A stretch of 64,000 bases of DNA from a virus (Duplodnaviria > Heunggongvirae > Uroviricota > Caudoviricetes), in IMG/VR virus record IMGVR_UViG_3300014204_006651, positions 16,416 through 80,415 of that record. One strand, written 5' to 3'. Shown one piece after another: positions 1 through 64,000 of this stretch. How positions within the stretch are numbered: the stretch's first letter is position 1; every line of letters begins with the position of its first letter. A program made the translations under genes and the position numbers. The notes beneath the pieces were generated by a model that was not told where the DNA came from, did not search any database, and saw only the letters and a list, made by a program, of their open reading frames with translations.

Positions 1-230
1 TTATTTAATTGATTTTAGAAATAAAAATATTTTTCCTAAAAATGCTATAATTGGTGATTTAGCAAAATTATATAATGATATAGTTAAAACTACACCAGAA
101 TCAAATACTGATCAATTTTTTAGAAATACTTTAGAAAAAAGTAAAAGGGAAAGAAAATTAAATCCGGGAACAACAAAACAAGAAAATCCAACAATTCCTT
201 ATAATAGAAAACCTTTTTTCAAAACTTAAA

Positions 231-239
231 GTATTTATA
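231..239 (+). promoter_or_regulatory. GTATTTATA promoter-like motif, 22 nt upstream of the ATG at 262
   Basis: One of about 15 instances of (G/C)TATTTAT(A/T/G) found 14-31 nt upstream of + strand start codons. Confidence 0.4.
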
Positions 240-261
240 AAAAAATATAAAATATTATAAA

Positions 262-936
262 ATGGCAAAAAATATTGATTTAAATAAAATTAAGGGTGAA
301 ATTGAAAGTCGTAAAAGAGAAAGAAATATGACACAATCATCATTTGGTGAGCAAGTTAATGCAGCTCCAAAAGATGTATTTTTAAATGGATTACTTGAAT
401 CTTTACAAACTGGTAGAGAAACTGCTGCATTAAATTTATTAAAAACTGTTGATAATAAAGCATCTATAAAAATTGGTGAAATACCTAAACACACAATAAA
501 TGAAACTTCTGTTCAACGAAGACCAATTCAAATGGAAGAAAAACAACATTCAGTTGAAATGTCACCGGAAAGGGATGAACAATTATTTCATGATATTGAA
601 AAAAAGAGAAAAAGTACTTTAGCTGAATCAATGGAAGGTTATATTAATCCTGCAGGACATAGACCCACACAAGTTCCTTTAAATGAGGGAACGTATCAAC
701 AACCAATGTTGAATGAAGTATATTTAGCTGAAAGTGTAAAACGAATGGTGAATAATCATTTGATTGAAAATTTAGGTCCTGTTCTTGAAGAATCAATTAA
801 AAGTACAATTATTGAAATGTATGCTGTTGAACGAATAAATGAAGTTCTTCGTGAAAATAAGGAATTTATTAAAACAGTCGTCATAGATACAATTAAAGAG
901 ATACAAGCAAGAAGCAAAGCAAAAGCGCAACAATAA
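262..936 (+). CDS. hypothetical protein
   Basis: 224-aa ORF with an ATG start after the motif and a terminator hairpin overlapping its stop. No recognisable motifs. Confidence 0.55.
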   Translation: MAKNIDLNKIKGEIESRKRERNMTQSSFGEQVNAAPKDVFLNGLLESLQTGRETAALNLLKTVDNKASIKIGEIPKHTINETSVQRRPIQMEEKQHSVEMSPERDEQLFHDIEKKRKSTLAESMEGYINPAGHRPTQVPLNEGTYQQPMLNEVYLAESVKRMVNNHLIENLGPVLEESIKSTIIEMYAVERINEVLRENKEFIKTVVIDTIKEIQARSKAKAQQ

Positions 937-950
937 ATTGCGTTTTTTTT
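924..950 (+). terminator. rho-independent terminator
   Basis: CGCAA-CAATAAA-TTGCG hairpin (stems 926-930 and 938-942) followed by a T8 run at 943-950. Confidence 0.5.
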
Positions 951-1005
951 ATTAATATTTCATTATTAAGTTTGTATTTATGTGTATACTATAAAAATTC
1001 CAAGT

Positions 1006-2868
1006 ATGACATATAATGATTTTTTAAAATTTTTAAATGAATTTAATAAAATTAATACTTTTATTGGTAAGATTGATTATGCAAATAGAAATCTAAATAG
1101 GATTGCTTCAGGTACTGGAAGAATTGTATATGATATTGATGGTAATAAAGTATTTAAATTAGCTAAAAACACAAAAGGTATTTCACAAAATGATGCAGAA
1201 TCATCTGCTGCAGTATATAAAAGTTATGACGATATATTAACCGATGTTATTGAATATGCTGATGATGATTCTTGGTTAATAGCTGAAAAAGCAAAAAAAA
1301 TCACATCATTAAGATTTAAAGAATTAATTGGTTATGATATTAATCAGTTTTATGCTTATTTAGCAAATGATGATTTAGAAATAAATGGATATCCTAAACG
1401 ATATAAAATCGATCCTACTATTGAGGCACAAATGCATGATGATGAACAAATACAAAGATTTAGAAATTTTATAATTGATTATGATATTAATGTTGGTGAT
1501 TTTGGACGAATAAGTTCATATGGTGAAATTGTACGTGAAGGTATACCTACTTTAGTATTAACTGATTATGGATTAACTAAAGATAATTATAATACTCATT
1601 ATACTTCAACAAAAAATAAAAGTTATGTGTTACATGAATTATTTTTTGGTGATGGTAATGATGATATTCTTTCTGATATAGGGGGTAGTGAAGAAATTAG
1701 AATGGGAAATGCAACAATACCATTAAATTATGTTAGTGAAGACGGTAGTTCGAATTTTTCAACTGATAATACTTTAGGTCGAGATAATTTTCCAATATAT
1801 AATCAGATTGATACTTCACCATCAATCAATAATGATTCCGAGGCAAATAGTGAAATTGATGAAGATTTAGAATATAATCATGCCAGTGATGCAACAAAAG
1901 ATCAATATAGTATTACAGAACGTATAGTGTCAGCAATGCCGGGAAGTAGTAGTGTTGAAGTTAAAAAGAAATGTAGATTAGCAGGTAATGGTAATACAAG
2001 TACTGCATGTAATCAAGGAGATATAAAAAATTTAAATATTAAATCACTTAAAGAAACTGTTAATATTAATTTACCCAATGGTGAAATTGATGGGTTTCAA
2101 TCATTTGATATTATTAATAATAATCAAGTTATTGGTGAAATTGATATAATTAATCGTGATAATGGTTATATAATTCTTGATAAAATTTTTATTCATAAAA
2201 ATTATAGGGGTAAGGGTTATGCCAATGAAGTAATACAAATTTTATTTAAATATGCCGATAAATTTAATAAAATTATTACCTTAACCCCGGATAATATTTG
2301 GGGAGCAAATATGAATAAATTAAAAAGATGGTATCAATCTTTAGGTTTCACGATGAACAAAGGTAGAAATAAAGATTTTACAACAATGCAACTAATGTAT
2401 AGATTACCAAAAACATTAAATGAGGGATTTAATGGGAATTCTTTTGATAGTTGGTTTAGTGGTTCACAAGTAGTAGATAATGATGATAAACCTTTGGTTG
2501 TTTATCATGGCACAAATAAGAAATTTGATAGATTTAATTTAAAAAATGCAGCACAACCAATAATATGGTTTTCTTCGGATAAAAATAAAATAGAACGAGG
2601 TGAAGCAGGTGCTGCCGGAACAAGCAGAATTGTTCCAGCTTATTTATCAATAAAGAAAATGGCTGGCTGGAATGAATATGAAAAATATGGGTTGGGTCAA
2701 CTTTATGAAATGGGATATGATGGGGCAAAACTTGATGATGATTATTTTGTATTTAGTTCAAAACAAATAAAAATATTGAAAAATAAGAATAGTATTAATG
2801 TTACAAACTTAATGGATGAAATTAATAAAAATATAAATGAGGCAAGAAAATTAATGAATGTTAAATAA
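1006..2868 (+). CDS. multidomain enzyme with a protein-kinase-like N-domain, a central GNAT acetyltransferase and a C-terminal Tpt1/KptA-like ART-fold domain
   Basis: Kinase-like: GTGRIVYDIDGNKVFKLAK (Gly loop plus Lys) and IIDYDINVGDFGRIS (catalytic loop plus DFG). GNAT-like: IHKNYRGKGYANEV. Tpt1-like: VVYHGTNKKF ... IWFSSD, comparable to KptA LYHGT ... VHLSAD. The start is taken at the internal ATG because the track start at 982 overlaps the promoter motif. Confidence 0.5.
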   Translation: MTYNDFLKFLNEFNKINTFIGKIDYANRNLNRIASGTGRIVYDIDGNKVFKLAKNTKGISQNDAESSAAVYKSYDDILTDVIEYADDDSWLIAEKAKKITSLRFKELIGYDINQFYAYLANDDLEINGYPKRYKIDPTIEAQMHDDEQIQRFRNFIIDYDINVGDFGRISSYGEIVREGIPTLVLTDYGLTKDNYNTHYTSTKNKSYVLHELFFGDGNDDILSDIGGSEEIRMGNATIPLNYVSEDGSSNFSTDNTLGRDNFPIYNQIDTSPSINNDSEANSEIDEDLEYNHASDATKDQYSITERIVSAMPGSSSVEVKKKCRLAGNGNTSTACNQGDIKNLNIKSLKETVNINLPNGEIDGFQSFDIINNNQVIGEIDIINRDNGYIILDKIFIHKNYRGKGYANEVIQILFKYADKFNKIITLTPDNIWGANMNKLKRWYQSLGFTMNKGRNKDFTTMQLMYRLPKTLNEGFNGNSFDSWFSGSQVVDNDDKPLVVYHGTNKKFDRFNLKNAAQPIIWFSSDKNKIERGEAGAAGTSRIVPAYLSIKKMAGWNEYEKYGLGQLYEMGYDGAKLDDDYFVFSSKQIKILKNKNSINVTNLMDEINKNINEARKLMNVK

Positions 2869-2917
2869 TTAATGACCCTTTCCGTATCTTTTGTGGGTTT
2901 CCATACTATTTATTGTT

Positions 2918-3748
2918 ATGAGAAATAATTGGAGTGATATTGAAATTAATATACTTAAAATATATTATCCAAATACTAATGATATTAACATTGTTAAATA
3001 TTTTAATGGAAGAACGTTAACATCAATTAAAATTAAAGCAAAAAGATTGAAAATTTATCGTAATGATAAAATTAAAAAATGTAATCGTAGTAATGGTAGC
3101 GTTGGTATTAAAAATGGTATGTATGGAAAATCTTCTAAATTAAAAGGTAAAACATATGATGAATATTATGGTAATGAAAAATCCAAAATAATTAAAGATA
3201 AATTATCTAATAATAATATTGGTAAAATTGGTTCATTTGGTAGTAAAAATGGTATGTATAAAAAAATACCGTATAATAAAGGTATTTCACCAAGTAATGA
3301 AATTAAAAATAAAATAAAAAGTGGTATTAATAATTATTGGAATAATTTAAATAAATTTGAATTAAAAAAAAGAAAAGATAAATTAAGGGAAGATTGGATC
3401 ATAAAAAGAAAGAAATATTCTGAGATTGATACAATACCTGAAATAATAACTGAAAATATTTTATTAAAATTAAAAATTAAATATCAAAAAAAAATAAATA
3501 TTGGATATTATAATTGTGATTTTGTAGTCAATAATATTATTATTGAAGTACAAGGAGATTATTGGCATGGTAATCCAAAATTTTATAATTCATTTGATAA
3601 AATACAAGAAAAAAATATTAATAGAGATAAAAGAAAATTAAAATTCTTACAATCAAAGGGATATTTGACATTATATTTATGGGAAAATGATTTAAAACAT
3701 AATGTTGATTATTGTGAAAACCAACTAATAAAACATTTTTATGAGTAA
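2918..3748 (+). CDS. freestanding homing-endonuclease-like protein with a Vsr/DUF559-type PD-(D/E)XK C-domain and NUMOD-like repeats
   Basis: C-terminal NCDFVVNNIIIEVQGDYWHGN resembles the Vsr core FVDGCFWHG. Two KNGMYGK/KNGMYKK repeats resemble NUMOD3. The track start at 2891 is a TTG; the ATG at 2918 is preferred. Confidence 0.5.
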   Translation: MRNNWSDIEINILKIYYPNTNDINIVKYFNGRTLTSIKIKAKRLKIYRNDKIKKCNRSNGSVGIKNGMYGKSSKLKGKTYDEYYGNEKSKIIKDKLSNNNIGKIGSFGSKNGMYKKIPYNKGISPSNEIKNKIKSGINNYWNNLNKFELKKRKDKLREDWIIKRKKYSEIDTIPEIITENILLKLKIKYQKKINIGYYNCDFVVNNIIIEVQGDYWHGNPKFYNSFDKIQEKNINRDKRKLKFLQSKGYLTLYLWENDLKHNVDYCENQLIKHFYE

Positions 3749-5897
3749 AATAGAAAATTTTAGAAATGTGTTAATAAATAAACCATTTATTAAATCAATA
3801 ATTAATGATTTGAGAGGTGAATGTTATGCTGTAGGGGGGGTTGTTCGTGATTTAATACTAAATAAACCAAATAAAGATATTGATTTAGTTATTAGAAATG
3901 TTCCGATTGATAAACTAATTTTACAATTACAAAAATTTGGTAAGGTTGATGTCGTTGGTAAATCATTTGGTGTTATTAAATTTATTGATTCTGATGGTAT
4001 TGAATATGATTTAGCACTTCCAAGAACAGAAAAAAAAAATAATTTGGGGGGATATAGGGGATTTAATGTTCAAAGTGATCCAAATTTATCTGTTGATGAC
4101 GAACTTTTCAGAAGAGATGCAAAATTAAATGCTATGGCAATTAATTTAAATACTGGTAAATTTATTGATCCTTTGGGTGGATTAGAAGATATTGAAAAAA
4201 AACAAATATCTGCTGCAAATCCGGAAGCATTTAGTGATGATCCATTACGTATGTTAAGAATGGTTGGTTTTGCATCACGTTTTGGTTTTACAATTGAACC
4301 AAAAACAATGCAATTAATACAACAGAATGCTCAAAGAATAAAAGAAATTCCCCCGGAAAGGATTTTAACTGAATTTGAGAAAATAGTTAAAAAAGGAAAT
4401 AAAAGAGTTGGTGCACAATTACTTAAAAATACGGGATTATATAATCAAATTTTTGGTTCTGATTTAAAGCAATCTGTAATAGATAGGAGTCCATTTGAAG
4501 ATATTAAAACAATGGGTGAATTTATTTATTTATTAATACGGTTAAAATCAGACCCTGCAACATTTTATAAAAATAATTTAAAGGGTGATATTGACACATT
4601 TAAAGAAATTAAAGCAATTGATATTGCATATAATAGTAGTGAAAATTCCAATTCAATTAAAGCAAAAGCGGTTGCACACAATATGTATGCGTTATCTCCG
4701 CAATCACTTCAAAGTAAAATATTACCAAATATTATTGAAATTGCAGCACAGGAATTGCTTACTGGTAAATATCCTAAAATACTTGGTGATTTAGCAATAA
4801 ATGGTAATGATTTAACTGAAATAGGTTTTAAAAGTAAAGAAATTGGAAATATGCTTAAATCATTATTATTAAATATATATGCCGATAAAATTAAAAATAA
4901 TAAAGAAGAACTTTTAAATTTTGCTGAACAAAATAAATCAAGAAGTGGTGAAGTATTTGATGGAATAGCTGTTTATAGTGGTGTAATACTTGATGAAGAA
5001 TCAAGACAAAAATTAATTAAGGTTTTTAGTAGAATGATACCTAAAGATTGGGAAATAATTACACACCATATGACAATTAAAACTGGTAGACTTGATCCAG
5101 ATTCTAATGAAAAAAAGGATATTGAAAACAATAAAACAGTTGAATTAAGTGTTCTTGATTATGCAATGGATGATAAAGTAATGGCGGTTGGGGTTAAAGG
5201 TTATCCAAGTCAAAATACGAAACCACACATAACTTTGGGAGTTAATAGAAATGATGATGGTAAACCAGCAATGTCAAATAATTTAACTAATTGGAAACCA
5301 CTTGGTTTTCCATTAAAATTAACTGGAAAAGTTCGAGAAATTGAAGAAGAAATTAAAAATGTAAATGTTATTAACGAAAACGATAACATAAAAATTGAAT
5401 ATGGCTCATTAATGTTAAATTTAAATATTCCTAATTGGATTAGAATAACTTCAATTATTAATAAAAATGATATTTATAATGAAGAAGGTTTTGGAATTGA
5501 AAACGAACCACATTTAACAATTTTATATGGTTTTCATAATAATGTTACTGCGAATGATGTTTTTGATTTATATAAATCAGTAACTAAACTAAAACCAATT
5601 AAAATAATAACAACAGGTATTTCAAGTTTTGAAAATAATGAGTTTGATGTTGTAAAATTAGATGTTGAAGTTACTAATTTTTTAAAATTATTAAATAAAA
5701 ATATGAGGGAATTTCCAAACACTAATGAATTTAATGAATATAATCCACATGTTACAATTAGTTATGTAAAAAAGGGTTGTGGGAAAAAATATAATAAAGT
5801 ATTTAAAAATAAAATAAATTTAATTGGTGATGAATTAGTTTTTTCAACAAAAAAAAATAAACAAAAAAAAATAAAATTGAATAAAGAAAAGGAATAA
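3741..5897 (+). CDS. class II nucleotidyltransferase (CCA-adding enzyme/poly(A) polymerase head domain) fused to a C-terminal 2H phosphoesterase (LigT/CPDase-like)
   Basis: The head-domain motifs are all present: GGVVRD, DIDLV, FRRDAKLNAMA (RRD motif), IDPLGGLEDI and DPLRMLRMVGFASRFGF. The C-terminus has three H-x-T-x motifs (PHITLG, PHLTILYG, PHVTISY), typical of 2H phosphoesterases. The start overlaps the upstream stop (ATGAGTAA). Confidence 0.8.
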   Translation: MSKIENFRNVLINKPFIKSIINDLRGECYAVGGVVRDLILNKPNKDIDLVIRNVPIDKLILQLQKFGKVDVVGKSFGVIKFIDSDGIEYDLALPRTEKKNNLGGYRGFNVQSDPNLSVDDELFRRDAKLNAMAINLNTGKFIDPLGGLEDIEKKQISAANPEAFSDDPLRMLRMVGFASRFGFTIEPKTMQLIQQNAQRIKEIPPERILTEFEKIVKKGNKRVGAQLLKNTGLYNQIFGSDLKQSVIDRSPFEDIKTMGEFIYLLIRLKSDPATFYKNNLKGDIDTFKEIKAIDIAYNSSENSNSIKAKAVAHNMYALSPQSLQSKILPNIIEIAAQELLTGKYPKILGDLAINGNDLTEIGFKSKEIGNMLKSLLLNIYADKIKNNKEELLNFAEQNKSRSGEVFDGIAVYSGVILDEESRQKLIKVFSRMIPKDWEIITHHMTIKTGRLDPDSNEKKDIENNKTVELSVLDYAMDDKVMAVGVKGYPSQNTKPHITLGVNRNDDGKPAMSNNLTNWKPLGFPLKLTGKVREIEEEIKNVNVINENDNIKIEYGSLMLNLNIPNWIRITSIINKNDIYNEEGFGIENEPHLTILYGFHNNVTANDVFDLYKSVTKLKPIKIITTGISSFENNEFDVVKLDVEVTNFLKLLNKNMREFPNTNEFNEYNPHVTISYVKKGCGKKYNKVFKNKINLIGDELVFSTKKNKQKKIKLNKEKE

Positions 5898-5909
5898 AAA
5901 ATTATAATA

Positions 5910-6806
5910 ATGAGATTAGTTGCTTTCGACTTTGATAAAACATTAATTAATTCTCCTTTGGAAGATGAAGGTAAAGAAATATGGCTTGAAAAAACCGGAA
6001 ATTCATATCCATATAAAGGATGGTGGGGAAGACCTGAAAGTTTAGACATTAATGTTTTTAATATTAAACCATTTCCAAGCATATATAAACAATATAAAAA
6101 GGAAATTTCTACACCAGATACTTATGTAATCATTCTTACATCAAGAATAGAAAAATTACGACCACAAATTGAAGCAATTTTAAATAAAAATGATATACAT
6201 GTCAATGAAATTGATATGTTTAATGATAAATTAACAAAAGGTCAAAGAATTCTTGAATATCTTAAAAAATTTCCAGATTTAATTGAGATTAATGTATATG
6301 AAGATCGTCAAAGTGATATAGTTGCTTTAAAAAGTATTAGAAATCAAATTCCAGAAAATATTACATATAATATTTATTATGCAAGTAATGGTAATTTAGT
6401 ATTATTAGAATCAACTTCTAAAATAAATAATATTGTTAAAGAAGAAATTGAAAAATTTATAAATAACGATAATTATATATATCATGGTACACATATCGGT
6501 GCAGGTTTTCATATACAACGTGATGGTAAAATGAAATTATTTAATGAACCATATATTTCGTTTACCAGTGATCCAAATGTTGCAAAATATTATGCTAATA
6601 TGAAAGGCGGTTCTTCTGGAAGAAATATTATTTTAAGAACAAACTTAACTAAGGATTTTCAAGAATCTCCAAAATATGAAAAAAATAATGGACATGAATG
6701 GATAACTACAAAAGAAATACCTGTTGATGAATTGGAAATAAATAGTAAATATGGTTGGATTCCATTAAATAATTGGGATTTTATTGACAATAATATTAAA
6801 AAATAA
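5910..6806 (+). CDS. HAD-family phosphatase fused to a Tpt1/KptA-like (ART-fold) domain
   Basis: HAD motif I is FDFDKTL, motif II is ILTSR and motif IV is EDRQSD. The C-terminal YIYHGTH ... ISFTSDPNVAKYYANMKGG aligns with KptA LYHGT ... [18 protein letters not shown]. Confidence 0.55.
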   Translation: MRLVAFDFDKTLINSPLEDEGKEIWLEKTGNSYPYKGWWGRPESLDINVFNIKPFPSIYKQYKKEISTPDTYVIILTSRIEKLRPQIEAILNKNDIHVNEIDMFNDKLTKGQRILEYLKKFPDLIEINVYEDRQSDIVALKSIRNQIPENITYNIYYASNGNLVLLESTSKINNIVKEEIEKFINNDNYIYHGTHIGAGFHIQRDGKMKLFNEPYISFTSDPNVAKYYANMKGGSSGRNIILRTNLTKDFQESPKYEKNNGHEWITTKEIPVDELEINSKYGWIPLNNWDFIDNNIKK

Positions 6807-6835
6807 AATATTAGTATTTATAGAAAAATATTCCA

Positions 6836-7666
6836 ATGATAGATATGAGATATAAACCACGTTTTTTGCCACAAGTTAGTGCACCATATACAATCATGTT
6901 GCAAAAACTTGATGATGATGGTGTGGATTATGATATCGTTGAAATTGATCCAAACGAATTAGAACCATTACAAGGAATTACTTTTTCGGATGAAGTTGAA
7001 AATGTAAATCTTAATGATATGAATCCAATTTGGATGTCAAACAATAATAAAGTTCTTGATGGTCATCATAGAATGGTTCGTGGATTACTTGATAATAAAA
7101 AATTAAAAGCAATTCGAATTAATTTAAACGAAAAAGATGCTGCCAGAGTTTTAAATAAAATCCATGATATTTATGAGTATGAACAAGCACATGGGATGGA
7201 AGAAACTACTAATGATGAAGTAATTAATGATGAAAATCAGGCAAGTGCGGGTGTAAGTCAAAGCGAATTTCTTGCTTCACTTGAAGAAGATAATATGACA
7301 ATTCAACAAGAAAAATCTGAAGGAAATGAAAAAACAATTATAGCCTATCGAAAAGAACCGATAAAGAAAAATTCAGTTGTTGGTAATTTTTTTACATTAA
7401 ATCCAATTGATGGTTTTACTAAATATCAAATAGATTTTGATAATTTATTAGATACAAATGAATTGGGTGTAACATATAAAGATGGTCAACAACCAGTAGA
7501 TATTTTAGCTAAAATATGGTTTCCACACATAAATTTTGAAAAAATAAGTAGTCAATATAATACCGATTCAAATAATATTAAAAGTAAAGCTATTGCTGAA
7601 AAAGCAATGAAACTTGGTTATGATGGTGTTAAATATGGCGATAAAATAATACAAGGATTAAAATAA
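6836..7666 (+). CDS. ParB/Srx-like nuclease domain protein
   Basis: N-terminal VLDGHHRMVRGL matches the ParBc DGHHR signature. The C-terminal LGYDGVKYGD motif is shared with the C-terminus of ORF 1006 (MGYDGAKLDDD). A promoter motif lies at 6814-6822. Confidence 0.5.
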   Translation: MIDMRYKPRFLPQVSAPYTIMLQKLDDDGVDYDIVEIDPNELEPLQGITFSDEVENVNLNDMNPIWMSNNNKVLDGHHRMVRGLLDNKKLKAIRINLNEKDAARVLNKIHDIYEYEQAHGMEETTNDEVINDENQASAGVSQSEFLASLEEDNMTIQQEKSEGNEKTIIAYRKEPIKKNSVVGNFFTLNPIDGFTKYQIDFDNLLDTNELGVTYKDGQQPVDILAKIWFPHINFEKISSQYNTDSNNIKSKAIAEKAMKLGYDGVKYGDKIIQGLK

Positions 7667-7674
7667 TTAAAGAT

Positions 7675-8007
7675 ATGAGTACATATAGAATTACAAATAT
7701 AACTAATCTTGCCGGAAAACGTGATTTTAAATATAATTCAGTTTTGGATATTAATTATGTTGATGGTATGATGAAAAAAATTAAGAAAGTTAAACCGGGA
7801 GATACAATGTTTTTAACCGTTTCAACGCTACCACTTTCAATTCATAGATTAAGGGTTAAAGGTTTAATTACTGTAATTGAAGTGGGATCGAAAGAATTGG
7901 ATAATGAATTGATTGGAAAAAATTTTTCAATTCCAACAAAAAATGAAGAAGTTCTTGAACAAAAATCCGAAACAAAAAAACATATTAAAAAAAAGGTAAT
8001 TAAATAA
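7675..8007 (+). CDS. hypothetical protein
   Basis: 110-aa ORF followed by a strong terminator. Confidence 0.45.
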   Translation: MSTYRITNITNLAGKRDFKYNSVLDINYVDGMMKKIKKVKPGDTMFLTVSTLPLSIHRLRVKGLITVIEVGSKELDNELIGKNFSIPTKNEEVLEQKSETKKHIKKKVIK

Positions 8008-8026
8008 GAGTAACATAATTTTTTAT

Positions 8027-8060
8027 AAAAAATGTCAACTAAATGTTGACATTTTTTATT
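8027..8060 (+). terminator. rho-independent terminator
   Basis: AAAAAATGTCAAC-TAAA-TGTTGACATTTTTT: a perfect 9-bp stem followed by a T-run. Confidence 0.6.
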
Positions 8061-8129
8061 TTCAATAGATAAAAATAATATAATTTTTTAAAAAACCTTT
8101 TATCTTTTGTGTTTTTCATTTACTTTTAT

Positions 8130-8138
8130 GTATTTATA
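8130..8138 (+). promoter_or_regulatory. GTATTTATA promoter-like motif upstream of the LAGLIDADG gene
   Basis: One instance of the recurrent motif, 31 nt before the ATG at 8170. Confidence 0.4.
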
Positions 8139-8169
8139 ATTAATTACAAAAAAATATAATATTTTATAA

Positions 8170-9156
8170 ATGGTAAATGAATTAGATATTATTGATGATT
8201 TTAAAAATGGATTTAACATTTCTGCATTGGAATCAAAATATGGTGGAAGAAGAAAAACATTACGTAAGATATTATTTAAAAATAATTTAATTGATTCGAT
8301 TGAACCAGTTAGAAAATGTTATTTTAATGGTGGCAATAAAGACGATATTAAAAATAAAGTATTAATAAAATATAAAAATGAAAAAAATCTAAAAATTTTA
8401 AGTGATGAATTTAAAATACCCATAATGTCAATATACAATTTTTTAAGAAAAGAGGATGTTTTTAATTCTGAATATGGAAAACAATTACATCATAATAAAG
8501 TAAGAAAATATTCATTAAATGAACAATATTTTGACAATATTGATTGTGAAGAAAAAGCATATTTTTGGGGAATTTTATATGCTGATGGCAATAATTCAAT
8601 AAAAAAAACTGAAATAAAATTAAATCTACAAGAAGATGATCATGAAATATTAATTAAATTAAATAATTTATTACAACCAACAAAACCAATCTTATATAAA
8701 CCAACAAATAGAATCAATTGCAAATCACAATATGCGTTAATTATTAATTCTAAGATTATATCATATAGATTAAATGAATTAGGTATCGTACCAAATAAAA
8801 CATTTAAAGTAGAATATCCTACATGGTTAAATAATGATTTAAATAGACATTTTATTAGAGGATATTTTGATGGTGATGGTTGCGTTACATTTAATAAAAT
8901 TAATAAACAATTATGTATTAGTTTTACTGGAACTGAAAATATGATGTTAGGTATACAAAGAATCTTGATGGATCAATTAGATTTTTATAAAACAAAATTA
9001 AGTAATAGATATCCAGAAAGAAATAACAACATTAGGTCATTAATGTATTTTGGTAATGGAAATTCCAGAAAATTTTATAATTATTTATATAATAATTCTA
9101 AAATATATATGGCAAGAAAGAAAAATAAATTTAATAAACATTTAAAATTAAATTAA
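8170..9156 (+). CDS. freestanding LAGLIDADG homing endonuclease
   Basis: Two LAGLIDADG-type motifs: AYFWGILYADGNN and IRGYFDGDGCVTF. It sits immediately upstream of the intein-containing gene. Confidence 0.7.
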   Translation: MVNELDIIDDFKNGFNISALESKYGGRRKTLRKILFKNNLIDSIEPVRKCYFNGGNKDDIKNKVLIKYKNEKNLKILSDEFKIPIMSIYNFLRKEDVFNSEYGKQLHHNKVRKYSLNEQYFDNIDCEEKAYFWGILYADGNNSIKKTEIKLNLQEDDHEILIKLNNLLQPTKPILYKPTNRINCKSQYALIINSKIISYRLNELGIVPNKTFKVEYPTWLNNDLNRHFIRGYFDGDGCVTFNKINKQLCISFTGTENMMLGIQRILMDQLDFYKTKLSNRYPERNNNIRSLMYFGNGNSRKFYNYLYNNSKIYMARKKNKFNKHLKLN

Positions 9157-9158
9157 AT

Positions 9159-11663
9159 ATGGATGGAAAAATAAAGATACTTTTTTATACGTTAGATTCT
9201 GCCGGGGTAGCGTATTTTCGTACACTTACTCCAGCAATGGAAATAGAAAGAAATCATAGTGATGAATTTTATGTTGAAATTAACCCACAAATTAATTTTA
9301 ATGATCCTAAATTTGTTGACTACTTAAAATCATTTCATATTATACATTATCATCGTCAATTTTTGAGTGATAGTAAACAAATGTTAAATTTAGCTAATGA
9401 GTTAAGAAAATCTGGAACAATTTTGATCTGTGATATTGATGATTATTGGCAATTACATAAAAAACATCCATTTTATAGTATGAGCCTCGAAAAAAAACTT
9501 TATATACCTATTTTGGAAAACTTAAAAATTGCTGATTATGTTACAACCACTACAGATTTATTTGCAAATGAAATTCGTAAAGTAACTGGTAGAGATAATG
9601 TTGGAGTATTTTATAATTCAGTTGATCCAACATGGATGAAACAATTTCAGAATAACTGGAAACCAGACCCGGATGGTAGAGTTAGGATAAGTTATATGGC
9701 AGGGTCGAGCCATATGGTTGATATTGAACAACTTGAAGGAGTTATGAATGTATTATCAAATGATACTTCATTAAGAGATAAATTTAAAGTAATTATAGCA
9801 GGTTGGGATACTGAAGGTAATACTACTGATATTACATTTAATCAGGAGTTTGGAACTGAACTCCAAAAAAGAGGTTTATGGGTATATGAAGTAGTTAAAG
9901 CAATTAATAATTCAAGAGGTGATGTGGATAAAATACCTAAATTACCCGCAGATTTAAAAGAAAAATATAGGGGAAAGATTTTTGATTCACAACAGAGAGA
10001 TATTAAATCAACTGAAAGTGTTTATTATTTATATGAAAATATTTTAACGGATAAACATAGAATGATAAATAATCCTGATTATTACCAATGGTTACATAAT
10101 TTTGAAAGAAATGTTGATTATCCCAATGAAGGAAATTTTGCACGTAGATGGACACAAAAAGCAAATACTTATGCACAAGTTTTAAATGAAACTGATATTG
10201 TACTTGCACCATTGGCTGATAATTCATTTAATAGAATGAAATGTGTTACTGAAGATACTTTAATATCAACCAATAAGGGGATATATAAAATTGGTGATAT
10301 TGTCAATAATTCTTGTAAGGACATTAAAATAATGCATGAAAATGTTATTAATTTATTTAAATATCCAAATGAAAGGGTAATTAAATTAACAACACATATT
10401 GGTGTTGAAATTGAGGGTACTGAGACACATAGAATAATGGTAGGGGGTGAGTGGAAAATGTTAAAAGATTTTGAAATTGGTGATCTTATTAATATTTCTC
10501 CTTTTGAAATTGAAACAAAAGAATACCAAAGAATTCATTATCCATTATTATTAAGTAAGAGGATAACTGAAACAACATTAAATAATTCAACTAAACTAAT
10601 GATGCCGTCAATTGAAATTAATGAGAATTACGGTAGATTTTTTGGATACATGGTTGGTGATGGTCATTTTTCAAAGGGTTATTTAAATATAAGTTGTGAT
10701 AAAAGACATATAAATGTGGTTCAAGATATTAAAGAACTTGTTGAAAGCATGGGATTAATGCCCATTATATATGAGAAAAAACCGGATAGTCGTTGTATAA
10801 ATTCATATATTAAAGAGGGTTTTGGTATTGAAGTTAGAATACCATCGAAGCATTTAGCAAATATATGTTATCAAGAGAATTTGAGAGATGAAAAGGGAAA
10901 GATTTTTGAAGTACCTCATTTTATATTAAAATCTCCAAAGTCTGTAATACGAGAATTTTTACGTGGATTATTCGAAGCAGACGGAACTGTTAATGCGGAA
11001 TCATCAAACATGAGTTTATGTACAAAAAGCTTTATTTTAGCCAAACAAGTACAATATTTATTACTTGGGTTTGGGATTGTATCAATCATAGACAAAGCAT
11101 TGAATAAGAAATATAAAAGATATTACTATTATGTTAAATTGAACCGTGATGCTTCGGATATTTTCTACAGTGAAATTGGGTTTATATCCGAAATTAAGTG
11201 TGAAAAATTAAAGAGAATTACCGAAAAATTACATAGTAATAGATTTATGAAACAAAGTTTTAATACTACCATTCTAAATGTTGAATATTCGGTAAAGGAT
11301 GTTTATGATGTTGAGGTTGAAAATATTCATCAATATAATGGTAATGGTATAATTAATCATAATTCAAATCTTAAGCAAGTTGAATGTTGGACAAGAAAAC
11401 TTCCTATTGTGTGTTCAGATATTCCACCTTATAATGTACATGGTAGGCATATGGAAAATTGTGTGTTAATCCCTGCTGTAAAAAATGCACATAAATATTG
11501 GCAAAAATATTTAAAAAGACTAATTTTAAATCCTGATTTAAGAAAACAAATTGGTGAACAACTTTATGAGGATTTTAAAGAAGACTATAATCTTGCAAAT
11601 GTTACTAAAAAACGTATAGAGTTTTATAAAGCAGCGGTTGCAAAAACATTGGCAGTAATTTAA
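9159..11663 (+). CDS. GT-B (GT4-like) glycosyltransferase precursor interrupted by an intein
   Basis: The N-extein ends ...LAPLADNSFNRMK and the C-extein begins SNLKQVECWTRKLPIVCSDIPPY. This is the GT4 E-x7-E region, a typical conserved-site location for intein insertion. Confidence 0.7.
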   Translation: MDGKIKILFYTLDSAGVAYFRTLTPAMEIERNHSDEFYVEINPQINFNDPKFVDYLKSFHIIHYHRQFLSDSKQMLNLANELRKSGTILICDIDDYWQLHKKHPFYSMSLEKKLYIPILENLKIADYVTTTTDLFANEIRKVTGRDNVGVFYNSVDPTWMKQFQNNWKPDPDGRVRISYMAGSSHMVDIEQLEGVMNVLSNDTSLRDKFKVIIAGWDTEGNTTDITFNQEFGTELQKRGLWVYEVVKAINNSRGDVDKIPKLPADLKEKYRGKIFDSQQRDIKSTESVYYLYENILTDKHRMINNPDYYQWLHNFERNVDYPNEGNFARRWTQKANTYAQVLNETDIVLAPLADNSFNRMKCVTEDTLISTNKGIYKIGDIVNNSCKDIKIMHENVINLFKYPNERVIKLTTHIGVEIEGTETHRIMVGGEWKMLKDFEIGDLINISPFEIETKEYQRIHYPLLLSKRITETTLNNSTKLMMPSIEINENYGRFFGYMVGDGHFSKGYLNISCDKRHINVVQDIKELVESMGLMPIIYEKKPDSRCINSYIKEGFGIEVRIPSKHLANICYQENLRDEKGKIFEVPHFILKSPKSVIREFLRGLFEADGTVNAESSNMSLCTKSFILAKQVQYLLLGFGIVSIIDKALNKKYKRYYYYVKLNRDASDIFYSEIGFISEIKCEKLKRITEKLHSNRFMKQSFNTTILNVEYSVKDVYDVEVENIHQYNGNGIINHNSNLKQVECWTRKLPIVCSDIPPYNVHGRHMENCVLIPAVKNAHKYWQKYLKRLILNPDLRKQIGEQLYEDFKEDYNLANVTKKRIEFYKAAVAKTLAVI
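10242..11363 (+). mobile_element. intein (374 aa) with a LAGLIDADG homing-endonuclease domain
   Basis: It begins with Cys (CVTEDTLIS) and ends with HN followed by a +1 Ser. The internal motifs FFGYMVGDGHF and EFLRGLFEADGTVNA are LAGLIDADG-like. The splice junctions restore a contiguous GT motif. Confidence 0.75.
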
Positions 11664-11930
11664 AATTAATTTTATGAAAAAAAAAGAAAAAAAGAAACTG
11701 AAGAAAGAAAAAAAACAGAAAAAATTTCAAGCTTCTAAAGAAAAAGAATTAAAAAATTTCGTAAGAAAAAAGAAAAAAAAGAAAAAAAAATTCACAAAAA
11801 GGTAGAAGAAGCATTTAAAGTTAGAATTGCTACCCAAAATTTTACCGGATTAAAATCTGTTGATCAACCTAAAACGGACAAAATTATTAATAATCTAACT
11901 AAATCGGTTATCCTTAATGATAAATTATTG
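11664..11930. repeat. purine-rich (A/G) low-complexity intergenic tract
   Basis: Long A-runs interrupted by G (aaaaaaagaaaaaaagaaactgaagaaagaaaaaaaacagaaaaaa...). Every frame yields a short Lys-rich peptide and there is no canonical start. The zero frame stays open from 11670 into ORF 11928. Confidence 0.5.
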
Positions 11931-12143
11931 AAAGAAGATGGAAATCGATTGAAAGAACAGCAAGAAAACCATATCAATCAATTATTTGCTGAATTTAGAA
12001 ATTTAGTTAATAAATATTATGAAGCATTAAATGTTGACATTAATAAACTTAAAAATGAAATTGTTCGTAAAAAATATGAATTAGAAACACTTAATGAACA
12101 AATAAAAGTAAAAGAAAAAAAAGCTGAGTTAGTAACTGAATGA
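11928..12143 (+). CDS. hypothetical coiled-coil protein (start uncertain)
   Basis: The frame is open from 11670 with no ATG or GTG; the first possible start is the TTG at 11928. Its stop overlaps the next ATG (ATGA). Confidence 0.3.
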   Translation: MKEDGNRLKEQQENHINQLFAEFRNLVNKYYEALNVDINKLKNEIVRKKYELETLNEQIKVKEKKAELVTE

Positions 12144-13057
12144 AAAAAATCTTAGGAAAAATAATTTTGTGGATTTATATTAAAATTCATAGTTTAATGA
12201 TTAATCTAAGTATTGCACTTTATAATACTGAAGAAGAAATACTTAAAGCTAATCCAAATGATTTACAAGAAAAGGATAAGAAGACTACAAGAAAACTTCA
12301 TCGAAATCCATTACTTGAAAAATTTTATGCGGGGCAACGTGATGAGAAGTATGTTCAAGATTATTATGAATTATTAAAAAAAACTGATAATTTTATACGT
12401 AAAGCAACTCCATATAAAATGGGAGTTGCTGCAGATAAATACCATATGAATTATGGTCAAAAAGATCAATACGGTAGAAGATATGAACATATGGGTTTTT
12501 TTGATGATAAACATAAAAATGCCGGGAAAACATTGGGTGAAGTATTGGTAGCAGAATATAAAGAAAGACGCACAAAAGATGATGAATATGAACTTCTCTA
12601 TATTTTCAATAATAAACCTGTTGAAACTGGATTAGCTAATATTATAGATGTTGTTGAAAAAACAAAAAAAGAAAAGATTAATTTTGAATATGAAGTACAA
12701 GATATTTTTAAAAAATCTAAACAATTCACGTTTCCATTGAAAGTTTTTCATGAAAATATTAACACAATTAATAAAATTGAACAATTAACCGAATTTTTAC
12801 ATATAAAAAAAATTGGTTTTGAATATAGACAGTTAGAATTTTTTATACCATTAAATTTTAAAACTAATGAAGTTCCTGATGATTCAGAAGTGTTTAGAGA
12901 ACTTATTGATATTAAAAATGTATATATTATAAATGATTATGGTGAATTAATTGGTTTTGGTATAATTAATTTTATTAAAAGAATAAAACATAATAACACC
13001 CATGAAGTCTGGAAATTTAAAGGGATTGAAATGGAGACAGTAAAAGTGGGAAGATAA
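12140..13057 (+). CDS. hypothetical protein
   Basis: 305-aa ORF with tight operon spacing. Confidence 0.5.
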   Translation: MKKILGKIILWIYIKIHSLMINLSIALYNTEEEILKANPNDLQEKDKKTTRKLHRNPLLEKFYAGQRDEKYVQDYYELLKKTDNFIRKATPYKMGVAADKYHMNYGQKDQYGRRYEHMGFFDDKHKNAGKTLGEVLVAEYKERRTKDDEYELLYIFNNKPVETGLANIIDVVEKTKKEKINFEYEVQDIFKKSKQFTFPLKVFHENINTINKIEQLTEFLHIKKIGFEYRQLEFFIPLNFKTNEVPDDSEVFRELIDIKNVYIINDYGELIGFGIINFIKRIKHNNTHEVWKFKGIEMETVKVGR

Positions 13058-13068
13058 AATTTTATAAT

Positions 13069-13497
13069 ATGGGAAATTTTTTAGACGATCTTAAAAAGGC
13101 TGTTGAAAAAGGTGAATTTAATTCTGATGCAGCAAAAAAAATAAATGATATTAATGAACTTGCTAATCAAAAAGGTAATGCTGGTGCGTTATTAGAAAAA
13201 CGCTTAGAAACTGCTGGTATTAAAACTGCTTCTGAAGAAGAAGCTACGTTAGCAAATACTGAGTATGAAAATCAAATGATTATGTTAAAAAAACAAGATG
13301 ATTATAATAAATTAGTTGTAACACTTATTGAAATTGAAGATATGGTGAAAATGAGTATCAATGATATGTTTTCACACATCATTGAACTTGAAAGTAAATT
13401 CGAAAAAGAATTTGAAAATAAAGACCCAATGTTTGTTGATTTATATCAAAAAATTAATGAAATTAAATCTAAATATGATAAATTAAATAACATTTAA
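13069..13497 (+). CDS. hypothetical protein
   Basis: 142-aa ORF that is acidic and predicted helical. Confidence 0.5.
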   Translation: MGNFLDDLKKAVEKGEFNSDAAKKINDINELANQKGNAGALLEKRLETAGIKTASEEEATLANTEYENQMIMLKKQDDYNKLVVTLIEIEDMVKMSINDMFSHIIELESKFEKEFENKDPMFVDLYQKINEIKSKYDKLNNI

Positions 13498-13507
13498 ATT
13501 AAAATTT

Positions 13508-13972
13508 ATGGCAAAATTTGAAAAAGCATCTGATGATGTCGTCAATTTATTTGACGAAATAAAAGAAAAAACCACAATTCCACATTGGATTTCATTTGAA
13601 ATTCTTTGTAATGTCAAACAAAAAGAACTCTATAAAATTGTTAAAATGAATGATCTTATTGAAACAATTACCGATGGAGTTAATTTTGCTGTTGTTTTTA
13701 ATGAAGACATTCTTGATCAAATGCCTGATGAACAAAAAGAAATGGCAATTATTGAATGTCTTGCTGGTGTTTCATTTAATGAAAATGATACTGTTTCATT
13801 AGAAAAACCAAATTTCAGTACATATCGGGGAGTTCTTGAAAAATATGGACATGATCCGATTATAGTATTACATGAATCAATTAAAAGTCTTTTTGATGCT
13901 AAGAAACAAAAAGAAGATGAATTGAAAGCAACAAATAAAGGTAAAAGAGGTAGAAATAGAATTACCAAATAG
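13508..13972 (+). CDS. hypothetical protein with a basic C-terminal tail
   Basis: 154-aa ORF ending KGKRGRNRITK, with a terminator downstream. Confidence 0.5.
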   Translation: MAKFEKASDDVVNLFDEIKEKTTIPHWISFEILCNVKQKELYKIVKMNDLIETITDGVNFAVVFNEDILDQMPDEQKEMAIIECLAGVSFNENDTVSLEKPNFSTYRGVLEKYGHDPIIVLHESIKSLFDAKKQKEDELKATNKGKRGRNRITK

Positions 13973-13994
13973 TATTTAATATTATATAAATATA

Positions 13995-14028
13995 AATCCC
14001 GGCAATTAGTTGTCGGGATTTTTTTGTT
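13995..14028 (+). terminator. rho-independent terminator
   Basis: AATCCCG-loop-CGGGATT hairpin (13995-14020) followed by TTTTTGTTT. Confidence 0.6.
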
Positions 14029-14033
14029 TATAA

Positions 14034-14042
14034 GTATTTATA
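14034..14042 (+). promoter_or_regulatory. GTATTTATAGAAAAA promoter-like motif for the baseplate operon
   Basis: The same extended motif as at 6814 and 49674, 15 nt before the ATG at 14058. Confidence 0.45.
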
Positions 14043-14057
14043 GAAAAATCTTTTATA

Positions 14058-14453
14058 ATGACATATAATATTAAATTTCCAATTAACGATGATGTTAACG
14101 TAAATACTTATTTTGCTTTAAGTAAAATAACTAAAGATGCTTTAACTTCAGATTTATTATTGTTGTTATTAACCCAAAAAGGTGAAAGATATTATGAACC
14201 AGATTATGGTACAGATTTATTAAGATTTATTTTTGAACCAAACGATAATTTAGTTGAACCAGATGTTGAACAGGAAATTAAAAGAATAGTTTCATTATAT
14301 ATTCCTGCATTAAGAATCGATAAAATAACTTTCACTACCCTATCGAATGATGATGGTTTACCAATATCTGAAACACAATTAAATGTCAATATTAAATTTA
14401 CATATTCAGAAGATACATTTACTGAACAAGGAAGTCTTGATTTAAAATTTTAA
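14058..14453 (+). CDS. baseplate wedge protein, gp25/GPW-like
   Basis: 131 aa, the size of gp25/W. The central YYEPDYGTDLLRFIFEP resembles the GPW_gp25 signature (Y-G-x-x-L). Confidence 0.65.
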   Translation: MTYNIKFPINDDVNVNTYFALSKITKDALTSDLLLLLLTQKGERYYEPDYGTDLLRFIFEPNDNLVEPDVEQEIKRIVSLYIPALRIDKITFTTLSNDDGLPISETQLNVNIKFTYSEDTFTEQGSLDLKF

Positions 14454-14456
14454 AAT

Positions 14457-14744
14457 ATGTCAAAAAATTTAACAACTGAAGAATTTATAAATAAAGCAAA
14501 ATTAAAACATAGTAATAAATATAATTTTGATTTTTATCTTCCTAAAAATAATCTATTGATAGAATTTGATGGTCAACAACATTTTAATATAATTAATTAT
14601 TGGGGAGGTATTGATAGATTTAAAAAACAGGAAATGATTAATGAAATTAAAAATAAATTTGCTAAAAAAAATAAGATAAATTTATTAAGAATTAAGTATA
14701 ATGAAATTAATAATATCGAAAATATTTTAAATAATAAACTATAA
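14457..14744 (+). CDS. small Vsr/DUF559-like endonuclease (homing-endonuclease-like) inserted between baseplate genes
   Basis: LLIEFDGQQHF ... LLRI resembles the DUF559/Vsr core. It sits between the gp25-like and J-like genes, and its stop overlaps the next ATG. Confidence 0.4.
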   Translation: MSKNLTTEEFINKAKLKHSNKYNFDFYLPKNNLLIEFDGQQHFNIINYWGGIDRFKKQEMINEIKNKFAKKNKINLLRIKYNEINNIENILNNKL

Positions 14745-16576
14745 TGGGAAATAATATAATTCAATATGGTTCAAGAACATTCGGGGAAATTAGAAATGAT
14801 TTAATAACATACATTAGACAGACATATCCCGAAGTACTTAGCGATTTTACTGATTCAAGTGTTGGTGCTATACTTATCGATCTCAATGCTGGTATTGGTA
14901 ACAATTTAGCAATTAATACTGATAGGGCATTTCAAGAAACACAATTAGAATATGCTCAACAAAGAGCATCAATATTAGATATAGCAAAAAATATGGGATT
15001 TAATATTCCAGCACGAAGACCATCAGTAACTATTATTGATTTTACTATAAATGTTCCGGTGCTTGGAGATAGACCCGATCCATCATATTTTCCAAAATTA
15101 GCTGTTGGAGCACAAGTTGTTGGAGGCGGTAAAACTTTTGAAACTCAAGAAATTATTGATTGGAGTTCTTCAGTTAGTAATCTTGGTGATCCTAATCGTT
15201 CAATTATACCTAATTTAGATTCAGATGGTGTTATTCAAAACTATAGTATTACTAAAAGAGAAGTTGTTATAAATGGTGTAACAAGTATCTATAAAAGAAT
15301 TATTACAGCAAATGATGTAATACCTTTTCTTTCAATTATTTTACCTGATCCTAATGTTATTGAAATTGAAAGTGTAATATTATTAGAAGGTACAAATTGG
15401 TCATCAAATCCAGATTCAAGTTATTTTAATAATGATGATTATAGATTTTATGAAGTAGATTATTTAGCACAACAAAGAGTTTTTATTGAAAACACCAATA
15501 GTTCAGCAATTAATGAATCAGGAGTTAAAGCAGCTAAATGGATTGATGTTACAAAAAAATTTATAAAAGAATTTACACCTAATGGATTTTGTAAACTAAT
15601 ATTTGGTTCTGGTGATGCAGATGTTAATGCATTTCAGAATGGATTATTAAAAGAAGGTGTTAGTAATCGTGGATTTCTTGATAATTTTTTAAATAATACT
15701 GCCTTGGGAGAAAGACTTAAAGCAGGATACACATTGTTTATAAAATATAGAACTGGTGGTGGAAGTAGTTCCAATATTGGTGCAAGAGTATTAACTCAAC
15801 TTGGTAGTTATAATTTAATTGTTATTGGTTCACGTTCAGAATTTAATCAAGCAGTACAAAGAAGTATTAAAGTAAATAATCCAATTCCAGCAATTGGTGG
15901 AAATGATGGATTAAGTATTGAACAAATAAGACAATTAACAAAATATAATTTTGGAAGTCAAAATAGAGATGTTACACTTACAGATTATTTATTGCAACTT
16001 TATAAAATGCCCGGAAAATTTGGTTCACCATTTCGTGCAAATGCATTTAGAGAAAATAATAAAATTATAATTTCATTACTTGGTTTAGGATCAGATGGTA
16101 AATTATCAAATATGAGCAATACATTATTGAAAGAAAATATTGCAGAATATCTTAGTCAATTTCGAATGGTTAATGATTTTATTGAAATTAAAGACGGTAA
16201 AATTTTTAATCTTGCTTTTGATGTTGATGTTTATGTTGATAATATTACTGATAATCAAATTGCTAATAATATAATTATACTTATTAAAGATTATTTTAAT
16301 ATTAATAATTATGAAATGAATCAGGATGTTTTTCTTGGTAAACTTCAAAGACAGATTTTAGAAGCTAATGGTGTTATAAATGTTATTAGTATTAAGTCTT
16401 ATAATAAAGTTGGGGGTCAATATTCAAATAATGTTATATCTCAAACAATTGCAAATGCTTCAACTGGTGAAATTAGTCTTATAAATAATACTATTTATTC
16501 TGTTAAAGATTCAATGTTTGAAATTAGATATCCTGAAAAAGATATTAAAGTATATTTAAGAAAGAATATTGGATAA
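14744..16576 (+). CDS. baseplate J-like (gp6-like) protein, putative
   Basis: 610 aa, placed directly after the gp25/W-like gene as in P2 (W-J) and T4 (25-6). There is no decisive motif, so this is a call by synteny. Confidence 0.45.
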   Translation: MGNNIIQYGSRTFGEIRNDLITYIRQTYPEVLSDFTDSSVGAILIDLNAGIGNNLAINTDRAFQETQLEYAQQRASILDIAKNMGFNIPARRPSVTIIDFTINVPVLGDRPDPSYFPKLAVGAQVVGGGKTFETQEIIDWSSSVSNLGDPNRSIIPNLDSDGVIQNYSITKREVVINGVTSIYKRIITANDVIPFLSIILPDPNVIEIESVILLEGTNWSSNPDSSYFNNDDYRFYEVDYLAQQRVFIENTNSSAINESGVKAAKWIDVTKKFIKEFTPNGFCKLIFGSGDADVNAFQNGLLKEGVSNRGFLDNFLNNTALGERLKAGYTLFIKYRTGGGSSSNIGARVLTQLGSYNLIVIGSRSEFNQAVQRSIKVNNPIPAIGGNDGLSIEQIRQLTKYNFGSQNRDVTLTDYLLQLYKMPGKFGSPFRANAFRENNKIIISLLGLGSDGKLSNMSNTLLKENIAEYLSQFRMVNDFIEIKDGKIFNLAFDVDVYVDNITDNQIANNIIILIKDYFNINNYEMNQDVFLGKLQRQILEANGVINVISIKSYNKVGGQYSNNVISQTIANASTGEISLINNTIYSVKDSMFEIRYPEKDIKVYLRKNIG

Positions 16577-16794
16577 TGGAAGTATTAAAAAAAAACATAA
16601 AATTATTAATGACAACTGGTATAACAACCAATTGTAATAAAGATTGTTTTATATTTATACCTGATCTAACTGTTAATTATAACATTAAATTTGGTTTAAC
16701 TCAAGAAGCTCATGATTTTGGGTTTTTTGATGCATATATTCCTGAAACCGGAATTACTTCACAATTAGGGGTGGAAATTGGAAATGAAGAATAG
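16576..16794 (+). CDS. hypothetical small protein
   Basis: 72 aa, start overlapping the upstream stop (ATAATGG). Confidence 0.35.
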   Translation: MEVLKKNIKLLMTTGITTNCNKDCFIFIPDLTVNYNIKFGLTQEAHDFGFFDAYIPETGITSQLGVEIGNEE

Positions 16795-16855
16795 TGTATT
16801 TTATTAATATCTGGTGGAATAAGAGCACCATTATAATTAACATTAAAATAAAAAA

Positions 16856-17302
16856 ATGATAGTAAGTGGAACATCATATAGTAGATTGAGCGAATTGGAA
16901 ACATATAAAGTAAATCCTACATATTTAACAAAATATATTTCTGGTGGATCAATAAGTAAAGATGGTTTAGATTATACTAAATCTATTGAAAATGCTTATT
17001 ATATATATTATATTGGTGGAATAAGATATGTTGATACCATTATTAATCAAAATACTACAACTACTATATATAGTTTTACAACATATGGTACAAATAGTCC
17101 CAATTTTATTAATGTACCAATGTTTAAAAATCCAAATAAGGAAAGAATAATTAGCAATCCAAAAATTGATGATGATGTATTTATAATTAGACAAGAAATA
17201 TCGGCATTTGATAAAAATTATAAATTAGAATTTATTAGAAGTCTTGTAGATTTAGAAACATATGCTGGTGGAAATTTTTTTAATATCATAAAAAATAGTT
17301 AA
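16856..17302 (+). CDS. hypothetical baseplate/tail-associated protein
   Basis: 148 aa in the structural operon. Its position is analogous to P2 gpI. Confidence 0.4.
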   Translation: MIVSGTSYSRLSELETYKVNPTYLTKYISGGSISKDGLDYTKSIENAYYIYYIGGIRYVDTIINQNTTTTIYSFTTYGTNSPNFINVPMFKNPNKERIISNPKIDDDVFIIRQEISAFDKNYKLEFIRSLVDLETYAGGNFFNIIKNS

Positions 17303-17441
17303 ATATGGCAAACCAATATAATAGAAAAGAATATAAAAAATCAGAAATTAATGAAATAATTTCATTATATCAATCTGGTGTTTCATTTTCTAAAAGAACA
17401 AAATGTTCAATAAATAAAGAAGAATTAATAAATATATAAAA

Positions 17442-18347
17442 ATGGCTATTTCTACTTATGGTGTTGTTCGTCCCGCAGATGTAAATATTAATGATATTGA
17501 TATTTATTATAATTATACCCCTGATAGACAAACATCTAATGATAATATATTTAAAATTGAATCACCAAGTGATTTATTATCTTATTGTTATTTACCTGAT
17601 ACTGAACAAGTATTGGGTTTTGAAAATTTATTAGAGGGTCTATATAATTTAAGATTACCTGCATCAACATTCAATCAATTAGGTATTTATACAATTTATA
17701 TAAAACCTAAAGTATTTTCTATTGAAATTATTGATTGTAGTGTTTTATCCGCATTACCGTCAGTAAAGGGAATTGTGGTTAATGTTAATGATTTACCCGA
17801 AACAGCAAAAGCAAATAATGCATTACAGGGTTATCGTATTGAATATATAAATTCTGATGGAACTAAACTTCGAAATGTTGTTCGATATATAGTAACATCA
17901 AATAAAGTAATTGCAGTTAGTGAAAATATTGGTAATACAAGTCAAAAATCACAAAGATATCGTTTTGATGATTCTGGTTCGTTAATGTTTTTACAATTAA
18001 CACCAAGTAGTTCATCAGATGTTAAACCAAATACTTTTCCATTTATTGGAACTCCGGGGCAAGTAATGTTATTATCAAACACCTTTTTTACTCCATTAAC
18101 ATTGGAAATTGAATTAGTTGAAAATACTATTGATACTTTGACAGAAATTATTGCAGGTGAAGAAATTAAAGACGTTCAAAAAGGTATTTTAACACATTAT
18201 GATAAAAATAGAGTAATAACAAAACAGTTTAACTTATATGAAGTAAAAGAAGATACTATTGATGTACCGCTTTACGAAGTTAAAGAAAAGAGAATAAATA
18301 TAGACGATACACAAAACTTTGACGACATTACAAGTGAAGTACAATAA
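17442..18347 (+). CDS. hypothetical structural protein
   Basis: 301-aa ORF in the late operon. Confidence 0.45.
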   Translation: MAISTYGVVRPADVNINDIDIYYNYTPDRQTSNDNIFKIESPSDLLSYCYLPDTEQVLGFENLLEGLYNLRLPASTFNQLGIYTIYIKPKVFSIEIIDCSVLSALPSVKGIVVNVNDLPETAKANNALQGYRIEYINSDGTKLRNVVRYIVTSNKVIAVSENIGNTSQKSQRYRFDDSGSLMFLQLTPSSSSDVKPNTFPFIGTPGQVMLLSNTFFTPLTLEIELVENTIDTLTEIIAGEEIKDVQKGILTHYDKNRVITKQFNLYEVKEDTIDVPLYEVKEKRINIDDTQNFDDITSEVQ

Positions 18348-18356
18348 ATTAAAATA

Positions 18357-19079
18357 ATGGATGAAATATTTCCTTTAGTTAGTTGTCTGATGGTTACCAG
18401 AGCAGCTAATATGAAAATTATAGATAATGCATTATATTCATATATTAATCAAACGTATAAAAATAAGGAACTTATAATCATCACTGATTGTGAATCTAAA
18501 AATTTGGATGATCTGAAAATACTTTTAAATGATTATTCAGATGAAAATATCAAACTTATTTATTTAAAAGAAAAATTAAAAATGGGTGCATTAAGAAACG
18601 TATCTATTGATAATGCTTCTGGTGAATATTGTATTCAATGGGATGATGATGATTTATATCATGAAGAAAGAATTGAAAGACAATATTTAGAATTAATTAG
18701 TGGTGATTATGATTATTGCTTACTTAAAGAATTTACGATGTATTTTTATAATACACATTTATTGTCAACAAACAGATGGTATGATGATTTCATATCAGGA
18801 TTGCCACCATCAATTATGTTTCGAAAAAATATGAAATATAGATATCCTGATAATATTCAGTTTAGTGAGGATATTGTAATAGGTAATCAACTAAATTTAA
18901 AATATTCAATACTTTCTGATTTACCATATTTATATGTTTATACATATCATGGTTATAATTCATTTGAATATCAACATTATTTAAAATTATATAGAGAAAC
19001 AAAAATAAATTTTAATGAAGAAATTATTGAAAAAATAATATCTTTACTTAACTATAAAAATCTTGATTATAGGTTTTAA
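18357..19079 (+). CDS. GT2-like (GT-A fold) glycosyltransferase, tandem paralog 1
   Basis: N-terminal PLVSCLMVTRAAN ... YINQTYKNKELIIITD resembles the GT2 opening (SVIIPTYN ... QTY ... EIIVVDD). There is a DxD-like QWDDDDLYHE. Confidence 0.45.
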   Translation: MDEIFPLVSCLMVTRAANMKIIDNALYSYINQTYKNKELIIITDCESKNLDDLKILLNDYSDENIKLIYLKEKLKMGALRNVSIDNASGEYCIQWDDDDLYHEERIERQYLELISGDYDYCLLKEFTMYFYNTHLLSTNRWYDDFISGLPPSIMFRKNMKYRYPDNIQFSEDIVIGNQLNLKYSILSDLPYLYVYTYHGYNSFEYQHYLKLYRETKINFNEEIIEKIISLLNYKNLDYRF

Positions 19080-19090
19080 ATTTTAAAATA

Positions 19091-19810
19091 ATGGATGAAA
19101 TATTTCCTTTAGTTAGTTGTCTGATGGTTACCAGAGCAGCTAATATGAAAATTATTGATGGTGCATTATATTCATATATTAATCAAACATATAAAAATAA
19201 GGAACTTATAATTGTACCTGATTGTGATGTAAAAAATTTAGATAATTTGAAACGTCATTTAGATAATTATAAAGACGAAAACATTAAATTAGTAGAATTA
19301 AAAGAAAAATTAATGTTGGGTTCATTAAGAAACGTATCTATTGATAATGCTTCTGGTGAATATTGTATTCAATGGGATGATGATGATTTATACCATGAAA
19401 GAAGAATTGAAATGCAATATCAAGAAATTATTAGTGGTGATTATGATTATTGCTTACTTAAAAATTTTATGATGTATTTTTATAATACATATTTATTATC
19501 AATAAACAGATGGTATGATGATAAGTTAGGTGGTCAACCACCATCAATTTTATTTAAAAAAGATATTAATTTTCGATATCCAAAAATTCCACTTCATGAA
19601 GATATTGCAATAGTAGAACGTACTGATTTGAAAAGATGTATACTTGACGATAAACCATATTTATATATTTATACATATCATGGAAATAATTGTTATGATT
19701 ATCAACACTATCTTAGTTTATATTCTGCAACAAAAATGACATTTGATATTGAAATTCTTGATCAGATTACTCCCTTACTTGATTATATATGTCTTAATTA
19801 CAGATTTTAA
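19091..19810 (+). CDS. GT2-like glycosyltransferase, tandem paralog 2
   Basis: The first 66 nt are essentially identical to gene 18357 (ATGGATGAAATATTTCCTTTAGTTAGTTGTCTGATGGTTACCAGAGCAGCTAATATGAAAATTAT). The rest is about 60-65% identical at the protein level. Confidence 0.45.
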   Translation: MDEIFPLVSCLMVTRAANMKIIDGALYSYINQTYKNKELIIVPDCDVKNLDNLKRHLDNYKDENIKLVELKEKLMLGSLRNVSIDNASGEYCIQWDDDDLYHERRIEMQYQEIISGDYDYCLLKNFMMYFYNTYLLSINRWYDDKLGGQPPSILFKKDINFRYPKIPLHEDIAIVERTDLKRCILDDKPYLYIYTYHGNNCYDYQHYLSLYSATKMTFDIEILDQITPLLDYICLNYRF

Positions 19811-19864
19811 TTATAACACACCAATCTTTTTTGTTTTATTGTATTTATATGAAACATTAAAATT

Positions 19865-22800
19865 GTGGGAAAAGTAAAAGTTGTAAATAACAATCTTAAT
19901 TCGAATTTAAACGGTACAAATTTTAATAATACTCCTTCTGAAACAATATTTTCATTTGGTAGGTTTTCGGTTACTTCGAATTTTGATAAAAGAGAACATG
20001 TTGATTATTCCACACAGTTAAGCACATTTGTTAATCCTGTTACTTTAGAAACTATGGGTATTTCAGATATACAATCTGAAATTTTATACAACTATTCAAC
20101 TAATGCTGTTTTAAACCTTGATAAATCTGATTTAAAAACTTTTGTTAAATTTGGTTCAGCATATGAATTTTTAAGAGTATCGATTGAAAACATTATTTTA
20201 AAATATCCCGGAAGTTTATTTTTAAGTTCAAAAGTTGCACAATTTGGAAATTATACAATTAGTGATTTTTCGTATGATTTAGTAACAAATACATCAATAT
20301 TTAAAATTCCAATTAATAGTATTATTAATAAATTCAATTTAATTTATAATTATGTTAATTTAACTGGTACTACCAACGAATCAAAAGATTTAAATATTTC
20401 ATATAATAATTATATAGTATGGTCATCAATTGATTCAGAAAATAATAATCATACAGTAATTGGTTATACTGGAAATACTTCTGGACAACAATATTTAACT
20501 GTTAAAGTAATTGGAAATCCATTTCCAACCATTACTGGCACAACTGGTTATATTGATTTTCATATTAAACCAAATAGTAATATTTTTGAAGAATTTAGAG
20601 CACAATTAAATGAATATGAAAAATATTTAATTTCTCAAAGGAATGGTGTAACTGGTTTTAAATGTACAATGAAAGACCCAACGTTGCTTGATGATGGAAA
20701 CGTTGTATATGTTGATACTACCATTTTATGGACAACTGCTGATCAATATAATATTGATATAGATACACCAAATTATAGAAAATTTTTAGAAATTATTCTA
20801 ACTATTGGTAGTAAATATGATTCGATTAAAACTGATTTAATTGCCAGATTTTTAACACCTCAATCAATTAAAACATATGATCTTACTGATCGTGGAAAAG
20901 TAACTAAATTATTAAGAATATATGGTAGAGAATTTGATGAATTAAGACAATTTATTGATTCTCTTGTTTATATTAATAAAGTTACATATAATAAAATTAA
21001 TAATGCTCCAGATCAAATTATAAAAAATCTTGCAAAAACATTTGGGTGGGATCATTTTTCATTGGTTAATGAAACTGAATTAGTTGATAGTATTTTATCT
21101 ATTGATGATCAAGAAAGAAATTTAAATACTGATTTAATTCCAGTAGAAATTGATATTGAACTTTGGCGAAGAATTATAATTAATACGAGTTATTTTTGGA
21201 AAAGTAAAGGTACTCGTGAAGCAATAAAATCAATATTTTTAATAATAGGTATACCCGAACCGTTTATTAATATTACAGAATATATTTATACTGTTGAAGG
21301 TAAAATAAATCCAAATACTGTTCCTTTAACTACAACCGATTTTCCTTCAAATTCATTACCTTATGATACTGAAGGATATCCAATTGCACCAATAGAAACG
21401 AATAATTTTTATTTTCAAATGTCCGGGAATACCGATAGTGGTCAAGCATATCTTGATGTATTTCGTTTAGCTGGTTTTAATTTACTTCAGACTATTGATA
21501 ATAAAAAATCATGGATACAAACTGGTGCAACAATAAGACAACACTATTTAACTCCACAGTATTATCAAGAAGATAGTAAATTAGTTATTAATACTAAAGA
21601 GATTGATGTTTCTTTAGATGTTGCACGTGGTATTGAATATGATGTATATCAATACATAAAAAATGTTGATTTTCCAGCAAATTCTGCAGGATATGTACTT
21701 TCATATAATTATGTTAATATTTCTTTGGGTGTAGGTACACAACAAAATACGTTCACAATTCCTTTTAAATCTGAAGGAGATATTGAAGTTCGTTTTAATG
21801 GAATATTATTAAATGCTCCTAAAACCGGAACGACCACAGGAATAACTTATCAAGCCGATTATATGATTTCTGGTAATTCAATTGTTTTAGCGAATGGTAT
21901 ATATGCCAGAAATGTTGGAAATCGTAGGGATGTTGTGCAAATAACCCAATTATATACTGGTTCAACAGCAACTCCATTGTCTGGAATTACTGTACAGTAT
22001 ATGGTCACAAGAATTAATGCAAGTATGTCAGGTACTGTTATTCCATTACCAACATATGCAAGTGGTGATGTACAACTAACTGTTAATGGTATTTCACTTA
22101 CAAAAGGAACTGGTCAATTTAATGCAGATTATATTGTTGATCCAAATAATACTAATCAACTTATTATTCAAAATCCGGAAGTTATTTCGTACTTAGCTGT
22201 TAATCCAATGATTCAAGTCGCTTATGTGACTGTTAGTGGTAATACAACCATTGCTGCAAGAAGTGAAGTTTTAAGAATTGATAGTTTTAATAGTGGAAAA
22301 ATATATTATAATAATTCTGCAAATAAATATGTTTATAAATTAAATTATAAACTTAATAATGCCAACGAAGTTAAGATTTTAATTGATGGTATTGGATTAG
22401 AACCAAATACTGACTATACTTTAAATACAGGGAATCCATATGAAATTTATTTACCAAGAGGATTAAAATACGGGAGTGTAATTAGTGCATATTATCTTAT
22501 TGGTGGTACAGATTACTTTGCTCCGGTAATTGGAGAAAGTTTTGGTATTGGCGATATTAGTCAATTATCATTTCTTGAATTTCTTATATTAATGGAACAG
22601 AGAATGATAAATGCAACAAATAGGAAAACTGTTACCGATAGTAAAGGTGGTTGGTATCCAACATTATTAAGAGTATATATTGATTATCTTAATAGATCAA
22701 AACTTCCATTAAGTGATTCATTACATTCAAATGGTTATACTTTTGAAAATTTATATCCATTTTTAAGTAAATATAATGCGTTCTTTCAAAGATTTATTGA

Positions 22801-23596
22801 TCAATTATTATCAGCAACTATCATTCTAAGAAAATCTGGTTTGCTGGTTAGAAATAGTATATTTACTAAACAAAAATTTACATACAAACGTGGTGTTAAT
22901 ATGGGTGCTATTGTTAGTCGCACTTCAGATGGATATACTGTTTTTGAAGAAGATTCAAATTTATTTTATTTTGGTGACGATGGTAGCATATTTTTAAAAA
23001 GACCATTATCTAAAAATATTGAATGGACTGAAGATAATGTTAAAATTGTTAATTTATGTACAAATTTTATTGTAAGTGGAATTACAATTACATATCCTGT
23101 AACAACAACCACAACAACTGCTACACCGTTTAGTTCAACAATTATGTTGTATCAAACGAATTTTATACAAAACTCAATTAATTCAAATAAAGGAATATAT
23201 AGATTGGTGGAATATAATCTAAGATTTAATCCAGACATACCGCCTTCATATGCAGTTACATTTAATCTTAATTTTGAAATTATATTAAGTGGATTAACAA
23301 ATCCAACATATGGTGAACATACTGCAAAAATAACAATTCGTAAAAATTCAACTCAAATTGGTAATGTAATTTTATATCAAAATGATGGAACTTATTATTT
23401 AACTGGTACTACAGTTACAGTAATTAATAGTGAATCATTATTTATTGTTTTAGAAAATACTGCAACAGCAAATGGAATAAATCCAATTAGTTCAAAAACA
23501 ATATTAACCCCAATGGTTTCAAACGTTGCACCAAGTATGGGCGAATTTACGATTATTCCACCTTATGTTGAAACAATTCCAATTAATGTACCATAA
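19865..23596 (+). CDS. large tail-fibre/baseplate-distal structural protein
   Basis: 1243 aa, rich in Asn/Thr/Ser, with a VTTTTTTATPFSS linker. It is preceded by the promoter motif at 19841. The GTG start is uncertain. Confidence 0.5.
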   Translation: MGKVKVVNNNLNSNLNGTNFNNTPSETIFSFGRFSVTSNFDKREHVDYSTQLSTFVNPVTLETMGISDIQSEILYNYSTNAVLNLDKSDLKTFVKFGSAYEFLRVSIENIILKYPGSLFLSSKVAQFGNYTISDFSYDLVTNTSIFKIPINSIINKFNLIYNYVNLTGTTNESKDLNISYNNYIVWSSIDSENNNHTVIGYTGNTSGQQYLTVKVIGNPFPTITGTTGYIDFHIKPNSNIFEEFRAQLNEYEKYLISQRNGVTGFKCTMKDPTLLDDGNVVYVDTTILWTTADQYNIDIDTPNYRKFLEIILTIGSKYDSIKTDLIARFLTPQSIKTYDLTDRGKVTKLLRIYGREFDELRQFIDSLVYINKVTYNKINNAPDQIIKNLAKTFGWDHFSLVNETELVDSILSIDDQERNLNTDLIPVEIDIELWRRIIINTSYFWKSKGTREAIKSIFLIIGIPEPFINITEYIYTVEGKINPNTVPLTTTDFPSNSLPYDTEGYPIAPIETNNFYFQMSGNTDSGQAYLDVFRLAGFNLLQTIDNKKSWIQTGATIRQHYLTPQYYQEDSKLVINTKEIDVSLDVARGIEYDVYQYIKNVDFPANSAGYVLSYNYVNISLGVGTQQNTFTIPFKSEGDIEVRFNGILLNAPKTGTTTGITYQADYMISGNSIVLANGIYARNVGNRRDVVQITQLYTGSTATPLSGITVQYMVTRINASMSGTVIPLPTYASGDVQLTVNGISLTKGTGQFNADYIVDPNNTNQLIIQNPEVISYLAVNPMIQVAYVTVSGNTTIAARSEVLRIDSFNSGKIYYNNSANKYVYKLNYKLNNANEVKILIDGIGLEPNTDYTLNTGNPYEIYLPRGLKYGSVISAYYLIGGTDYFAPVIGESFGIGDISQLSFLEFLILMEQRMINATNRKTVTDSKGGWYPTLLRVYIDYLNRSKLPLSDSLHSNGYTFENLYPFLSKYNAFFQRFIDQLLSATIILRKSGLLVRNSIFTKQKFTYKRGVNMGAIVSRTSDGYTVFEEDSNLFYFGDDGSIFLKRPLSKNIEWTEDNVKIVNLCTNFIVSGITITYPVTTTTTTATPFSSTIMLYQTNFIQNSINSNKGIYRLVEYNLRFNPDIPPSYAVTFNLNFEIILSGLTNPTYGEHTAKITIRKNSTQIGNVILYQNDGTYYLTGTTVTVINSESLFIVLENTATANGINPISSKTILTPMVSNVAPSMGEFTIIPPYVETIPINVP

Positions 23597-23607
23597 AAAA
23601 ATTAAAA

Positions 23608-24522
23608 ATGAAAATATTAGTAGTATTACCGGATCATAGTTACTTCTTATGGCAAATGCTTGTTCAAATTAATAATTTTAGAAAATTTGATATGGAAAAT
23701 GATGCCATTTTTTTAATTGGAAAAAGATCAATTGAATTAAGTAAAACTCTTATGAAAATTTTAAATGGAAACATAAAAAGTGAATTTCATGTTATAAACG
23801 ATACCAGAGAAAATCCACAATATTCTTCTTCAATGAGACCTCATATATTAGCCAAATTTTTCGATGAACATCCAGAAATGGAACATCAAACATTTTTATA
23901 TATTGATCCCGATGTATTATTTACTAAAAAATTTAAAACTGGTAATTTAGAAAAAACAAATACTTGGTATTTAAGTGATACACGTTCATATATTGATAGT
24001 CGATACATTAAAAGTAAAAGCGAAACATTGTTTTATGAAATGTGTAATATTGTAAATATTGATCCAAAAATTGTAGAAGATAATGATGAAAATGCAGGTG
24101 GTGCTCAATATGTTATGAAAAATGTTAGTACTGATTTTTGGAAAAAAGTTGAATGGGATAGTGAAAATTTATTTATTCATATGATAAATACATCACATAA
24201 ATATTCACCGGAACATCCAATACAAGCATGGACTGCTGATATGTGGGCAGTTTTATGGAATGCGTGGCTTTTTAAACATGAAACTAAAATAATGAAAAAT
24301 TTAAATTTTTCATGGGCAACTGACCCAATAGAAAGATGGAATGAAACAACTATTTTTCATAATGCAGGTGCAGTTATAAATAATGGTATTCATTTTTTAA
24401 AAACTAAATATCAGGTTTCACCATTTAATAAGGAAATTAAATGTAGTGATGAATATTGTGGATATAATTACCTTAAAGAAATAAAAGAAACTGAAAAAAC
24501 ATTTTCAAAAATATTATTTTAA
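23608..24522 (+). CDS. putative nucleotide-sugar transferase (DxD motif)
   Basis: FLYIDPDVLF has a DxD within a hydrophobic context typical of GT-A transferases. The assignment is weak. Confidence 0.35.
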   Translation: MKILVVLPDHSYFLWQMLVQINNFRKFDMENDAIFLIGKRSIELSKTLMKILNGNIKSEFHVINDTRENPQYSSSMRPHILAKFFDEHPEMEHQTFLYIDPDVLFTKKFKTGNLEKTNTWYLSDTRSYIDSRYIKSKSETLFYEMCNIVNIDPKIVEDNDENAGGAQYVMKNVSTDFWKKVEWDSENLFIHMINTSHKYSPEHPIQAWTADMWAVLWNAWLFKHETKIMKNLNFSWATDPIERWNETTIFHNAGAVINNGIHFLKTKYQVSPFNKEIKCSDEYCGYNYLKEIKETEKTFSKILF

Positions 24523-24524
24523 TC

Positions 24525-26855
24525 ATGAAAGATAATGCAAGAAAATACATATTAAAAACAAGTGAAATAATTAGTTGTGGAATTGGAACTAATTATACAA
24601 ATGTTACTTGTAATAGTTTATTGAATTCATTTACGTTAGATGATGTTAATACATGCTGTATTTGTTGTATCAATACTTCCACATGTGGTTGTGAAGTAAT
24701 AAATTCATATCCTGCAATTACTACAGAACAATTATCATCATTATCAGTAATTGATTATGATAGAAGAGTTATTGATTTTTTAGATAATTTTCAAATCGAA
24801 AGTGAAATAACAAAAGAAAATTTATTTAATAATGCAAGTTATTATAATCCAACATATTATGCTGAACTTAATTTATTAAATTCAGATTTTATTGTTTATA
24901 AAATTTTTGATAATGGAATTCGAATAATTAATGCTGGTCAAGCAAATGGTATATTGGAATATAGAGTATCTGGTGTAACGTATAATTCAGGATGGCAAAC
25001 CAATCCTTCATTTTTTGGTTTAGATTATAATAAAATATATAATTTTGAAATTCGTGATTTTTATAATAATATTGAAATATATAAATATTCAAAATTAGTT
25101 TCACTAAATTATATATTGGCAAGTACAACAACAACATTACCAATTAAAACAATTAAACTTACACAAACTGGCACATATAAGAATAATGCTTATTGTAGTA
25201 AATATGGTGTGATAACAGTAACACCACCATTAATTGTTGGTGAAACAATAACATTAAATATTCTTGCAAATGCATTAACTATTGGTAATGGTGGATCATC
25301 TTCAATATTTTTCAATTGTGATACAACAACTACACCATTTTGTAAAATTAATTCATATGAAGTTGAAAAAGTTGGTGAATTAACTTATTCATATGGTACA
25401 ACTTTAAAATATACTATTCAAGCTAATTGTGGTACTTATGGTTCACAATCAACAGCTAATTTTTGTTTAAAAACAATTAATGGTTATGGAACATTTACAC
25501 CAACAATAGATTCTACAAGTTGTTCTGTTAATATAACTGTTAATGTACAACCTTTAAATATTACAATGAGTTTTGGTACTCCAACATCAAAAATTTCAAC
25601 AACTACTGATTGTGTTATTTGTGGTTCATTTATCATGTCACCAGTAATACCTGCAGGTGAATGTATTAATATTCATTTAACGGGTATTAATCCAGTACAG
25701 GGCGGTACATCAACAACTTATATTATTTGTAAACCTTCGGGTGGCATTGAAACACCTATTGTTACATTAAATAGTTCATCATTACAATTTCCAATTGTTA
25801 ATATGAAATACGGTGATATTATGAAATATTGTATGTTGTTAAATGTTCCAAGTGCAGGATATTGTGCTTCTGGAATATTGAATTTAATTTGTGGTGATGG
25901 TTCTATTGGTGTTAATCCTTCAGTAACAATCGCAACAAGTAGTACTTGTTGTTATTGTTCTTGTAGTGATGTAGGTAGTTGTTGTATTAATAAAACGATT
26001 AATATTCCCAATGTTCCAATATCCATTGCTCTTTGTGCACTTGCTGGTGGTAATAATAGTGAAAATGGAAATATTACAATTACTCCTGCAATGACATATG
26101 CAACACAATATGCAACAGTAATTTATAATCTTACTCAGGCTTCTGTTTGGGGTGGATCAAGTACTTTCACATTAAATTGTAAACCAAAAGGCAGTGCAAA
26201 TTATGTTCAAAAAATATTACATACGACTACTTCAGTAAATGGTGAAAATAATACAAATACATTTACTGGATCATTTACAATAAATCAGGGTGATGCGTTC
26301 ACATATTGTACATTAGTTTATGGTAATAATTGTTCATGTAGTGATTTTTGTATGACTTCAGTACTTGGTAGTATTGGAATAATTCCTTCAATTAATTCTA
26401 CAAAATATAGAAGTTGTCGTAGTCTTTATACTGCTCCGGTTTCGAAAGTAGTTTCACTTTGTAGTATAAATGGTTGTATTGGTTGGGAAGCTGGTTGTTT
26501 TTGTATAACACCTGTCATGAGTAATAATTGTCAAAGTATTGATATTTATTATAAACTTACTGAATTTGTTAATAATGGTACAAATACTGTTAATATTTGT
26601 TGTGCTTCAAGTAGCTCTGGTTGTTCTATACCTGTTATTAAATGTACACATACTTTAACAAATTCAAACACTTATGGAAATAATTATACTGGTTGTATTA
26701 GAGTTTGTTGTGGTGATATATTAACTTATTTTATGTGTACAACTGGACAAGCTGGTTCATGTAATGATTTATGTATTTGTAAATTAACAAGTAGTCCTGA
26801 TATTACTGCAACAATTTCATCAACATGTTGGAGAAAATGTTACGTAAAATCATAA
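24525..26855 (+). CDS. Cys-rich, Thr-rich fibre-like structural protein
   Basis: 776 aa with more than 60 Cys, including a CCICCINTSTCGCEV cluster, plus a TTTTLPIKT linker. Its start overlaps the upstream stop. Confidence 0.5.
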   Translation: MKDNARKYILKTSEIISCGIGTNYTNVTCNSLLNSFTLDDVNTCCICCINTSTCGCEVINSYPAITTEQLSSLSVIDYDRRVIDFLDNFQIESEITKENLFNNASYYNPTYYAELNLLNSDFIVYKIFDNGIRIINAGQANGILEYRVSGVTYNSGWQTNPSFFGLDYNKIYNFEIRDFYNNIEIYKYSKLVSLNYILASTTTTLPIKTIKLTQTGTYKNNAYCSKYGVITVTPPLIVGETITLNILANALTIGNGGSSSIFFNCDTTTTPFCKINSYEVEKVGELTYSYGTTLKYTIQANCGTYGSQSTANFCLKTINGYGTFTPTIDSTSCSVNITVNVQPLNITMSFGTPTSKISTTTDCVICGSFIMSPVIPAGECINIHLTGINPVQGGTSTTYIICKPSGGIETPIVTLNSSSLQFPIVNMKYGDIMKYCMLLNVPSAGYCASGILNLICGDGSIGVNPSVTIATSSTCCYCSCSDVGSCCINKTINIPNVPISIALCALAGGNNSENGNITITPAMTYATQYATVIYNLTQASVWGGSSTFTLNCKPKGSANYVQKILHTTTSVNGENNTNTFTGSFTINQGDAFTYCTLVYGNNCSCSDFCMTSVLGSIGIIPSINSTKYRSCRSLYTAPVSKVVSLCSINGCIGWEAGCFCITPVMSNNCQSIDIYYKLTEFVNNGTNTVNICCASSSSGCSIPVIKCTHTLTNSNTYGNNYTGCIRVCCGDILTYFMCTTGQAGSCNDLCICKLTSSPDITATISSTCWRKCYVKS

Positions 26856-26893
26856 ATTAAAATTAATTGTATTTATGTTAAAGTCTAAATAAA

Positions 26894-29182
26894 ATGGCAT
26901 TTATTGATAAAAAAGACCCTGTAGTACTTAATATTAAATTAACTTCAAAAGGTAGGGAGTTATTAGCTAAAGGATTATTAAATTTTAAATATTTTATTAT
27001 TGGTGATAGTGAAATTGATTATGAATTTAATGGTTCAAAAAATGATGATGATTATATTAATCCATTTTATTCAAATATTTTAAGACCTGCAGATAAAAAC
27101 CCAAATATTATTTCTTTTATAACTAAAAATTTATCTGGTGATAAATACAACACAATTTCAAGTATTCCAGTAACACCAACGAAAATTAGTAACACAATAC
27201 AACCTCTTGGATTTTTTAATATATCAAATAATAGTACAAATTTTCTTACAGATACTGATCATGTTAAACAACCGGATGTTATGATTGAAATTTCTGGAGT
27301 TACTGGTGGAACAATAATTTCTGGTATAACATATAATTTTTTAAAATTAAAAAAATCGCCAACATATGTGGCAAATGTTAATGAACCAACAATTGGTGAT
27401 TTAATTTTAGTTAAATGGACAAATCCTTATGGAATTAATACTACGGGATATACTGTTAATATAAATAGTCCAACACCATATATAATTTATAAAATTCAGG
27501 AAATTGTTTCAGGAAAATTATCTACCGATAATTTAAAAATAATTGTGGATAGAGAATTACCTAATTTTACCGGAATAACTGGTGGTTCAAATACTATTGT
27601 TGCAGGTGCATTGATTTATTATAATTATCTTAATTTTACTGGTGAAACAGCGTATACAAATTATTCTACTGATTTTGTTGATGAAAGTGTTTTATCATTT
27701 TTACAAAATTGTCAATGTCCAACAATTACTTTTCCATTTTGGAATATGTCAATAATTTATACTGATGAAATTATTGGTGTTCAAAACGACAATAAAACAT
27801 TTAAAAGTTTTAATTCAAATGCTTATGGTGGTTTTGTGTCTTATATTCAAAATCAAGCAAAAAATGATGTAAATTATAAAAAGAAATTAGGAGTAATTCA
27901 TTATTCAAATTCTTCACCATCTAATACATATGCTGAAGAATTTTCAATGGTAAATGCAACTAAATTACCAACATTATATTTACCGACAATAATGTGGCAT
28001 AAATCAACGGGCAGTACAATGGGTTTAATTTTAAAACCAACTGGTTCTGTAAAATTAGTGACAGGTGCTACAACATCATTAAATACACCCTATTACGATT
28101 TAGTTGATGAAAGTGGTAATGTTGTCGGTAAAATATTTAACGATCTTAAAATATTTGTTATTGAAGATCAGGAATTATTATTTGCAATGTCATATAAATC
28201 AAATAGATCGTGGACATTACCTGATTATACTGTTGGTGTAAATGATAATATTTTAGTTGGTTGTCTTGATTGTACTATTGATTATTTAACTGGTGTTACA
28301 ATACCTACAAAAATTAGTTATGCTGATGCTAAATTATATATTTCAGGTATTACTGGTACTATTCCTGTAGATGAAGGTGATTCAATATTGATTCTTTCTG
28401 TTAGTGGAACAAGTGGATATGTTTATTTCCATCCAATTACTGGAGATACTATAGTAACTGGTTTAACTTCTGGAAATTATGAAATAATGCTTTATGATAC
28501 GGCTGCTGCTAATTGTCCAGTAAAACTAATTACAATTTTAAATCCAACAAGTTATTTAAATTTTACATCAGTTTTACGTAATCCAATTGATTTAAATCCG
28601 GATTTTGGAATTAATTATGTAACTACACCTACAAATATTCGTGTATTATATAATGATATTGGTAAAATTTATGGTAAAGCATTAATAGCTGTTGCACCAT
28701 ATAGTGAAATTTCTGCTGCACCAGTTTCAAGTAGTTCGAGTTGGAAAACATTTCCAACAATTGGTTATGCATCATGGACAACTGAACTTGTTTATAAAAA
28801 TTCATATTCATTTTATTTACGAGATAGTGGTACTACTGCGGGTACTTTTACTATAAAAAAAGATTATGTTCTAATTCCTAATCCATTTAATTCCGCATTT
28901 ACGGTATCTGGTCAATTAGTAGATGCTGGTGGTAAATATGTAAGGGTTACCAATTATAAAAATACTGATTATTTAACAATAATTCCATCGGTGGTTATTG
29001 CAGAAATTAGTATATATAAATCAAATTCAGTTCCTGTTGTATGGGAAACAGTTGTATCAAGCAATTCTCAAAAAATATATCCTAAAGATGGTGCTGGTAT
29101 ATATAAAATAGCATTGAGAGTAAGAAAAAATAAAATAACACAATTTGTAACTACTTATAGTAATACAATAATAATTACTTAA
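26894..29182 (+). CDS. fibre-like structural protein
   Basis: 762 aa, preceded by the promoter motif at 26869. Confidence 0.5.
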   Translation: MAFIDKKDPVVLNIKLTSKGRELLAKGLLNFKYFIIGDSEIDYEFNGSKNDDDYINPFYSNILRPADKNPNIISFITKNLSGDKYNTISSIPVTPTKISNTIQPLGFFNISNNSTNFLTDTDHVKQPDVMIEISGVTGGTIISGITYNFLKLKKSPTYVANVNEPTIGDLILVKWTNPYGINTTGYTVNINSPTPYIIYKIQEIVSGKLSTDNLKIIVDRELPNFTGITGGSNTIVAGALIYYNYLNFTGETAYTNYSTDFVDESVLSFLQNCQCPTITFPFWNMSIIYTDEIIGVQNDNKTFKSFNSNAYGGFVSYIQNQAKNDVNYKKKLGVIHYSNSSPSNTYAEEFSMVNATKLPTLYLPTIMWHKSTGSTMGLILKPTGSVKLVTGATTSLNTPYYDLVDESGNVVGKIFNDLKIFVIEDQELLFAMSYKSNRSWTLPDYTVGVNDNILVGCLDCTIDYLTGVTIPTKISYADAKLYISGITGTIPVDEGDSILILSVSGTSGYVYFHPITGDTIVTGLTSGNYEIMLYDTAAANCPVKLITILNPTSYLNFTSVLRNPIDLNPDFGINYVTTPTNIRVLYNDIGKIYGKALIAVAPYSEISAAPVSSSSSWKTFPTIGYASWTTELVYKNSYSFYLRDSGTTAGTFTIKKDYVLIPNPFNSAFTVSGQLVDAGGKYVRVTNYKNTDYLTIIPSVVIAEISIYKSNSVPVVWETVVSSNSQKIYPKDGAGIYKIALRVRKNKITQFVTTYSNTIIIT

Positions 29183-29184
29183 TT

Positions 29185-30408
29185 ATGTCAAGTATTCAAT
29201 ATAAAATTTGTGGTAATAAACCACCATTTCTTGCACAAGTTTGGAACTGTACAGAAACAACAATTATTCAACAAAAAGGTGTTGATTTTTCTGGTACTTG
29301 TGTAGTATTTAATGGATTATCTCCAAGTACATGGCATTGTGTAAAAACAATTGATAATATTGGTAAAGTAATTGGTTTTAGTTGCTGTACTTGTGCAGCA
29401 ATCATTCCTAAAGTTTTAGTTTCAAAAACATTATCATTATATGGTACAGTTTCCAATATTTCAACATCAAGTACTATTGTTGGAACAAGAACACTTAATA
29501 TAAATCCTGTGTTGGTTGCAAGTGATGATTATTCAGTTAAATTTAATATTATAACTTGTGATAAAGGAAACACTTCAAATCTTGTTAGGTTATATTGTAA
29601 TGGTACTGCTTTAAGTCCATATTATTTAAACACGAATAATACTTGTTCTCGTACTCTTTCTTTAAATTATGGTGATACTTTAACGTATGATATGGCTACA
29701 ACATTAACCAATACTTCAACAACTGTTGGTTGTGGTTGTGCAATACTTCAAATTGTTAGTGGTGCAAGTAGTGCATTTCAACCAGTGGTTTCTACAACCG
29801 CTTATTGTAAAAAAACATCTCTAACCTTGGCTTCAACAACTACTACTACTACTACTACTACAACTGCTGCCCCATCATTAATATATGTTGGATTTACAAT
29901 ACCACATATTAATATTAATAGTAGTATTGAAAAATCATATTATACAACATTAAAAACATCAAGACCATTAATTGAAGGACAATCATTTAAATTAAAAATA
30001 AATTCATTTGCACTTGTTGATGCACATGATGCATTATTTCATAAATCAAGCGCATGTGTAGCATATTATTTAAATACTGTAAAACAAGTATGTGGTGAAG
30101 TAGTTAAGATAGTTAATAATTCCGGATATGCCCATTCACCTTTAAATGCAATTTCATATATTACGATAAATAATTGTAATATTAATAATTTTATTTTTTG
30201 TGTTAATGCTTGTGGCAATGTTGGAAATACTCAAACTTGTAGTAGTGGAATAATTCAAATTCAAGGAATTTCAGAAATGGTCGGTGGTTGTTTCACATAT
30301 AATTCAAATTCTCAAGATTATCGTACATTTGTAAAAGCAGAATATAAGAGTGATCCTTTTAATCTTGATGATCCATATCCATCAGGTGCAATACCAACAC
30401 CAGAATAA
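29185..30408 (+). CDS. Cys-rich fibre-like protein with a poly-Thr linker
   Basis: 407 aa with ASTTTTTTTTTTAAPS and many Cys. Confidence 0.5.
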   Translation: MSSIQYKICGNKPPFLAQVWNCTETTIIQQKGVDFSGTCVVFNGLSPSTWHCVKTIDNIGKVIGFSCCTCAAIIPKVLVSKTLSLYGTVSNISTSSTIVGTRTLNINPVLVASDDYSVKFNIITCDKGNTSNLVRLYCNGTALSPYYLNTNNTCSRTLSLNYGDTLTYDMATTLTNTSTTVGCGCAILQIVSGASSAFQPVVSTTAYCKKTSLTLASTTTTTTTTTTAAPSLIYVGFTIPHININSSIEKSYYTTLKTSRPLIEGQSFKLKINSFALVDAHDALFHKSSACVAYYLNTVKQVCGEVVKIVNNSGYAHSPLNAISYITINNCNINNFIFCVNACGNVGNTQTCSSGIIQIQGISEMVGGCFTYNSNSQDYRTFVKAEYKSDPFNLDDPYPSGAIPTPE

Positions 30409-30419
30409 AATTAAAATAA

Positions 30420-31379
30420 ATGGCAACAGTAATATATACAATAGCTGGTGGAGTAGCACCCTTTACTGTGGAATTAACACCAAGTTTAATTCCAATTAAT
30501 ACTCATCTTTCAATTGGTACTTTTTCATTTACTAATGTGGAAAATGGGGATTATACACTTGTTATTACAGATTCAAATGAATGTGTGTATGAATATCAAC
30601 TTACTGTTGATCCTTTTGTTACTACGACCACAACAACAGTAATCCCCGGTAATAATATTATTGTTGGTCAAATACAAGACCCTATATTAATTTTTAATCC
30701 TAATTCAACAAATCGAAGTAATCATTATTTTGGTGATACTTTAACAGATACTAATATAACACTTTATTTGTGGTTTAAAACATTAGATGGCAAACCATTA
30801 ACATCGTCAAAAACCATTAATTATTCAATTAATGCTATTGGTGAAATTCTTAATACTTCAACTACTGGTGCTACAATTGGTTCAGGATATACCGATAATT
30901 TTATTGATAATTCTTATTTGGGAGTAACTTTATTGACAACTGGAATTACAGGTGTTTCATTTAATGGTTTGATAAAAATTAGTAGTACTGAATATGAGGG
31001 AATTTCATATGCATTTACTGCTATGACTATAACAGGCACAAGTGGTACAGTTTATGTAATTCCTACACAATATACTGGATTATCATATAATGCTAATAGT
31101 AAATTTACATATCTTGGAGTTAGTGATGAAATACATACTGAAGTCACTGAATTAATAAGTGGTGCTGCAACTACTATTTATGGTAACATTAAATTTAAAA
31201 AAGATTTCATTGAAACATATTTTAAATATAAATATCAAAAAGATTTATTTTTACCAGATTTTCAAATTGATTTGAATGCATCTACTTTATGGCTTTCACC
31301 AAATATTCCAATTGTGGATGGAACAAAAATTTATGGTGTAAATTATATTGATAGAGATAATGTAATAATGAAATTTTAA
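30420..31379 (+). CDS. fibre-like structural protein
   Basis: 319 aa with a VTTTTTTVIPG linker. Confidence 0.5.
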   Translation: MATVIYTIAGGVAPFTVELTPSLIPINTHLSIGTFSFTNVENGDYTLVITDSNECVYEYQLTVDPFVTTTTTTVIPGNNIIVGQIQDPILIFNPNSTNRSNHYFGDTLTDTNITLYLWFKTLDGKPLTSSKTINYSINAIGEILNTSTTGATIGSGYTDNFIDNSYLGVTLLTTGITGVSFNGLIKISSTEYEGISYAFTAMTITGTSGTVYVIPTQYTGLSYNANSKFTYLGVSDEIHTEVTELISGAATTIYGNIKFKKDFIETYFKYKYQKDLFLPDFQIDLNASTLWLSPNIPIVDGTKIYGVNYIDRDNVIMKF

Positions 31380-31394
31380 CTATTTATAAATAGT

Positions 31395-32150
31395 ATGATA
31401 AAAGGATATACAGTATTTTTTAGTTATGTTTTAGAAACGAATTCAGGTTATGGATATAGCACAGCAATTCACTGTAATTACATCAACAGTCTTTATTTGG
31501 ATTCTATTACAAATAAAGAAGTGAATATTTATTTTAATAATGTTGATGATTTTAAATATTTGTCAAATAATATTAATGGTGGAACTGGATATACCGTAAA
31601 TAAAATTTATTTATTAATTCAACTTATTAATAATTCAACATATACTAATTTAAATACAATAAAACCAGTTGCTAATGAGTGGAGAAAATACGAAGTAACT
31701 GATCAAATTATAGATTATTTTAGTGGTTATACTACAGGAGAATCATTAACACCAACATATTTATGTGGTAGTATTTTTAAAGTTCCAATTTATAAATATA
31801 ATACAATGTCAATTTATAATTTGGATTATTTAAATTACCCTTCAATTACTCAAGCAGAATTGAAGGGTGTAGATGCTCCACTTTGTTTTGGTGATGAACA
31901 ATATTTTATTGGAAATGTTTCTGCAGATGCAGAAGCAATAGCATATACAACTGATCTTGCCATTAGTTTACCACTTAATCAATATAATTCCACAACAAAT
32001 CCAACTTGGGATCATCTTTCTGAGGTATATATAACTGAAATTGGGTTATATGACAGTACTAAAAAATTAGTGGCTATTGGTAAATTAAATGATCCTGTCC
32101 CTAAAAATTCAACCATTTCCAGAACAATAGTATTTGGTCTTGATTTTTAA
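31395..32150 (+). CDS. structural protein (fibre distal or assembly)
   Basis: 251 aa, preceded by the motif at 31380-31388. It is the last gene of the structural run. Confidence 0.45.
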   Translation: MIKGYTVFFSYVLETNSGYGYSTAIHCNYINSLYLDSITNKEVNIYFNNVDDFKYLSNNINGGTGYTVNKIYLLIQLINNSTYTNLNTIKPVANEWRKYEVTDQIIDYFSGYTTGESLTPTYLCGSIFKVPIYKYNTMSIYNLDYLNYPSITQAELKGVDAPLCFGDEQYFIGNVSADAEAIAYTTDLAISLPLNQYNSTTNPTWDHLSEVYITEIGLYDSTKKLVAIGKLNDPVPKNSTISRTIVFGLDF

Positions 32151-32234
32151 TTTAAAATAATCATAAAAATTTATATTTTTTTATAAAAACTTAGTATTTA
32201 TTATAAATGAAAAATAAAAAAATTTATAATATAT

Positions 32235-32438
32235 ATGAAAGATTTACTTATACTTAATGTTGCAAAGCCTAAATCTATTATAATTAATGGTGATTTACAC
32301 AAAAGATTTAAGGTATTATGTAAAAACAAAAGTTTAAAAATTGGTGGTGTGATTGAAGATTTAATTAGATTATATCTTGAAAACCCCAAAAAAATTCAAT
32401 TAATGATCGAAGATTCAAAAGAAGTAAAAATAAATTAA
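32235..32438 (+). CDS. small putative DNA-binding protein
   Basis: 67 aa, preceded by the promoter motif at 32194. Its C-terminal helix IGGVIEDLIRLYLE is compatible with a ribbon-helix-helix-like fold. Confidence 0.3.
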   Translation: MKDLLILNVAKPKSIIINGDLHKRFKVLCKNKSLKIGGVIEDLIRLYLENPKKIQLMIEDSKEVKIN

Positions 32439-32458
32439 AAAAATTACATAAATATTTT

Positions 32459-33070
32459 ATGGAAAAATATATTTGGTCATTAGATATAAGTACAACTAAT
32501 ATTGGTAGTTCATTATGGAATAATAAAGGAAAACTTATTGAATTAAAACATCTTGAATTAAAAACAGATAAAAAAATTACCATTCTAAATCGTGATATTT
32601 ATAAAGCAGAAATTTTTAGGAAATATGTGTTAGAATATAAAGAACGCATATTGAATGAATTGAATGGTGAAATAATTAATATTATTGTTGAAGAACCATT
32701 GGGTGGAAGTAATAATCCATCGACAGCATCATTATTGTTTGGTTTTAATGGTATATGTAGATATATTTTATTTTCAATTTTTGAGATTTATCCATTAAAA
32801 ATTAGTGTGTATGATTCAAGAAAAACATTTTGTCCTGAATTAATAATTATTACATATAGAAAAGGATTAAAAAAAGAAACATTAACATTTCCACCTAAAT
32901 ATAAAGATAAAAAGAAGTTGTATATATGGGAAAAAGTATGTAAATTAGAACCACAAATTGAATGGTTTTATAAAAAAGATACAAATGAACCCAAAGATAT
33001 GTGTTTTGATATGAGTGATTCATATTGTGTTGGTTATGCGGGATTAAAACAATTAGAAATTATTAAATGA
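32459..33070 (+). CDS. RuvC-like Holliday junction resolvase
   Basis: WSLDISTTNIGSSLW supplies the N-terminal catalytic Asp in a G-rich loop, and IIVEEPLGG the catalytic Glu. C-terminal DMSDSYCVGYAG. This resembles phage and poxvirus A22-type resolvases. Confidence 0.55.
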   Translation: MEKYIWSLDISTTNIGSSLWNNKGKLIELKHLELKTDKKITILNRDIYKAEIFRKYVLEYKERILNELNGEIINIIVEEPLGGSNNPSTASLLFGFNGICRYILFSIFEIYPLKISVYDSRKTFCPELIIITYRKGLKKETLTFPPKYKDKKKLYIWEKVCKLEPQIEWFYKKDTNEPKDMCFDMSDSYCVGYAGLKQLEIIK

Positions 33071-33375
33071 AATATGTATATTTAATTCAATCATTAGAAA
33101 ATAGTTATTATAAAATTGGTTTATCTAAACATCCAAACAAAAGAATTAAAGAATTACAAACCGGGAATTCTTCCGAATTAAAATTAATTGAAACATATGA
33201 ATCTGAATTTGCACACATAATTGAAAAAACATTACAAAGAAGGTATTCACATCTACGTAAGGAAGGTGAGTGGTTTGAAATGTCCATAAGTAATGAAATT
33301 TCATTTAAAAATGAATGTAAAAAAATAGAAGAAAATTTAAAATTTTTAAAAAAAAACAATTATGTATTTATATAA
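33067..33375 (+). CDS. T5orf172 (GIY-YIG-related) domain protein
   Basis: YVYLIQS ... YKIGLSKHPNKRIKELQTGN ... EWFEM matches the T5orf172/MUG113 consensus (YVY ... KIG.T ... R..ELQTG ... EWF). Confidence 0.65.
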   Translation: MKYVYLIQSLENSYYKIGLSKHPNKRIKELQTGNSSELKLIETYESEFAHIIEKTLQRRYSHLRKEGEWFEMSISNEISFKNECKKIEENLKFLKKNNYVFI

Positions 33376-33446
33376 AGTCTTGCTTTATTTCGATATATGT
33401 TATAAGTTTGATATAAAAATAAAGCATTTAAATTAATTTTATTTAT

Positions 33447-34913
33447 ATGACAAAAGAACGAATAGAAAAAGCAGTAGAAATAATAAAATATGCAATCAAA
33501 AATAAAATATCAGTTAAAGAAGCGTCAGTTAAATGTGGATATTCTGACACTTATGTAAAAAATGTTAAAAGAAAAATTTATGAAGCACACAATAATGGTG
33601 TTCTTAAAGAAGGACTTTTAAATATTTTTAATGAAGCATATAAAGAATATAAAAAGGGTAATGAACCTAACACATTTTTAACTAAAAAAAATTATTCTGA
33701 AAATACTAAAACACACAAACCAGAAGACCTTCCTAAAATAATAAAAGGAGAACAAACAACATTTAAAGTTAATGGTAATTCTGCAGATATAGAATGGAAA
33801 TCTGGTGGAAATTATCCTTCTGATCACGTAAGAACACTTGATCAATTATTAAAAATTTGTGAAGTTGATTTAAATCTTTGGCAAGTAAAAGATTATTTGG
33901 TTAATAAATGGGATGTAACAAGTTGGAAAAGTAAATATCCGGAAACACTTCAAAATTTTCAAGTTAAAGCACGTTTAGAAAAAAATATTAAAGTAGCTGA
34001 AGCAATAGACGTAATTGGAATGTTCAGGGAAATGGTTGAAAATTACGAACCCCCAATATATGATTGGATGCCTGAAACACCAAAAAGAACTGAAGAAAAT
34101 AATTTATTAGAAATATCAATATTTGATTTACATATTGGTAAACTTGCTTGGTGTGGGGAAACATACGAAAATTATGACACAAAAATTGCTCGTGAAAGAT
34201 TTTTAATTGCAATTGGAAATTTATTACATCGATCAAGCGGTTTTGAATTTTCAAGAATTTTATTTCCGGTAGGTAATGATTTTTTTAATTCTGATACAAT
34301 AACTAATACCACTACAAATGGTACTCCACAGGATGAAGACCTTCGTTGGCAAAAAACATTTAAAATCGGTTGTAAATTACTTGTTGATGCAATTTATCTA
34401 TTAAAAGAAACGGGTGTTCCTGTTGATGTAGTTGTTATTCCCGGTAATCATGATTTTGAACGTAGTTATTATTTAGGTGAATATTTGGATGCTTGGTTTA
34501 GGAATGATCCTGTTATTAACATAGATAATGGTGCATCACCAAGAAAATTCTATCGTTTTGGTGAAGTATTACTTGGATTTACGCATGGTAGTGAAGAAAA
34601 AGAAGGATCGTTGCCACTAATAATGGCAAGTGATATTATATCTAAACCTATGTGGAGTGAAACAAAATATCATGAATGGCATCTTGGTCACATTCATAGA
34701 AAAAGAAATGTAAACTATAGTGTTACAGATAAAAAAAGAACCTTAAATGAAGATTTAGGGGTTACAGTGAGATATCTTTCAAGTCTTACAGGAACAGAAG
34801 AATGGCATCATAAAAAAGGTTTTATTGGAGCAATAAAAGCAGCAGATGCGTTTGTTTGGAATGATAAACTTGGATTAGTAGCACATTTAAATTCAAATTT
34901 AATTATAGAGTAA
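33447..34913 (+). CDS. calcineurin-like metallophosphoesterase with an N-terminal HTH-like domain
   Basis: Motifs IFDLHIG (DxH), VGNDFFNSD, VIPGNHDF (GNHD/E) and EWHLGHIHR (GHxH). A promoter motif lies at 33364. Confidence 0.55.
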   Translation: MTKERIEKAVEIIKYAIKNKISVKEASVKCGYSDTYVKNVKRKIYEAHNNGVLKEGLLNIFNEAYKEYKKGNEPNTFLTKKNYSENTKTHKPEDLPKIIKGEQTTFKVNGNSADIEWKSGGNYPSDHVRTLDQLLKICEVDLNLWQVKDYLVNKWDVTSWKSKYPETLQNFQVKARLEKNIKVAEAIDVIGMFREMVENYEPPIYDWMPETPKRTEENNLLEISIFDLHIGKLAWCGETYENYDTKIARERFLIAIGNLLHRSSGFEFSRILFPVGNDFFNSDTITNTTTNGTPQDEDLRWQKTFKIGCKLLVDAIYLLKETGVPVDVVVIPGNHDFERSYYLGEYLDAWFRNDPVINIDNGASPRKFYRFGEVLLGFTHGSEEKEGSLPLIMASDIISKPMWSETKYHEWHLGHIHRKRNVNYSVTDKKRTLNEDLGVTVRYLSSLTGTEEWHHKKGFIGAIKAADAFVWNDKLGLVAHLNSNLIIE

Positions 34914-34914
34914 A

Positions 34915-35445
34915 ATGGGACAAAAAAATTTAATTAATTTGGGAAAGGGTAAAAATAAAAATATTGAAAAAAAATTACCCGAAGAAAAAAAAGAATTATC
35001 ACCTGAAGAAGAGAGAGATTTGAAAGCCAAACAAACCGTTAACGAACTTTTACAGGATGTTAAATTAACACCATCAAAAAAAGATGATGATTTTTTTGAA
35101 ATGGTAGATGAATCAAATAATAAAGGAAGTGAATGGCTTTCTGAGCAAGTAACAATTTTAACCAAAGAAAATGAAATTCTTCGTCAGAAAATCGAAATTT
35201 CGAAAGAAGATTATAAAAGAATTTTTGCGGAATCTCAAGAAATCAAAACTAATTTAGGTATAGTTGATGATAATGTAGTAAAAGCAAAGGTAATTGAATT
35301 ATTCAACGAATTACAAAATAATTACATTTCGATGGGTATTAATGTAATGGGTGTTGAAAATTTTAGGGTTAGATTTCCAGCCTTTTTAGAAAGAATGATA
35401 ATGTTCTTTCCATTTTTAAAGGAAAAGAAAAAATATAAAATTTAA
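34915..35445 (+). CDS. hypothetical coiled-coil protein
   Basis: 176 aa with a Lys/Glu-rich N-terminus. Confidence 0.45.
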   Translation: MGQKNLINLGKGKNKNIEKKLPEEKKELSPEEERDLKAKQTVNELLQDVKLTPSKKDDDFFEMVDESNNKGSEWLSEQVTILTKENEILRQKIEISKEDYKRIFAESQEIKTNLGIVDDNVVKAKVIELFNELQNNYISMGINVMGVENFRVRFPAFLERMIMFFPFLKEKKKYKI

Positions 35446-35465
35446 CTAATGTGAAATAGAATTAA

Positions 35466-35497
35466 AATTGCTTCAATTGAGTTGGAGCAATTTTTGT
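35466..35497 (+). terminator. hairpin terminator
   Basis: TTGCTTCAA-TTGAG-TTGGAGCAA (one G-U pair) followed by TTTTT. It overlaps the track start at 35482, which argues for the internal ATG at 35512. Confidence 0.45.
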
Positions 35498-35511
35498 TTA
35501 CATTGATAATT

Positions 35512-36105
35512 ATGGTTGAAGATATAAATTTAATTAAAGAAGTTTTAAATAAAAATTATAAAGCTGAAAAATTATTTTTTGATAAATATAGAAAAATAAT
35601 TAAAAATTTTTTAAAAAATAAATTTTCAAAAATAGTTATTGATGACATAGATGATTATGTTTCAGATATTTTAATTAAAGTTTATGAAAATCTTAATAAA
35701 TATAATATTAAATTTAATTTTAAAACATGGGTATTAACCATAGCCAAACATCATATGATTGATGTTTGGAGAAATAATGCTATTACTATACCAATTAATA
35801 ATATTATTTTAGATGAAAATGATGATGAAAATAATTATTGTACAACAACAGGATGTTTAACCTTTAATGAAAATAGTAGTTTTAGTACATCATGTATTGT
35901 AGATTTTGAAAACAATAGTTCAATTTCATATATATCTTCACAATTATCCCCTGAAGATTATACTTTATTAACAATGAAGTATATTCAAGGATATGATTAT
36001 AATGAAATTGCTCAAGAATTTAATCTTACAAGTAGTACAATTAGCAATAAAGTAAATTATATTAAAACTAAACTAAAAAAAATTAACTTGGAGAGAGATT
36101 CATAA
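35512..36105 (+). CDS. sigma-70 family (ECF-like) RNA polymerase sigma factor
   Basis: Region 2 is WVLTIAKHHMIDVWRN. Region 4 HTH is YIQGYDYNEIAQEFNLTSSTISNKVNYIKTKLKK. Confidence 0.6.
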   Translation: MVEDINLIKEVLNKNYKAEKLFFDKYRKIIKNFLKNKFSKIVIDDIDDYVSDILIKVYENLNKYNIKFNFKTWVLTIAKHHMIDVWRNNAITIPINNIILDENDDENNYCTTTGCLTFNENSSFSTSCIVDFENNSSISYISSQLSPEDYTLLTMKYIQGYDYNEIAQEFNLTSSTISNKVNYIKTKLKKINLERDS

Positions 36106-36138
36106 TTAAATAAGTATTTATAAAAAATATTTATTAAT

Positions 36139-37497
36139 ATGAAACAAGGTATTTTAGAATATATTAATCTAAAAAAAGAAATTGCTAAAAGTAAAGAAGG
36201 TAGAGATTATATAAAATATATTGTAGTTTCTAATATTAAAAATGAAACGTATAACGTAAAAGATAAACTAAAAGCTCTTGGTTTTAATTGGGATAGAAGA
36301 AATTTTAATTGGTATATATTTGGAAATAAATTAACCCATGATATTCTCGATGGGTTAAAACAAATCAATAATGAGTTGAAAACTGATGGTGGACAAACCG
36401 AAAATATAGATGAATTTATTTATTCATTAGAATCATTTAGAGAACAAATTAATACTTCATCAGCTACTCCAGAAGTTAAAGTTAATTTAACATCACTTCT
36501 TGATCAATATATTGAAGATATAGCAAATGCTACTGATTCAAGAGCAGCAGATGCTGAAATACAAAAATATATTGAATTTTCACATAAATTTCATAATTAT
36601 AGTTTTTTAAATTCAATATTAATTTATATTCAAGATAATAATGCAACAAAAGTTGCTGGTCGAAAAAAATGGGAAAGTTTAGGTAGACAAGTTATTAATT
36701 TAGATAAAAGAATTGTAATTAATTGTTTTAATGAATATTATGTTGATCCTAAAACTGGAAAAAGAATGTCGTATTCATTAGATCAAAAAAAATCAGATAG
36801 AGATTATGTTGCAAAAGTAAAGGGAGGTACTGAACCATTTGATAAGAAAAAAATGGATGATATTGAATCAAGAACTAAAATCATAAAAACTGGTTTTAGT
36901 GATTGTAGTGTTTATGATGTTGCCAATACAACAGGAGAAGCATTACCAGAAGAACCTACATGGAAAGGCACGTCTGATGATAGTGCAGATTCAATTGCAT
37001 TATTTAATATTGCTAAAAAAAGTTTAGAAAATTCGGGTATAAAAGTAACTCAAGACCCATCAAAACAAGGTGAAGGAGGTTTGAGTGGAATTGGTTATAT
37101 AAATATTAGTGCTGGTGAAAAAGGTAGTGGTGCTGCTTCGATAATTTTTCATGAATGGGGACATGAATTACTTCATCATCCTAATAGTAAGTTTCATAGT
37201 AGGTCATTAGAATATTTTGAAAAAAAAGGTGAATTAACATATACACAAATTAAACAAATAAAAGAAGTACAGGCAGAAACAATCTCTGCGGTATTATGTA
37301 AACATTATGCAATACCTACGAATCAACATCCTACATATATGGCTTTATGGCAAGGACAAGGTGGACTTAAAAGTAAAGAATTGATTAAAGAAAATATTGA
37401 AACTATTAGAGAAGTAAGTAATTTTATAATTAAACAAATTGAACTTAATAAAATAGAATTTGATAAGGCTAAAGAACTGGTACAACAACAAAAATAA
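36139..37497 (+). CDS. ArdC-like antirestriction protein (ssDNA-binding N-domain plus HExxH zincin) with an extra N-terminal extension
   Basis: FHNYSFLNSILIYIQDNNATKVAGRKKWESLGRQV matches the ArdC-N/DUF1738 consensus (YS.N ... AT.V.G...W..LGR.V). The C-terminal IIFHEWGHELLHH is an HExxH metalloprotease motif. A promoter motif lies at 36114. Confidence 0.6.
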   Translation: MKQGILEYINLKKEIAKSKEGRDYIKYIVVSNIKNETYNVKDKLKALGFNWDRRNFNWYIFGNKLTHDILDGLKQINNELKTDGGQTENIDEFIYSLESFREQINTSSATPEVKVNLTSLLDQYIEDIANATDSRAADAEIQKYIEFSHKFHNYSFLNSILIYIQDNNATKVAGRKKWESLGRQVINLDKRIVINCFNEYYVDPKTGKRMSYSLDQKKSDRDYVAKVKGGTEPFDKKKMDDIESRTKIIKTGFSDCSVYDVANTTGEALPEEPTWKGTSDDSADSIALFNIAKKSLENSGIKVTQDPSKQGEGGLSGIGYINISAGEKGSGAASIIFHEWGHELLHHPNSKFHSRSLEYFEKKGELTYTQIKQIKEVQAETISAVLCKHYAIPTNQHPTYMALWQGQGGLKSKELIKENIETIREVSNFIIKQIELNKIEFDKAKELVQQQK

Positions 37498-37530
37498 TTA
37501 AGACATTTATAAAAATGTCTTAATTATTTG
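37495..37530. terminator. bidirectional terminator between convergent genes
   Basis: TAATTAAGACATTT-ATAAAA-AAATGTCTTAATTA: a roughly 13-bp perfect inverted repeat. Confidence 0.5.
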
Positions 37531-37546
37531 GGACTTTTATTGTACG

Positions 37547-37930
37547 TTACATAATTTCAATTGTCTTTTTTATAGTTTTAACATCTTTTGATTTAGGAAT
37601 GTTAATATTTAACACACCATCTTCCATTGTTGCACTAATATTATCAGAATCGGCATTATCAGGTAAAACAAATAATCTTTCATATTTACCAAAATAAGTT
37701 TGTTTACGATTATATTTTAAATCTTTTGTTTCTTTACGTTCTGCTTTAATAATTAATTTATCTTTTTCAACATCAATTGATATGTTTTCTTTTTTTACTC
37801 CGGCAAGCAACATATTAATTAAATATTCATTATCATTTTCGATAACATCATGTACGGGTGTCTTTGTAGTACTATTGCAACATCTTGATGATGGATTATG
37901 AGTAAATAATTTGTCAAAAATATCTGAAAT
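37547..37930 (-). CDS. Hsp20/alpha-crystallin small heat-shock protein (no canonical start codon)
   Basis: The track ORF from ATG 37813 gives only the C-terminal ACD (LLAGVKKENISIDVE ... GVLNINIP). The frame continues upstream with the conserved N-region ISDIFDKLF ... PVHDVIENDNEYLINM up to a TAA at 37934-36, with no ATG, GTG or TTG. The first sense codons are AAT ATT. Confidence 0.55.
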   Translation of the reverse strand: MSDIFDKLFTHNPSSRCCNSTTKTPVHDVIENDNEYLINMLLAGVKKENISIDVEKDKLIIKAERKETKDLKYNRKQTYFGKYERLFVLPDNADSDNISATMEDGVLNINIPKSKDVKTIKKTIEIM

Positions 37931-38225
37931 ATTTTAATTAATCGCATATATCATTATATGTATGATAATTCTAATGTTTATTTAATGCGTAAAAGAAAAA
38001 TTTTCCTTTCAATTTTGGAAAATAAAGATTATTTTTACGATATTAATAAATATAGAGTTCAAAAAAAACATAATATTGAATATAAAAACACATATTATAA
38101 TCAATCATAATTATCTAAAACATTAAGTAATGAGATTGGAATAAAAGAAACAACAATAAGAAGAATGTTGCAAAGAGGATATTCAATATCAAAAATAATT
38201 GAAAAACAAAAAATTATTTAAATTA

Positions 38226-41200
38226 ATGAGTATTAAAAAGATATGTCATTTGGGAGATATACATATTCGCAAAACACCCACACGAAATTCAGAATATGAG
38301 TTTGTTTTTAAAAATTTAATTAAATCACTTACTGAAAAAAAACCAGATAGAATAGTAATTGTTGGTGATTTAGTGCATGATTACCTTGATTTACAAGGTG
38401 AACAATTAATTATGGCAAATAGATTACTTAATGATTTAAGTAAAATTGCCCCTGTAAGAGTTACAAGAGGAAATCATGATTGCCGTAAAAAAAATTTAAA
38501 AAGAGTTGATTCAATAAAAGCAATTGTTGAAACACTAAATAATCCTGAAGTTATTTATTATGATAAAACAGGATTTTATGAAGATAAAAATATTAATTGG
38601 GCAGTTTGGCATCATGGTGAAATAAAAAATAATCCTTGGAAAAATAAAGAAGGTAAACATATTCTGGAAAATCCGAATCATTTTTTAAATATTGATTTAT
38701 TTCACGATCCAATCAATGGTTGTAAAGCAGTGAACGGTTTTGATATGAAAAGTAAATCATATTATAAACTTTCAGATTTTAAGGGAGATTTATCATTTTT
38801 TGGGGATATTCATAGAATGCAATTTTTAGATGAAACACATACAAAAGCATATTGTGGTTCATTAATCGCACAGGATATTGGAGAAGGTGATGATAATTTT
38901 CATGGATATTTATTATGGGACGTAGAAACTAAAACTTCTGAATTAATATCAGTTAAAAATTATCATTCATATAATAATATTAAAATTTCACCATTTACGG
39001 ACTTTGACGATTTGGATTTTGAAATTCCTAACCCAACACGGGAAATGCATGTTAGATTCATTTGGAACACTCTTCCACAAACGAGAACTAAAGAAAATGA
39101 AAGAAAATTAATAAGTTATATAAAATCTAAATATTCTAATTTAATTATTTTACATAAAAATAACTTTATTGAAAGTGAAAATATTGAAATAAATGAAAAC
39201 GTAACACTTCAAAATATTTCAAGTAAAACTGTTCAGCATGAAATTTTTACGGAATTTTTAGAAAAAATAGGAACAGATGCTAATATTATTAATGATGTAA
39301 TTACTTTGGATGAAGAAATCCTCAATGAAATTAATATTGATGAAGATGTTAGTATTGAATGGAATATTATTAAATTCGGTGGTATTAATTTTGCGTCTTA
39401 TGGTCAATTGGATATTGATTGGCGAGATATGGACGGGTTATTTCAAATTACAGGTATTAATACTGCAGGAAAAACAACAATATTAAAATTAATAACATAT
39501 ATTCTTTTTAATAAATCATTAGAAACTGAATCTCGATTAAAATATGGTGATAAACGATTTGTTAATGATAGGAATGGTGCTACATATTGTGAAACATATC
39601 TTGTTTTAGAAGCTAATGGTGAATATTTTGGTATTAAAAGAAGAACTGATATTATAAGAAATAAAGAAGGTGAAATTACTGGTGCACCAACAAAATTAAA
39701 CCATTATATACTTTCTAATCCTGATGAAGAAATGAATGAAAATACTTCATTAGAAAAACTGGATGCAGATAAAAGGATTATTACACAAAATAAACTCGAA
39801 TCAATTATTGGTGCATATGATGATTTTATGCGTATTGTGATGACAACATCTGATACTCTTAATAAAATATTGTCTAATGATATGGCAATTTTTATTGATT
39901 CTTTATTGTCTGATAGTGGTTTAGATATTTTTGATAAAAAATTAGAAGGTTGGAAAATTATAAATAAAAGAATTAATGAAAAATCACGCATTTCTTGTAA
40001 TATTGAAATTAAAGAAATGGAAATTGCTACTTTTACTGAAGAAATTAATTTATTTGAAAGTAATATATATGATATTGAAATAATAAAATTACCAACTATT
40101 CAAAATAAAATTTCTACGGGACGTACATATGTCGAAACATTAACTAAGAAATTATTTAAAATAGACCCCGAAATTTACGATTTAAACGTAGATACGGTTA
40201 GAAAGGATATAAGAGTTCATCAAATGAACATAAATGATTACAATGCACGTAAAATAATATTAAATGATATTATTATTCAACTTAAAGAATCTTATAATGA
40301 AAAACAACTAATTAAACTAATTGAAAAAAAAGAAGCTCACAAAACCATCGAATATAATAAAAAATTTGAAATTAAAACTATTGAGCAAATTATTCGAGAT
40401 GAAGAACATGCTATTGAAATAATTAATGGGGAAATTTTTAGATTAAAACAGGATGGGACAAAATTAAAAACTGAAAGACAAAATTTAAAAAATAGTAAAA
40501 TTTGTAGTCAATGTGGACAAATTATTGATAAAAAAGAACATCAAGATCATATTGCTAATAATATTAAAATAAAAGAAATTGAAATGTTTTCAATTGCTGA
40601 AAAAATTAATGAAAAAGAAAAAATTGATAAACAAAATCATTTAAATAAAATCGAAATTAAAAAGGGTGAAATAATTCCAATTCAAAAAAGTATTGAAAAT
40701 TCGGCACTTGAAATGGAAAATGTATTAAGAGAAATAGGTGAACTTCTGAACGATAAAAATGATGTTGATAAACGTAAAGAATTATCAACAGAATTAAATC
40801 AAATACCAATATTGATTCAAAATGAAGAATTGAAAATTAATATACTTCAACAAAAAATAAATAATTACGAAAATAGTTTAAAGCAAATAGAAGAAAATCA
40901 TAATACTGAAAAAGTTATTACTGCTGCAAAACAAAAATTATTAGTGCTTGAATCTGAAGAATTTAATGAAAAGGAAAATATTTTCATTATGAAAACCAGT
41001 GTTGCTGAAAAACAAAAAAAGATTAAAGAAAATGATCAATTAATTATCGATTTTAAAGCACAAGAATATAGAGATTCAGTTATGAATTTATATAAAATGT
41101 GTGTTCACCGGGATGGCATTCCAAGACAAATGTTAAGTAATTATATTATCCCAAAAATTAATCTAACACTTGAAAATATATTATCAGTTGCACCATTTAA

Positions 41201-41555
41201 AGTATGGCTTGATCAAGATGATTTACGACCTAAATTAGTCTATAATAATAGACCAACCTCAATTATTGATTGTATTGGTGGAAGTGGTAAAGAAAGAACA
41301 TTTTCCAGTGTGGTGTTAAAATTTGCATTAAATCAAATTAATGTGAAAGCCAAGCCAACAATATTTTTACTTGATGAGGTGATGGGTAAATTGGATTTGG
41401 AAGGAAGTGTTGAGGAATTTATTGAAATATTACAACTAATTAAATTAAATATGAAAAAGGTATTAATCATTGAACAAGTTCATAATATAGAACCAGACTA
41501 TTTAATTACTGCACAATTGGATGAAAATGGTATATCATCAATTACTATTGAATAA
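38226..41555 (+). CDS. single-chain Mre11(SbcD)-Rad50(SbcC) fusion nuclease/ATPase
   Basis: N-terminal metallophosphatase motifs HLGDIHI, VGDLVHD and TRGNHDC. Then the Walker A P-loop GINTAGKTTILKL, a long coiled coil containing a CSQCGQ zinc hook (CxxC), a signature-like GGSGKER and Walker B/D-loop IFLLDEVMGKLD. The ATG at 38226 is preferred over the TTG at 38199. Confidence 0.75.
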   Translation: MSIKKICHLGDIHIRKTPTRNSEYEFVFKNLIKSLTEKKPDRIVIVGDLVHDYLDLQGEQLIMANRLLNDLSKIAPVRVTRGNHDCRKKNLKRVDSIKAIVETLNNPEVIYYDKTGFYEDKNINWAVWHHGEIKNNPWKNKEGKHILENPNHFLNIDLFHDPINGCKAVNGFDMKSKSYYKLSDFKGDLSFFGDIHRMQFLDETHTKAYCGSLIAQDIGEGDDNFHGYLLWDVETKTSELISVKNYHSYNNIKISPFTDFDDLDFEIPNPTREMHVRFIWNTLPQTRTKENERKLISYIKSKYSNLIILHKNNFIESENIEINENVTLQNISSKTVQHEIFTEFLEKIGTDANIINDVITLDEEILNEINIDEDVSIEWNIIKFGGINFASYGQLDIDWRDMDGLFQITGINTAGKTTILKLITYILFNKSLETESRLKYGDKRFVNDRNGATYCETYLVLEANGEYFGIKRRTDIIRNKEGEITGAPTKLNHYILSNPDEEMNENTSLEKLDADKRIITQNKLESIIGAYDDFMRIVMTTSDTLNKILSNDMAIFIDSLLSDSGLDIFDKKLEGWKIINKRINEKSRISCNIEIKEMEIATFTEEINLFESNIYDIEIIKLPTIQNKISTGRTYVETLTKKLFKIDPEIYDLNVDTVRKDIRVHQMNINDYNARKIILNDIIIQLKESYNEKQLIKLIEKKEAHKTIEYNKKFEIKTIEQIIRDEEHAIEIINGEIFRLKQDGTKLKTERQNLKNSKICSQCGQIIDKKEHQDHIANNIKIKEIEMFSIAEKINEKEKIDKQNHLNKIEIKKGEIIPIQKSIENSALEMENVLREIGELLNDKNDVDKRKELSTELNQIPILIQNEELKINILQQKINNYENSLKQIEENHNTEKVITAAKQKLLVLESEEFNEKENIFIMKTSVAEKQKKIKENDQLIIDFKAQEYRDSVMNLYKMCVHRDGIPRQMLSNYIIPKINLTLENILSVAPFKVWLDQDDLRPKLVYNNRPTSIIDCIGGSGKERTFSSVVLKFALNQINVKAKPTIFLLDEVMGKLDLEGSVEEFIEILQLIKLNMKKVLIIEQVHNIEPDYLITAQLDENGISSITIE

Positions 41556-41597
41556 TAATGGTTTTTTTACTATTTATTGTAAAGAAATTAAATACAT

Positions 41598-42749
41598 ATG
41601 GACATAAAAAAATATGATGAGTTAAGAAAAAAAATAAACACTAAAGATTTTGAAAGTAGAAATAATGGACTTGATAAATGGTTATGGCGTTTTTCTTTTC
41701 TTGGTAATATAAGTGCAGTTTTCTTCGCTTATTTTTTGGTATATCCGGCATTATCAAAAACAATTACAATAAATTTTATTTCAGGATTCGGTGGTTTATT
41801 AATAGCATTTATTATATCGGTAGCATTTCTTGGGACATTTGAAATAATTAAAAGATATTTTATTAGAAATTTTTCTGATGATTATTTCAGTAATAATAAA
41901 AAGATTAATTTTCAGATTGGTGGATGGTTTACATTAGCAGTAGTAATTATTTCAATAAGTTTTTATCTTTCAATTGCTGGATCAAAAAATTTGGCAACAA
42001 CAAGTATAATAAAAAACGATATAATTGAAACAGAAACCACAACAAACAATAATAAACTTATTACAACATATGAATATAAAAAGCAAACATATGTTAATGA
42101 TAATGAATTACTTCGAAAAATAAATAATGATTTAAGACAAAAATTAACCGAAACCCCAATAAATTATGTTTCTATACGTAAGGATTATCAAGTAAACATA
42201 GACAAAAATATTAAAATTATTGAAGATAATGAACGACAGATTGATAAACTTGATGGGGAATTAATTTCAAAACAAAATGAATTAAATAAAAAATTTTTAA
42301 ATGCTAAATCAAACCATCAATCTGAAGACATAAAAAATATTTTTTTATTTATAATTATTGTTGTAGTTAATGAAGTTCTTATAATTGGTGGAATCTATTT
42401 TAGAGAATATTACGAACATAGATTGTTTGAAATAAATCATCAGAGATTTGAAAAATTATATCAAAAAAAAGATAGATATCTTGCATTATTATCATTTGTT
42501 TATGGTGGTGGTAAATTAACCACCGGAGATAGGGTGATAAGTGGTTTAGAATTAAAAAACATTGTTGCAGAAAAAGCAAACATTTCGAATTCAAACAAAT
42601 TAGTTGAAGAGTTCTTGCAAGATATGGATAGATTAGGTATATTTGTTACTGTTGGAAAAAGAAGAAACATTTCAGCAACATATAGTGAAGCATCAAATAT
42701 TATTGAGAAATTTGATGATGCTTTTAGGATAATTGAAAATATGAAATAA
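41598..42749 (+). CDS. membrane protein with a coiled-coil region
   Basis: 383 aa. Hydrophobic segments lie near residues 35-55, 60-80, 105-125 and 245-265. The motif precedes it at 41570. Confidence 0.45.
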   Translation: MDIKKYDELRKKINTKDFESRNNGLDKWLWRFSFLGNISAVFFAYFLVYPALSKTITINFISGFGGLLIAFIISVAFLGTFEIIKRYFIRNFSDDYFSNNKKINFQIGGWFTLAVVIISISFYLSIAGSKNLATTSIIKNDIIETETTTNNNKLITTYEYKKQTYVNDNELLRKINNDLRQKLTETPINYVSIRKDYQVNIDKNIKIIEDNERQIDKLDGELISKQNELNKKFLNAKSNHQSEDIKNIFLFIIIVVVNEVLIIGGIYFREYYEHRLFEINHQRFEKLYQKKDRYLALLSFVYGGGKLTTGDRVISGLELKNIVAEKANISNSNKLVEEFLQDMDRLGIFVTVGKRRNISATYSEASNIIEKFDDAFRIIENMK

Positions 42750-42899
42750 AATGAGTGACGAAAAAGAAATTGCTGAATTAATTAAAAAAGCATTACTAAT
42801 AGTAGATGAATTATCGTTTTACGATTTTGATGAAATTGATGATCAAGAAAAATTGGAAAAGTTAATTAAGAAAGCAAAAAATTTAACAAGAAATAAATT

Positions 42900-43247
42900 A
42901 TGGAAACTAAAATAAAAGATAAATGGTGCACTTATGGTGCATGGGGTAAAAAATCACCAACATTTATCGGAAAATTACTTGAACAACTTGATAAATCTGG
43001 AACAATTTTATATTCAGAATCACAAATGTATCCACCTGAATTATGGGATATGGGTTATGTTGAACTATTTGATACAGTAGAAGAAGCCATAATTTATATG
43101 ATGAAAAATGATTTTTATAATAGAAGCTTAAATCGTATAAGAGAAAATTTAAGTTTTCCTTCTGATACAAATAATATTGATTGGAACAATTTAAGTAAAA
43201 TTGAAGAGGAAATAAATGAAAAAAAGATACATGGAATCAAATACTAA
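42900..43247 (+). CDS. hypothetical protein
   Basis: 115-aa ORF. A 54-codon ORF at 42751-42915 (MSDEKEIAELIKK...) overlaps its start and may also be real. Confidence 0.4.
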   Translation: METKIKDKWCTYGAWGKKSPTFIGKLLEQLDKSGTILYSESQMYPPELWDMGYVELFDTVEEAIIYMMKNDFYNRSLNRIRENLSFPSDTNNIDWNNLSKIEEEINEKKIHGIKY

Positions 43248-43351
43248 ATGAGAAAATATAATAAAGAATTTAATGCTGCATATCGTAATCAATGGCTTAA
43301 TGATATTAGTAATCATATGATTAATGGTAAATTAAAATAAAATAGGATGTT

Positions 43352-43795
43352 ATGAATAAATGGGATGGAAGATTTATTAAATTAGCCGAAGAAGTTAGTT
43401 TTTGGAGTAAAGATTTAAGAACTAAAGTTGGTTCAATAATTGTAGATAATGATAATAATCCAATATCTATGGGTTATAACGGGTTTGCCCGAAAAATTAA
43501 TGATGAAATTAATGAAAGATATTTACCTGAAAATAAATTAAAATGGGTTATTCATAGCGAAGCAAATGCAATAATTAATTGTGCTCGACATAATCAATGT
43601 ACTGTTAATACAACAATATATGTTACATTATTTCCATGTAGTAATTGTGCTGGTATGATTGTTAATGCTGGTATTAAAAGAGTTGTTTGTAAAAATAAAC
43701 CAGATTTTGATAATGAAAGATGGGGTGAAAATTGGAAAATATCATTAATGATATTAAATGAAGGTGGAGTAACTATTGATTATTTTAATACATAA
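43352..43795 (+). CDS. dCMP deaminase
   Basis: Zinc-binding motifs HSEANAI and PCSNCAGMI. A 147-aa size is typical. Confidence 0.8.
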   Translation: MNKWDGRFIKLAEEVSFWSKDLRTKVGSIIVDNDNNPISMGYNGFARKINDEINERYLPENKLKWVIHSEANAIINCARHNQCTVNTTIYVTLFPCSNCAGMIVNAGIKRVVCKNKPDFDNERWGENWKISLMILNEGGVTIDYFNT

Positions 43796-43802
43796 ATAGA
43801 AA

Positions 43803-44414
43803 ATGATAATTGATACTACAACATATGAAGTAAAAGGGGTTAATCTACATAAAACACATTGCATTAAGACACAAATTATAATAGCAATGAGTTTAAGAAA
43901 AAATAGTTATCACATAATTAGATTAAAAAACAAAGAATTTGGTAATTCAAAAAAATGGAATACTTACACTATTTCCAGAGACGGAACAATATATCAACAT
44001 TATGATCCAAAATTCCATACCGATTTTCTTGGTATTAAAGAAGCTGATAAACAATCAATATCAATAGTACTGGAAAATATGGGTTGTTTATTTCGTACTT
44101 CAACTAATAAATATATTAATTGGTTGAATGAAGAATGTGATAAAAAAAATGTTGTAGCGTTTGATTATATGGGATATAATTTTTGGGAACAATATTCAAA
44201 TGAACAAATAGAAAGTACTGTTCAATTATGTAAAAAATTATGTGAAGATTTTAATATTCCTAATACAAGTATGGAATTTTTTCCATATCATAAAGATACA
44301 ATTAAATTTAAAGGTATTGTTTTCAGAAGTAATCATATTGAAGATAGTAGTGACATAAATCCGCTCTTTAATATTGATAAATTTAATGAAATGTTACATA
44401 ATGAATTTGTTTAA
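43803..44414 (+). CDS. amidase_2/PGRP-like paralog with degenerate active site
   Basis: It aligns along its length with amidase 49700 (RDGTIYQHY vs WDGKIYQCF; YSNEQIESTV vs YTDAQIESVR). The HHT zinc ligands are replaced by AMS, and the Cys by Asp. Confidence 0.4.
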   Translation: MIIDTTTYEVKGVNLHKTHCIKTQIIIAMSLRKNSYHIIRLKNKEFGNSKKWNTYTISRDGTIYQHYDPKFHTDFLGIKEADKQSISIVLENMGCLFRTSTNKYINWLNEECDKKNVVAFDYMGYNFWEQYSNEQIESTVQLCKKLCEDFNIPNTSMEFFPYHKDTIKFKGIVFRSNHIEDSSDINPLFNIDKFNEMLHNEFV

Positions 44415-44438
44415 AGTATTTATAATAAAATTAAGAAA

Positions 44439-44936
44439 ATGTCTAATAATATAAATACTAAAACAACCCCCGATCAAATGAGAGTTTTCATGGGAAGAAT
44501 GCGTAATGGTAAGTATGAAATTGTTGAATCTGAAGAAAAATCTAAAGATTTAGATATTAGAAGTATGCTTAAAATTACTCGTAATTTAAATGAAGAATTT
44601 GATGATCAACATAAAAAATCTTTAAATAAAAAAAATGTTTACGATCAAACAGAAGAAGAAAATAAATTAAAAACATATTTTGATAATATGAGTGTGAGTA
44701 TTAAATTTATTGAATTGGAAGTTTATGATGATTTAGTTTTTTGGGGAGGTACAATTAATGGTGTAATTCAATTTATATTTAAAGTAACTCCAGATGAGAC
44801 CACAAGTGGTGTAGAATTTAATTATACTGATGATTTTTCGCCCGATAATCCTGAAAATAATGAAATTATAAAAAAAATTGAAACATATTATGATTCATTT
44901 TATAAATATTGGAGAGATAATATAGTACAACAATAA
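44439..44936 (+). CDS. hypothetical protein
   Basis: 165 aa with the motif at 44416 upstream and a terminator downstream. Confidence 0.5.
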   Translation: MSNNINTKTTPDQMRVFMGRMRNGKYEIVESEEKSKDLDIRSMLKITRNLNEEFDDQHKKSLNKKNVYDQTEEENKLKTYFDNMSVSIKFIELEVYDDLVFWGGTINGVIQFIFKVTPDETTSGVEFNYTDDFSPDNPENNEIIKKIETYYDSFYKYWRDNIVQQ

Positions 44937-44943
44937 AAATAAA

Positions 44944-44968
44944 ACCCGATTATACATCGGGTTTTTTC
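44944..44968 (+). terminator. rho-independent terminator
   Basis: ACCCGAT-TATAC-ATCGGGT followed by TTTTTT. Confidence 0.6.
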
Positions 44969-45005
44969 ATAATTATTAAACTATTTATTATAAAAATTTA
45001 TAATT

Positions 45006-45803
45006 ATGAAAAATCTATCTGAAATAATTAGTGCTTTTTTTAAGAATATAAAAAGTTATATCATTATTATTATAATTGCAATAATTGTAATACTGATCAC
45101 AGTTGTTTATTTTCAACACAATAAAATCATTAAATTAAAAAATAATTATGAGACTGAAATTAAATTAAAGGATGCATTAATTGATTCTGTTCACACATAT
45201 CAAAATAAACAGAATGAATGGGTAACAGAAAAACTTACAATACAGGAAGATATTAAAAATCTTGAAAAAATAAATAATCAATTAACTGCCTCACAAAAAG
45301 AATTAATTAAAAGAATTAAAGAAGTAGAAAAAGAAAATTCAATTATTGCTGCAGCACTTATTGAAACAAACGTTATAATTGATTCATTAGAAAAATATAA
45401 AATTTATGTTGATACTACAAATAAAAATATTGCATTTAGTGATTCAACAAAAAATCTAAAATATAATATTTGGGTTGGAAAAGTACTTCCGGCATACAGA
45501 GATAGTTCACCCACACTAACTTTTAAAGAATTTATATTACCCAATAAACAATTTATTGATTTTCATTGGAAAGATGATAAGAAAAAAGGATATCCAATTG
45601 CATTTAGTGTTACAAATACTAATGATTATTTTAAAACCGTAAATATTGATAGTTATGCAATTAAACCAATAAATAAAGAAGTACTTGATCCAAATGGTTG
45701 GCAAAAAATTGGAAATTTCTTTATAAAAAATGGTAAAACAGTTGTAGTATTTTCTGTAGGTGCAGTTGGTGGAGCAACAGCATTTTGGATATTAACTAAA
45801 TAA
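45006..45803 (+). CDS. N-terminally membrane-anchored protein
   Basis: 265 aa with the TM segment IIIIIIAIIVILITVVYF at the N-terminus. The motif CTATTTATTA lies at 44981. Confidence 0.45.
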   Translation: MKNLSEIISAFFKNIKSYIIIIIIAIIVILITVVYFQHNKIIKLKNNYETEIKLKDALIDSVHTYQNKQNEWVTEKLTIQEDIKNLEKINNQLTASQKELIKRIKEVEKENSIIAAALIETNVIIDSLEKYKIYVDTTNKNIAFSDSTKNLKYNIWVGKVLPAYRDSSPTLTFKEFILPNKQFIDFHWKDDKKKGYPIAFSVTNTNDYFKTVNIDSYAIKPINKEVLDPNGWQKIGNFFIKNGKTVVVFSVGAVGGATAFWILTK

Positions 45804-45953
45804 ATATACCCACTAATATGTGAACATATTTTATATTAAGAAAAGTAAATAAATAAAATTATGTATTTTTTATGTATAATTTTAAGTATGTGTTCTTTTA
45901 ATTAATATCGTTTTTTTGTTTTCAGTAAGTATTTATTATCAAGTAGACATAAT

Positions 45954-46160
45954 ATGGATAATAGTGATATTAAGAAAATAGTCAAAGATGAAATTACGAA
46001 TTTTGTTAGAAATTCTTTGGATATTGAATTAAAAAAAATTCTTAGTAATCTAAATAGTAAATCAAGACATGAATTAGCAGATGCAATGAAAAGAGCAATG
46101 GAAAGTGTTGTTAAAACACTGTGGATCAAGAGAGATTTTTGGAAGACAGATATAAAATAA
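45954..46160 (+). CDS. small hypothetical protein
   Basis: 68 aa. The promoter motif at 45929 supports the + strand ORF over the overlapping - strand ORF. Confidence 0.4.
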   Translation: MDNSDIKKIVKDEITNFVRNSLDIELKKILSNLNSKSRHELADAMKRAMESVVKTLWIKRDFWKTDIK

Positions 46161-49100
46161 TGAACGAAGATATTAAATTTAAGTCAACACTTAAAGAACC
46201 AGTAAGTGATCAGTCAAAGAAATTTGAAAAAGATTTTAAAAAAACTATGACACAATATAACCCAACAACGAAATTGAATGAAACTGATACTTTATTAAGT
46301 GAAGTAGAGCAATCATTAAAGAAAAAGATTTTTAGTTTGGGTAAAATGGAATCATTAGTTTTTGCTGATCCTAAATTAACTGCGGTTTATAATCAAATGG
46401 CTGAAAATGGTGAAGAAAAATATGGATATCATTATAATGAAACTATTCAAAATATGATATTTAATGATTATGTATTAAATAGTCCGAAATATTTACAAAA
46501 ATATAAAATGGCTATACCGAAAGAAAAGAAAAGAAGAGATAAAAGCGGTATTAATCAATTAAAAAAAGCAGGAGAAATAACTATGGCAAAAACAAATCCA
46601 ACTCCTAAACCAATTGTTACTGAAAATGATGAATTACCTACTAAAGTAATGTTTTTGGTTAACGATAGAGATCAAAAAAATGCAGATGTTTTTGCATATT
46701 TTCCAGAAGAAAATTATGATAATGCTGGTAAATATAAAACTGCTTATTCACATATTGGTCAACACTCTTCTGCAAGTCCAGAATATGCTGCAGAAAGTAG
46801 ACCAGCATCACCAGAAGAATACGCTGATCTTAAAGCTGAACTTGAAAGTATTGGTTATAATCTTGATGTAGTTAATGGTATTGAAGAAACTACAGGTGCT
46901 GGAAGTGCTGGTGCATTTGCTCCTGCAATGGGAATACAAAAAAGATCATTTGCAGAAGAAGAAATTGAAGAATCCACATCAGCAAGTAGTGCTGGTGGTG
47001 CTGCTGGATATGTTGGTTATGCAGGTCCTGCTGCTTGGGGTAGTGGTGATTTATTAAAAAAAGGTGAAACAAGTCCAACATTAAAAAAACCAATATGGAA
47101 AGGTGGAACAGTTATACAAGAAAGTAATTATTTAATTGATCCATCTGGATTTGAAAAATATATTCATTTATTAAATGAAGTTGATATATCCTATCAAACA
47201 AAATTGGAAAAAAAATCCCCAAATAGACAAGAAAAAGATAATACTATTATTAATAAAACTTCTGCATTTACAAGTGATGTGGTAAAAAATTGGAACGATG
47301 ATGATACTAATCTTGAAATGAATCAATTAAAAACTGGTAATCCGGATAAACCAAATTTTAATACAATGGAAGAAGAAAAGAATCTTAATGAAAAATCTAA
47401 ATCGAAAACACAACAACGTTTTATGGGTATGGTTCATGCAGTACAAAAAGGTAAATTAAGTCCTGATAAAGTTGGTAATAGTGTTGAAAAAGCTGCTGTA
47501 AATATGAGTGATAAAGATGCTGAAGATTTTGCAAGCACTAAACATAAAGGATTACCTGAAAAAATTGATGAAAATTTAGATGCAAAATATTCTCCTGATG
47601 AAAATTATAAATTTGTTGTTGAATCAAAATATATTATTGGTTTTCAAGGAAGGGAAGATATTTTATATTTTAAAACTGAAAGCGTTGCATTAAAATTTGT
47701 TAATGAAAAACCTAAAACACGAAAATATTTAGGTATTTATAATATTAAAGATGATACATTAACTATGATACAAAATAATGGTAATCCAGACAAATCAAAT
47801 TTAAGAACAATGGATGAAATTTTAAGTGTACATGATACTGTAGAATATATATCAGATAGAAATGGTGAAAATCCTTTTGAATTACAGGGTTCAAAATGGC
47901 AATTTGTAAATGCTAAATATCCCGATGGTAAGATAGATATTGGAGTATACAAGTTTGGTCAGGATTTGGTGTTTGATTATACAAGATGGCGAGAAGAAAT
48001 GGGATTAGATAAAAATAACAATATTAAAGAAGATACACAAACTATGATACAAAATAATGGAACTTCGATGTCAAACAAAGCACAACCAACTGGTGAACAA
48101 CCAAGTGGTATGGGTATGGGCATGCAAACAAGTGGTGGATTACAAGAATCCGATCAAATATCAAATCCTGTTAAATGGGTTCAAGCACAAAAAGATGCTG
48201 AAGGAATGAATGAACACTACAAAAAATTATTAAAAGAAATAAATAGTGAGTTGGAAGCATTTTCAATTCATCAAAATAAATTAATGAAAATGAGTGAAGA
48301 TAGAAAACCATCGTCATTGGTACTTAAAGATCGACTTGGTGATGATAATAAGAAAAATTTTAAATCAGATTTACAACAAAGCGGTACTAAAGAAGTAATT
48401 GATGTTGAAAAAGAATTACAATATAATGACCAACAAACCGATGTAGGTGATAATCCACAAAAATTGGGTCAAGATATTGAAAATAAACTTTTATTAAACA
48501 CAAAAGGTGATGCATTATTAAATGTAGGTGATTCTGATAATGATAAGGGTGATGAAATACCAAAACGTAATTTCACTACTGAAGAACAACATGAAGTTGA
48601 TATGATGCGTCAGGGTCAACAAGATTTGATTTTTGATAATAAACCAAGTAAAAGGTTTGAAGATCGTATGAAAGCTGATATGGGTGATGCAATGTATAAA
48701 ATCAGACAAGAAAAAATGAAATACAAAGCAAAAGCACCAATGTATAATAAAGAAGAACAACCTATAGCTGATACTGCAGTTAATAAAGTACAATTTGATA
48801 AAGAAAAATCTGGCTGGAATGAAAGAGAAGGTTTAGCTGAAACTATGATCACTGGTAGATTTATTGATTTATTGGGTAAAAAATATGTGAAGGATTTTAG
48901 GTTAAATGAAGCTAAAGAACTAAAAACTTCAACTGGAACTGCTAATCAAACAGGATTATTTGAATTAGATTTTACTGGATTTGGTAATAAATATAAAGGT
49001 AAAACAGAAAATAAAAAAGTTCTTATTAATGAAGGTATTGAAGCAGTATTATCCGAAAATAAATTTTATACTGATGGTATTAATGTTTTTGTTTTAAAGA

Positions 49101-49246
49101 ATCCTGTTCAAAAATTAAACGAAAATGAACATAAATTTGAAAAACAACCAATAAATGAACAAGTAAATAAAATGAAACACTTACTTGGTTATAAACCAAA
49201 TGAGTTTGTGAATACAACTAATGTAAAGAAAAATCGTGGATTTTAA
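46160..49246 (+). CDS. large acidic hypothetical protein with internal repeats
   Basis: About 1028 aa, counted from the internal ATG that overlaps the upstream stop (TAATG). It has an internal repeat DDTLTMIQNNGNP / EDTQTMIQNNGTS and a low-complexity GAGSAGAFAPAMG ... SSAGGAAGYVGYAGPAAWGSG segment. Confidence 0.5.
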   Translation: MNEDIKFKSTLKEPVSDQSKKFEKDFKKTMTQYNPTTKLNETDTLLSEVEQSLKKKIFSLGKMESLVFADPKLTAVYNQMAENGEEKYGYHYNETIQNMIFNDYVLNSPKYLQKYKMAIPKEKKRRDKSGINQLKKAGEITMAKTNPTPKPIVTENDELPTKVMFLVNDRDQKNADVFAYFPEENYDNAGKYKTAYSHIGQHSSASPEYAAESRPASPEEYADLKAELESIGYNLDVVNGIEETTGAGSAGAFAPAMGIQKRSFAEEEIEESTSASSAGGAAGYVGYAGPAAWGSGDLLKKGETSPTLKKPIWKGGTVIQESNYLIDPSGFEKYIHLLNEVDISYQTKLEKKSPNRQEKDNTIINKTSAFTSDVVKNWNDDDTNLEMNQLKTGNPDKPNFNTMEEEKNLNEKSKSKTQQRFMGMVHAVQKGKLSPDKVGNSVEKAAVNMSDKDAEDFASTKHKGLPEKIDENLDAKYSPDENYKFVVESKYIIGFQGREDILYFKTESVALKFVNEKPKTRKYLGIYNIKDDTLTMIQNNGNPDKSNLRTMDEILSVHDTVEYISDRNGENPFELQGSKWQFVNAKYPDGKIDIGVYKFGQDLVFDYTRWREEMGLDKNNNIKEDTQTMIQNNGTSMSNKAQPTGEQPSGMGMGMQTSGGLQESDQISNPVKWVQAQKDAEGMNEHYKKLLKEINSELEAFSIHQNKLMKMSEDRKPSSLVLKDRLGDDNKKNFKSDLQQSGTKEVIDVEKELQYNDQQTDVGDNPQKLGQDIENKLLLNTKGDALLNVGDSDNDKGDEIPKRNFTTEEQHEVDMMRQGQQDLIFDNKPSKRFEDRMKADMGDAMYKIRQEKMKYKAKAPMYNKEEQPIADTAVNKVQFDKEKSGWNEREGLAETMITGRFIDLLGKKYVKDFRLNEAKELKTSTGTANQTGLFELDFTGFGNKYKGKTENKKVLINEGIEAVLSENKFYTDGINVFVLKNPVQKLNENEHKFEKQPINEQVNKMKHLLGYKPNEFVNTTNVKKNRGF

Positions 49247-49610
49247 AAAAAATATAATTACCAGTGATCAATTTTTGAAAGCATATAATAATCATTTACC
49301 AAGTGGTTGGATTAAATTTGCATATAAGTATTTTTCAACCGAAACAGTTAATAAAAATATGAAGTTAAAAAATAGTGTAGTATATATATTAATAAGTTTT
49401 TTTATAATTGGTTTTATTGGAACAATTTTGAAAGCACCAAGGATAGTAATTGGAATTGCAACAATATCTTATTCAATAATTTTAGCTGTTTTAGTATTAT
49501 ATTTATTTAGTGTAGTAAAATTAAATAATCTCAGAATAAAAAAAATTAGAAATGAACTTGGTGGAATTTCTGCTGAAGAATATAATAAGTTAGTTGAAAT
49601 GTATTCATAA
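49236..49610 (+). CDS. holin-like two-TM membrane protein
   Basis: Two hydrophobic helices, VVYILISFFIIGFIGTIL and IVIGIATISYSIILAVLVLYLF. It lies immediately upstream of the amidase gene. The GTG start overlaps the upstream stop. Confidence 0.4.
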   Translation: MDFKKNIITSDQFLKAYNNHLPSGWIKFAYKYFSTETVNKNMKLKNSVVYILISFFIIGFIGTILKAPRIVIGIATISYSIILAVLVLYLFSVVKLNNLRIKKIRNELGGISAEEYNKLVEMYS

Positions 49611-49630
49611 TAAAATTTTTAGTAAATATT

Positions 49631-49661
49631 AAAAGTATCAATTATTTGATACTTTTTTTTT
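49631..49661 (+). terminator. rho-independent terminator
   Basis: AAAAGTATCAA-TTAT-TTGATACTTTTTTTTT. Confidence 0.5.
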
Positions 49662-49699
49662 ATCTATTAGTCTGTATTTATAGAAAAAAGTTAAAAATT

Positions 49700-50467
49700 A
49701 TGTTATTCAGTATAAATAAATTTTCGTTGGGTTTGTTGAAAGATACTCTTTCATATGCATCCATCCAAAAAGATAATGACGCATTTGAATTAATTCAAAA
49801 CATTAAATTAAATATTAATGATATTATTCAGGTTGATTTTCCTGATAATCAATATTATAAAGAACAAACAAATAAAAACCAAATAGTTTTACATCATACT
49901 GTTTCTGGACAAGGTGTTGATGGGGATATTGCATATTGGAGAAGTACGGTAGAAAGAATCGGAACAGCAATTATTGTTGGTTGGGATGGTAAAATATATC
50001 AATGTTTCAGTACTAAATATTGGGCACATCATTTAGGAACACATGCCGTAAATAATGTTGCTTTAAATAAAGCGAGTATTGGAATTGAAATTGATGCTTG
50101 GGGTGGTTTAATAAAAAAAGATAATCTATGGTATCCGGCAAAATGGGATGTAATTAAAAAGAAAAATATTCCCAACACAAAAGTTAAACCAATTCAGAAT
50201 GTTCAGGAATATCCTAAAGGATTTATGGGATATTATGGTTTTGAAAAATATACTGATGCACAAATTGAATCGGTAAGAAAATTATTAGTGTTTTGGAATG
50301 AAAAATATAATATTCCTCTTGATTATCATCCTGAAATGTGGAATATTTCTATAAAAGCATTGGGAGGTGTTCCGGGTATTTGGACACATGTTAGTTACAG
50401 GGGAAATGGAAAATCTGATTGTCATCCCGATGAAGGATTGATCAAAATGTTAAAATCGTTAAAATAA
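49700..50467 (+). CDS. N-acetylmuramoyl-L-alanine amidase (Amidase_2/PGRP-type) endolysin
   Basis: IVLHHTVSGQG, later GIEIDAWGG, and HVSYRGNGKSDCHPDEG with His/Cys ligands. The promoter motif GTATTTATAGAAAAA lies at 49674. The track start at 49646 sits in the terminator, so the internal ATG is preferred. Confidence 0.6.
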   Translation: MLFSINKFSLGLLKDTLSYASIQKDNDAFELIQNIKLNINDIIQVDFPDNQYYKEQTNKNQIVLHHTVSGQGVDGDIAYWRSTVERIGTAIIVGWDGKIYQCFSTKYWAHHLGTHAVNNVALNKASIGIEIDAWGGLIKKDNLWYPAKWDVIKKKNIPNTKVKPIQNVQEYPKGFMGYYGFEKYTDAQIESVRKLLVFWNEKYNIPLDYHPEMWNISIKALGGVPGIWTHVSYRGNGKSDCHPDEGLIKMLKSLK

Positions 50468-50896
50468 ATGGGTAATAAAAAATATTTAATTGTGAAAGAT
50501 CGTGTTGAAATTTATAAAGATTTTGCATTAAATCTTTTATATTATATATATAATTATTATATTGATAAAGAAAGTCTTAGTGATGATCAGGATATTTATA
50601 ATCATTATATTTGGTGTTTTAATAAAGTGTGTGATGAATTTTTAAAAGAAAATTTAGATTTTTCAAAAAATGATGAATTAAAAATGTATTTTTATTCTTA
50701 TTATTATCATCAATTTTATAAAATTAATGGAAATGTAGTACATGATACTTCTTTAGCATATTACGAAAAATTTTGGAAAAATATTTTTGAAATAGACAAA
50801 CAAAAAAATAAAAACATTATTAACATATTAATTGAAATTTATACAATTTATGATAATTCAATAAATTTAGAAAAAAATATTTTAGAGATTGTTTAA
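50468..50896 (+). CDS. hypothetical protein
   Basis: 142-aa Tyr/Asn-rich ORF. Confidence 0.4.
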   Translation: MGNKKYLIVKDRVEIYKDFALNLLYYIYNYYIDKESLSDDQDIYNHYIWCFNKVCDEFLKENLDFSKNDELKMYFYSYYYHQFYKINGNVVHDTSLAYYEKFWKNIFEIDKQKNKNIINILIEIYTIYDNSINLEKNILEIV

Positions 50897-50971
50897 AAAC
50901 TCTTGCATTTTCACACATTAATAATTATTTTTACTAATCATAAATTATAAGAATAATAAAATACATAAATT

Positions 50972-51262
50972 ATGGCAGATTTAAAAAAAGACCTTTTAAA
51001 TGATTTAATGAACAGTAAATATTATGCTGAAATGGAACTTGTTCGTTTAGCGCAAGAACCAAACATGAATTATAAAAAAAAAATTAAGGAAATGAAATTT
51101 AAGCTTAAAAAACTTGGATTATTAAATGCAGAAATTGGTTTAGTTGGTCAATATTTTCAAGAACCACTTGCAGGAGCATCTTCTCCATCACAAGGAACAG
51201 CTAATACTGTCACAAATCCACCAGCCGGACAAGTTCATCCGGGACAAACACATGGTGAATAA
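50972..51262 (+). CDS. hypothetical protein
   Basis: 96-aa ORF. Confidence 0.4.
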   Translation: MADLKKDLLNDLMNSKYYAEMELVRLAQEPNMNYKKKIKEMKFKLKKLGLLNAEIGLVGQYFQEPLAGASSPSQGTANTVTNPPAGQVHPGQTHGE

Positions 51263-51268
51263 CATTAC

Positions 51269-51478
51269 ATGGAGTTATTAATAAAAATATTATCCGAAAC
51301 ATATCAGGCGTTATTTATTTCTTCCATAATTTTTATAATTAATATTATAATTAATTTGATTATAAAAATATATGGAAGATTTAAGTTCAATACTGAAACA
51401 CGATTTGTTTTAACAAATAGTGAAAAAATTTTACTTTGGATTTCATTAACAATATTTATTTCATATATAATTAAATGA
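51269..51478 (+). CDS. small membrane protein
   Basis: 69 aa with two hydrophobic segments. Confidence 0.35.
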   Translation: MELLIKILSETYQALFISSIIFIINIIINLIIKIYGRFKFNTETRFVLTNSEKILLWISLTIFISYIIK

Positions 51479-51954
51479 AAACTGTTGAATTAGCATTGAA
51501 ACCAATAACTGGTTATTTAATTTCAATAAATCGTAACACAAAAAGTGGTTGGTATGAATTCGAAATAGGTATTCATACTAATTGGGTTGTTGGTGAAAAT
51601 ACTAAAATTAGTTGTGATGTATTAAGTGAAAATTCTACGGGAAAATTAATTAAAGTATCACCAAAAAGTGAAAATGTTGGTATTGATGAATTAATATTAT
51701 TTGTCGAAGCAATAATTAATACAAATAAAAAAATTGCGGATAAAGAAAAACAATTTACAGACAAAATGGAACAAATGAAAGGAGTATTAGAAAAAGAAGC
51801 AAGAAAATTTTATGATGATCTTGCTATTCTTAAAGAAACATCATTTAATAATTTCACAAAATCTCTCGAATTGGAAAAAGTATCGAAAAAAAGAAAATCA
51901 ATAATTGATAAAAAATCAATTCCAATAACTGGAGTTACATCATTTGATAATTAA
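51475..51954 (+). CDS. hypothetical protein
   Basis: 159 aa. Its last 19 nt, atcaattccaataactgga, are repeated at 51958-51976. Confidence 0.45.
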   Translation: MKTVELALKPITGYLISINRNTKSGWYEFEIGIHTNWVVGENTKISCDVLSENSTGKLIKVSPKSENVGIDELILFVEAIINTNKKIADKEKQFTDKMEQMKGVLEKEARKFYDDLAILKETSFNNFTKSLELEKVSKKRKSIIDKKSIPITGVTSFDN

Positions 51955-51992
51955 ATAATCAATTCCAATAACTGGAATTATATTATTATAAT

Positions 51993-52424
51993 ATGTTATC
52001 TACTACAAAATACTTAAAAAATAAGACAGGTCAATCAGATGGGAGAAATTCTATAAAAAAAGAAACAAAATCACCATCATATCCTTCATTAGAAAAAATT
52101 AATATTGATGATGATAATAATGTAGATTATGATACATTTTCAGAGTATCTTGGAAAGGATACTGATCGTAATAAAAATAAAATTGCATCAGAAATTCAAG
52201 ATATGGGTGAAAAATTAATTCAAGAAATTGAAGATAAAAAATATCTGGAAACAATAAAAAAACATGAATATATTCCATATATATTAAAACATTCCAAAGG
52301 AATAATATCTGCTGAAGAATTGCTTTCATATAGTCTTAATGATGTTAAAAGAATTTATTTGGATGTCAAGGAAGAAAAAAAATCACGGTTTGTAAGATTT
52401 TTTAGATTTATATTCAATATATAG
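51993..52424 (+). CDS. hypothetical protein
   Basis: 143-aa ORF. Confidence 0.4.
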   Translation: MLSTTKYLKNKTGQSDGRNSIKKETKSPSYPSLEKINIDDDNNVDYDTFSEYLGKDTDRNKNKIASEIQDMGEKLIQEIEDKKYLETIKKHEYIPYILKHSKGIISAEELLSYSLNDVKRIYLDVKEEKKSRFVRFFRFIFNI

Positions 52425-52448
52425 TATTAACTATTAATTTAATTATCT

Positions 52449-53222
52449 ATGGCACAATTATTTGAAGGAGTTTTTAATAAATCCATCATTCATGAAACGT
52501 TATTTTTTAATATTAAAACAGTTTTAGAATATCCGACTCTTGAAAAATTAAAGGAAAAAAACGAATCATTATTTGAACGTTGGAAATTTATATCAAAAAA
52601 TAAATATAATGCAGATTCTATTGAATCAGAAAAGATATATAATGAAAATGCTTCGTATTATCCTGAATATTCTCGGATCGTAGCAATTACTTATGGTAAT
52701 GTGTATATGGAAAATGGTGAATTAAAAAGAACCATAAAAAGATATGTGAGTGAAAATGAACAAGAAATAGTTGGTAATTTTATTGATATGTTACAACAAT
52801 TATCAATTGAAAGTATTCAATCAAATCCACAATTTTTTCCAATACTTTGTGGTTATAATATCATTAATTATGATTTGCCTTTATTGATTAAAAGATTTCT
52901 ATTACATAAAAAAAATCTTACAACTAAAGAATTGCCTTTAATTATTAAAAATATATTAAATGTTAAACCTTGGGAATCTGGTATAATTGATGTAATTAAT
53001 ATATGGAAATTTAATGGTTATGATACTACTTCTTTAATGTTAATTAGTGATTTTCTTGGTCTAAAAAAAACCACGAATTTATTACCTGCTAATGAATTAT
53101 CTAAATATTATTGGTCTAACATTCAAGAAAAACCTAAAGAAACTCTTGATTTTGTGGGATTACAATCTGCAACACAAACAAACTTAATTATTCAACTTAT
53201 GAATGAACTAAGACAACTATAG
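52449..53222 (+). CDS. hypothetical protein (last + strand gene)
   Basis: 257 aa with no convincing catalytic motif. It is followed by a bidirectional terminator. Confidence 0.45.
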   Translation: MAQLFEGVFNKSIIHETLFFNIKTVLEYPTLEKLKEKNESLFERWKFISKNKYNADSIESEKIYNENASYYPEYSRIVAITYGNVYMENGELKRTIKRYVSENEQEIVGNFIDMLQQLSIESIQSNPQFFPILCGYNIINYDLPLLIKRFLLHKKNLTTKELPLIIKNILNVKPWESGIIDVINIWKFNGYDTTSLMLISDFLGLKKTTNLLPANELSKYYWSNIQEKPKETLDFVGLQSATQTNLIIQLMNELRQL

Positions 53223-53243
53223 AATAACATATTAAATTCTTAT

Positions 53244-53281
53244 AAAAAAGGAGTAAATTTTTAATATTTACTCCTTTTTTA
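53244..53281. terminator. bidirectional terminator at the strand switch
   Basis: AAAAAGGAGTAAAT-TTTTAAT-ATTTACTCCTTTTTT. Confidence 0.55.
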
Positions 53282-53304
53282 TGGTCTAAATTGAATAAAT
53301 ATAA

Positions 53305-53592
53305 TTATTGCCAAATTAATTGTTCAGTAAATGTACCTTCAATACTTTCAGAATCATAATATTTATCGAAATTTTCTTCAGTCATATATGCTCTTTTCAT
53401 TTTATTTTCACCGTATAGTAGATAATCGAACATATCAATCATAGTATTAAAGAAAATATATGTTCCTTCCCGATAAATATAGACAAAACTATCTTTCCAA
53501 TCACTAATGGGAGAATAATTAAGCAAGACACCTAATGTCCTGCTTTTATCTGAATATTCTTCTTCGTGAGCAGTTTTAATTTTTGTGATCAT
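53305..53592 (-). CDS. hypothetical protein
   Basis: 95-aa ORF that overlaps the end of the M23 gene by 17 nt. Confidence 0.4.
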   Translation of the reverse strand: MITKIKTAHEEEYSDKSRTLGVLLNYSPISDWKDSFVYIYREGTYIFFNTMIDMFDYLLYGENKMKRAYMTEENFDKYYDSESIEGTFTEQLIWQ

Positions 53593-54490
53593 TTTTTGCT
53601 AATAATATTGATTCTGTGGTTAAATAAGTATAAAAATAACTTAATGGGTCTTTTAATTCATTATTTTGATGTATTTCATAATGAAGATGATCACCAGTTG
53701 CTAAACCCGTATTTCCAACAGTTCCAATATAATCACCCTTTTGAACAATTTGTCCTTTTTTTATGATTATGGATGAAAGATGAGCATAAAGTGTTTCAAA
53801 ACCACTTGAATTTTTTATAACAATTTTGTTTCCGTAACCATATTTTGAATATGTTATTTTTTCAACTATACCTTTCATTGATGAATATACTTTAGTTCCT
53901 TTACTTGCATTAATATCAACACCATCATGAAATAGTTGTGTATGATAAATTGGATGCATTCTCCATCCAAATCCTGATGATATTTGAATTAAATCAATTG
54001 TTTTAATTGGTGAAATAGTAGGATAATTATTTAAAAGTTCTTTATTATTTTTTATTTCTTCTGATGTTGATAACATTTTTTCTAATTGATTAGCCATTAT
54101 ACAAGATAATGTTAACATTCTTTTATCTAAATAATTAAAAATTGAATCAACTGAAATTGTATCTAAATTTGTATATAAATTAAACGATTTAATATTAAGA
54201 CAATTAGTATCAATATCAATTCCTAAAGTTTGATAATAAATATAGTTATCATAATTATTGATTGAAATTAAATTGTTTTCAATATCAATTAATTTTTTTT
54301 CGAGTTCAACATATTTTTTTCTTAACATAAAATTTTCATACAATAAAATGCCATTTTTATTGTTGATAATTATATCATCATTGGTACTGGCACTAATTGG
54401 AGTTGAACTAAAAAAAATCATCACATTGACTGCAAGTAAAATTGAAAAGACAATTATTAACTTACGTAAAATTAAAATAGATTTTCTCAT
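53576..54490 (-). CDS. secreted/membrane-anchored M23 family metallopeptidase
   Basis: HDGVDINASKG (HxxxD), GNTGLATGDHLHYEIH (HxH), and an N-terminal signal anchor. Confidence 0.8.
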   Translation of the reverse strand: MRKSILILRKLIIVFSILLAVNVMIFFSSTPISASTNDDIIINNKNGILLYENFMLRKKYVELEKKLIDIENNLISINNYDNYIYYQTLGIDIDTNCLNIKSFNLYTNLDTISVDSIFNYLDKRMLTLSCIMANQLEKMLSTSEEIKNNKELLNNYPTISPIKTIDLIQISSGFGWRMHPIYHTQLFHDGVDINASKGTKVYSSMKGIVEKITYSKYGYGNKIVIKNSSGFETLYAHLSSIIIKKGQIVQKGDYIGTVGNTGLATGDHLHYEIHQNNELKDPLSYFYTYLTTESILLAKNDHKN

Positions 54491-54754
54491 AATAGTTTTT
54501 TTAAATAGTGTTATTTTTGGAAATTAAACAGTTAACCAACAAGTATTTTTAAAAAAATCTTATAATCTGGTGCTGTTTTTAAATGAAAATGCCCGAAAAT
54601 GTAAATTTTTTCGGGTATTGAGAAGTTTGGTACTTCATTTTTAACCAAATTTCTTATATTTGAAGGAATTTTTTGTCGAATTTTCCTTAATATTATGAAT
54701 ATGTTTATTATCATTTGGTATATATAAATACAAAAAAAACCTGCAAACACCATA

Positions 54755-55015
54755 TTATTGGGTATCAGCCGTTTTTTCTTTGTCAAATATTTTAAATTCC
54801 TTTCTACTAAGTTCTTGATAAATATCTGCAATAATTTTAAGTGCTTTTTTTATTTTTTTCTTTATTTTTTTATGTTTTTTGAACACAGGATGTCCATCAA
54901 TAAACATTTCACCAATATTACCCAATAAATAAATTCTTTCAATTGCTTCATGATAGTGAAATTGATCAAGAATTAAATTTTTATTTTTTTTCTTTGAATG
55001 TCCCATATTATTCAA
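54755..55015 (-). CDS. small basic protein (gene model uncertain)
   Basis: 86-aa Lys-rich ORF that overlaps the GNAT start by 8 nt. It also overlaps the - strand ORF 54532-54831 (99 aa, TM-containing) by 77 nt in another frame, and only one of them is likely to be real. Confidence 0.3.
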   Translation of the reverse strand: MNNMGHSKKKNKNLILDQFHYHEAIERIYLLGNIGEMFIDGHPVFKKHKKIKKKIKKALKIIADIYQELSRKEFKIFDKEKTADTQ

Positions 55016-55748
55016 TATTGATAATTTTTAAATTATCTTGTTTAAATTTCATTCTATTAATAGTTTTCTCCGGGGATAGAATAAATAAATGTGATTCACC
55101 AATTCTTTTAAAACCACAATTATTCGCTTTTGAAAATAATTTATATTCATTTAATTCTTCATCATTCTTTTTAGTTAATTGATTTAATTCAAAATATTTA
55201 ACTGCTGGAATAATATGAGTTTCAGTTGAATTATAATATTCTTTATATTTTACTGTTTTATATTTTAAATATGTGTCATAATCATTATTATTATTTTGAA
55301 GTGGTTTTACAAGCATAATTATGGCAGTATGATCATTATGATATTCTTTATAGATCATTTCCACAAATTCTTCAGTAACACCTTTTTTTCGAAATTCTTC
55401 CAATATAATATAACTATGTATGAAAATTATTTTTTTGTAATAATTAATGTGAAATTCATTATGGTTTATTAATTTAAGTAATTCGGAATATGCATCATCA
55501 AGACAATAATAATTAAATAATTTGCAAAAATCTGCCCCAAATGATATACCTAATCCAATATTCCAAATAGAGAAACGATATTCACCAATAATGCGGGGTA
55601 ATTTATGCTCATTAATTCTAATTTGAGAAATATTGCCTTCACATTCAGTAATAAAATTTTCATGTTCACATATGAGATCAAAATTTTTATGTAAAGTTCG
55701 AGTATCAAATGCGAGATTAATCCATATGTTCCAATCAGAAATATTCAT
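55008..55748 (-). CDS. GNAT-like N-acetyltransferase, putative
   Basis: IHSYIILEEFRKKGVTEEFVEMI resembles GNAT motif A (R/Q-x-x-G-x-G/A), and the C-terminus has NCGFKRIG. Confidence 0.4.
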   Translation of the reverse strand: MNISDWNIWINLAFDTRTLHKNFDLICEHENFITECEGNISQIRINEHKLPRIIGEYRFSIWNIGLGISFGADFCKLFNYYCLDDAYSELLKLINHNEFHINYYKKIIFIHSYIILEEFRKKGVTEEFVEMIYKEYHNDHTAIIMLVKPLQNNNNDYDTYLKYKTVKYKEYYNSTETHIIPAVKYFELNQLTKKNDEELNEYKLFSKANNCGFKRIGESHLFILSPEKTINRMKFKQDNLKIINIE

Positions 55749-55789
55749 ATAAACAAAGATAATAAAAATTTAGTAAATTACAAATTGAA

Positions 55790-56221
55790 TTAAGATAACT
55801 CATGAGACTTACCAATACTACCCAATAAGTTGGTATAGTAACCAGAAACCTCATTTTTATTCATAAAATCTTTTGGTTCAAGGATGTTAATAATCTGTTC
55901 ATACCAATAAAGCTGAATACCAAATCGATCCATATCGTTAATAAATTCATTGATTGTTTTGGGTAAACTCATTTGATATGTAATATTATCACCAATATTT
56001 TTTATTTTATAATTATCAAGGTAAAATTCAAGAATTATTTTATCATCATTGATAAATTTATACCAGTTAATCATATTCTTGCCTTTCCACCCATTAAAAA
56101 GCGTCTTACAAGAATTTTCATTGAATACTGGATATAACATATCAATTGAAAACAAAGTAGCAAGAAACGCTTTATATTTCTCGCTACAGTTAGTTTGAAT
56201 AAATGGGATTACATTTATCAT
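55790..56221 (-). CDS. hypothetical protein
   Basis: 143-aa ORF. Confidence 0.4.
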   Translation of the reverse strand: MINVIPFIQTNCSEKYKAFLATLFSIDMLYPVFNENSCKTLFNGWKGKNMINWYKFINDDKIILEFYLDNYKIKNIGDNITYQMSLPKTINEFINDMDRFGIQLYWYEQIINILEPKDFMNKNEVSGYYTNLLGSIGKSHELS

Positions 56222-56883
56222 AAATTTATTTTAAAATTTTCTTTTATTTTATACATTTCATTACCGATTGGTTCAAAAATGATAATATGAAAATATGATT
56301 TGTTTTTATCTTGTTTAGAATCTGTATATGAATGTTTTAAAATACCCATTTCAAATCTGCCTTCCGATAAAGGCTTGACATAGCTGCCCCAATTTTTATC
56401 TGTCGCACTAAAATAGATATCAAAATAATAATAGGCTTTAGCATTAGGCATTCTCCAATCTTCAGCAAAATAACTATAAAAATCGACATCAATAATATCA
56501 TCAGATGCAAGATTCCAAACCATATTAATGGTATCATCCAATCGATACAACCTGAGATTTCTTTTTATAATATCACCCGAATACATATTATTATATGGAT
56601 AATAATATTTACTGGTTGTATCTCTCATATATTCCCATTTATTGGCACAAAGTTCATTTACTTGATATGGCTCATATGAAAGCATATAATACTTATTATT
56701 GTCATAAAATCGATAAGTTGAAATAAAGGGATTGAAATTTGTAAAAATCCTAAAACCATTATCTTGTGATCGTTCACATAAACTAACTTTATGTAATGGA
56801 TCATAATCACCTCCAAATAAACCTTGTCCATAAGTACTCAAAGTAAGTAACATTATAATTGATAAAATCATTAATTTTTTCAT
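56218..56883 (-). CDS. secreted hypothetical protein
   Basis: N-terminal signal peptide MKKLMILSIIMLLTLSTYGQG. Confidence 0.5.
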   Translation of the reverse strand: MKKLMILSIIMLLTLSTYGQGLFGGDYDPLHKVSLCERSQDNGFRIFTNFNPFISTYRFYDNNKYYMLSYEPYQVNELCANKWEYMRDTTSKYYYPYNNMYSGDIIKRNLRLYRLDDTINMVWNLASDDIIDVDFYSYFAEDWRMPNAKAYYYFDIYFSATDKNWGSYVKPLSEGRFEMGILKHSYTDSKQDKNKSYFHIIIFEPIGNEMYKIKENFKINL

Positions 56884-56935
56884 AAATTTAACTTTTAATA
56901 TGATGGATTATACGGATCATAAGCATTATTGTTAC

Positions 56936-56967
56936 AAAAAAAGGTGTATTTTCATACACCTTTTTTA
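56936..56967. terminator. bidirectional hairpin terminator
   Basis: AAGGTGTAT-TTTC-ATACACCTT flanked by an A-run and a T-run. It lies downstream of the - strand gene 56987-57244. Confidence 0.5.
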
Positions 56968-56986
56968 TTTATAAAAATTTCTATAA

Positions 56987-57244
56987 TTATTCTTCAATTA
57001 ATTTAAATATTGCTACTGGTAATACCATAAGGGTTTTTGGTTTATTTTTTTTATTTCTTAATTCATATTCAATTAATGAAGTAACTGCACCATCAGATAA
57101 AATTTCACCAATATTTATCCAGCTTCTATCAGTTACTTCAAAAAGTACTTCTTCAGTATCACCATCAATAAATTTAACTGGAATTCTTGGAGTTTCTTTT
57201 ATGTATTTCATATTATTTAATATCAATTTTATTATATTTTTCAA
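56987..57244 (-). CDS. hypothetical protein
   Basis: 85-aa ORF. Confidence 0.4.
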   Translation of the reverse strand: MKNIIKLILNNMKYIKETPRIPVKFIDGDTEEVLFEVTDRSWINIGEILSDGAVTSLIEYELRNKKNKPKTLMVLPVAIFKLIEE

Positions 57245-57389
57245 ATTTTCTTTTCATATAAATTGTAGCATCTTTATATAACCAATTCATAAATTTTCTT
57301 ACTTGCCGACCACCAGTTAAACGTGTATTACCAATATCATTGTATCGAACACATGACTTCGATATTAGAAACAGACCAATTGATGATGT

Positions 57390-57911
57390 TTATGGTAATT
57401 TAATATTAAATTTGTTTGATAAATATAATAATGCTTCAGCATTTCCACGACAGTCATCTACCGGAAAATGGGAGTGGTTAGTTATTCTATGTTTTTTCCA
57501 TTTATAATACATATTATGTTCAGCACCGCAAAATAAATCACCAATTCTTCTGGATGACCAACCAAAAGGGTTTGAGCCATAAAATTTATGAAAATAATAA
57601 TTAAGACATACTCCGAAATCATATCCATTATTATCTGAAATTCCAATTGGTGATCCGATTATATTAATTTTTAACCAATCCGCAAATTCAGTCATAACTT
57701 TTTCTGGTTCATTAAAAGTAAGATGTTCTTCACGACTAAATCCACTAATGGCAAGTGCTTCTGGATTCCATTTATCTGAAATAGGTTTTATTTTACCGTA
57801 AAATATTTTAGATAATGATGGTTCAACAACGATTGCAGCAAAACAGACAATAGAATAATCTGGAATATAACTACCATCGCTTTCAACATCAACACATATT
57901 AATTTACTCAT
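57390..57911 (-). CDS. DnaQ-like DEDDh 3'-5' exonuclease
   Basis: Exo I is CVDVESDG (DxE) and Exo III is NHSHFPVDDCRGNAEAL (H-x4-D). Confidence 0.55.
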   Translation of the reverse strand: MSKLICVDVESDGSYIPDYSIVCFAAIVVEPSLSKIFYGKIKPISDKWNPEALAISGFSREEHLTFNEPEKVMTEFADWLKINIIGSPIGISDNNGYDFGVCLNYYFHKFYGSNPFGWSSRRIGDLFCGAEHNMYYKWKKHRITNHSHFPVDDCRGNAEALLYLSNKFNIKLP

Positions 57912-58183
57912 TTTTTATTTTTAGTATCAATTGGATTTACTGTAACAATATACATTTTTTGTAAATTGGATTTAAACATCTTATTTGCGAAAATAAATAA
58001 CATTAATTCAAATAATGTATGTGCTATTCCAAAAACATAATGACCTAAAGAAACAAGAACTGCAACAATTAAACCAAATGTTAATTTATTTAACCAAGGA
58101 TTAAATTTATTAAACATTTCTTTAATTCGATTCCAATGGATTTTTTCTTTTCTCCAAAGAATTTTTACCAAATTTATTTTCAT
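57908..58183 (-). CDS. small membrane protein
   Basis: 91 aa with two hydrophobic segments. Its stop overlaps the next start. Confidence 0.4.
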   Translation of the reverse strand: MKINLVKILWRKEKIHWNRIKEMFNKFNPWLNKLTFGLIVAVLVSLGHYVFGIAHTLFELMLFIFANKMFKSNLQKMYIVTVNPIDTKNKK

Positions 58184-58184
58184 A

Positions 58185-58724
58185 TTAAAAAGGTATTTTA
58201 CGAATTAGTGATTTAGGTATTTTATTATATTCTTTTGGGGGAATGTAAAGAACCTTTATTGTAGCAATGCGTGGTAAACTAAAACCAGTTATCCAATTAC
58301 TTGATTTAGTATCATAATAAAGTTTTTTCTTAATTATGTATCCTACAGTATCTGATTCGCTTGGTGCAATGTAAATTGTATTTAGTTTAATTTTTGTTGT
58401 ATTATCAGTTTTATTATTACCATACTTAATACAAGTATCTTTTTCATTTTTGGTTGTTATTACACAATACGATTTAAAATTAATAGTATCTTTTTTTACA
58501 GTATCAACATGAAAACTATTAAAACTATAAGTTGGTTTTTTCCAAGCAATCTCAGTTCTTGTTGAAAGATGTTTTCGTATTGAATAATTTGTGGCAAGAG
58601 TTGCAACTAATGCAACACCTGCACAAATTAATAGTACAAGATATCTATTTTCCCAAAATTTAGTTTTAAAAAAACATGAACAGATAAATGAAGTAATTAA
58701 TACAGAGTTTATAAATATTAACAT
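58185..58724 (-). CDS. membrane protein
   Basis: 179 aa with two N-terminal TM helices. Confidence 0.45.
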   Translation of the reverse strand: MLIFINSVLITSFICSCFFKTKFWENRYLVLLICAGVALVATLATNYSIRKHLSTRTEIAWKKPTYSFNSFHVDTVKKDTINFKSYCVITTKNEKDTCIKYGNNKTDNTTKIKLNTIYIAPSESDTVGYIIKKKLYYDTKSSNWITGFSLPRIATIKVLYIPPKEYNKIPKSLIRKIPF

Positions 58725-58744
58725 ATCTTTTAATTATTAAGTTT

Positions 58745-60220
58745 TTAAATTTCAACATTAGTTTCTTTAATTTCTTCTTCCACATCTACCCATTCAAGAC
58801 CCGGACAATAATCGGTATAACTTGAACTAAAATACTCACCAAAAATACCAGTGCTGTTAATAAGACCATTACTAAAACCACATAATCCTTTCCAAATATT
58901 AACTCCAATAAAAGTACCTACTGGTGCTAAAATTAAATTAAAAAGAAATGTATAAAAAATGAATTTTATTGGTGTCCAAAGAACATAAAATAAACCATAT
59001 GCAATTACAATTATAATATATTTTACTGGATAATAAATAATATATATTCCAATGAATCTAAGTGGTTCAGCATACCAAACTTTTTTTCCTCTTTTATATT
59101 TATTAATAACTCCTTGTAACCATCCGGTAATAAAAACATATAAAACATATATAATACCAACAACAATTGCTGATAAGCCAATAGCAGCAAAAAATATCCA
59201 ATTACTAATACACCAATCAGCAGCAATTGTTATTCCTAAAACTAAACCATTTACGATAAAATAAGCAACACCAAGTAAAAATATTGTAATAAATGCTCCT
59301 ACAATTTGTTTAGTTGTTTTAATAATATTTTTCCAGTTAGCTGGATTTGTTCTAAATTTATTACGAATTGATTTTAATACTTCACCAATTGATTCACCTA
59401 ATTTATTAAAACCTTCATTTATTGGTTTCATTCTGGCTTCCCATTTAGCTTTTCTAATGATTTCTTTTCTTCTACGTTCTATGTTTTTTTCTCTTTCTTT
59501 TTCTTCATAAATAGCTGCTTTTCTTCTACGTTCAATGTTTATCTCATTACGTTCTTTACGCCATTTGGCTTCCATTTCTTCTTTTTTCTTTTTATATTCT
59601 TCTTCACTTATTTTTTTATCAATATTATATTTTTCAAGAATAAAATATTCAATAAATTCTTCGTCAGCCCACTCAGTTTTGTTATTGAAAAACATTTTTA
59701 CCGTTAATGGCATTTTATTATGTTTATCTTGATAAGAACCCCTATACACATCATATGCTTCTTGATCATTCAAATCAGCTATATACCGATTAACTAATAT
59801 TTCAAGACAATTAAAGAAAAGAGTTGGGAAAAATAAAAATATTTTCAATAGAAGTTTTGCAATAAATATGAAAGAGCAAACAAATAAGGAAAATAATAAT
59901 AACCAAAAATACGGACATCCGTTTTGCATAGTTTTTGGTGTTGGTGCATTATCCCGGAGTACATATTTAATTAAACGATAATGCCATGATTTCATACTTA
60001 CTCGCATAAGTTTTGGCTTATCTGCTTGAATTACATATTGTTCATCCCCATCATTTAAACGAACTACACTATCAATAGGAAATGAACCTAAAATACTTTC
60101 AACTACCTTAATATAATAGCCATGTTTATCATTATAAAGAAAACCTTTAAAATGTGAAATATCATGTTGATAGAAATCAACGATTTTATTTACTAAGTAC
60201 TCAAATTTTTGATTTTTCAT
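58745..60220 (-). CDS. polytopic membrane protein with a charged ERRRK repeat region
   Basis: 491 aa. Multiple TM helices flank a Lys/Glu/Arg-rich segment (NIERRRKAAIYEEKEREKNIERRRKEIIRKAKWEARMK). Confidence 0.5.
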   Translation of the reverse strand: MKNQKFEYLVNKIVDFYQHDISHFKGFLYNDKHGYYIKVVESILGSFPIDSVVRLNDGDEQYVIQADKPKLMRVSMKSWHYRLIKYVLRDNAPTPKTMQNGCPYFWLLLFSLFVCSFIFIAKLLLKIFLFFPTLFFNCLEILVNRYIADLNDQEAYDVYRGSYQDKHNKMPLTVKMFFNNKTEWADEEFIEYFILEKYNIDKKISEEEYKKKKEEMEAKWRKERNEINIERRRKAAIYEEKEREKNIERRRKEIIRKAKWEARMKPINEGFNKLGESIGEVLKSIRNKFRTNPANWKNIIKTTKQIVGAFITIFLLGVAYFIVNGLVLGITIAADWCISNWIFFAAIGLSAIVVGIIYVLYVFITGWLQGVINKYKRGKKVWYAEPLRFIGIYIIYYPVKYIIIVIAYGLFYVLWTPIKFIFYTFLFNLILAPVGTFIGVNIWKGLCGFSNGLINSTGIFGEYFSSSYTDYCPGLEWVDVEEEIKETNVEI

Positions 60221-60229
60221 ATAATTAAT

Positions 60230-60520
60230 TTATTTAATAGTGTCATCTTCTAAAAAAAATTGTGCGAAATTTGGATCAATAATGATATCATCGTAGTTTC
60301 CCAAAGTATCTTTAATGTAAAATCGATATGTATTAATTGTACCTATAGAGTCTTGTTCAATTTTAAGAATAATACTTCCTTTATATTCGTTAACATTATC
60401 AAATTTAACGAATGTACAACTACTACAAGAACTTAACAACAAATATAATACTAATGCGCTAAGTCCAAATGTAAATATAAATGAAAATAAAAAAGCTAAA
60501 GTATTTTTTATTGTTTTCAT
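60230..60520 (-). CDS. small secreted/lipoprotein-like protein
   Basis: Signal peptide followed by LLSSCSSC. Confidence 0.4.
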   Translation of the reverse strand: MKTIKNTLAFLFSFIFTFGLSALVLYLLLSSCSSCTFVKFDNVNEYKGSIILKIEQDSIGTINTYRFYIKDTLGNYDDIIIDPNFAQFFLEDDTIK

Positions 60521-61011
60521 AAAAATTTAGTTAATATTTTGTGTTTAATACCACTTTGTTTAATACCTTCATTTGAACGTGGTGTTATAATAAAATTATC
60601 TGGAATCCAAGTAGATAAATCAAGATCGTCAATAGCAACATATTGACATATGTCAATATGTTCATTAATGTATTGTAATATCTCCATTGAACGACATTCT
60701 TCTAATTCTTGTAAACTAAAATATTTGATACCCCATAAATTAGGGGTCTTATCAAATATTTTAGTTTTAACACCATTTATTTCAAAGATACGGTTTAAAA
60801 TATCGAGAGTATAATCCTCTTTCCAATCACTGGATAAAACTATACGTAAATCACTAATTTTTTCAATAATTTGATTAAAAACATTTACGCATTTTTCATC
60901 AAACCTATAACGATTATATTCAGAATTCCATTTCTTTCTATTAGTGTAATATTGCATTGTTGTTGCTAATACACCGTCAATATCAAGAAATATATAATTA
61001 TATTGTTTCAT
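60517..61011 (-). CDS. HAD-superfamily hydrolase (nucleotidase/phosphatase-like)
   Basis: Motif I is IFLDIDGVLA (DxDGV). Confidence 0.5.
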   Translation of the reverse strand: MKQYNYIFLDIDGVLATTMQYYTNRKKWNSEYNRYRFDEKCVNVFNQIIEKISDLRIVLSSDWKEDYTLDILNRIFEINGVKTKIFDKTPNLWGIKYFSLQELEECRSMEILQYINEHIDICQYVAIDDLDLSTWIPDNFIITPRSNEGIKQSGIKHKILTKFL

Positions 61012-61364
61012 TCATGTTGAATATCAAATGTGTTTCTGATTGCTTCAATAAGTGCATTTTTTGGAACTGCACCGACACCCATTGCTGGTGTTCCTGTAAG
61101 TGGAATGAATAAAAGTGCAGGAATGCTTCTAATTTGAAACGCTGAACTAATTTCAATTTCACTATCAATATCCACTTTATAAAAATCCACATCTGGAAAT
61201 TCTTGACTAAGTTCTTCCAGTATTGGAGTAACCATTTTACAAGGAGAACACCAATCGGCATAAAAATCAATAATTGTTGGTTTAGTTCCTTCAAATTTCC
61301 AATCTTTGTTTTTTTCAAAATTAAAAATCTTAACTTTAAATGTTTCTGTTGTTAAGTTTTCCAT
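61008..61364 (-). CDS. trxA: thioredoxin
   Basis: WCSPCK active site at 118 aa. The start is taken at MENLTT. The longer track ORF runs into the upstream terminator hairpin. Confidence 0.8.
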   Translation of the reverse strand: MENLTTETFKVKIFNFEKNKDWKFEGTKPTIIDFYADWCSPCKMVTPILEELSQEFPDVDFYKVDIDSEIEISSAFQIRSIPALLFIPLTGTPAMGVGAVPKNALIEAIRNTFDIQHE

Positions 61365-61424
61365 ATATTTAAATAAAATTAATTGAATATTGTGACCAAA
61401 TGTAATATAATTTATTTTAATAAA

Positions 61425-61458
61425 CAAAAAAGGGGATGAAAAAATCATCCCCTTTTAT
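61425..61458 (-). terminator. hairpin terminator downstream of the band-7 gene (- strand)
   Basis: AGGGGATGA-AAAAA-TCATCCCCT followed by a T-run on the - strand. Confidence 0.5.
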
Positions 61459-61473
61459 ATAATTTATACATAT

Positions 61474-62509
61474 TTAATTGTTTGGTAAGCTTAAAATTAC
61501 CCCTTGACCGTTACCCATCATGTAAGTAGGAAGTTTACCATCCCATTTATTGATCCATTCAAGTTGTATAATCTTAGGATTTGCTGCAACTGAAGTACCT
61601 TTAATTTGTAAAGATTTTGCTTCACCCATTGCTTGTTCAATGGCAATATTTTTATTAATTTCTGCTTGTTTAAGTTTTTCTTCCTGTTGTCTTGTTACTT
61701 CAACAAGTCTTAAAACTTCTTGTTCGGCAAGTTTTTTAGCATCAATTGCTTTTTCAAAATCACTATTATAATAAACTTCTCGAACATCTACCTGATCAAT
61801 AATAAGTTTATATCCTTTAACTTCTACTTTCTTTAACTTCTACTTTCATTCTTTTAATGACTTCATCTTGAATTTCTTGACGTTTTGTGCTATAAACTTC
61901 AATAGGATTATAATTACTTACTGTTAATGCAAGTGCTGATTTTAATTTAGTTCGAATAATATTATCTTCTAACCAAATATATCTACCAGTATTTCCACCA
62001 TCATTTTCAGTAACATTTTGATAAATCCACGAAGCTTCATCCGGAATAATTTTCCAAGATACTGATACGTCTAATCCCATTTTAATACCATCTTTTGTTG
62101 GTGACCAAATAGCATCGGCATTAGGTTTTGCTCCTTCTTGCTGTGCATTTGCACAAGTGTAAACCCAAACTGTTTTATCCATCATATGAACATCACACCA
62201 AGGCATAACAATATGCCAACCAGTATGAAGTTCCATTTCGGATACTCCTTTTGGTGTAACAAGAACACCTACGTCTTGAGGACCTACTTTAGTAATCATA
62301 CTAAATAAAGCACCCATAATAAAACCCACAATCATTGCAGGTAATGCTAAAGGTAATTCTATTTTTACCTTTTCAGTTATCGTTTTTGCTCGACCCATAC
62401 CATCTTTTTCACCAGTTGGTACTTCTTTATCAATAAAGAATAATCGTAAAACTAAACCAACTAAACCATAAAGAAATAAAATCCAAAATAAAAAACTAAA
62501 AAACCACAT
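61474..62509 (-). pseudogene. band-7/SPFH (HflC/prohibitin-like) gene disrupted by a 16-bp tandem duplication
   Basis: The N-terminal part (62509-61817) ends KVEVKESRS-stop. Removing one copy of the 16-bp repeat joins it in frame to ...KVEVKGYKLIIDQVDVREVYYNSDFEKAIDAKKLAEQEVLRL ... IKGTSVAANPKIIQLEWINKWDGKLP ... LPNN, a typical SPFH C-terminus ending at 61474. Confidence 0.6.
61815..61846. repeat. perfect 16-bp tandem duplication (CTTTAACTTCTACTTT x2)
   Basis: Positions 61815-61830 equal 61831-61846. The length is not a multiple of three, so it frameshifts the band-7 gene. Confidence 0.85.
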
Positions 62510-62670
62510 ATTATTAGGTATTTAATGATGCTTACTCTAAAGGTTTTCAGCTTCCCCGTTTTATATTATTTATTAAATATTGTATCAAGTTCATCCCATA
62601 ATTCAATAAGTAAATATTGATCAATTTTATCTTTATACCACATCAATGCTTGTTGAAATATTGGTTTACG

Positions 62671-63114
62671 TTATAAGTATTCTTTTTTGTATTTACAATA
62701 CATTGAATCATTATGTTCATAACTATATGTCGCATTTGCAAGAATATCACACATTTTAAGAATAATTGCACGATAATCAGCAACAGTCTTAACCATAGTT
62801 AATAAATGTTTCATAAGACGATTTGATGATGGTACATCAGTGACAGCTAATACAATATCAGCAATATCTTTATTAGTATTTTCTAATATGTTATTATAGG
62901 ATTGTCGAGCATCTTCAATACTATCATGAAAAAGTGATGCAATTTTTGTGTTAATAAAATCATCATTATTATGTATAAAAACATTTTGATATCTATCTAT
63001 TATTGCAGATACTGCATCTATGTGATAGATATATTCTTTATTATCGTATTTAGAATTAACCTCGTTATATTGTTTACGAGCAATTTCATGTAATTTTTCA
63101 TAATTTAAAATCAT
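62671..63114 (-). CDS. HD-domain phosphohydrolase (YfbR-like 5'-nucleotidase family?)
   Basis: IYHIDAVSAI ... ASLFHDSIEDA gives the H ... HD ... D metal ligands. After the TAA at 62671-73 the frame stays open for 35 more protein-like codons down to 62566. Confidence 0.5.
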   Translation of the reverse strand: MILNYEKLHEIARKQYNEVNSKYDNKEYIYHIDAVSAIIDRYQNVFIHNNDDFINTKIASLFHDSIEDARQSYNNILENTNKDIADIVLAVTDVPSSNRLMKHLLTMVKTVADYRAIILKMCDILANATYSYEHNDSMYCKYKKEYL

Positions 63115-63286
63115 ATTCTTTTAGGATAAATTTTTCCAAGTAAAGTTATGTATAATTTTCCAAATACATGGTTTTTTAACTGCATATTTTTTTGCAAGAT
63201 TTATCAAATTTAATCCATTATTATATTCAATTCTAATATATCATGTAAAAAATTTATTAATTAATTTACAAATTTAGAAAATTATA

Positions 63287-63829
63287 TTACATAACCAAAA
63301 TTTTTGAATAAATTTTAATATTTTCAAATTTACCTGACCATTTTGAATCATCTTTAAATAAACTATTATCACCTTTTGTTTGTAAAAAGTCAATACTTTT
63401 AATATAACGTTTATTTTTTGCGTCATGAACAACCCACCAACCATTTATTTCAATATGTGGACTTACAATCCAAATGGTGTCACCATATTGTATTTTACCA
63501 TTAAAACGATTGGTATCGTATTTATATTTTTTTGATAATTCTGCCCGATACATATCGTTAATTAAATCCTGACTAATAGCTATCCAACGATAATTACTTG
63601 CCAGTTTCGGATTAATTATTGAACCATCACCAGTTATTGTTGGTGTTGAGTCACATTGTCTTTCTTCTGCATGATAAATACTACCCCACACATTGTCATA
63701 TAATAATATATGGTAAGTATCTTTCTTAATCAATTTTTTATTTATACCATTATTAATCATTGAAGTAGATAGAAAAAAAATTGACATTAAAATTACAATT
63801 TTATAAAATATTATTTTTTTCATTTTCAA
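63287..63829 (-). CDS. secreted 3D-domain (MltA/RlpA-like DPBB) protein
   Basis: Signal peptide, then ITGDGSIINPKLASNYRWIAISQDLI ... IQYGDTIWIV ... WVVHDAK ... IDFL resembling the 3D-domain consensus (T.tGd ... A.d...ip.GT.v.i ... v.DtG ... iDlf). Confidence 0.5.
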   Translation of the reverse strand: MKMKKIIFYKIVILMSIFFLSTSMINNGINKKLIKKDTYHILLYDNVWGSIYHAEERQCDSTPTITGDGSIINPKLASNYRWIAISQDLINDMYRAELSKKYKYDTNRFNGKIQYGDTIWIVSPHIEINGWWVVHDAKNKRYIKSIDFLQTKGDNSLFKDDSKWSGKFENIKIYSKILVM

Positions 63830-64000
63830 TAGTTTTTATTAATACTTACACAAAAATACGAATGTTTATACAAAGTTGTTACAATTTTTTTGACGAAAGA
63901 ATATAAATTAGATATGGATAATTGAAAATATTAGATATATTTGCCACAATTAATCATAAATTAATGAAAATAATAGAAGCAAATTGGATAGCATTTCATT

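Follow-up and report, generated by a model that had tools for sequence, protein, structure and literature searches.

Does a phage that carries glycosyltransferase genes among its tail fibre genes put sugars on its own particle, or do the enzymes serve another purpose? The question is raised by 64,000 nucleotides of an uncultured virus (IMG/VR record IMGVR_UViG_3300014204_006651, positions 16,416 to 80,415; this whole stretch is referred to below as the window). A preliminary description proposed that phage transferases glycosylate threonine linkers of virion proteins. Our analysis gives this strong comparative support for one enzyme, a GT8-like protein, through co-variation of its gene with poly-Thr of neighbouring virion genes in two unrelated lineages and across 16 enzyme lineages. 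From the sequence, we assign a probability of roughly 0.6 to the reading that the operon carries a cassette that would O-glycosylate the phage's own distal fibre proteins.

Baseplate and fibre operon

The span 17442–32150 consists of ten co-directional ORFs with intergenic gaps of 2–54 nt (all genes described here lie on the + strand). This tightly packed late structural operon encloses all three transferase genes and contains no strong internal terminator. It sits downstream of a gp25-like baseplate wedge or sheath-initiator gene (14058..14453; PF04965 GPW_gp25, 4.5e-10), itself the next gene beyond a strong terminator-like hairpin (13994–14021; 12-bp stem), and of a gene for a 610-aa gp6-type baseplate wedge protein (14744..16576). 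The latter was identified by tblastn to annotated wedge proteins, matching the "baseplate wedge protein" of Flavobacterium phages at 27–28% over 98% of its length. It has relatives at 79 IMG/VR loci (62–78% identity) and served as the anchor in our synteny comparisons. Gp25-like and gp6-like genes ahead of fibre genes are the arrangement of a contractile-tail baseplate wedge module, and we read the span as the baseplate/fibre operon of an uncultured myophage of about 327–330 kb. Flavobacterium phage immuto shows a matching gene order, ending in genes annotated as tail fibre and tail spike; it is such synteny that suggests a virion location, and an identity as receptor-binding fibres, for the module proteins.

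Four further proteins of the module are conserved. A 148-aa protein with no assigned role (16856..17302) has a homolog in nearly all related loci and carries a T4 run at residues 67–70. The 301-aa baseplate-module protein (17442..18347), which matches neither Pfam nor PHROG, has a homolog in every related locus (55–80% identical). Homologs of the 762-aa fibre-module protein (26894..29182) occur in most related loci (45–68% identity), both with and without the GT8-like gene, and a homolog of the 251-aa last gene (31395..32150) closes the module in most of them. Thr runs are absent from the 301-, 762- and 251-aa proteins.

Transferase genes

Two genes had been called GT2-like, and both match PF00535 far above the 23.3-bit cut-off, at 53.4 and 54.0 bits. 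Copy a (18357..19079; 3.8e-14) encodes 240 aa and is predicted to be soluble, and its tandem paralog, copy b (19091..19810; 2.5e-14), encodes 239 aa. The proteins are 71% identical, with 83% identity over residues 1–120 and 59% from residue 121 to the end, and the DNA repeat is 88% identical at its 5′ end and 72% at its 3′ end; the two are old tandem paralogs. Both contain W-D-D-D-D-L at residues 95–100, an acidic DxD-type metal/nucleotide motif that follows the N-terminal Rossmann-like half (DDDD at 96–99 in copy a). Among PDB sequences, copy a matches heparosan synthase and GalT1 of Fap1 glycosylation (2.9e-7). Apart from the window, the pair was seen at a single related locus, L082, which keeps both copies; because only two loci have it, the pair lacks a statistical link to poly-Thr. 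The GT2 enzymes would presumably still take part in glycosylation.

Copy a also matches TuaG, EpsE and WcaA weakly. These are polysaccharide builders, and the resemblance is consistent with an alternative in which the transferases modify glycans of the host envelope, be it LPS, capsule, teichoic acid or S-layer glycan, in the course of infection, for example masking receptors against superinfection, and the poly-Thr tracts are flexible hinges that stay unmodified. PHROGs gives weak GtrB-like matches (1e-4), and phage glycosyltransferases that alter host serotype are described as well known (PMC12619734). Gtr-type serotype conversion shares with our phage a GT2 gene, but it involves a membrane GtrB, a GtrA flippase and GtrC, and neither a flippase nor a GtrC-type partner is encoded in the operon. 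TM segments are absent from all three enzymes (maximum 19-residue hydropathy 1.2–1.4), and their genes lie inside a structural operon of lytic type. We consider this alternative unlikely, the more so in view of the co-variation described below.

The third enzyme, a 304-aa protein (23608..24522; phrog_4417), had been described as a DxD transferase. It has no Pfam match at E ≤ 0.1, the GT8 model PF01501 included, and no NCBIfam match, and a profile search of PDB sequences returned nothing relevant; its identity as a transferase comes from a structure model. That confident model (pLDDT 94.9) shows a GT-A fold, and the solved structures it most resembles are retaining enzymes of GT8 type, several of them active on proteins; sequence identity to the PDB neighbours is ~10%. 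It places the DxD motif, D100-P-D102, directly after the strand at 95–99. D100-P-D102 and H251-N-A-G254 are invariant, and D100, D102, H251 and K265 are so across 32 sequences; the DxD and the downstream His are candidate ligands of Mn2+ and the nucleotide sugar. Because PF01501 misses the protein, its donor and mechanism are extrapolated from the fold, and retaining transfer from a UDP-hexose would be expected of a GT8 enzyme; unlike glycogenin, LgtC and Gat1, it has an extra C-terminal helical part of ~50 residues. The GT8-like family comprises 761 clusters at 50% identity; it is widespread in phages and has no name, and its members are annotated only as hypothetical. Fusions link some homologs to GT2, Glyco_transf_7C or methyltransferase domains; one fused GT2 resembles the GT2 of the window (4e-7), and the fused GT2 of P0147 also has WDDDD.

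Outside the operon, an 834-aa ORF (9159..11663) had been taken for a GT-B gene with an intein. The intein is there, a splicing domain with an embedded homing endonuclease (Intein_splicing 1.4e-12, LAGLIDADG_3 2.8e-21), but the spliced extein reaches only 22.9 bits against Glyco_trans_1_2, below the cut-off of 25, and is thus weakly GT-B-like; a role in glycosylation would be speculative. This gene touches on a further alternative, that the transferases glycosylate bases of the phage DNA and so evade restriction. Many phage glycosyltransferases are reported to modify DNA (PMC12619734), and the window shows only 64 kb of a genome of ~327 kb. T4-type DNA glucosylation pairs GT-B enzymes with a hydroxymethyl-pyrimidine pathway; the operon enzymes are GT-A, the extein at 9159 is weakly GT-B-like, and the window contains no hydroxymethylase or other base-modification gene. 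DNA modification would also give no reason for the co-variation with poly-Thr or for genes placed in a structural operon, and we regard it as very improbable.

Poly-threonine tracts and cysteine-rich proteins

Poly-Thr is less widespread in the module than first reported. The four tracts originally quoted are present in the proteins named, but runs of at least five Thr occur in three proteins rather than in six consecutive ORFs. The first is a 1243-aa baseplate/fibre protein (BIG; 19865..23596), in which a conserved body (residues ~1–1044) is followed by a T6 hinge at residues 1080–1085 (nt 23102–23119) and a variable distal domain. Homology to all relatives ends at ~1043–1060, and poly-Thr at this conserved/variable junction is confined to loci that have the GT8-like gene. 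The second, a Cys-rich 407-aa protein (29185..30408; 20 Cys, 4.9%), has a T10 hinge at residues 218–227 (nt 29836–29865), and its homologs keep T6–T8 at 232–239. Tract length is polymorphic here, with one ACT codon as the only indel in 21.5 kb relative to an independent assembly. The third, a 319-aa protein (30420..31379), has an N-terminal domain of 67 residues, then a T6 hinge at residues 68–73 (nt 30621–30638) and a variable C-terminal domain; homologs at 41–60% identity keep T6 at position 68–69. Among 5000 shuffles, runs as long were matched 3 times for BIG, never for the 407-aa protein and 16 times for the 319-aa protein.

The 776-aa Cys-rich protein (24525..26855) contains the motif CCICCINTSTCGCEV at residues 44–58, as described, and 52 Cys (6.7%) in place of the >60 first counted. 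An N-terminal domain, a conserved S-T-T-(T)-T-L-P hinge at residues 200–206 (nt 25125–25136) and four beta modules make up the protein, which a low-confidence structure model renders as all-beta beads. Its two T4 runs are compatible with chance (659/5000 shuffles). Across nine homologs S200, T201 and T202 are invariant, and C552 is the only invariant Cys. The beta modules are shared with the 407-aa protein (1.7e-7). Ser, Thr, Asn and Cys are abundant in the distal domains of the fibre-module proteins; any role of the cysteines is conjectural. Tract position is conserved while the flanks diverge to 26–60% identity, and the tracts are encoded by mixed codons, indicating selection on Thr itself.

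Co-variation of the GT8-like gene with poly-threonine

Within the phage family, loci were sampled through the wedge gene and scored for a run of at least five Thr in BIG. Such a run was present at all six loci with the GT8-like gene and at none of the 18 without it (p=7e-6). The relatives of the window that carry the gene may all belong to a single clade. An unrelated lineage behaved in the same way: in 20 loci that encode a major tail protein of phiFL1A type (Enterococcus phiFL1-type siphophages), the C-terminal tail GTTTTTT[RK]PTTTTTTTQx occurred at 9/9 loci with the gene and 0/11 without, and one tailed locus (83% backbone identity) sits among untailed loci at 80–88%. Over 16 enzyme lineages, defined as clusters at 60% identity, ORFs with at least five consecutive Thr made up 18 of 59 (31%) within two genes of the enzyme and 3 of 159 (2%) farther away (odds ratio 23, p=5e-9). 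All seven cultured phages and prophages inspected (Enterococcus phiFL1A and 9183, Lacticaseibacillus R3.3, Staphylococcus vB-SscS-F1, Chryseobacterium MA9V-3, one Bacillaceae prophage and one Weissella prophage) carry tails or linkers of poly-Thr on neighbouring genes for capsid, tail-tube or fibre proteins. In one enzyme lineage, the L097 group of 12 loci, poly-Thr was not found nearby.

Gain and loss of the GT8-like gene together with virion poly-Thr implies that the sugars most likely go onto the virus particle. Action on host glycans leaves unexplained both this joint behaviour in two unrelated lineages and the 23-fold enrichment of poly-Thr in ORFs close to the enzyme gene. In its favour, poly-Thr/Ser linkers occur in fibre-like ORFs of three relatives (L015, L017 and L033) with no GT8-like gene in the fetched stretch.

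Genetic linkage offers another account, in which the poly-ACN tracts and the GT8-like gene travel as one exchangeable cassette and the enzyme has a different substrate; the tracts might, for instance, be recombination joints for swaps of distal fibre domains. The BIG tract lies exactly at the recombination joint of conserved and variable parts, the distal BIG domain, the GT8-like gene and the Cys-rich proteins are present or absent as a unit, and tract length changes by codon slippage. Yet the mixed codons of the tracts fit this account poorly, and the neighbours of the enzyme gene are non-homologous between lineages. In the Gram-positive siphophages and prophages, moreover, several non-adjacent genes are tailed and only one adjoins the enzyme gene, as with the capsid and tail tube of phiFL1A and three genes of the Bacillaceae prophage. 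Those tails are at C-termini and not at domain joints. We think linkage of this kind improbable as the full explanation. The co-variation could partly reflect co-inheritance of a cassette.

A similarly low probability attaches to the idea that the GT8-like protein aids folding or assembly of poly-Thr proteins, or modifies some other site on them (Ser, Tyr or Cys of the distal domains) in place of the Thr run. Glycogenin-type relatives modify Tyr, UGGT recognises folding state, and the composition of the distal domains would provide other acceptor residues. Against this, the Thr run is the only sequence feature common to the very different capsid, tail-tube and fibre partners, and the catalytic-type residues are invariant.

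Relation to known glycosylation systems

Glycosylation of the particle by phage enzymes has a precedent in mycobacteriophages, for which glycans are reported on capsid and tail-tube subunits, at their C-termini (Freeman et al. 2023, Cell Host Microbe 31:1216, via PMC12619734 and PMC12582341). Both systems would tie phage-encoded glycosyltransferases, three in the operon of the window, to O-type virion glycans; in Gram-positive carriers of the GT8-like gene, too, the candidate acceptor extends the C-terminus of capsid and tail-tube subunits, and the methyltransferase partner in some fusions is a further likeness. The hosts differ, since ours are a low-GC uncultured jumbo-type myophage and phages of Firmicutes and Bacteroidota, and the 77 phage records that contain the GT8-like gene include no mycobacteriophage. 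Capsid and tail-tube genes lie outside the window; its candidate acceptor is a near-pure poly-Thr internal hinge of fibre proteins.

In Gram-positive bacteria, serine-rich-repeat adhesins are glycosylated first by GtfA/B and then by enzymes of GT8 and GT2 (GlyE and GalT1, for example). The operon has no Ser-rich SASA-type repeats, accessory Sec system or clear GtfA/B-type GT-B initiator, and its putative acceptor runs are of 4–10 Thr rather than hundreds of residues. Capsid and fibril glycosylation in giant viruses (PBCV-1 A64R, mimivirus R699) concerns eukaryotic viruses with other enzymes and glycan types, and those enzymes are structurally more distant from the 304-aa protein.

A proposed model for hinge glycosylation

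We propose the following acceptors, enzyme order, sugars and benefit for glycosylation of the fibre hinges. The soluble 304-aa GT8-like enzyme would draw on a nucleotide sugar within the cytoplasm of the infected cell, and may attach a sugar to hydroxyls of the poly-Thr hinges or extend a sugar already present; no genes for sugar-nucleotide synthesis were found in the 64-kb window. Candidate acceptors are the hinges at BIG 1080–1085, 218–227 of the 407-aa protein, 68–73 of the 319-aa protein and, probably, 200–204 of the 776-aa protein, which would connect conserved baseplate-proximal parts to fast-evolving distal beta-domains. The GT2 paralogs, whose donor-binding halves are alike and whose acceptor halves have diverged, could add further, probably beta-linked, sugars. 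Hinges glycosylated in this way may be stiff, protease-resistant and shielded. If this proposal is true, O-glycosylation of poly-Thr hinges in fibre proteins would be a new form of the virion glycosylation known from mycobacteriophages.

Genomic setting of the fibre operon

The window has a G+C content of ~25%. Its positions 14525-36000 are 99.98% identical to a 188,756-bp ENA metagenome contig, and proteins identical to those of the window are also present on a 327-kb contig. When 50,697 phage records were searched with the full region by megablast, no cultured phage proved close at the DNA level, and a tblastn search of the same records with BIG, the 1243-aa baseplate/fibre protein (19865-23596, + strand), returned no match. 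The presence of a gp25-like gene (14058-14453, + strand; PF04965) and a gp6-type wedge gene (14744-16576, + strand), whose product shares 27–28% identity with proteins annotated as baseplate wedge in Flavobacterium phages, places the region by homology in the baseplate module of a contractile-tailed phage. Relatives of the wedge protein at 62–78% identity occur on 79 IMG/VR contigs, several of them 200–360 kb long. The closest cultured phage by wedge protein is Flavobacterium phage immuto, which has the same gene order as the window: a baseplate protein, the wedge, two small genes, a ~1265-aa gene, several unknowns, and an annotated tail fibre and tail spike. From this shared gene order we infer, by synteny, that the window ORFs are putative fibre proteins.

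A strong hairpin-plus-T-run lies at 13994-14021, and the downstream genes through 32150 are all on one strand. Between 17442 and 32150, intergenic gaps are 2–54 nt and no convincing intergenic terminator was found; a sigma-70 promoter scan gave fewer matches than in shuffled sequence and was uninformative. Related loci have a common backbone of wedge, 148-aa (16856-17302), 301-aa (17442-18347), BIG, 762-aa-like (26894-29182), and 251-aa-like (31395-32150) genes, and their remaining genes are variable. The preliminary description had associated with the module a GT-B gene carrying an intein at 9159. The intein, with its LAGLIDADG endonuclease, is indeed there; the GT-B assignment is weak, the spliced extein giving only a sub-threshold match to a GT-B-type C-terminal domain. 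Given this match and the position of the 834-aa ORF (9159-11663) upstream of the terminator preceding the baseplate operon, we leave it outside the module. A free-standing LAGLIDADG endonuclease gene (8170-9156) lies immediately upstream of it.

Small homing-endonuclease-like genes (DUF559, T5orf172, and zinc-finger types) are found at 14457-14744, 2891-3748, and 33067-33375, and also in related loci L010, L025, L058, and others. Their scatter, with positions in the baseplate module that differ between relatives, suggests that the module attracts insertions by selfish elements. Just downstream of the fibre module are genes for an ECF-like sigma factor (35482-36105) and a 1118-aa fusion of a Mre11-type phosphoesterase with a Rad50-type ATPase (38199-41555). 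Upstream in the window, a polyvalent protein with GNAT and ART-PolyVal domains (982-2868), a CCA-adding/poly(A)-polymerase-type enzyme fused to 2H phosphoesterase domains (3741-5897), and a HAD_SAK_1 protein (5910-6806) together look like an RNA-repair or anti-defence cluster. At ~52000-54000, where coding passes from the + to the − strand, the GC skew flips from about +0.2 to about −0.17; this switch lies near genes for two cell-wall hydrolases, an amidase (49646-50467) and an M23 peptidase (53576-54490).

Poly-threonine tracts and cysteine-rich proteins

The ORFs and four Thr tracts first reported for this region are present in the sequence; the statement that six consecutive ORFs carry poly-Thr was too broad, because the 301-, 762-, and 251-aa proteins have no Thr run. 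Runs of at least five Thr occur in three proteins in the whole 64-kb window, all within this module. When each protein's own residues were shuffled 5000 times, the T6 of BIG (residues 1080-1085) was reached in three shuffles, the T10 of the 407-aa protein (29185-30408; residues 218-227) in none, and the T6 of the 319-aa protein (30420-31379; residues 68-73) in 16. By the same procedure the T4 runs of the 776-aa protein (24525-26855) are not unusual (659/5000); its S200-T201-T202, at a domain boundary, is invariant in nine homologs. The T10 tract (window 29836-29865) has a core of seven ACT codons; a second, independent ENA assembly of this phage has T9 there. This one ACT codon is the sole indel over 21.5 kb between the two assemblies, which otherwise differ at one position, a SNP at 19140 within the second GT2 gene. 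The length of a Thr tract is open to evolutionary change.

The 776-aa protein, initially credited with >60 Cys, contains 52 (6.7%), and the 407-aa protein contains 20. These proteins have modules in common, and the two Cys-rich proteins have nine and four homologs in a large protein database; searching IMG/VR by pattern for the 776-aa protein gave no match. Its CCICC motif falls in an N-terminal insertion common to one homolog only, C552 is the sole invariant Cys among nine homologs, and Cys content among relatives ranges from 3 to 8%. An AF2 model (mean pLDDT 56.9), which served for domain boundaries only, predicts with low confidence a string of beta modules with weak linkers between them, one being an STTTT hinge. 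A diversity-generating retroelement as the source of the non-conserved cysteines was rejected because no template/variable DNA repeat was found in 17000-33000 and no reverse transcriptase turned up in the Pfam scan of window ORFs, which covered about 40 of the 59 that are 100 aa or longer. The idea that the small N-terminal domains are SprB-type repeats was dropped, with no Pfam match at E ≤ 0.1. The cysteines seem to reflect the composition of distal domains that evolve fast. They may form disulfides after release, bind metal, or have no role, and nothing links them to glycosylation.

Glycosyltransferases of the module

The three TRANSFERASES of the module are two GT2 proteins (18357-19079 and 19091-19810; PF00535) and a 304-aa GT8-like protein (23608-24522, + strand), none of which has a detectable membrane segment. 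The two GT2-like genes (~240 aa each), noted as such from the outset, are clear members of that family. These tandem paralogs are 71% identical overall, with residues 1-120 at 83% and the remainder at 59%; their DNA is 88% identical over the 5′ 300 nt and 72% over the 3′ 185 nt. GT-A enzymes usually bind the acceptor with the half in which these paralogs diverge. The closest relative, locus L082 from a 357-kb contig, retains both copies, so the duplication is old and both are maintained. The GT2 pair was seen in these two loci only, and a GT2 query found no close relatives in IMG/VR or in cultured phages. By sequence, the nearest solved relatives are heparosan synthase, GalT1 of the Fap1 serine-rich adhesin pathway, and SpsA.

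The structure model of the 304-aa enzyme has as fold neighbours (structure and score in brackets) Skp1 alpha-galactosyltransferase (6mw8, 15.3), glycogenin (1zcu, 14.5), LgtC (1g9r, 14.3), the UGGT catalytic domain (6fsn, 14.0), pneumococcal GlyE (5gvv, 13.2), PBCV-1 A64R (2p6w, 10.5), and mimivirus R699 (9dyt, 10.1). The predicted fold matches retaining transferases, among which are several that modify proteins. The nearest predicted viral structures are uncharacterised Caudovirales proteins and Orf49 of Lactobacillus phage LP65, followed by giant-virus GT8 proteins. D100-P-D102, H251-N-A-G254, and K265 are invariant among the 32 sequences compared. The family has 710 matches in a 90%-clustered database, forms 761 clusters at 50% identity (E ≤ 1e-10), and occurs in 77 cultured phage records, mostly siphophages of Lactobacillus, Enterococcus, Staphylococcus, and Lactococcus along with one Chryseobacterium phage.

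Some family members are fused to other domains, in the arrangements GT2 + GT8-like, GT8-like + GT2, and GT8-like + galactosyltransferase-type domain. The GT2 half of one such fusion resembles the window GT2 genes, including the WDDDD motif, which gives some support to the GT2 pair and the GT8-like enzyme acting in one pathway. Methyltransferase + GT8-like and GT8-like + radical-SAM/SPASM fusions also occur (P0219 and P0148 are among the fused homologs), and hint at further modification chemistry tied to the enzyme. Separately, ten relatives encode DUF6734 proteins (PF20508; 290–309 aa) between the wedge and 148-aa genes (L007:12634-13506, L055:8868-9797, and eight others), whose ...HVDSDVFIFDD... 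motif looks like a DxD transferase and which have no obvious tie to Thr runs. Kinship of these ORFs with the GT8-like family was rejected for want of profile similarity (hhalign probability 0.1).

Co-occurrence of the GT8-like enzyme and threonine runs

Only some related loci have a homolog of the 304-aa enzyme next after BIG, and exactly those loci have a Thr run of at least five in BIG (6/6 with the enzyme versus 0/18 without; duplicates removed; Fisher p = 7e-6). Conservation of BIG extends over its first ~1044 residues in every relative, and the run, at residues 1034-1096, joins this part to a variable distal domain that in some loci is a separate ORF beginning with Thr runs. Enzyme-positive loci also have both Cys-rich genes and a 319-aa-like gene, with Thr-run positions kept (~232-239 and 68-69) between flanks only 26–60% identical. 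The association could be purely genetic linkage, the enzyme and Thr-run genes forming one co-inherited cassette, so we sought independent replicates and found four, counting the breadth of the enzyme family described above. There are counter-cases among the relatives, three distinct loci (L015, L017, L033) having fibre-like ORFs with T5-T15 runs and no GT8-like gene in the fetched stretch. Extra fibre-like ORFs between the wedge and 148-aa genes, likewise with no GT8-like gene in the fetched stretch, were seen at L010:12540-15122, L010:15122-16591, and L015:11827-14679; the first has a Thr/Ser-rich linker of ~130 residues followed by a weak cadherin-like match (27.4 bits, cut-off 28.8), and the last a T15 run and weak FN3-type matches below cut-off.

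Across the wider family, 66 IMG/VR loci were grouped into 16 enzyme lineages at 60% identity. A neighbour with a run of at least five Thr lay within two genes of the enzyme in 12 of the 16 lineages; with one locus taken per lineage, such ORFs made up 18/59 of those near the enzyme versus 3/159 of those more distant (odds ratio 23, p = 5e-9), and many are not homologous to anything in the window. In one apparent exception, L109, a 176-aa ORF three genes upstream ends TTTSTTTTTTTTTSTTTTTTTAGA. One enzyme lineage, the L097 group, has no Thr run nearby.

The pairing was present in every cultured phage or prophage inspected. In Enterococcus phage phiFL1A, the capsid-region protein gp45 ends GETTTTTKPTTTTTKPTTTTTTTQG and the major tail protein gp50 ends GTTTTTSTTTTTTSSTTTTTTTQASSK, with the enzyme gene gp51 next. 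Two structural proteins of Lacticaseibacillus phage R3.3 end ATTTTTTKAPTTTTTSSHA and VTTTTTTSHA, and a tail protein of Staphylococcus phage vB-SscS-F1 ends GETTTTTTTTTP and is followed by an ORF with four T6-T7 runs. The upstream 429-aa protein of Chryseobacterium phage MA9V-3 contains PPTTTTTTSTTTTTTSSTTTTTTAAP, a Bacillaceae prophage has three proteins with terminal Thr runs, and a Weissella prophage has a 117-aa ORF directly upstream with six T6-T8 runs. A scan of bacterial genomes gave only three loci because the search patterns were narrow. In Enterococcus phage 9183 a stretch coding for poly-Thr separates the capsid gene from the enzyme gene downstream of it. Here (L156:4786-4880, MT939241.1) the capsid gene ends ...GCC CCA AAA GGG TAG, its heptamer C CCA AAA is compatible with −1 slippage, and the −1 frame reads PKRVEPTTTTSTTKATTTTTSTSTSTTTTTLAEG* before the GT8-like gene. 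A fraction of capsid subunits may gain a poly-Thr tail by programmed frameshifting.

The phiFL1 group serves as a natural experiment. Among 20 IMG/VR loci with a major tail protein 64–100% identical to gp50, the poly-Thr tail was present in 9/9 with a downstream enzyme gene and 0/11 without, the enzyme-less proteins ending just after the common GETTGDY motif. A tailed locus, L173, has 83% backbone identity and falls amid untailed loci at 80–88%.

A putative virion O-glycosylation system

The enzyme gene and the Thr runs appear and disappear in step, and the capsid, tail-tube, and fibre proteins bearing the runs have nothing else in common; the simplest reading of this pattern is that the Thr run is the acceptor of the GT8-like enzyme. 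Alternatively, the transferases might modify host glycans or glycosylate DNA, or the enzyme might act at another site or as a chaperone; each of these, like pure linkage, explains the co-variation less directly than glycosylation of poly-Thr does. We give roughly even odds to the 304-aa protein representing an undescribed, widespread family of phage protein O-glycosyltransferases (the 761 clusters), with short poly-Thr as a portable acceptor tag added to whichever virion protein is to be decorated. The tag would sit at capsid and tail-tube C-termini in Firmicutes siphophages, once apparently via a −1 frameshift, and in fibre hinges in Bacteroidota-type and jumbo phages.

From the co-variation and the predicted retaining-transferase fold, we propose that poly-Thr hinges are O-glycosylated in the cytoplasm, prior to or during fibre assembly, and that the GT2 paralogs would extend the glycan. 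The starting enzyme, the sugars used, and the benefit are all inferred; the window shows no sugar-nucleotide genes. Glycosylation might benefit the phage by stiffening the hinge, by conferring resistance to proteases, or by masking against host or environmental binding.

According to PMC12619734, mycobacteriophages glycosylate capsid and tail-tube C-termini with phage-encoded transferases (Freeman 2023). The proposed mode of working resembles that system, and the proposed cytoplasmic glycosylation resembles that of serine-rich adhesins. There are three differences: the enzyme family here has no name and fits no curated model, a near-pure poly-Thr run serves as candidate acceptor, and in the window this run forms an internal fibre hinge. 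Searchable literature documented phage virion glycosylation for mycobacteriophages only, in which it protects particles against antibodies, and yielded nothing relevant on glycosylated capsids or tail tubes outside that group or on poly-Thr or Thr-rich phage proteins, and no paper tying the GT8-like family or poly-Thr tails to phage glycosylation; literature coverage is incomplete and this is absence of evidence only. The searched portion of the Jabs preprint (PMC13419713) does not mention glycosyl, glycan, or threonine.

If the proposal is true, virion glycosylation would be a general, sequence-predictable phage trait extending beyond mycobacteriophages. The signature of a GT8-like gene with poly-Thr would allow glycosylated virions to be predicted across hundreds of phage lineages, including cultured Enterococcus, Lactobacillus/Lacticaseibacillus, and Staphylococcus phages relevant to therapy and dairy fermentation, and would yield a minimal tag-plus-transferase pair with which phage particles could be engineered to carry glycan coats. 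It would also explain a recurrent low-complexity feature of phage structural proteins and, for the window, identify the parts of the fibre apparatus that are exchanged together.

Follow-up and report, generated by a model that had tools for sequence, protein, structure and literature searches.

The window analysed here is a 64,000-nucleotide stretch of a tailed-phage-like genome of ~327 kb, and on its plus strand we found one long reading frame that joins an Mre11-type (SbcD) nuclease to a Rad50-type (SbcC) ATPase. The open reading frame listing gives the gene as 38199..41555 (+), a 1118-residue product with a TTG start, or as 1109 residues with an ATG at 38226; because the homologues begin at the same M-x-x-K-I-x-H-L-x-D-I-H, the ATG is the likely start and the upstream TTG at 38199 an unlikely one. 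At the 25% G+C of this genome, an open reading frame of 3.3 kb lies far beyond chance. The features of the gene are as follows.

38226..41555, plus strand: single-chain Mre11-Rad50, whole gene (1109 residues plus stop, one ORF)
38226..38855, plus strand: Mre11/SbcD phosphoesterase core, aa 1-210 (Pfam Metallophos, invariant motif residues, Foldseek Mre11/SbcD matches)
38256-38264, plus strand: phosphoesterase motif I, DIH, aa 11-13
38364-38381, plus strand: phosphoesterase motif II, GDLVHD, aa 47-52
38469-38480, plus strand: phosphoesterase motif III, GNHD, aa 82-85
38697-38711, plus strand: phosphoesterase motif IV, H160
38802-38813, plus strand: phosphoesterase motif V, GDIH, aa 193-196
38856..39161, plus strand: capping-like beta domain, aa ~211-312 (AF2 strands 227-312; 7dog_B alignment)
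39225..39323, plus strand: two helices, aa 334-347 and 352-366, where the Mre11 C-terminal helix-loop-helix sits (AF2 secondary structure)
39324..39353, plus strand: Mre11-to-Rad50 linker, aa 367-376, NEINIDEDVS (non-regular, between helix 352-366 and strand 377-389)
39354..39920, plus strand: Rad50 ATPase N-lobe, aa 377-565 (Pfam AAA_23, E 1.4e-8)
39453-39479, plus strand: Walker A, GINTAGKTT, aa 410-418
39840-39860 region, plus strand: Q-loop position, S542
39921..40493, plus strand: coiled-coil N-arm, aa 566-756 (AF2 helices 568-584, 593-641, 655-685 and 692-756)
40494..40532, plus strand: zinc-hook apex, aa 757-769, SKICSQCGQIIDK (sole non-helical break between the ~190-residue arms)
40503-40514, plus strand: CSQC, aa 760-763
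40533..41105, plus strand: coiled-coil C-arm, aa 770-960 (AF2 helices 770-883 and 885-960)
41106..41552, plus strand: Rad50 ATPase C-lobe, aa 961-1109 (invariant motif residues; Rad50/SbcC head matches)
41280-41300, plus strand: signature GSGKE, aa 1019-1023
41361-41396, plus strand: Walker B/D-loop, IFLLDEVMGKLD, aa 1046-1057
41475-41477, plus strand: H-loop position, Q1084 (codon CAA)

A Pfam search with the 1109-residue protein returned Metallophos at residues 5-197 (E 8.8e-11) and AAA_23 at residues 388-612, and among the PHROG profiles it matched phrog_35725 at E 1e-40, a 1376-position profile built on long fused proteins, together with the SbcC-like phrog_77. The AF2 model used here, from a 64-sequence alignment (pLDDT 86.9, pTM 0.61), superseded an earlier one from 30 close sequences in which the C-lobe was poor (pLDDT 70). 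The uninterrupted ORF and the Pfam, PDB profile and fold matches agree with the original prediction that Mre11 and Rad50 are encoded in a single 1109-residue polypeptide, and the motifs it quoted (DIH, GDLVHD, GNHD, GINTAGKTT, CSQC and IFLLDEVMGKLD) are all present where it placed them.

Mre11/SbcD nuclease motifs I-III (DxH, GDxx(D/H) and GNH(D/E)) are complete, and D11, G47, D48, G82, N83, H84, H160 and H196 are invariant across 64 sequences reaching down to 21% identity. In P. furiosus Mre11 the C-terminal catalytic histidines (motifs IV-VI) are H173, H206 and H208. With equivalence to the P. furiosus residues taken from motif order and fold alignment, the residue before H196 is Asp (GDIH) rather than His, and the giant-virus protein R555 deviates likewise, its Asp242 replacing the first His of motif V (PMC3175470). 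The N-terminal ~370 residues match solved Mre11/SbcD structures by profile and by fold (TM-score to target up to 0.69). Supporting a nuclease plus capping fold, there were PDB profile matches to 2q8u, 7dog and 3qg5_C, and Foldseek aligned the protein with the SbcD nuclease and capping domains of 7dog_B over 345 columns (TM-score to target 0.69, rmsd 5.2) and gave TM-scores to target of 0.68 for 4tug and 0.66 for E. coli SbcD (4m0v), with further Mre11/SbcD matches to 3tho and 6s6v. Against full-length Mre11 from T. maritima (3tho_B) and M. jannaschii (3av0_A), the alignments covered ~405 columns each. [quoted passage not shown]

The C-terminal ~735 residues matched Rad50/SbcC heads by Foldseek (5dny, 3av0_B and 7yzp_C; TM-score to target 0.58-0.71), full Rad50 7zr1 was matched at E 8e-19, and relatives of the protein gave SMC_N and SbcC_Walker_B matches. 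The head is a split ABC head, with Walker A in the N-terminal lobe and the signature, Walker B (LLDE, 1048-1051) and D-loop (GKLD, 1054-1057) in the C-terminal lobe. N412, G415, K416, G1021, D1050 and E1051 are invariant in the 64 sequences, and signature residues S1020 and E1023 are conserved in at least 90% of them. A column check of the same alignment showed the canonical Q-loop Gln and H-loop His to be absent from the 1109-residue protein: the Q-loop column, with Gln in only 22 of 64 sequences, has Ser here (S542), fixed across the 30 close relatives, and the H-loop column, with His in 59 of 64, has Gln here (Q1084) and is mixed in the close subclade (15 His, 10 Gln, 4 Pro and 1 Leu of 30). 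Because S542 and Q1084 replace the canonical residues, ATP hydrolysis may be slow or otherwise catalysed; the Q-loop Gln and H-loop His are accessory catalytic residues, and their loss would bear on canonical kinetics and not on the fold. These substitutions also speak for an alternative that we consider unlikely, namely that this is a diverged, hydrolysis-attenuated Mre11-Rad50 (MR) that binds ATP and serves above all as a DNA clamp or tether, its nuclease gating depending little on ATP turnover. However, the Walker A Lys, the Walker B Asp-Glu (catalytic base) and the signature motif are invariant, H1086, two residues downstream of position 1084, or other residues might substitute, and the assignment of a single loop residue at 20% identity depends on the alignment.

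Between the two lobes of the head runs a long antiparallel coiled coil of ~190+190 residues, as seen both in the AF2 model and in the covariation of N-arm and C-arm lengths (r=0.98, 64 sequences). It bears at its apex the intact CSQC(GQ) zinc hook that had been proposed for it: all 64 sequences have both C760 and C763, 51 of them with the CxxC spacing, the CxxC region matched the P. furiosus Rad50 zinc-hook crystal structure 1l8d in a PDB profile search (E 5.8e-4), and PF04423 matches were found in homologues. Judged from these cysteines, the CxxC hook probably binds Zn.

Our search for relatives found 719 homologues, the best 120 of which are all ~1106-1127 residues long, and their alignments to the 1109-residue protein run from residue 1-3 through to the end. 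A wider search returned 2735 representative matches (50%-identity clusters), 574 of them at E<=1e-30; among the best 150 of the 2735 representatives, 101 are at least 1000 residues long and most align end to end. Independent assemblies from JGI, ENA, NCBI and Logan carry the same uninterrupted ORF, and the fused ORF is present in the sequenced isolates Tenacibaculum phage PTm1 (1318 residues), Chryseobacterium phage MA9V-1 (1326 residues) and Microcystis phage Mel-JY01 (1066 residues), with Tenacibaculum phage PTm5 as a further isolate. Full-length Foldseek matches extended to proteins of Tupanvirus, Harvfovirus, Catovirus, Yasminevirus and a Tetraselmis virus (E 1e-38 to 1e-54, 14-21% identity), and the strength of the match to these Mimiviridae proteins resembles that to the PTm1 protein, as judged by Foldseek. 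The fused architecture is the rule in a very large family of phages and giant viruses. Essential active sites are typical intein insertion points, and some homologues carry inteins inserted between GNHD and C.

The position of the gene is syntenic in relatives of 316-362 kb, and near-identical DNA was not found in known phages. We rejected a cellular or plasmid origin: a search of 185,579 species genomes yielded only two MAG contigs, one of them 362 kb and syntenic with the window, and a tblastn search for plasmid matches returned none. When the window was scanned with family HMMs for the nuclease, cap/HLH, N-lobe and C-lobe, no second Rad50 or Mre11 rose above noise. Since these 64 kb are part of a ~327-kb genome, a canonical Mre11/Rad50 pair on separate genes may lie outside them. 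Also rejected, as a Rad50-partnered Mre11, was a 488-residue phosphoesterase upstream (33447-34913), which belongs to phrog_704, a stand-alone phage family with 1,941 phage records. An ArdC-like anti-restriction-type gene lies in the neighbourhood and, unlike the fused gene, is variable among the syntenic relatives.

It is quite improbable that the protein belongs instead to a conflict system, as an SMC-like ATPase plus nuclease with which the phage would compete with other viruses, destroy host DNA or counter defences, by analogy with the ATPase-nuclease systems of Lamassu, Wadjet or OLD type. PADLOC gave weak matches to Lamassu LmuB (E 9e-6, 23 bits) and mad3 (19 bits), JetC and LmuB were among the SMC-like Foldseek matches, the ArdC-like gene is nearby, and cellular organisms bearing the fusion usually also keep a canonical pair, suggesting a different role for the fused copy there (PMC3175470). 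However, the PADLOC matches reflect generic SMC/Rad50 similarity and score far below those to Rad50 and Mre11. Lamassu LmuB, Wadjet JetC and RloC share with the 1109-residue protein an ABC/SMC-type head and coiled coil and a weak likeness in sequence and fold, but the effectors of these systems (Cap4 or other nucleases, Toprim JetD and an anticodon nuclease) are unrelated to Mre11, whereas the nuclease joined to the ATPase here is of the Mre11/SbcD kind specifically and includes the capping and HLH regions. Zinc hooks are a mark of Rad50, although RloC has a Rad50-like one too (cited in PMC7824862). Moreover, the fused gene is at a fixed site in the syntenic phages, the ArdC-like gene being the variable one, and the 64-kb window is without any other Rad50-like gene. 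Membership of a Lamassu- or Wadjet-type defence system was rejected, as the PADLOC matches were weak and generic, an NCBIfam scan gave nothing above cut-offs and neither LmuA nor JetABD-like neighbours were present among the flanking ORFs scanned.

The linker of ~10 residues agrees with the 9-12 residues predicted from the T. maritima complex (PMC3175470), and the spacing from G349 to G385 across the junction is 34-41 residues in 64/64 family members. Within the subclade the major-residue frequency of the junction region is 0.60-0.80, the linker itself (aa 367-376) being least conserved (0.60), with pLDDT ~76. A poorly conserved linker would suit the production of two working proteins from the fused ORF, through linker proteolysis or internal initiation of Rad50, with the fusion as a co-expression device only, and some relatives (L009) tolerate a split elsewhere in the gene; we nevertheless find this very improbable, as no conserved Met or start context was found at the junction among the homologues compared, the anchor spacing argues for a structural tether, and the break in L009 falls inside the nuclease domain, leaving the C-terminal part of Mre11 still fused to Rad50. 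The reading that an assembly or sequencing error near nt 39250-39350, in the form of a frameshift or an overlooked stop, turned adjacent sbcD-like and sbcC-like genes into one is effectively refuted: SbcD precedes SbcC in the bacterial sbcDC operon, which is also the domain order here, and one lost stop would yield such an ORF (PMC5105663), but comparison with related phages found the same unbroken ORF in hundreds of independent assemblies and three isolate genomes, with the junction sequence conserved in the subclade, the length fixed family-wide and 0 internal stops in the 1109-residue frame.

In T4 (gp47/gp46) and in bacteria (SbcD/SbcC) the same domains, motifs and fold reside on separate chains, held together without a covalent bond where the Mre11 HLH meets the Rad50 coiled coil at its base, whereas the tether here is covalent; the 1109-residue protein also departs from them at its Q-loop (S542) and H-loop (Q1084) positions. 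A shared role, end resection for recombination-dependent replication, is presumed (PMC3175470; PMC7824862), and SbcCD is near-universal among jumbo phages (PMC7824862). The fusion had been called unusual, which is true relative to T4 and cells but not more widely, given its prevalence in the large phage and giant-virus family and the earlier work of Yoshida, Claverie and Ogata (Virol J 2011; PMC3175470), who described natural fusions of Mre11 with Rad50 and treated the structural plausibility of this class. The marks of the fusion class (one ORF, Mre11 then Rad50, a spacer of capping/HLH length and a short linker) are all found in our protein. Like the R555 type, it has Mre11 N-terminal and Rad50 C-terminal, a capping/HLH-length region, a short linker, a long coiled coil and a motif II of the form GDxxH; R555 differs in being a 1351-residue protein of a giant virus. 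The zinc hook was outside the analysis of PMC3175470.

Also close are the jumbo-phage 'metallo-phosphoesterase' members of PHROG 35725 (PTm1 gp075, the PTm5/pT24 homologues, MA9V-1 ORF70 and a Sphingomonas phage PAU protein) and WWT39521 of Mel-JY01, which have the same fused architecture as single annotated ORFs of 1066-1326 residues. At 20-28% identity to our protein they keep GD, GNH, GDIH, the Walker A GK, the hook cysteines, the signature and the Walker B DE; PTm1 and MA9V-1 have Gln for the second His of motif I and, unlike our protein, keep the Q-loop Gln. The literature examined on PHROG 35725-type phages does not discuss the fusion, the annotations being phosphoesterase, DNA repair exonuclease or AAA protein. 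Besides the 2011 giant-virus paper (PMC3175470), the literature searched held nothing specific on a phage Mre11-Rad50 fusion or a jumbo-phage SbcCD fusion, and no biochemical study of any family member was found in it.

With its architecture, motif integrity, deep conservation and fold established, the gene is very probably a natural R555-type single-chain Mre11-Rad50 (SbcD-SbcC) with a full nuclease, a ~10-residue linker, a full ATPase and a CxxC hook. Its oligomeric state, activities and biological role we infer as follows. Two chains would form a homodimer equal to the canonical M2R2, in which the Mre11 domains dimerise, ATP held where the Walker A of either chain faces its partner's signature motif would close the heads on DNA, and two CxxC hooks would jointly hold one Zn2+; the Mn2+-dependent nuclease would then open or trim DNA ends. 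By analogy with T4 gp46/gp47, this would produce the recombinogenic 3' ends that the phage requires for recombination-dependent replication and break repair. The protein would most likely be a homodimeric, M2R2-equivalent end-resection machine for these processes. The fusion would give 1:1 stoichiometry plus co-inheritance. There is also a small chance that the single-chain MR is the only Mre11-Rad50 of its clade and has an altered ATPase cycle (the Q-loop Ser and the H-loop drift among His, Gln, Pro and Leu), with the tether replacing part of the Mre11-Rad50 rearrangement driven by ATP hydrolysis. If true, this would be an MR machine simplified by nature, its nuclease gating mechanistically unlike that of canonical SbcCD/MR, and an attractive one-gene structural model.

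For the R555-type single-chain protein the fusion concept was already known and is unchanged; strict conservation of the hook cysteines, the H-loop Gln, the Q-loop Ser and the intein-bearing and split variants are minor additions. As a DNA-end-processing machine Mre11-Rad50 is universal, and debate about its conformational cycle continues. In a natural single chain both the stoichiometry and the tether between Mre11 and Rad50 are fixed, and such a protein could be a convenient one-gene model. Present labels such as 'metallo-phosphoesterase', 'AAA domain protein' and 'hypothetical' under-describe the fused genes. The fused form is no rarity, being standard across a jumbo/mega-phage family of hundreds of 50%-identity clusters and structurally co-linear with the Mimiviridae R555 proteins. 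The R555 group is abundant in viromes, and the 2011 authors inferred a phage source for many of its virome homologues (PMC3175470), an inference that this wide phage family bears out.

Within the window, which has a G+C content of 25% throughout in a composition scan, a single open reading frame spans 38199..41555 (+), and translation of the whole ORF found no internal stops. Because homologs open with the pattern M-x-x-K-I-x-H-L-x-D-I-H that is also present at the ATG at 38226, this ATG is the probable start codon and gives a protein of 1109 residues (128 kDa). The original prediction of one ORF with Mre11 motifs followed by a Rad50 ATPase was borne out by Pfam matches to Metallophos (residues 5-197, E 8.8e-11) and AAA_23 (residues 388-612, E 1.4e-8). 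Every motif it had quoted was present in the translation, including a zinc hook that lies at the apex between two long helical arms, and we located three further elements (marked as additional):

Residues 11-13, nuclease motif DIH
Residues 47-52, nuclease motif GDLVHD
Residues 82-85, nuclease motif GNHD
H160, nuclease motif (additional)
Residues 193-196, nuclease motif GDIH (additional)
Residues 410-418, Walker A GINTAGKTT
Residues 760-763, zinc-hook CSQC
Residues 1019-1023, ABC signature GSGKE (additional)
Residues 1046-1057, Walker B/D-loop stretch IFLLDEVMGKLD

In an alignment of 64 full-length family members, with identity down to 21%, the invariant residues were D11, G47, D48, G82, N83, H84, H160 and H196 of the nuclease, N412, G415 and K416 of Walker A, C760 and C763 of the hook, G1021 of the signature, and D1050 and E1051 of Walker B; H13, D85, G193-D194, S1020 and E1023 were conserved in at least 90%. 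The structure model built from this alignment (mean pLDDT 86.9, pTM 0.61, no segment below 50) had the following order of parts:

Residues 1-210, mixed alpha/beta phosphoesterase core
Up to residue ~312, beta-rich capping-like domain
Residues 334-347 and 352-366, helix pair
After helix 352-366, irregular linker of ~10 residues
Residues 377-410, first beta-strands of the Rad50 N-lobe
Residues 568-756 and 770-960, coiled-coil helices, the sole break being the apex at 757-769 with CSQC
After helix 770-960, Rad50 C-lobe

Foldseek searches of the PDB matched the ATPase part to Rad50 of C. thermophilum MRN (7zr1 C/D, E 8e-19) and to Rad50/SbcC heads (5dny_B/D, 3av0_B, 3auy_A and 7yzp_C; TM-score to target 0.58-0.71), and matched the N-terminus to Mre11/SbcD (7dog_B, 4tug and 4m0v; TM-score to target 0.69, 0.68 and 0.66, respectively), with full-length 3tho_B, 3av0_A and 6s6v aligned across ~405 columns. 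An earlier, weaker model found the same Mre11/SbcD and Rad50 families, the family sequence profile alone matched Mre11/SbcD chains, and profile positions 717-806 matched the P. furiosus Rad50 zinc-hook structure 1l8d (E 5.8e-4). The junction segment, anchored by G349 and G385, was 34-41 residues long in all 64 aligned sequences, and the coiled-coil arms, which range from ~175 to ~270 residues, covaried in length (r=0.98, n=64), as is expected only with antiparallel pairing that places the two cysteines at the apex. Both features support the structural reading. Hook cysteines were spaced CxxC in 51 of the 64 sequences, including the window protein and all close relatives, and a distant subgroup had C-x4-10-C; the apex CPVxYDxxHxxC, with cysteines 10 residues apart and a conserved histidine, was seen in homologs P0198, P0200, P0207, P0210, P0219, P0231, P0254 and P0261 and could represent another kind of metal-binding hook.

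The window protein shows no change in Walker A, Walker B or the signature. The Q-loop column holds Ser (residue 542, 39849-39851) in this protein and all 30 close relatives, with Gln in only 22/64 of the alignment, and the H-loop column, His in 59/64, holds Gln (codon CAA, residue 1084, 41475-41477); within the subclade at 65-73% identity to the window protein (n=30) the H-loop residue is H in 15, Q in 10, P in 4 and L in 1. Going by the alignment, ATP hydrolysis may be slower or differently catalyzed, and the Ser and Gln would fit a hydrolysis-attenuated Mre11-Rad50 (MR) variant, a possible but rather unlikely reading. Motif V of the nuclease is GDIH, not GHxH, the same substitution as reported for R555, the Mimivirus fusion. 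In the fused proteins of phages PTm1 (L001:3992-7948) and MA9V-1 (L002:4001-7981), Gln replaces the second His of motif I (DIQ/DVQ), and GD, GNH and GDIH are retained. Homologs P0047, P0082, P0092, P0214 and P0270 (~1370-1440 residues at full length) carry an intein (PF14890) immediately after motif III, between GNHD and C; its +1 Cys corresponds to C86 of the window protein (equivalent site 38478-38483).

Since every component of the canonical complex of two Mre11 and two Rad50 subunits sits in one chain, the simplest functional unit would be a homodimer. Yoshida et al. (PMC3175470) put the gap between the Mre11 C-terminus and the Rad50 N-terminus of the T. maritima complex at ~28 Å, which a linker of 9-12 residues can bridge, and the ~10-residue, fixed-length linker fits this estimate. 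If it works like T4 gp46/gp47 and SbcCD, the enzyme would hold on to DNA ends ATP-dependently and tether them through Zn-hook dimerization, and its Mn2+-dependent nuclease would resect or open them, a step that would supply both recombination-dependent replication and the repair of breaks (PMC3175470). Family HMMs detected no second Rad50- or Mre11-like ORF within the 64-kb window. An SMC-nuclease of defense or counter-defense is very unlikely: the LmuB/mad3 matches that would favor it are weak and generic, as are the SMC-like fold matches, whereas the nuclease partner is of a specifically Mre11-like type and synteny around the gene is stable. That a fused chain is separated post-translationally into two proteins seems very improbable, as a linker of constrained length favors a tether and a naturally split locus, L009, breaks inside the nuclease with the rest of Mre11 still joined to Rad50. 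In this variant (L009:3046-6775, Logan SRR20069387; also P0143 and P0160), a 221-residue ORF stopping just past motif V (GDIHKFQEL-stop) and a 96-residue ORF precede a 924-residue ORF with the remaining nuclease, cap, helix-loop-helix and Rad50; the gene can be interrupted inside its nuclease part with Mre11 and Rad50 still joined at the junction.

For the single-chain MR enzyme, comparison with related phages, one of the proposed checks, found uninterrupted fused ORFs. A tblastn search of GenBank phages identified single long ORFs of the same layout in Tenacibaculum phage PTm1 (and PTm5; 1318 residues), Chryseobacterium phage MA9V-1 (1326), Microcystis phage Mel-JY01 (1066) and metagenomic phage genomes of 735-kb and 484-kb, and a domain scan of these gave Metallophos plus AAA_23, SMC_N, Rad50_zn_hook or SbcC_Walker_B. 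Among PHROGs, phrog_35725 (profile length 1376), which matches residues 2-806 (E 1e-40), is a family of long proteins of the same fused kind, and phrog_77 'SbcC-like' matches residues 281-1105. A collection of 5.8 billion proteins held 719 homologs, the best 120 clusters being 64-72% identical and all about 1106-1127 residues, with Metallophos and AAA_23/SMC_N (PF04423 in some), on contigs of up to 362 kb from JGI, ENA, NCBI and Logan. When 1.84 billion cluster representatives were scanned exhaustively, 2735 matched, 574 of them with E<=1e-30; 101 of the top 150 representatives had at least 1000 residues, most of the 101 aligning from residue ~3 to ~1105. Gene order was kept in 316-362-kb relatives: stand-alone phosphoesterase, orf176, sigma factor, HSP20 (opposite strand), fused gene, 383-residue membrane protein, dCMP deaminase, amidase. 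An assembly artefact is therefore rejected, a missed stop or frameshift being excluded for practical purposes by the same ORF in independent assemblies and GenBank phages together with the conserved synteny. A tblastn search of plasmids found no relatives. A search of 185,579 species genomes yielded just two MAG contigs, and one of them (362-kb) is most likely mis-binned phage because it is syntenic with the window.

Other genes in the window were as follows:

3741-5897 (+), 718-residue protein, N-terminus tRNA nucleotidyltransferase (CCA-adding; phrog_2244, E 2e-56), C-terminus weakly RNA-ligase-like
33447-34913 (+), stand-alone calcineurin-like phosphoesterase, 488 residues, 3.3 kb upstream of the fused gene
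35482-36105 (+), phage ECF-like sigma factor (Sigma70_r2 + r4), kept in relatives
36139-37497 (+), 452-residue protein with a weak match to the ArdC N-terminal (ssDNA-binding anti-restriction) domain and a HEWGHE metalloprotease-like motif
37547-37813 (-), HSP20-like ORF, 88 residues vs 139 (PF00011) in relatives
46121-49246 (+), 1041-residue ORF (1305 in relatives), sole recognizable part a DUF3008 segment (residues 427-481)
43803-44414 and 49646-50467, Amidase_2 genes close to the 1041-residue ORF
53576-54490 (-), M23 peptidase, also close to it

The 488-residue phosphoesterase has motifs DLH, GND, GNHD and GHIH and matches phrog_704 'DNA repair exonuclease' (E 2e-66), its N-terminal ~200 residues being without a match; 1,941 phage records, for the most part of 40-50-kb phages, contain relatives, and related megaphage contigs keep it in synteny with the fused gene. 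The ArdC-like gene is a variable insertion beside the conserved fused gene, since it is missing at the equivalent position in relatives L005, L007 and L008, whose genes at that place differ and include one for a radical SAM protein. The HSP20-like ORF may be truncated or have a miscalled start. No tRNA genes were found in the window. The coding strand changes from + to - near 53.3 kb, where GC skew and AT skew flip sign.

Nearly all jumbo phages encode SbcC/SbcD (PMC7824862), and a targeted literature search for fused SbcC/SbcD in jumbo phages initially gave only these separate genes; the fused gene in MA9V-1, PTm1 and PAU is annotated 'metallo-phosphoesterase', without comment. The original prediction was correct on the one-chain structure, but the fusion it called unusual is of a kind known since 2011 and belongs to a very large family. 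Yoshida, Claverie and Ogata (PMC3175470) described R555 (1351 residues) and twelve further fusions, including that of Bacillus phage 0305phi8-36, reported R555-like sequences, probably phage-derived, as very abundant in viral-fraction metagenomes, and argued that the structure of the MR complex allows for such a fusion; the zinc hook is not discussed there. Against viral predicted structures, Foldseek gave full-length matches (1250-1400 aligned columns, E 1e-38 to 1e-55 at 14-21% identity) to PTm1/pT24 and Mimiviridae (Tupanvirus, Harvfovirus, Catovirus, Yasminevirus, Tetraselmis virus and others), whereas similarity to T4-type Rad50 proteins was confined to the ATPase part. The additions made here are incremental and concern how large and how deep the phage clade is, the strict conservation of both hook cysteines, the covarying arm lengths, the junction of fixed length, the relaxed Q-loop and H-loop of the window protein's subclade, and the intein-bearing and split variants. 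Single-chain MR enzymes make up a very large family in phages and giant viruses, to which the window gene belongs.
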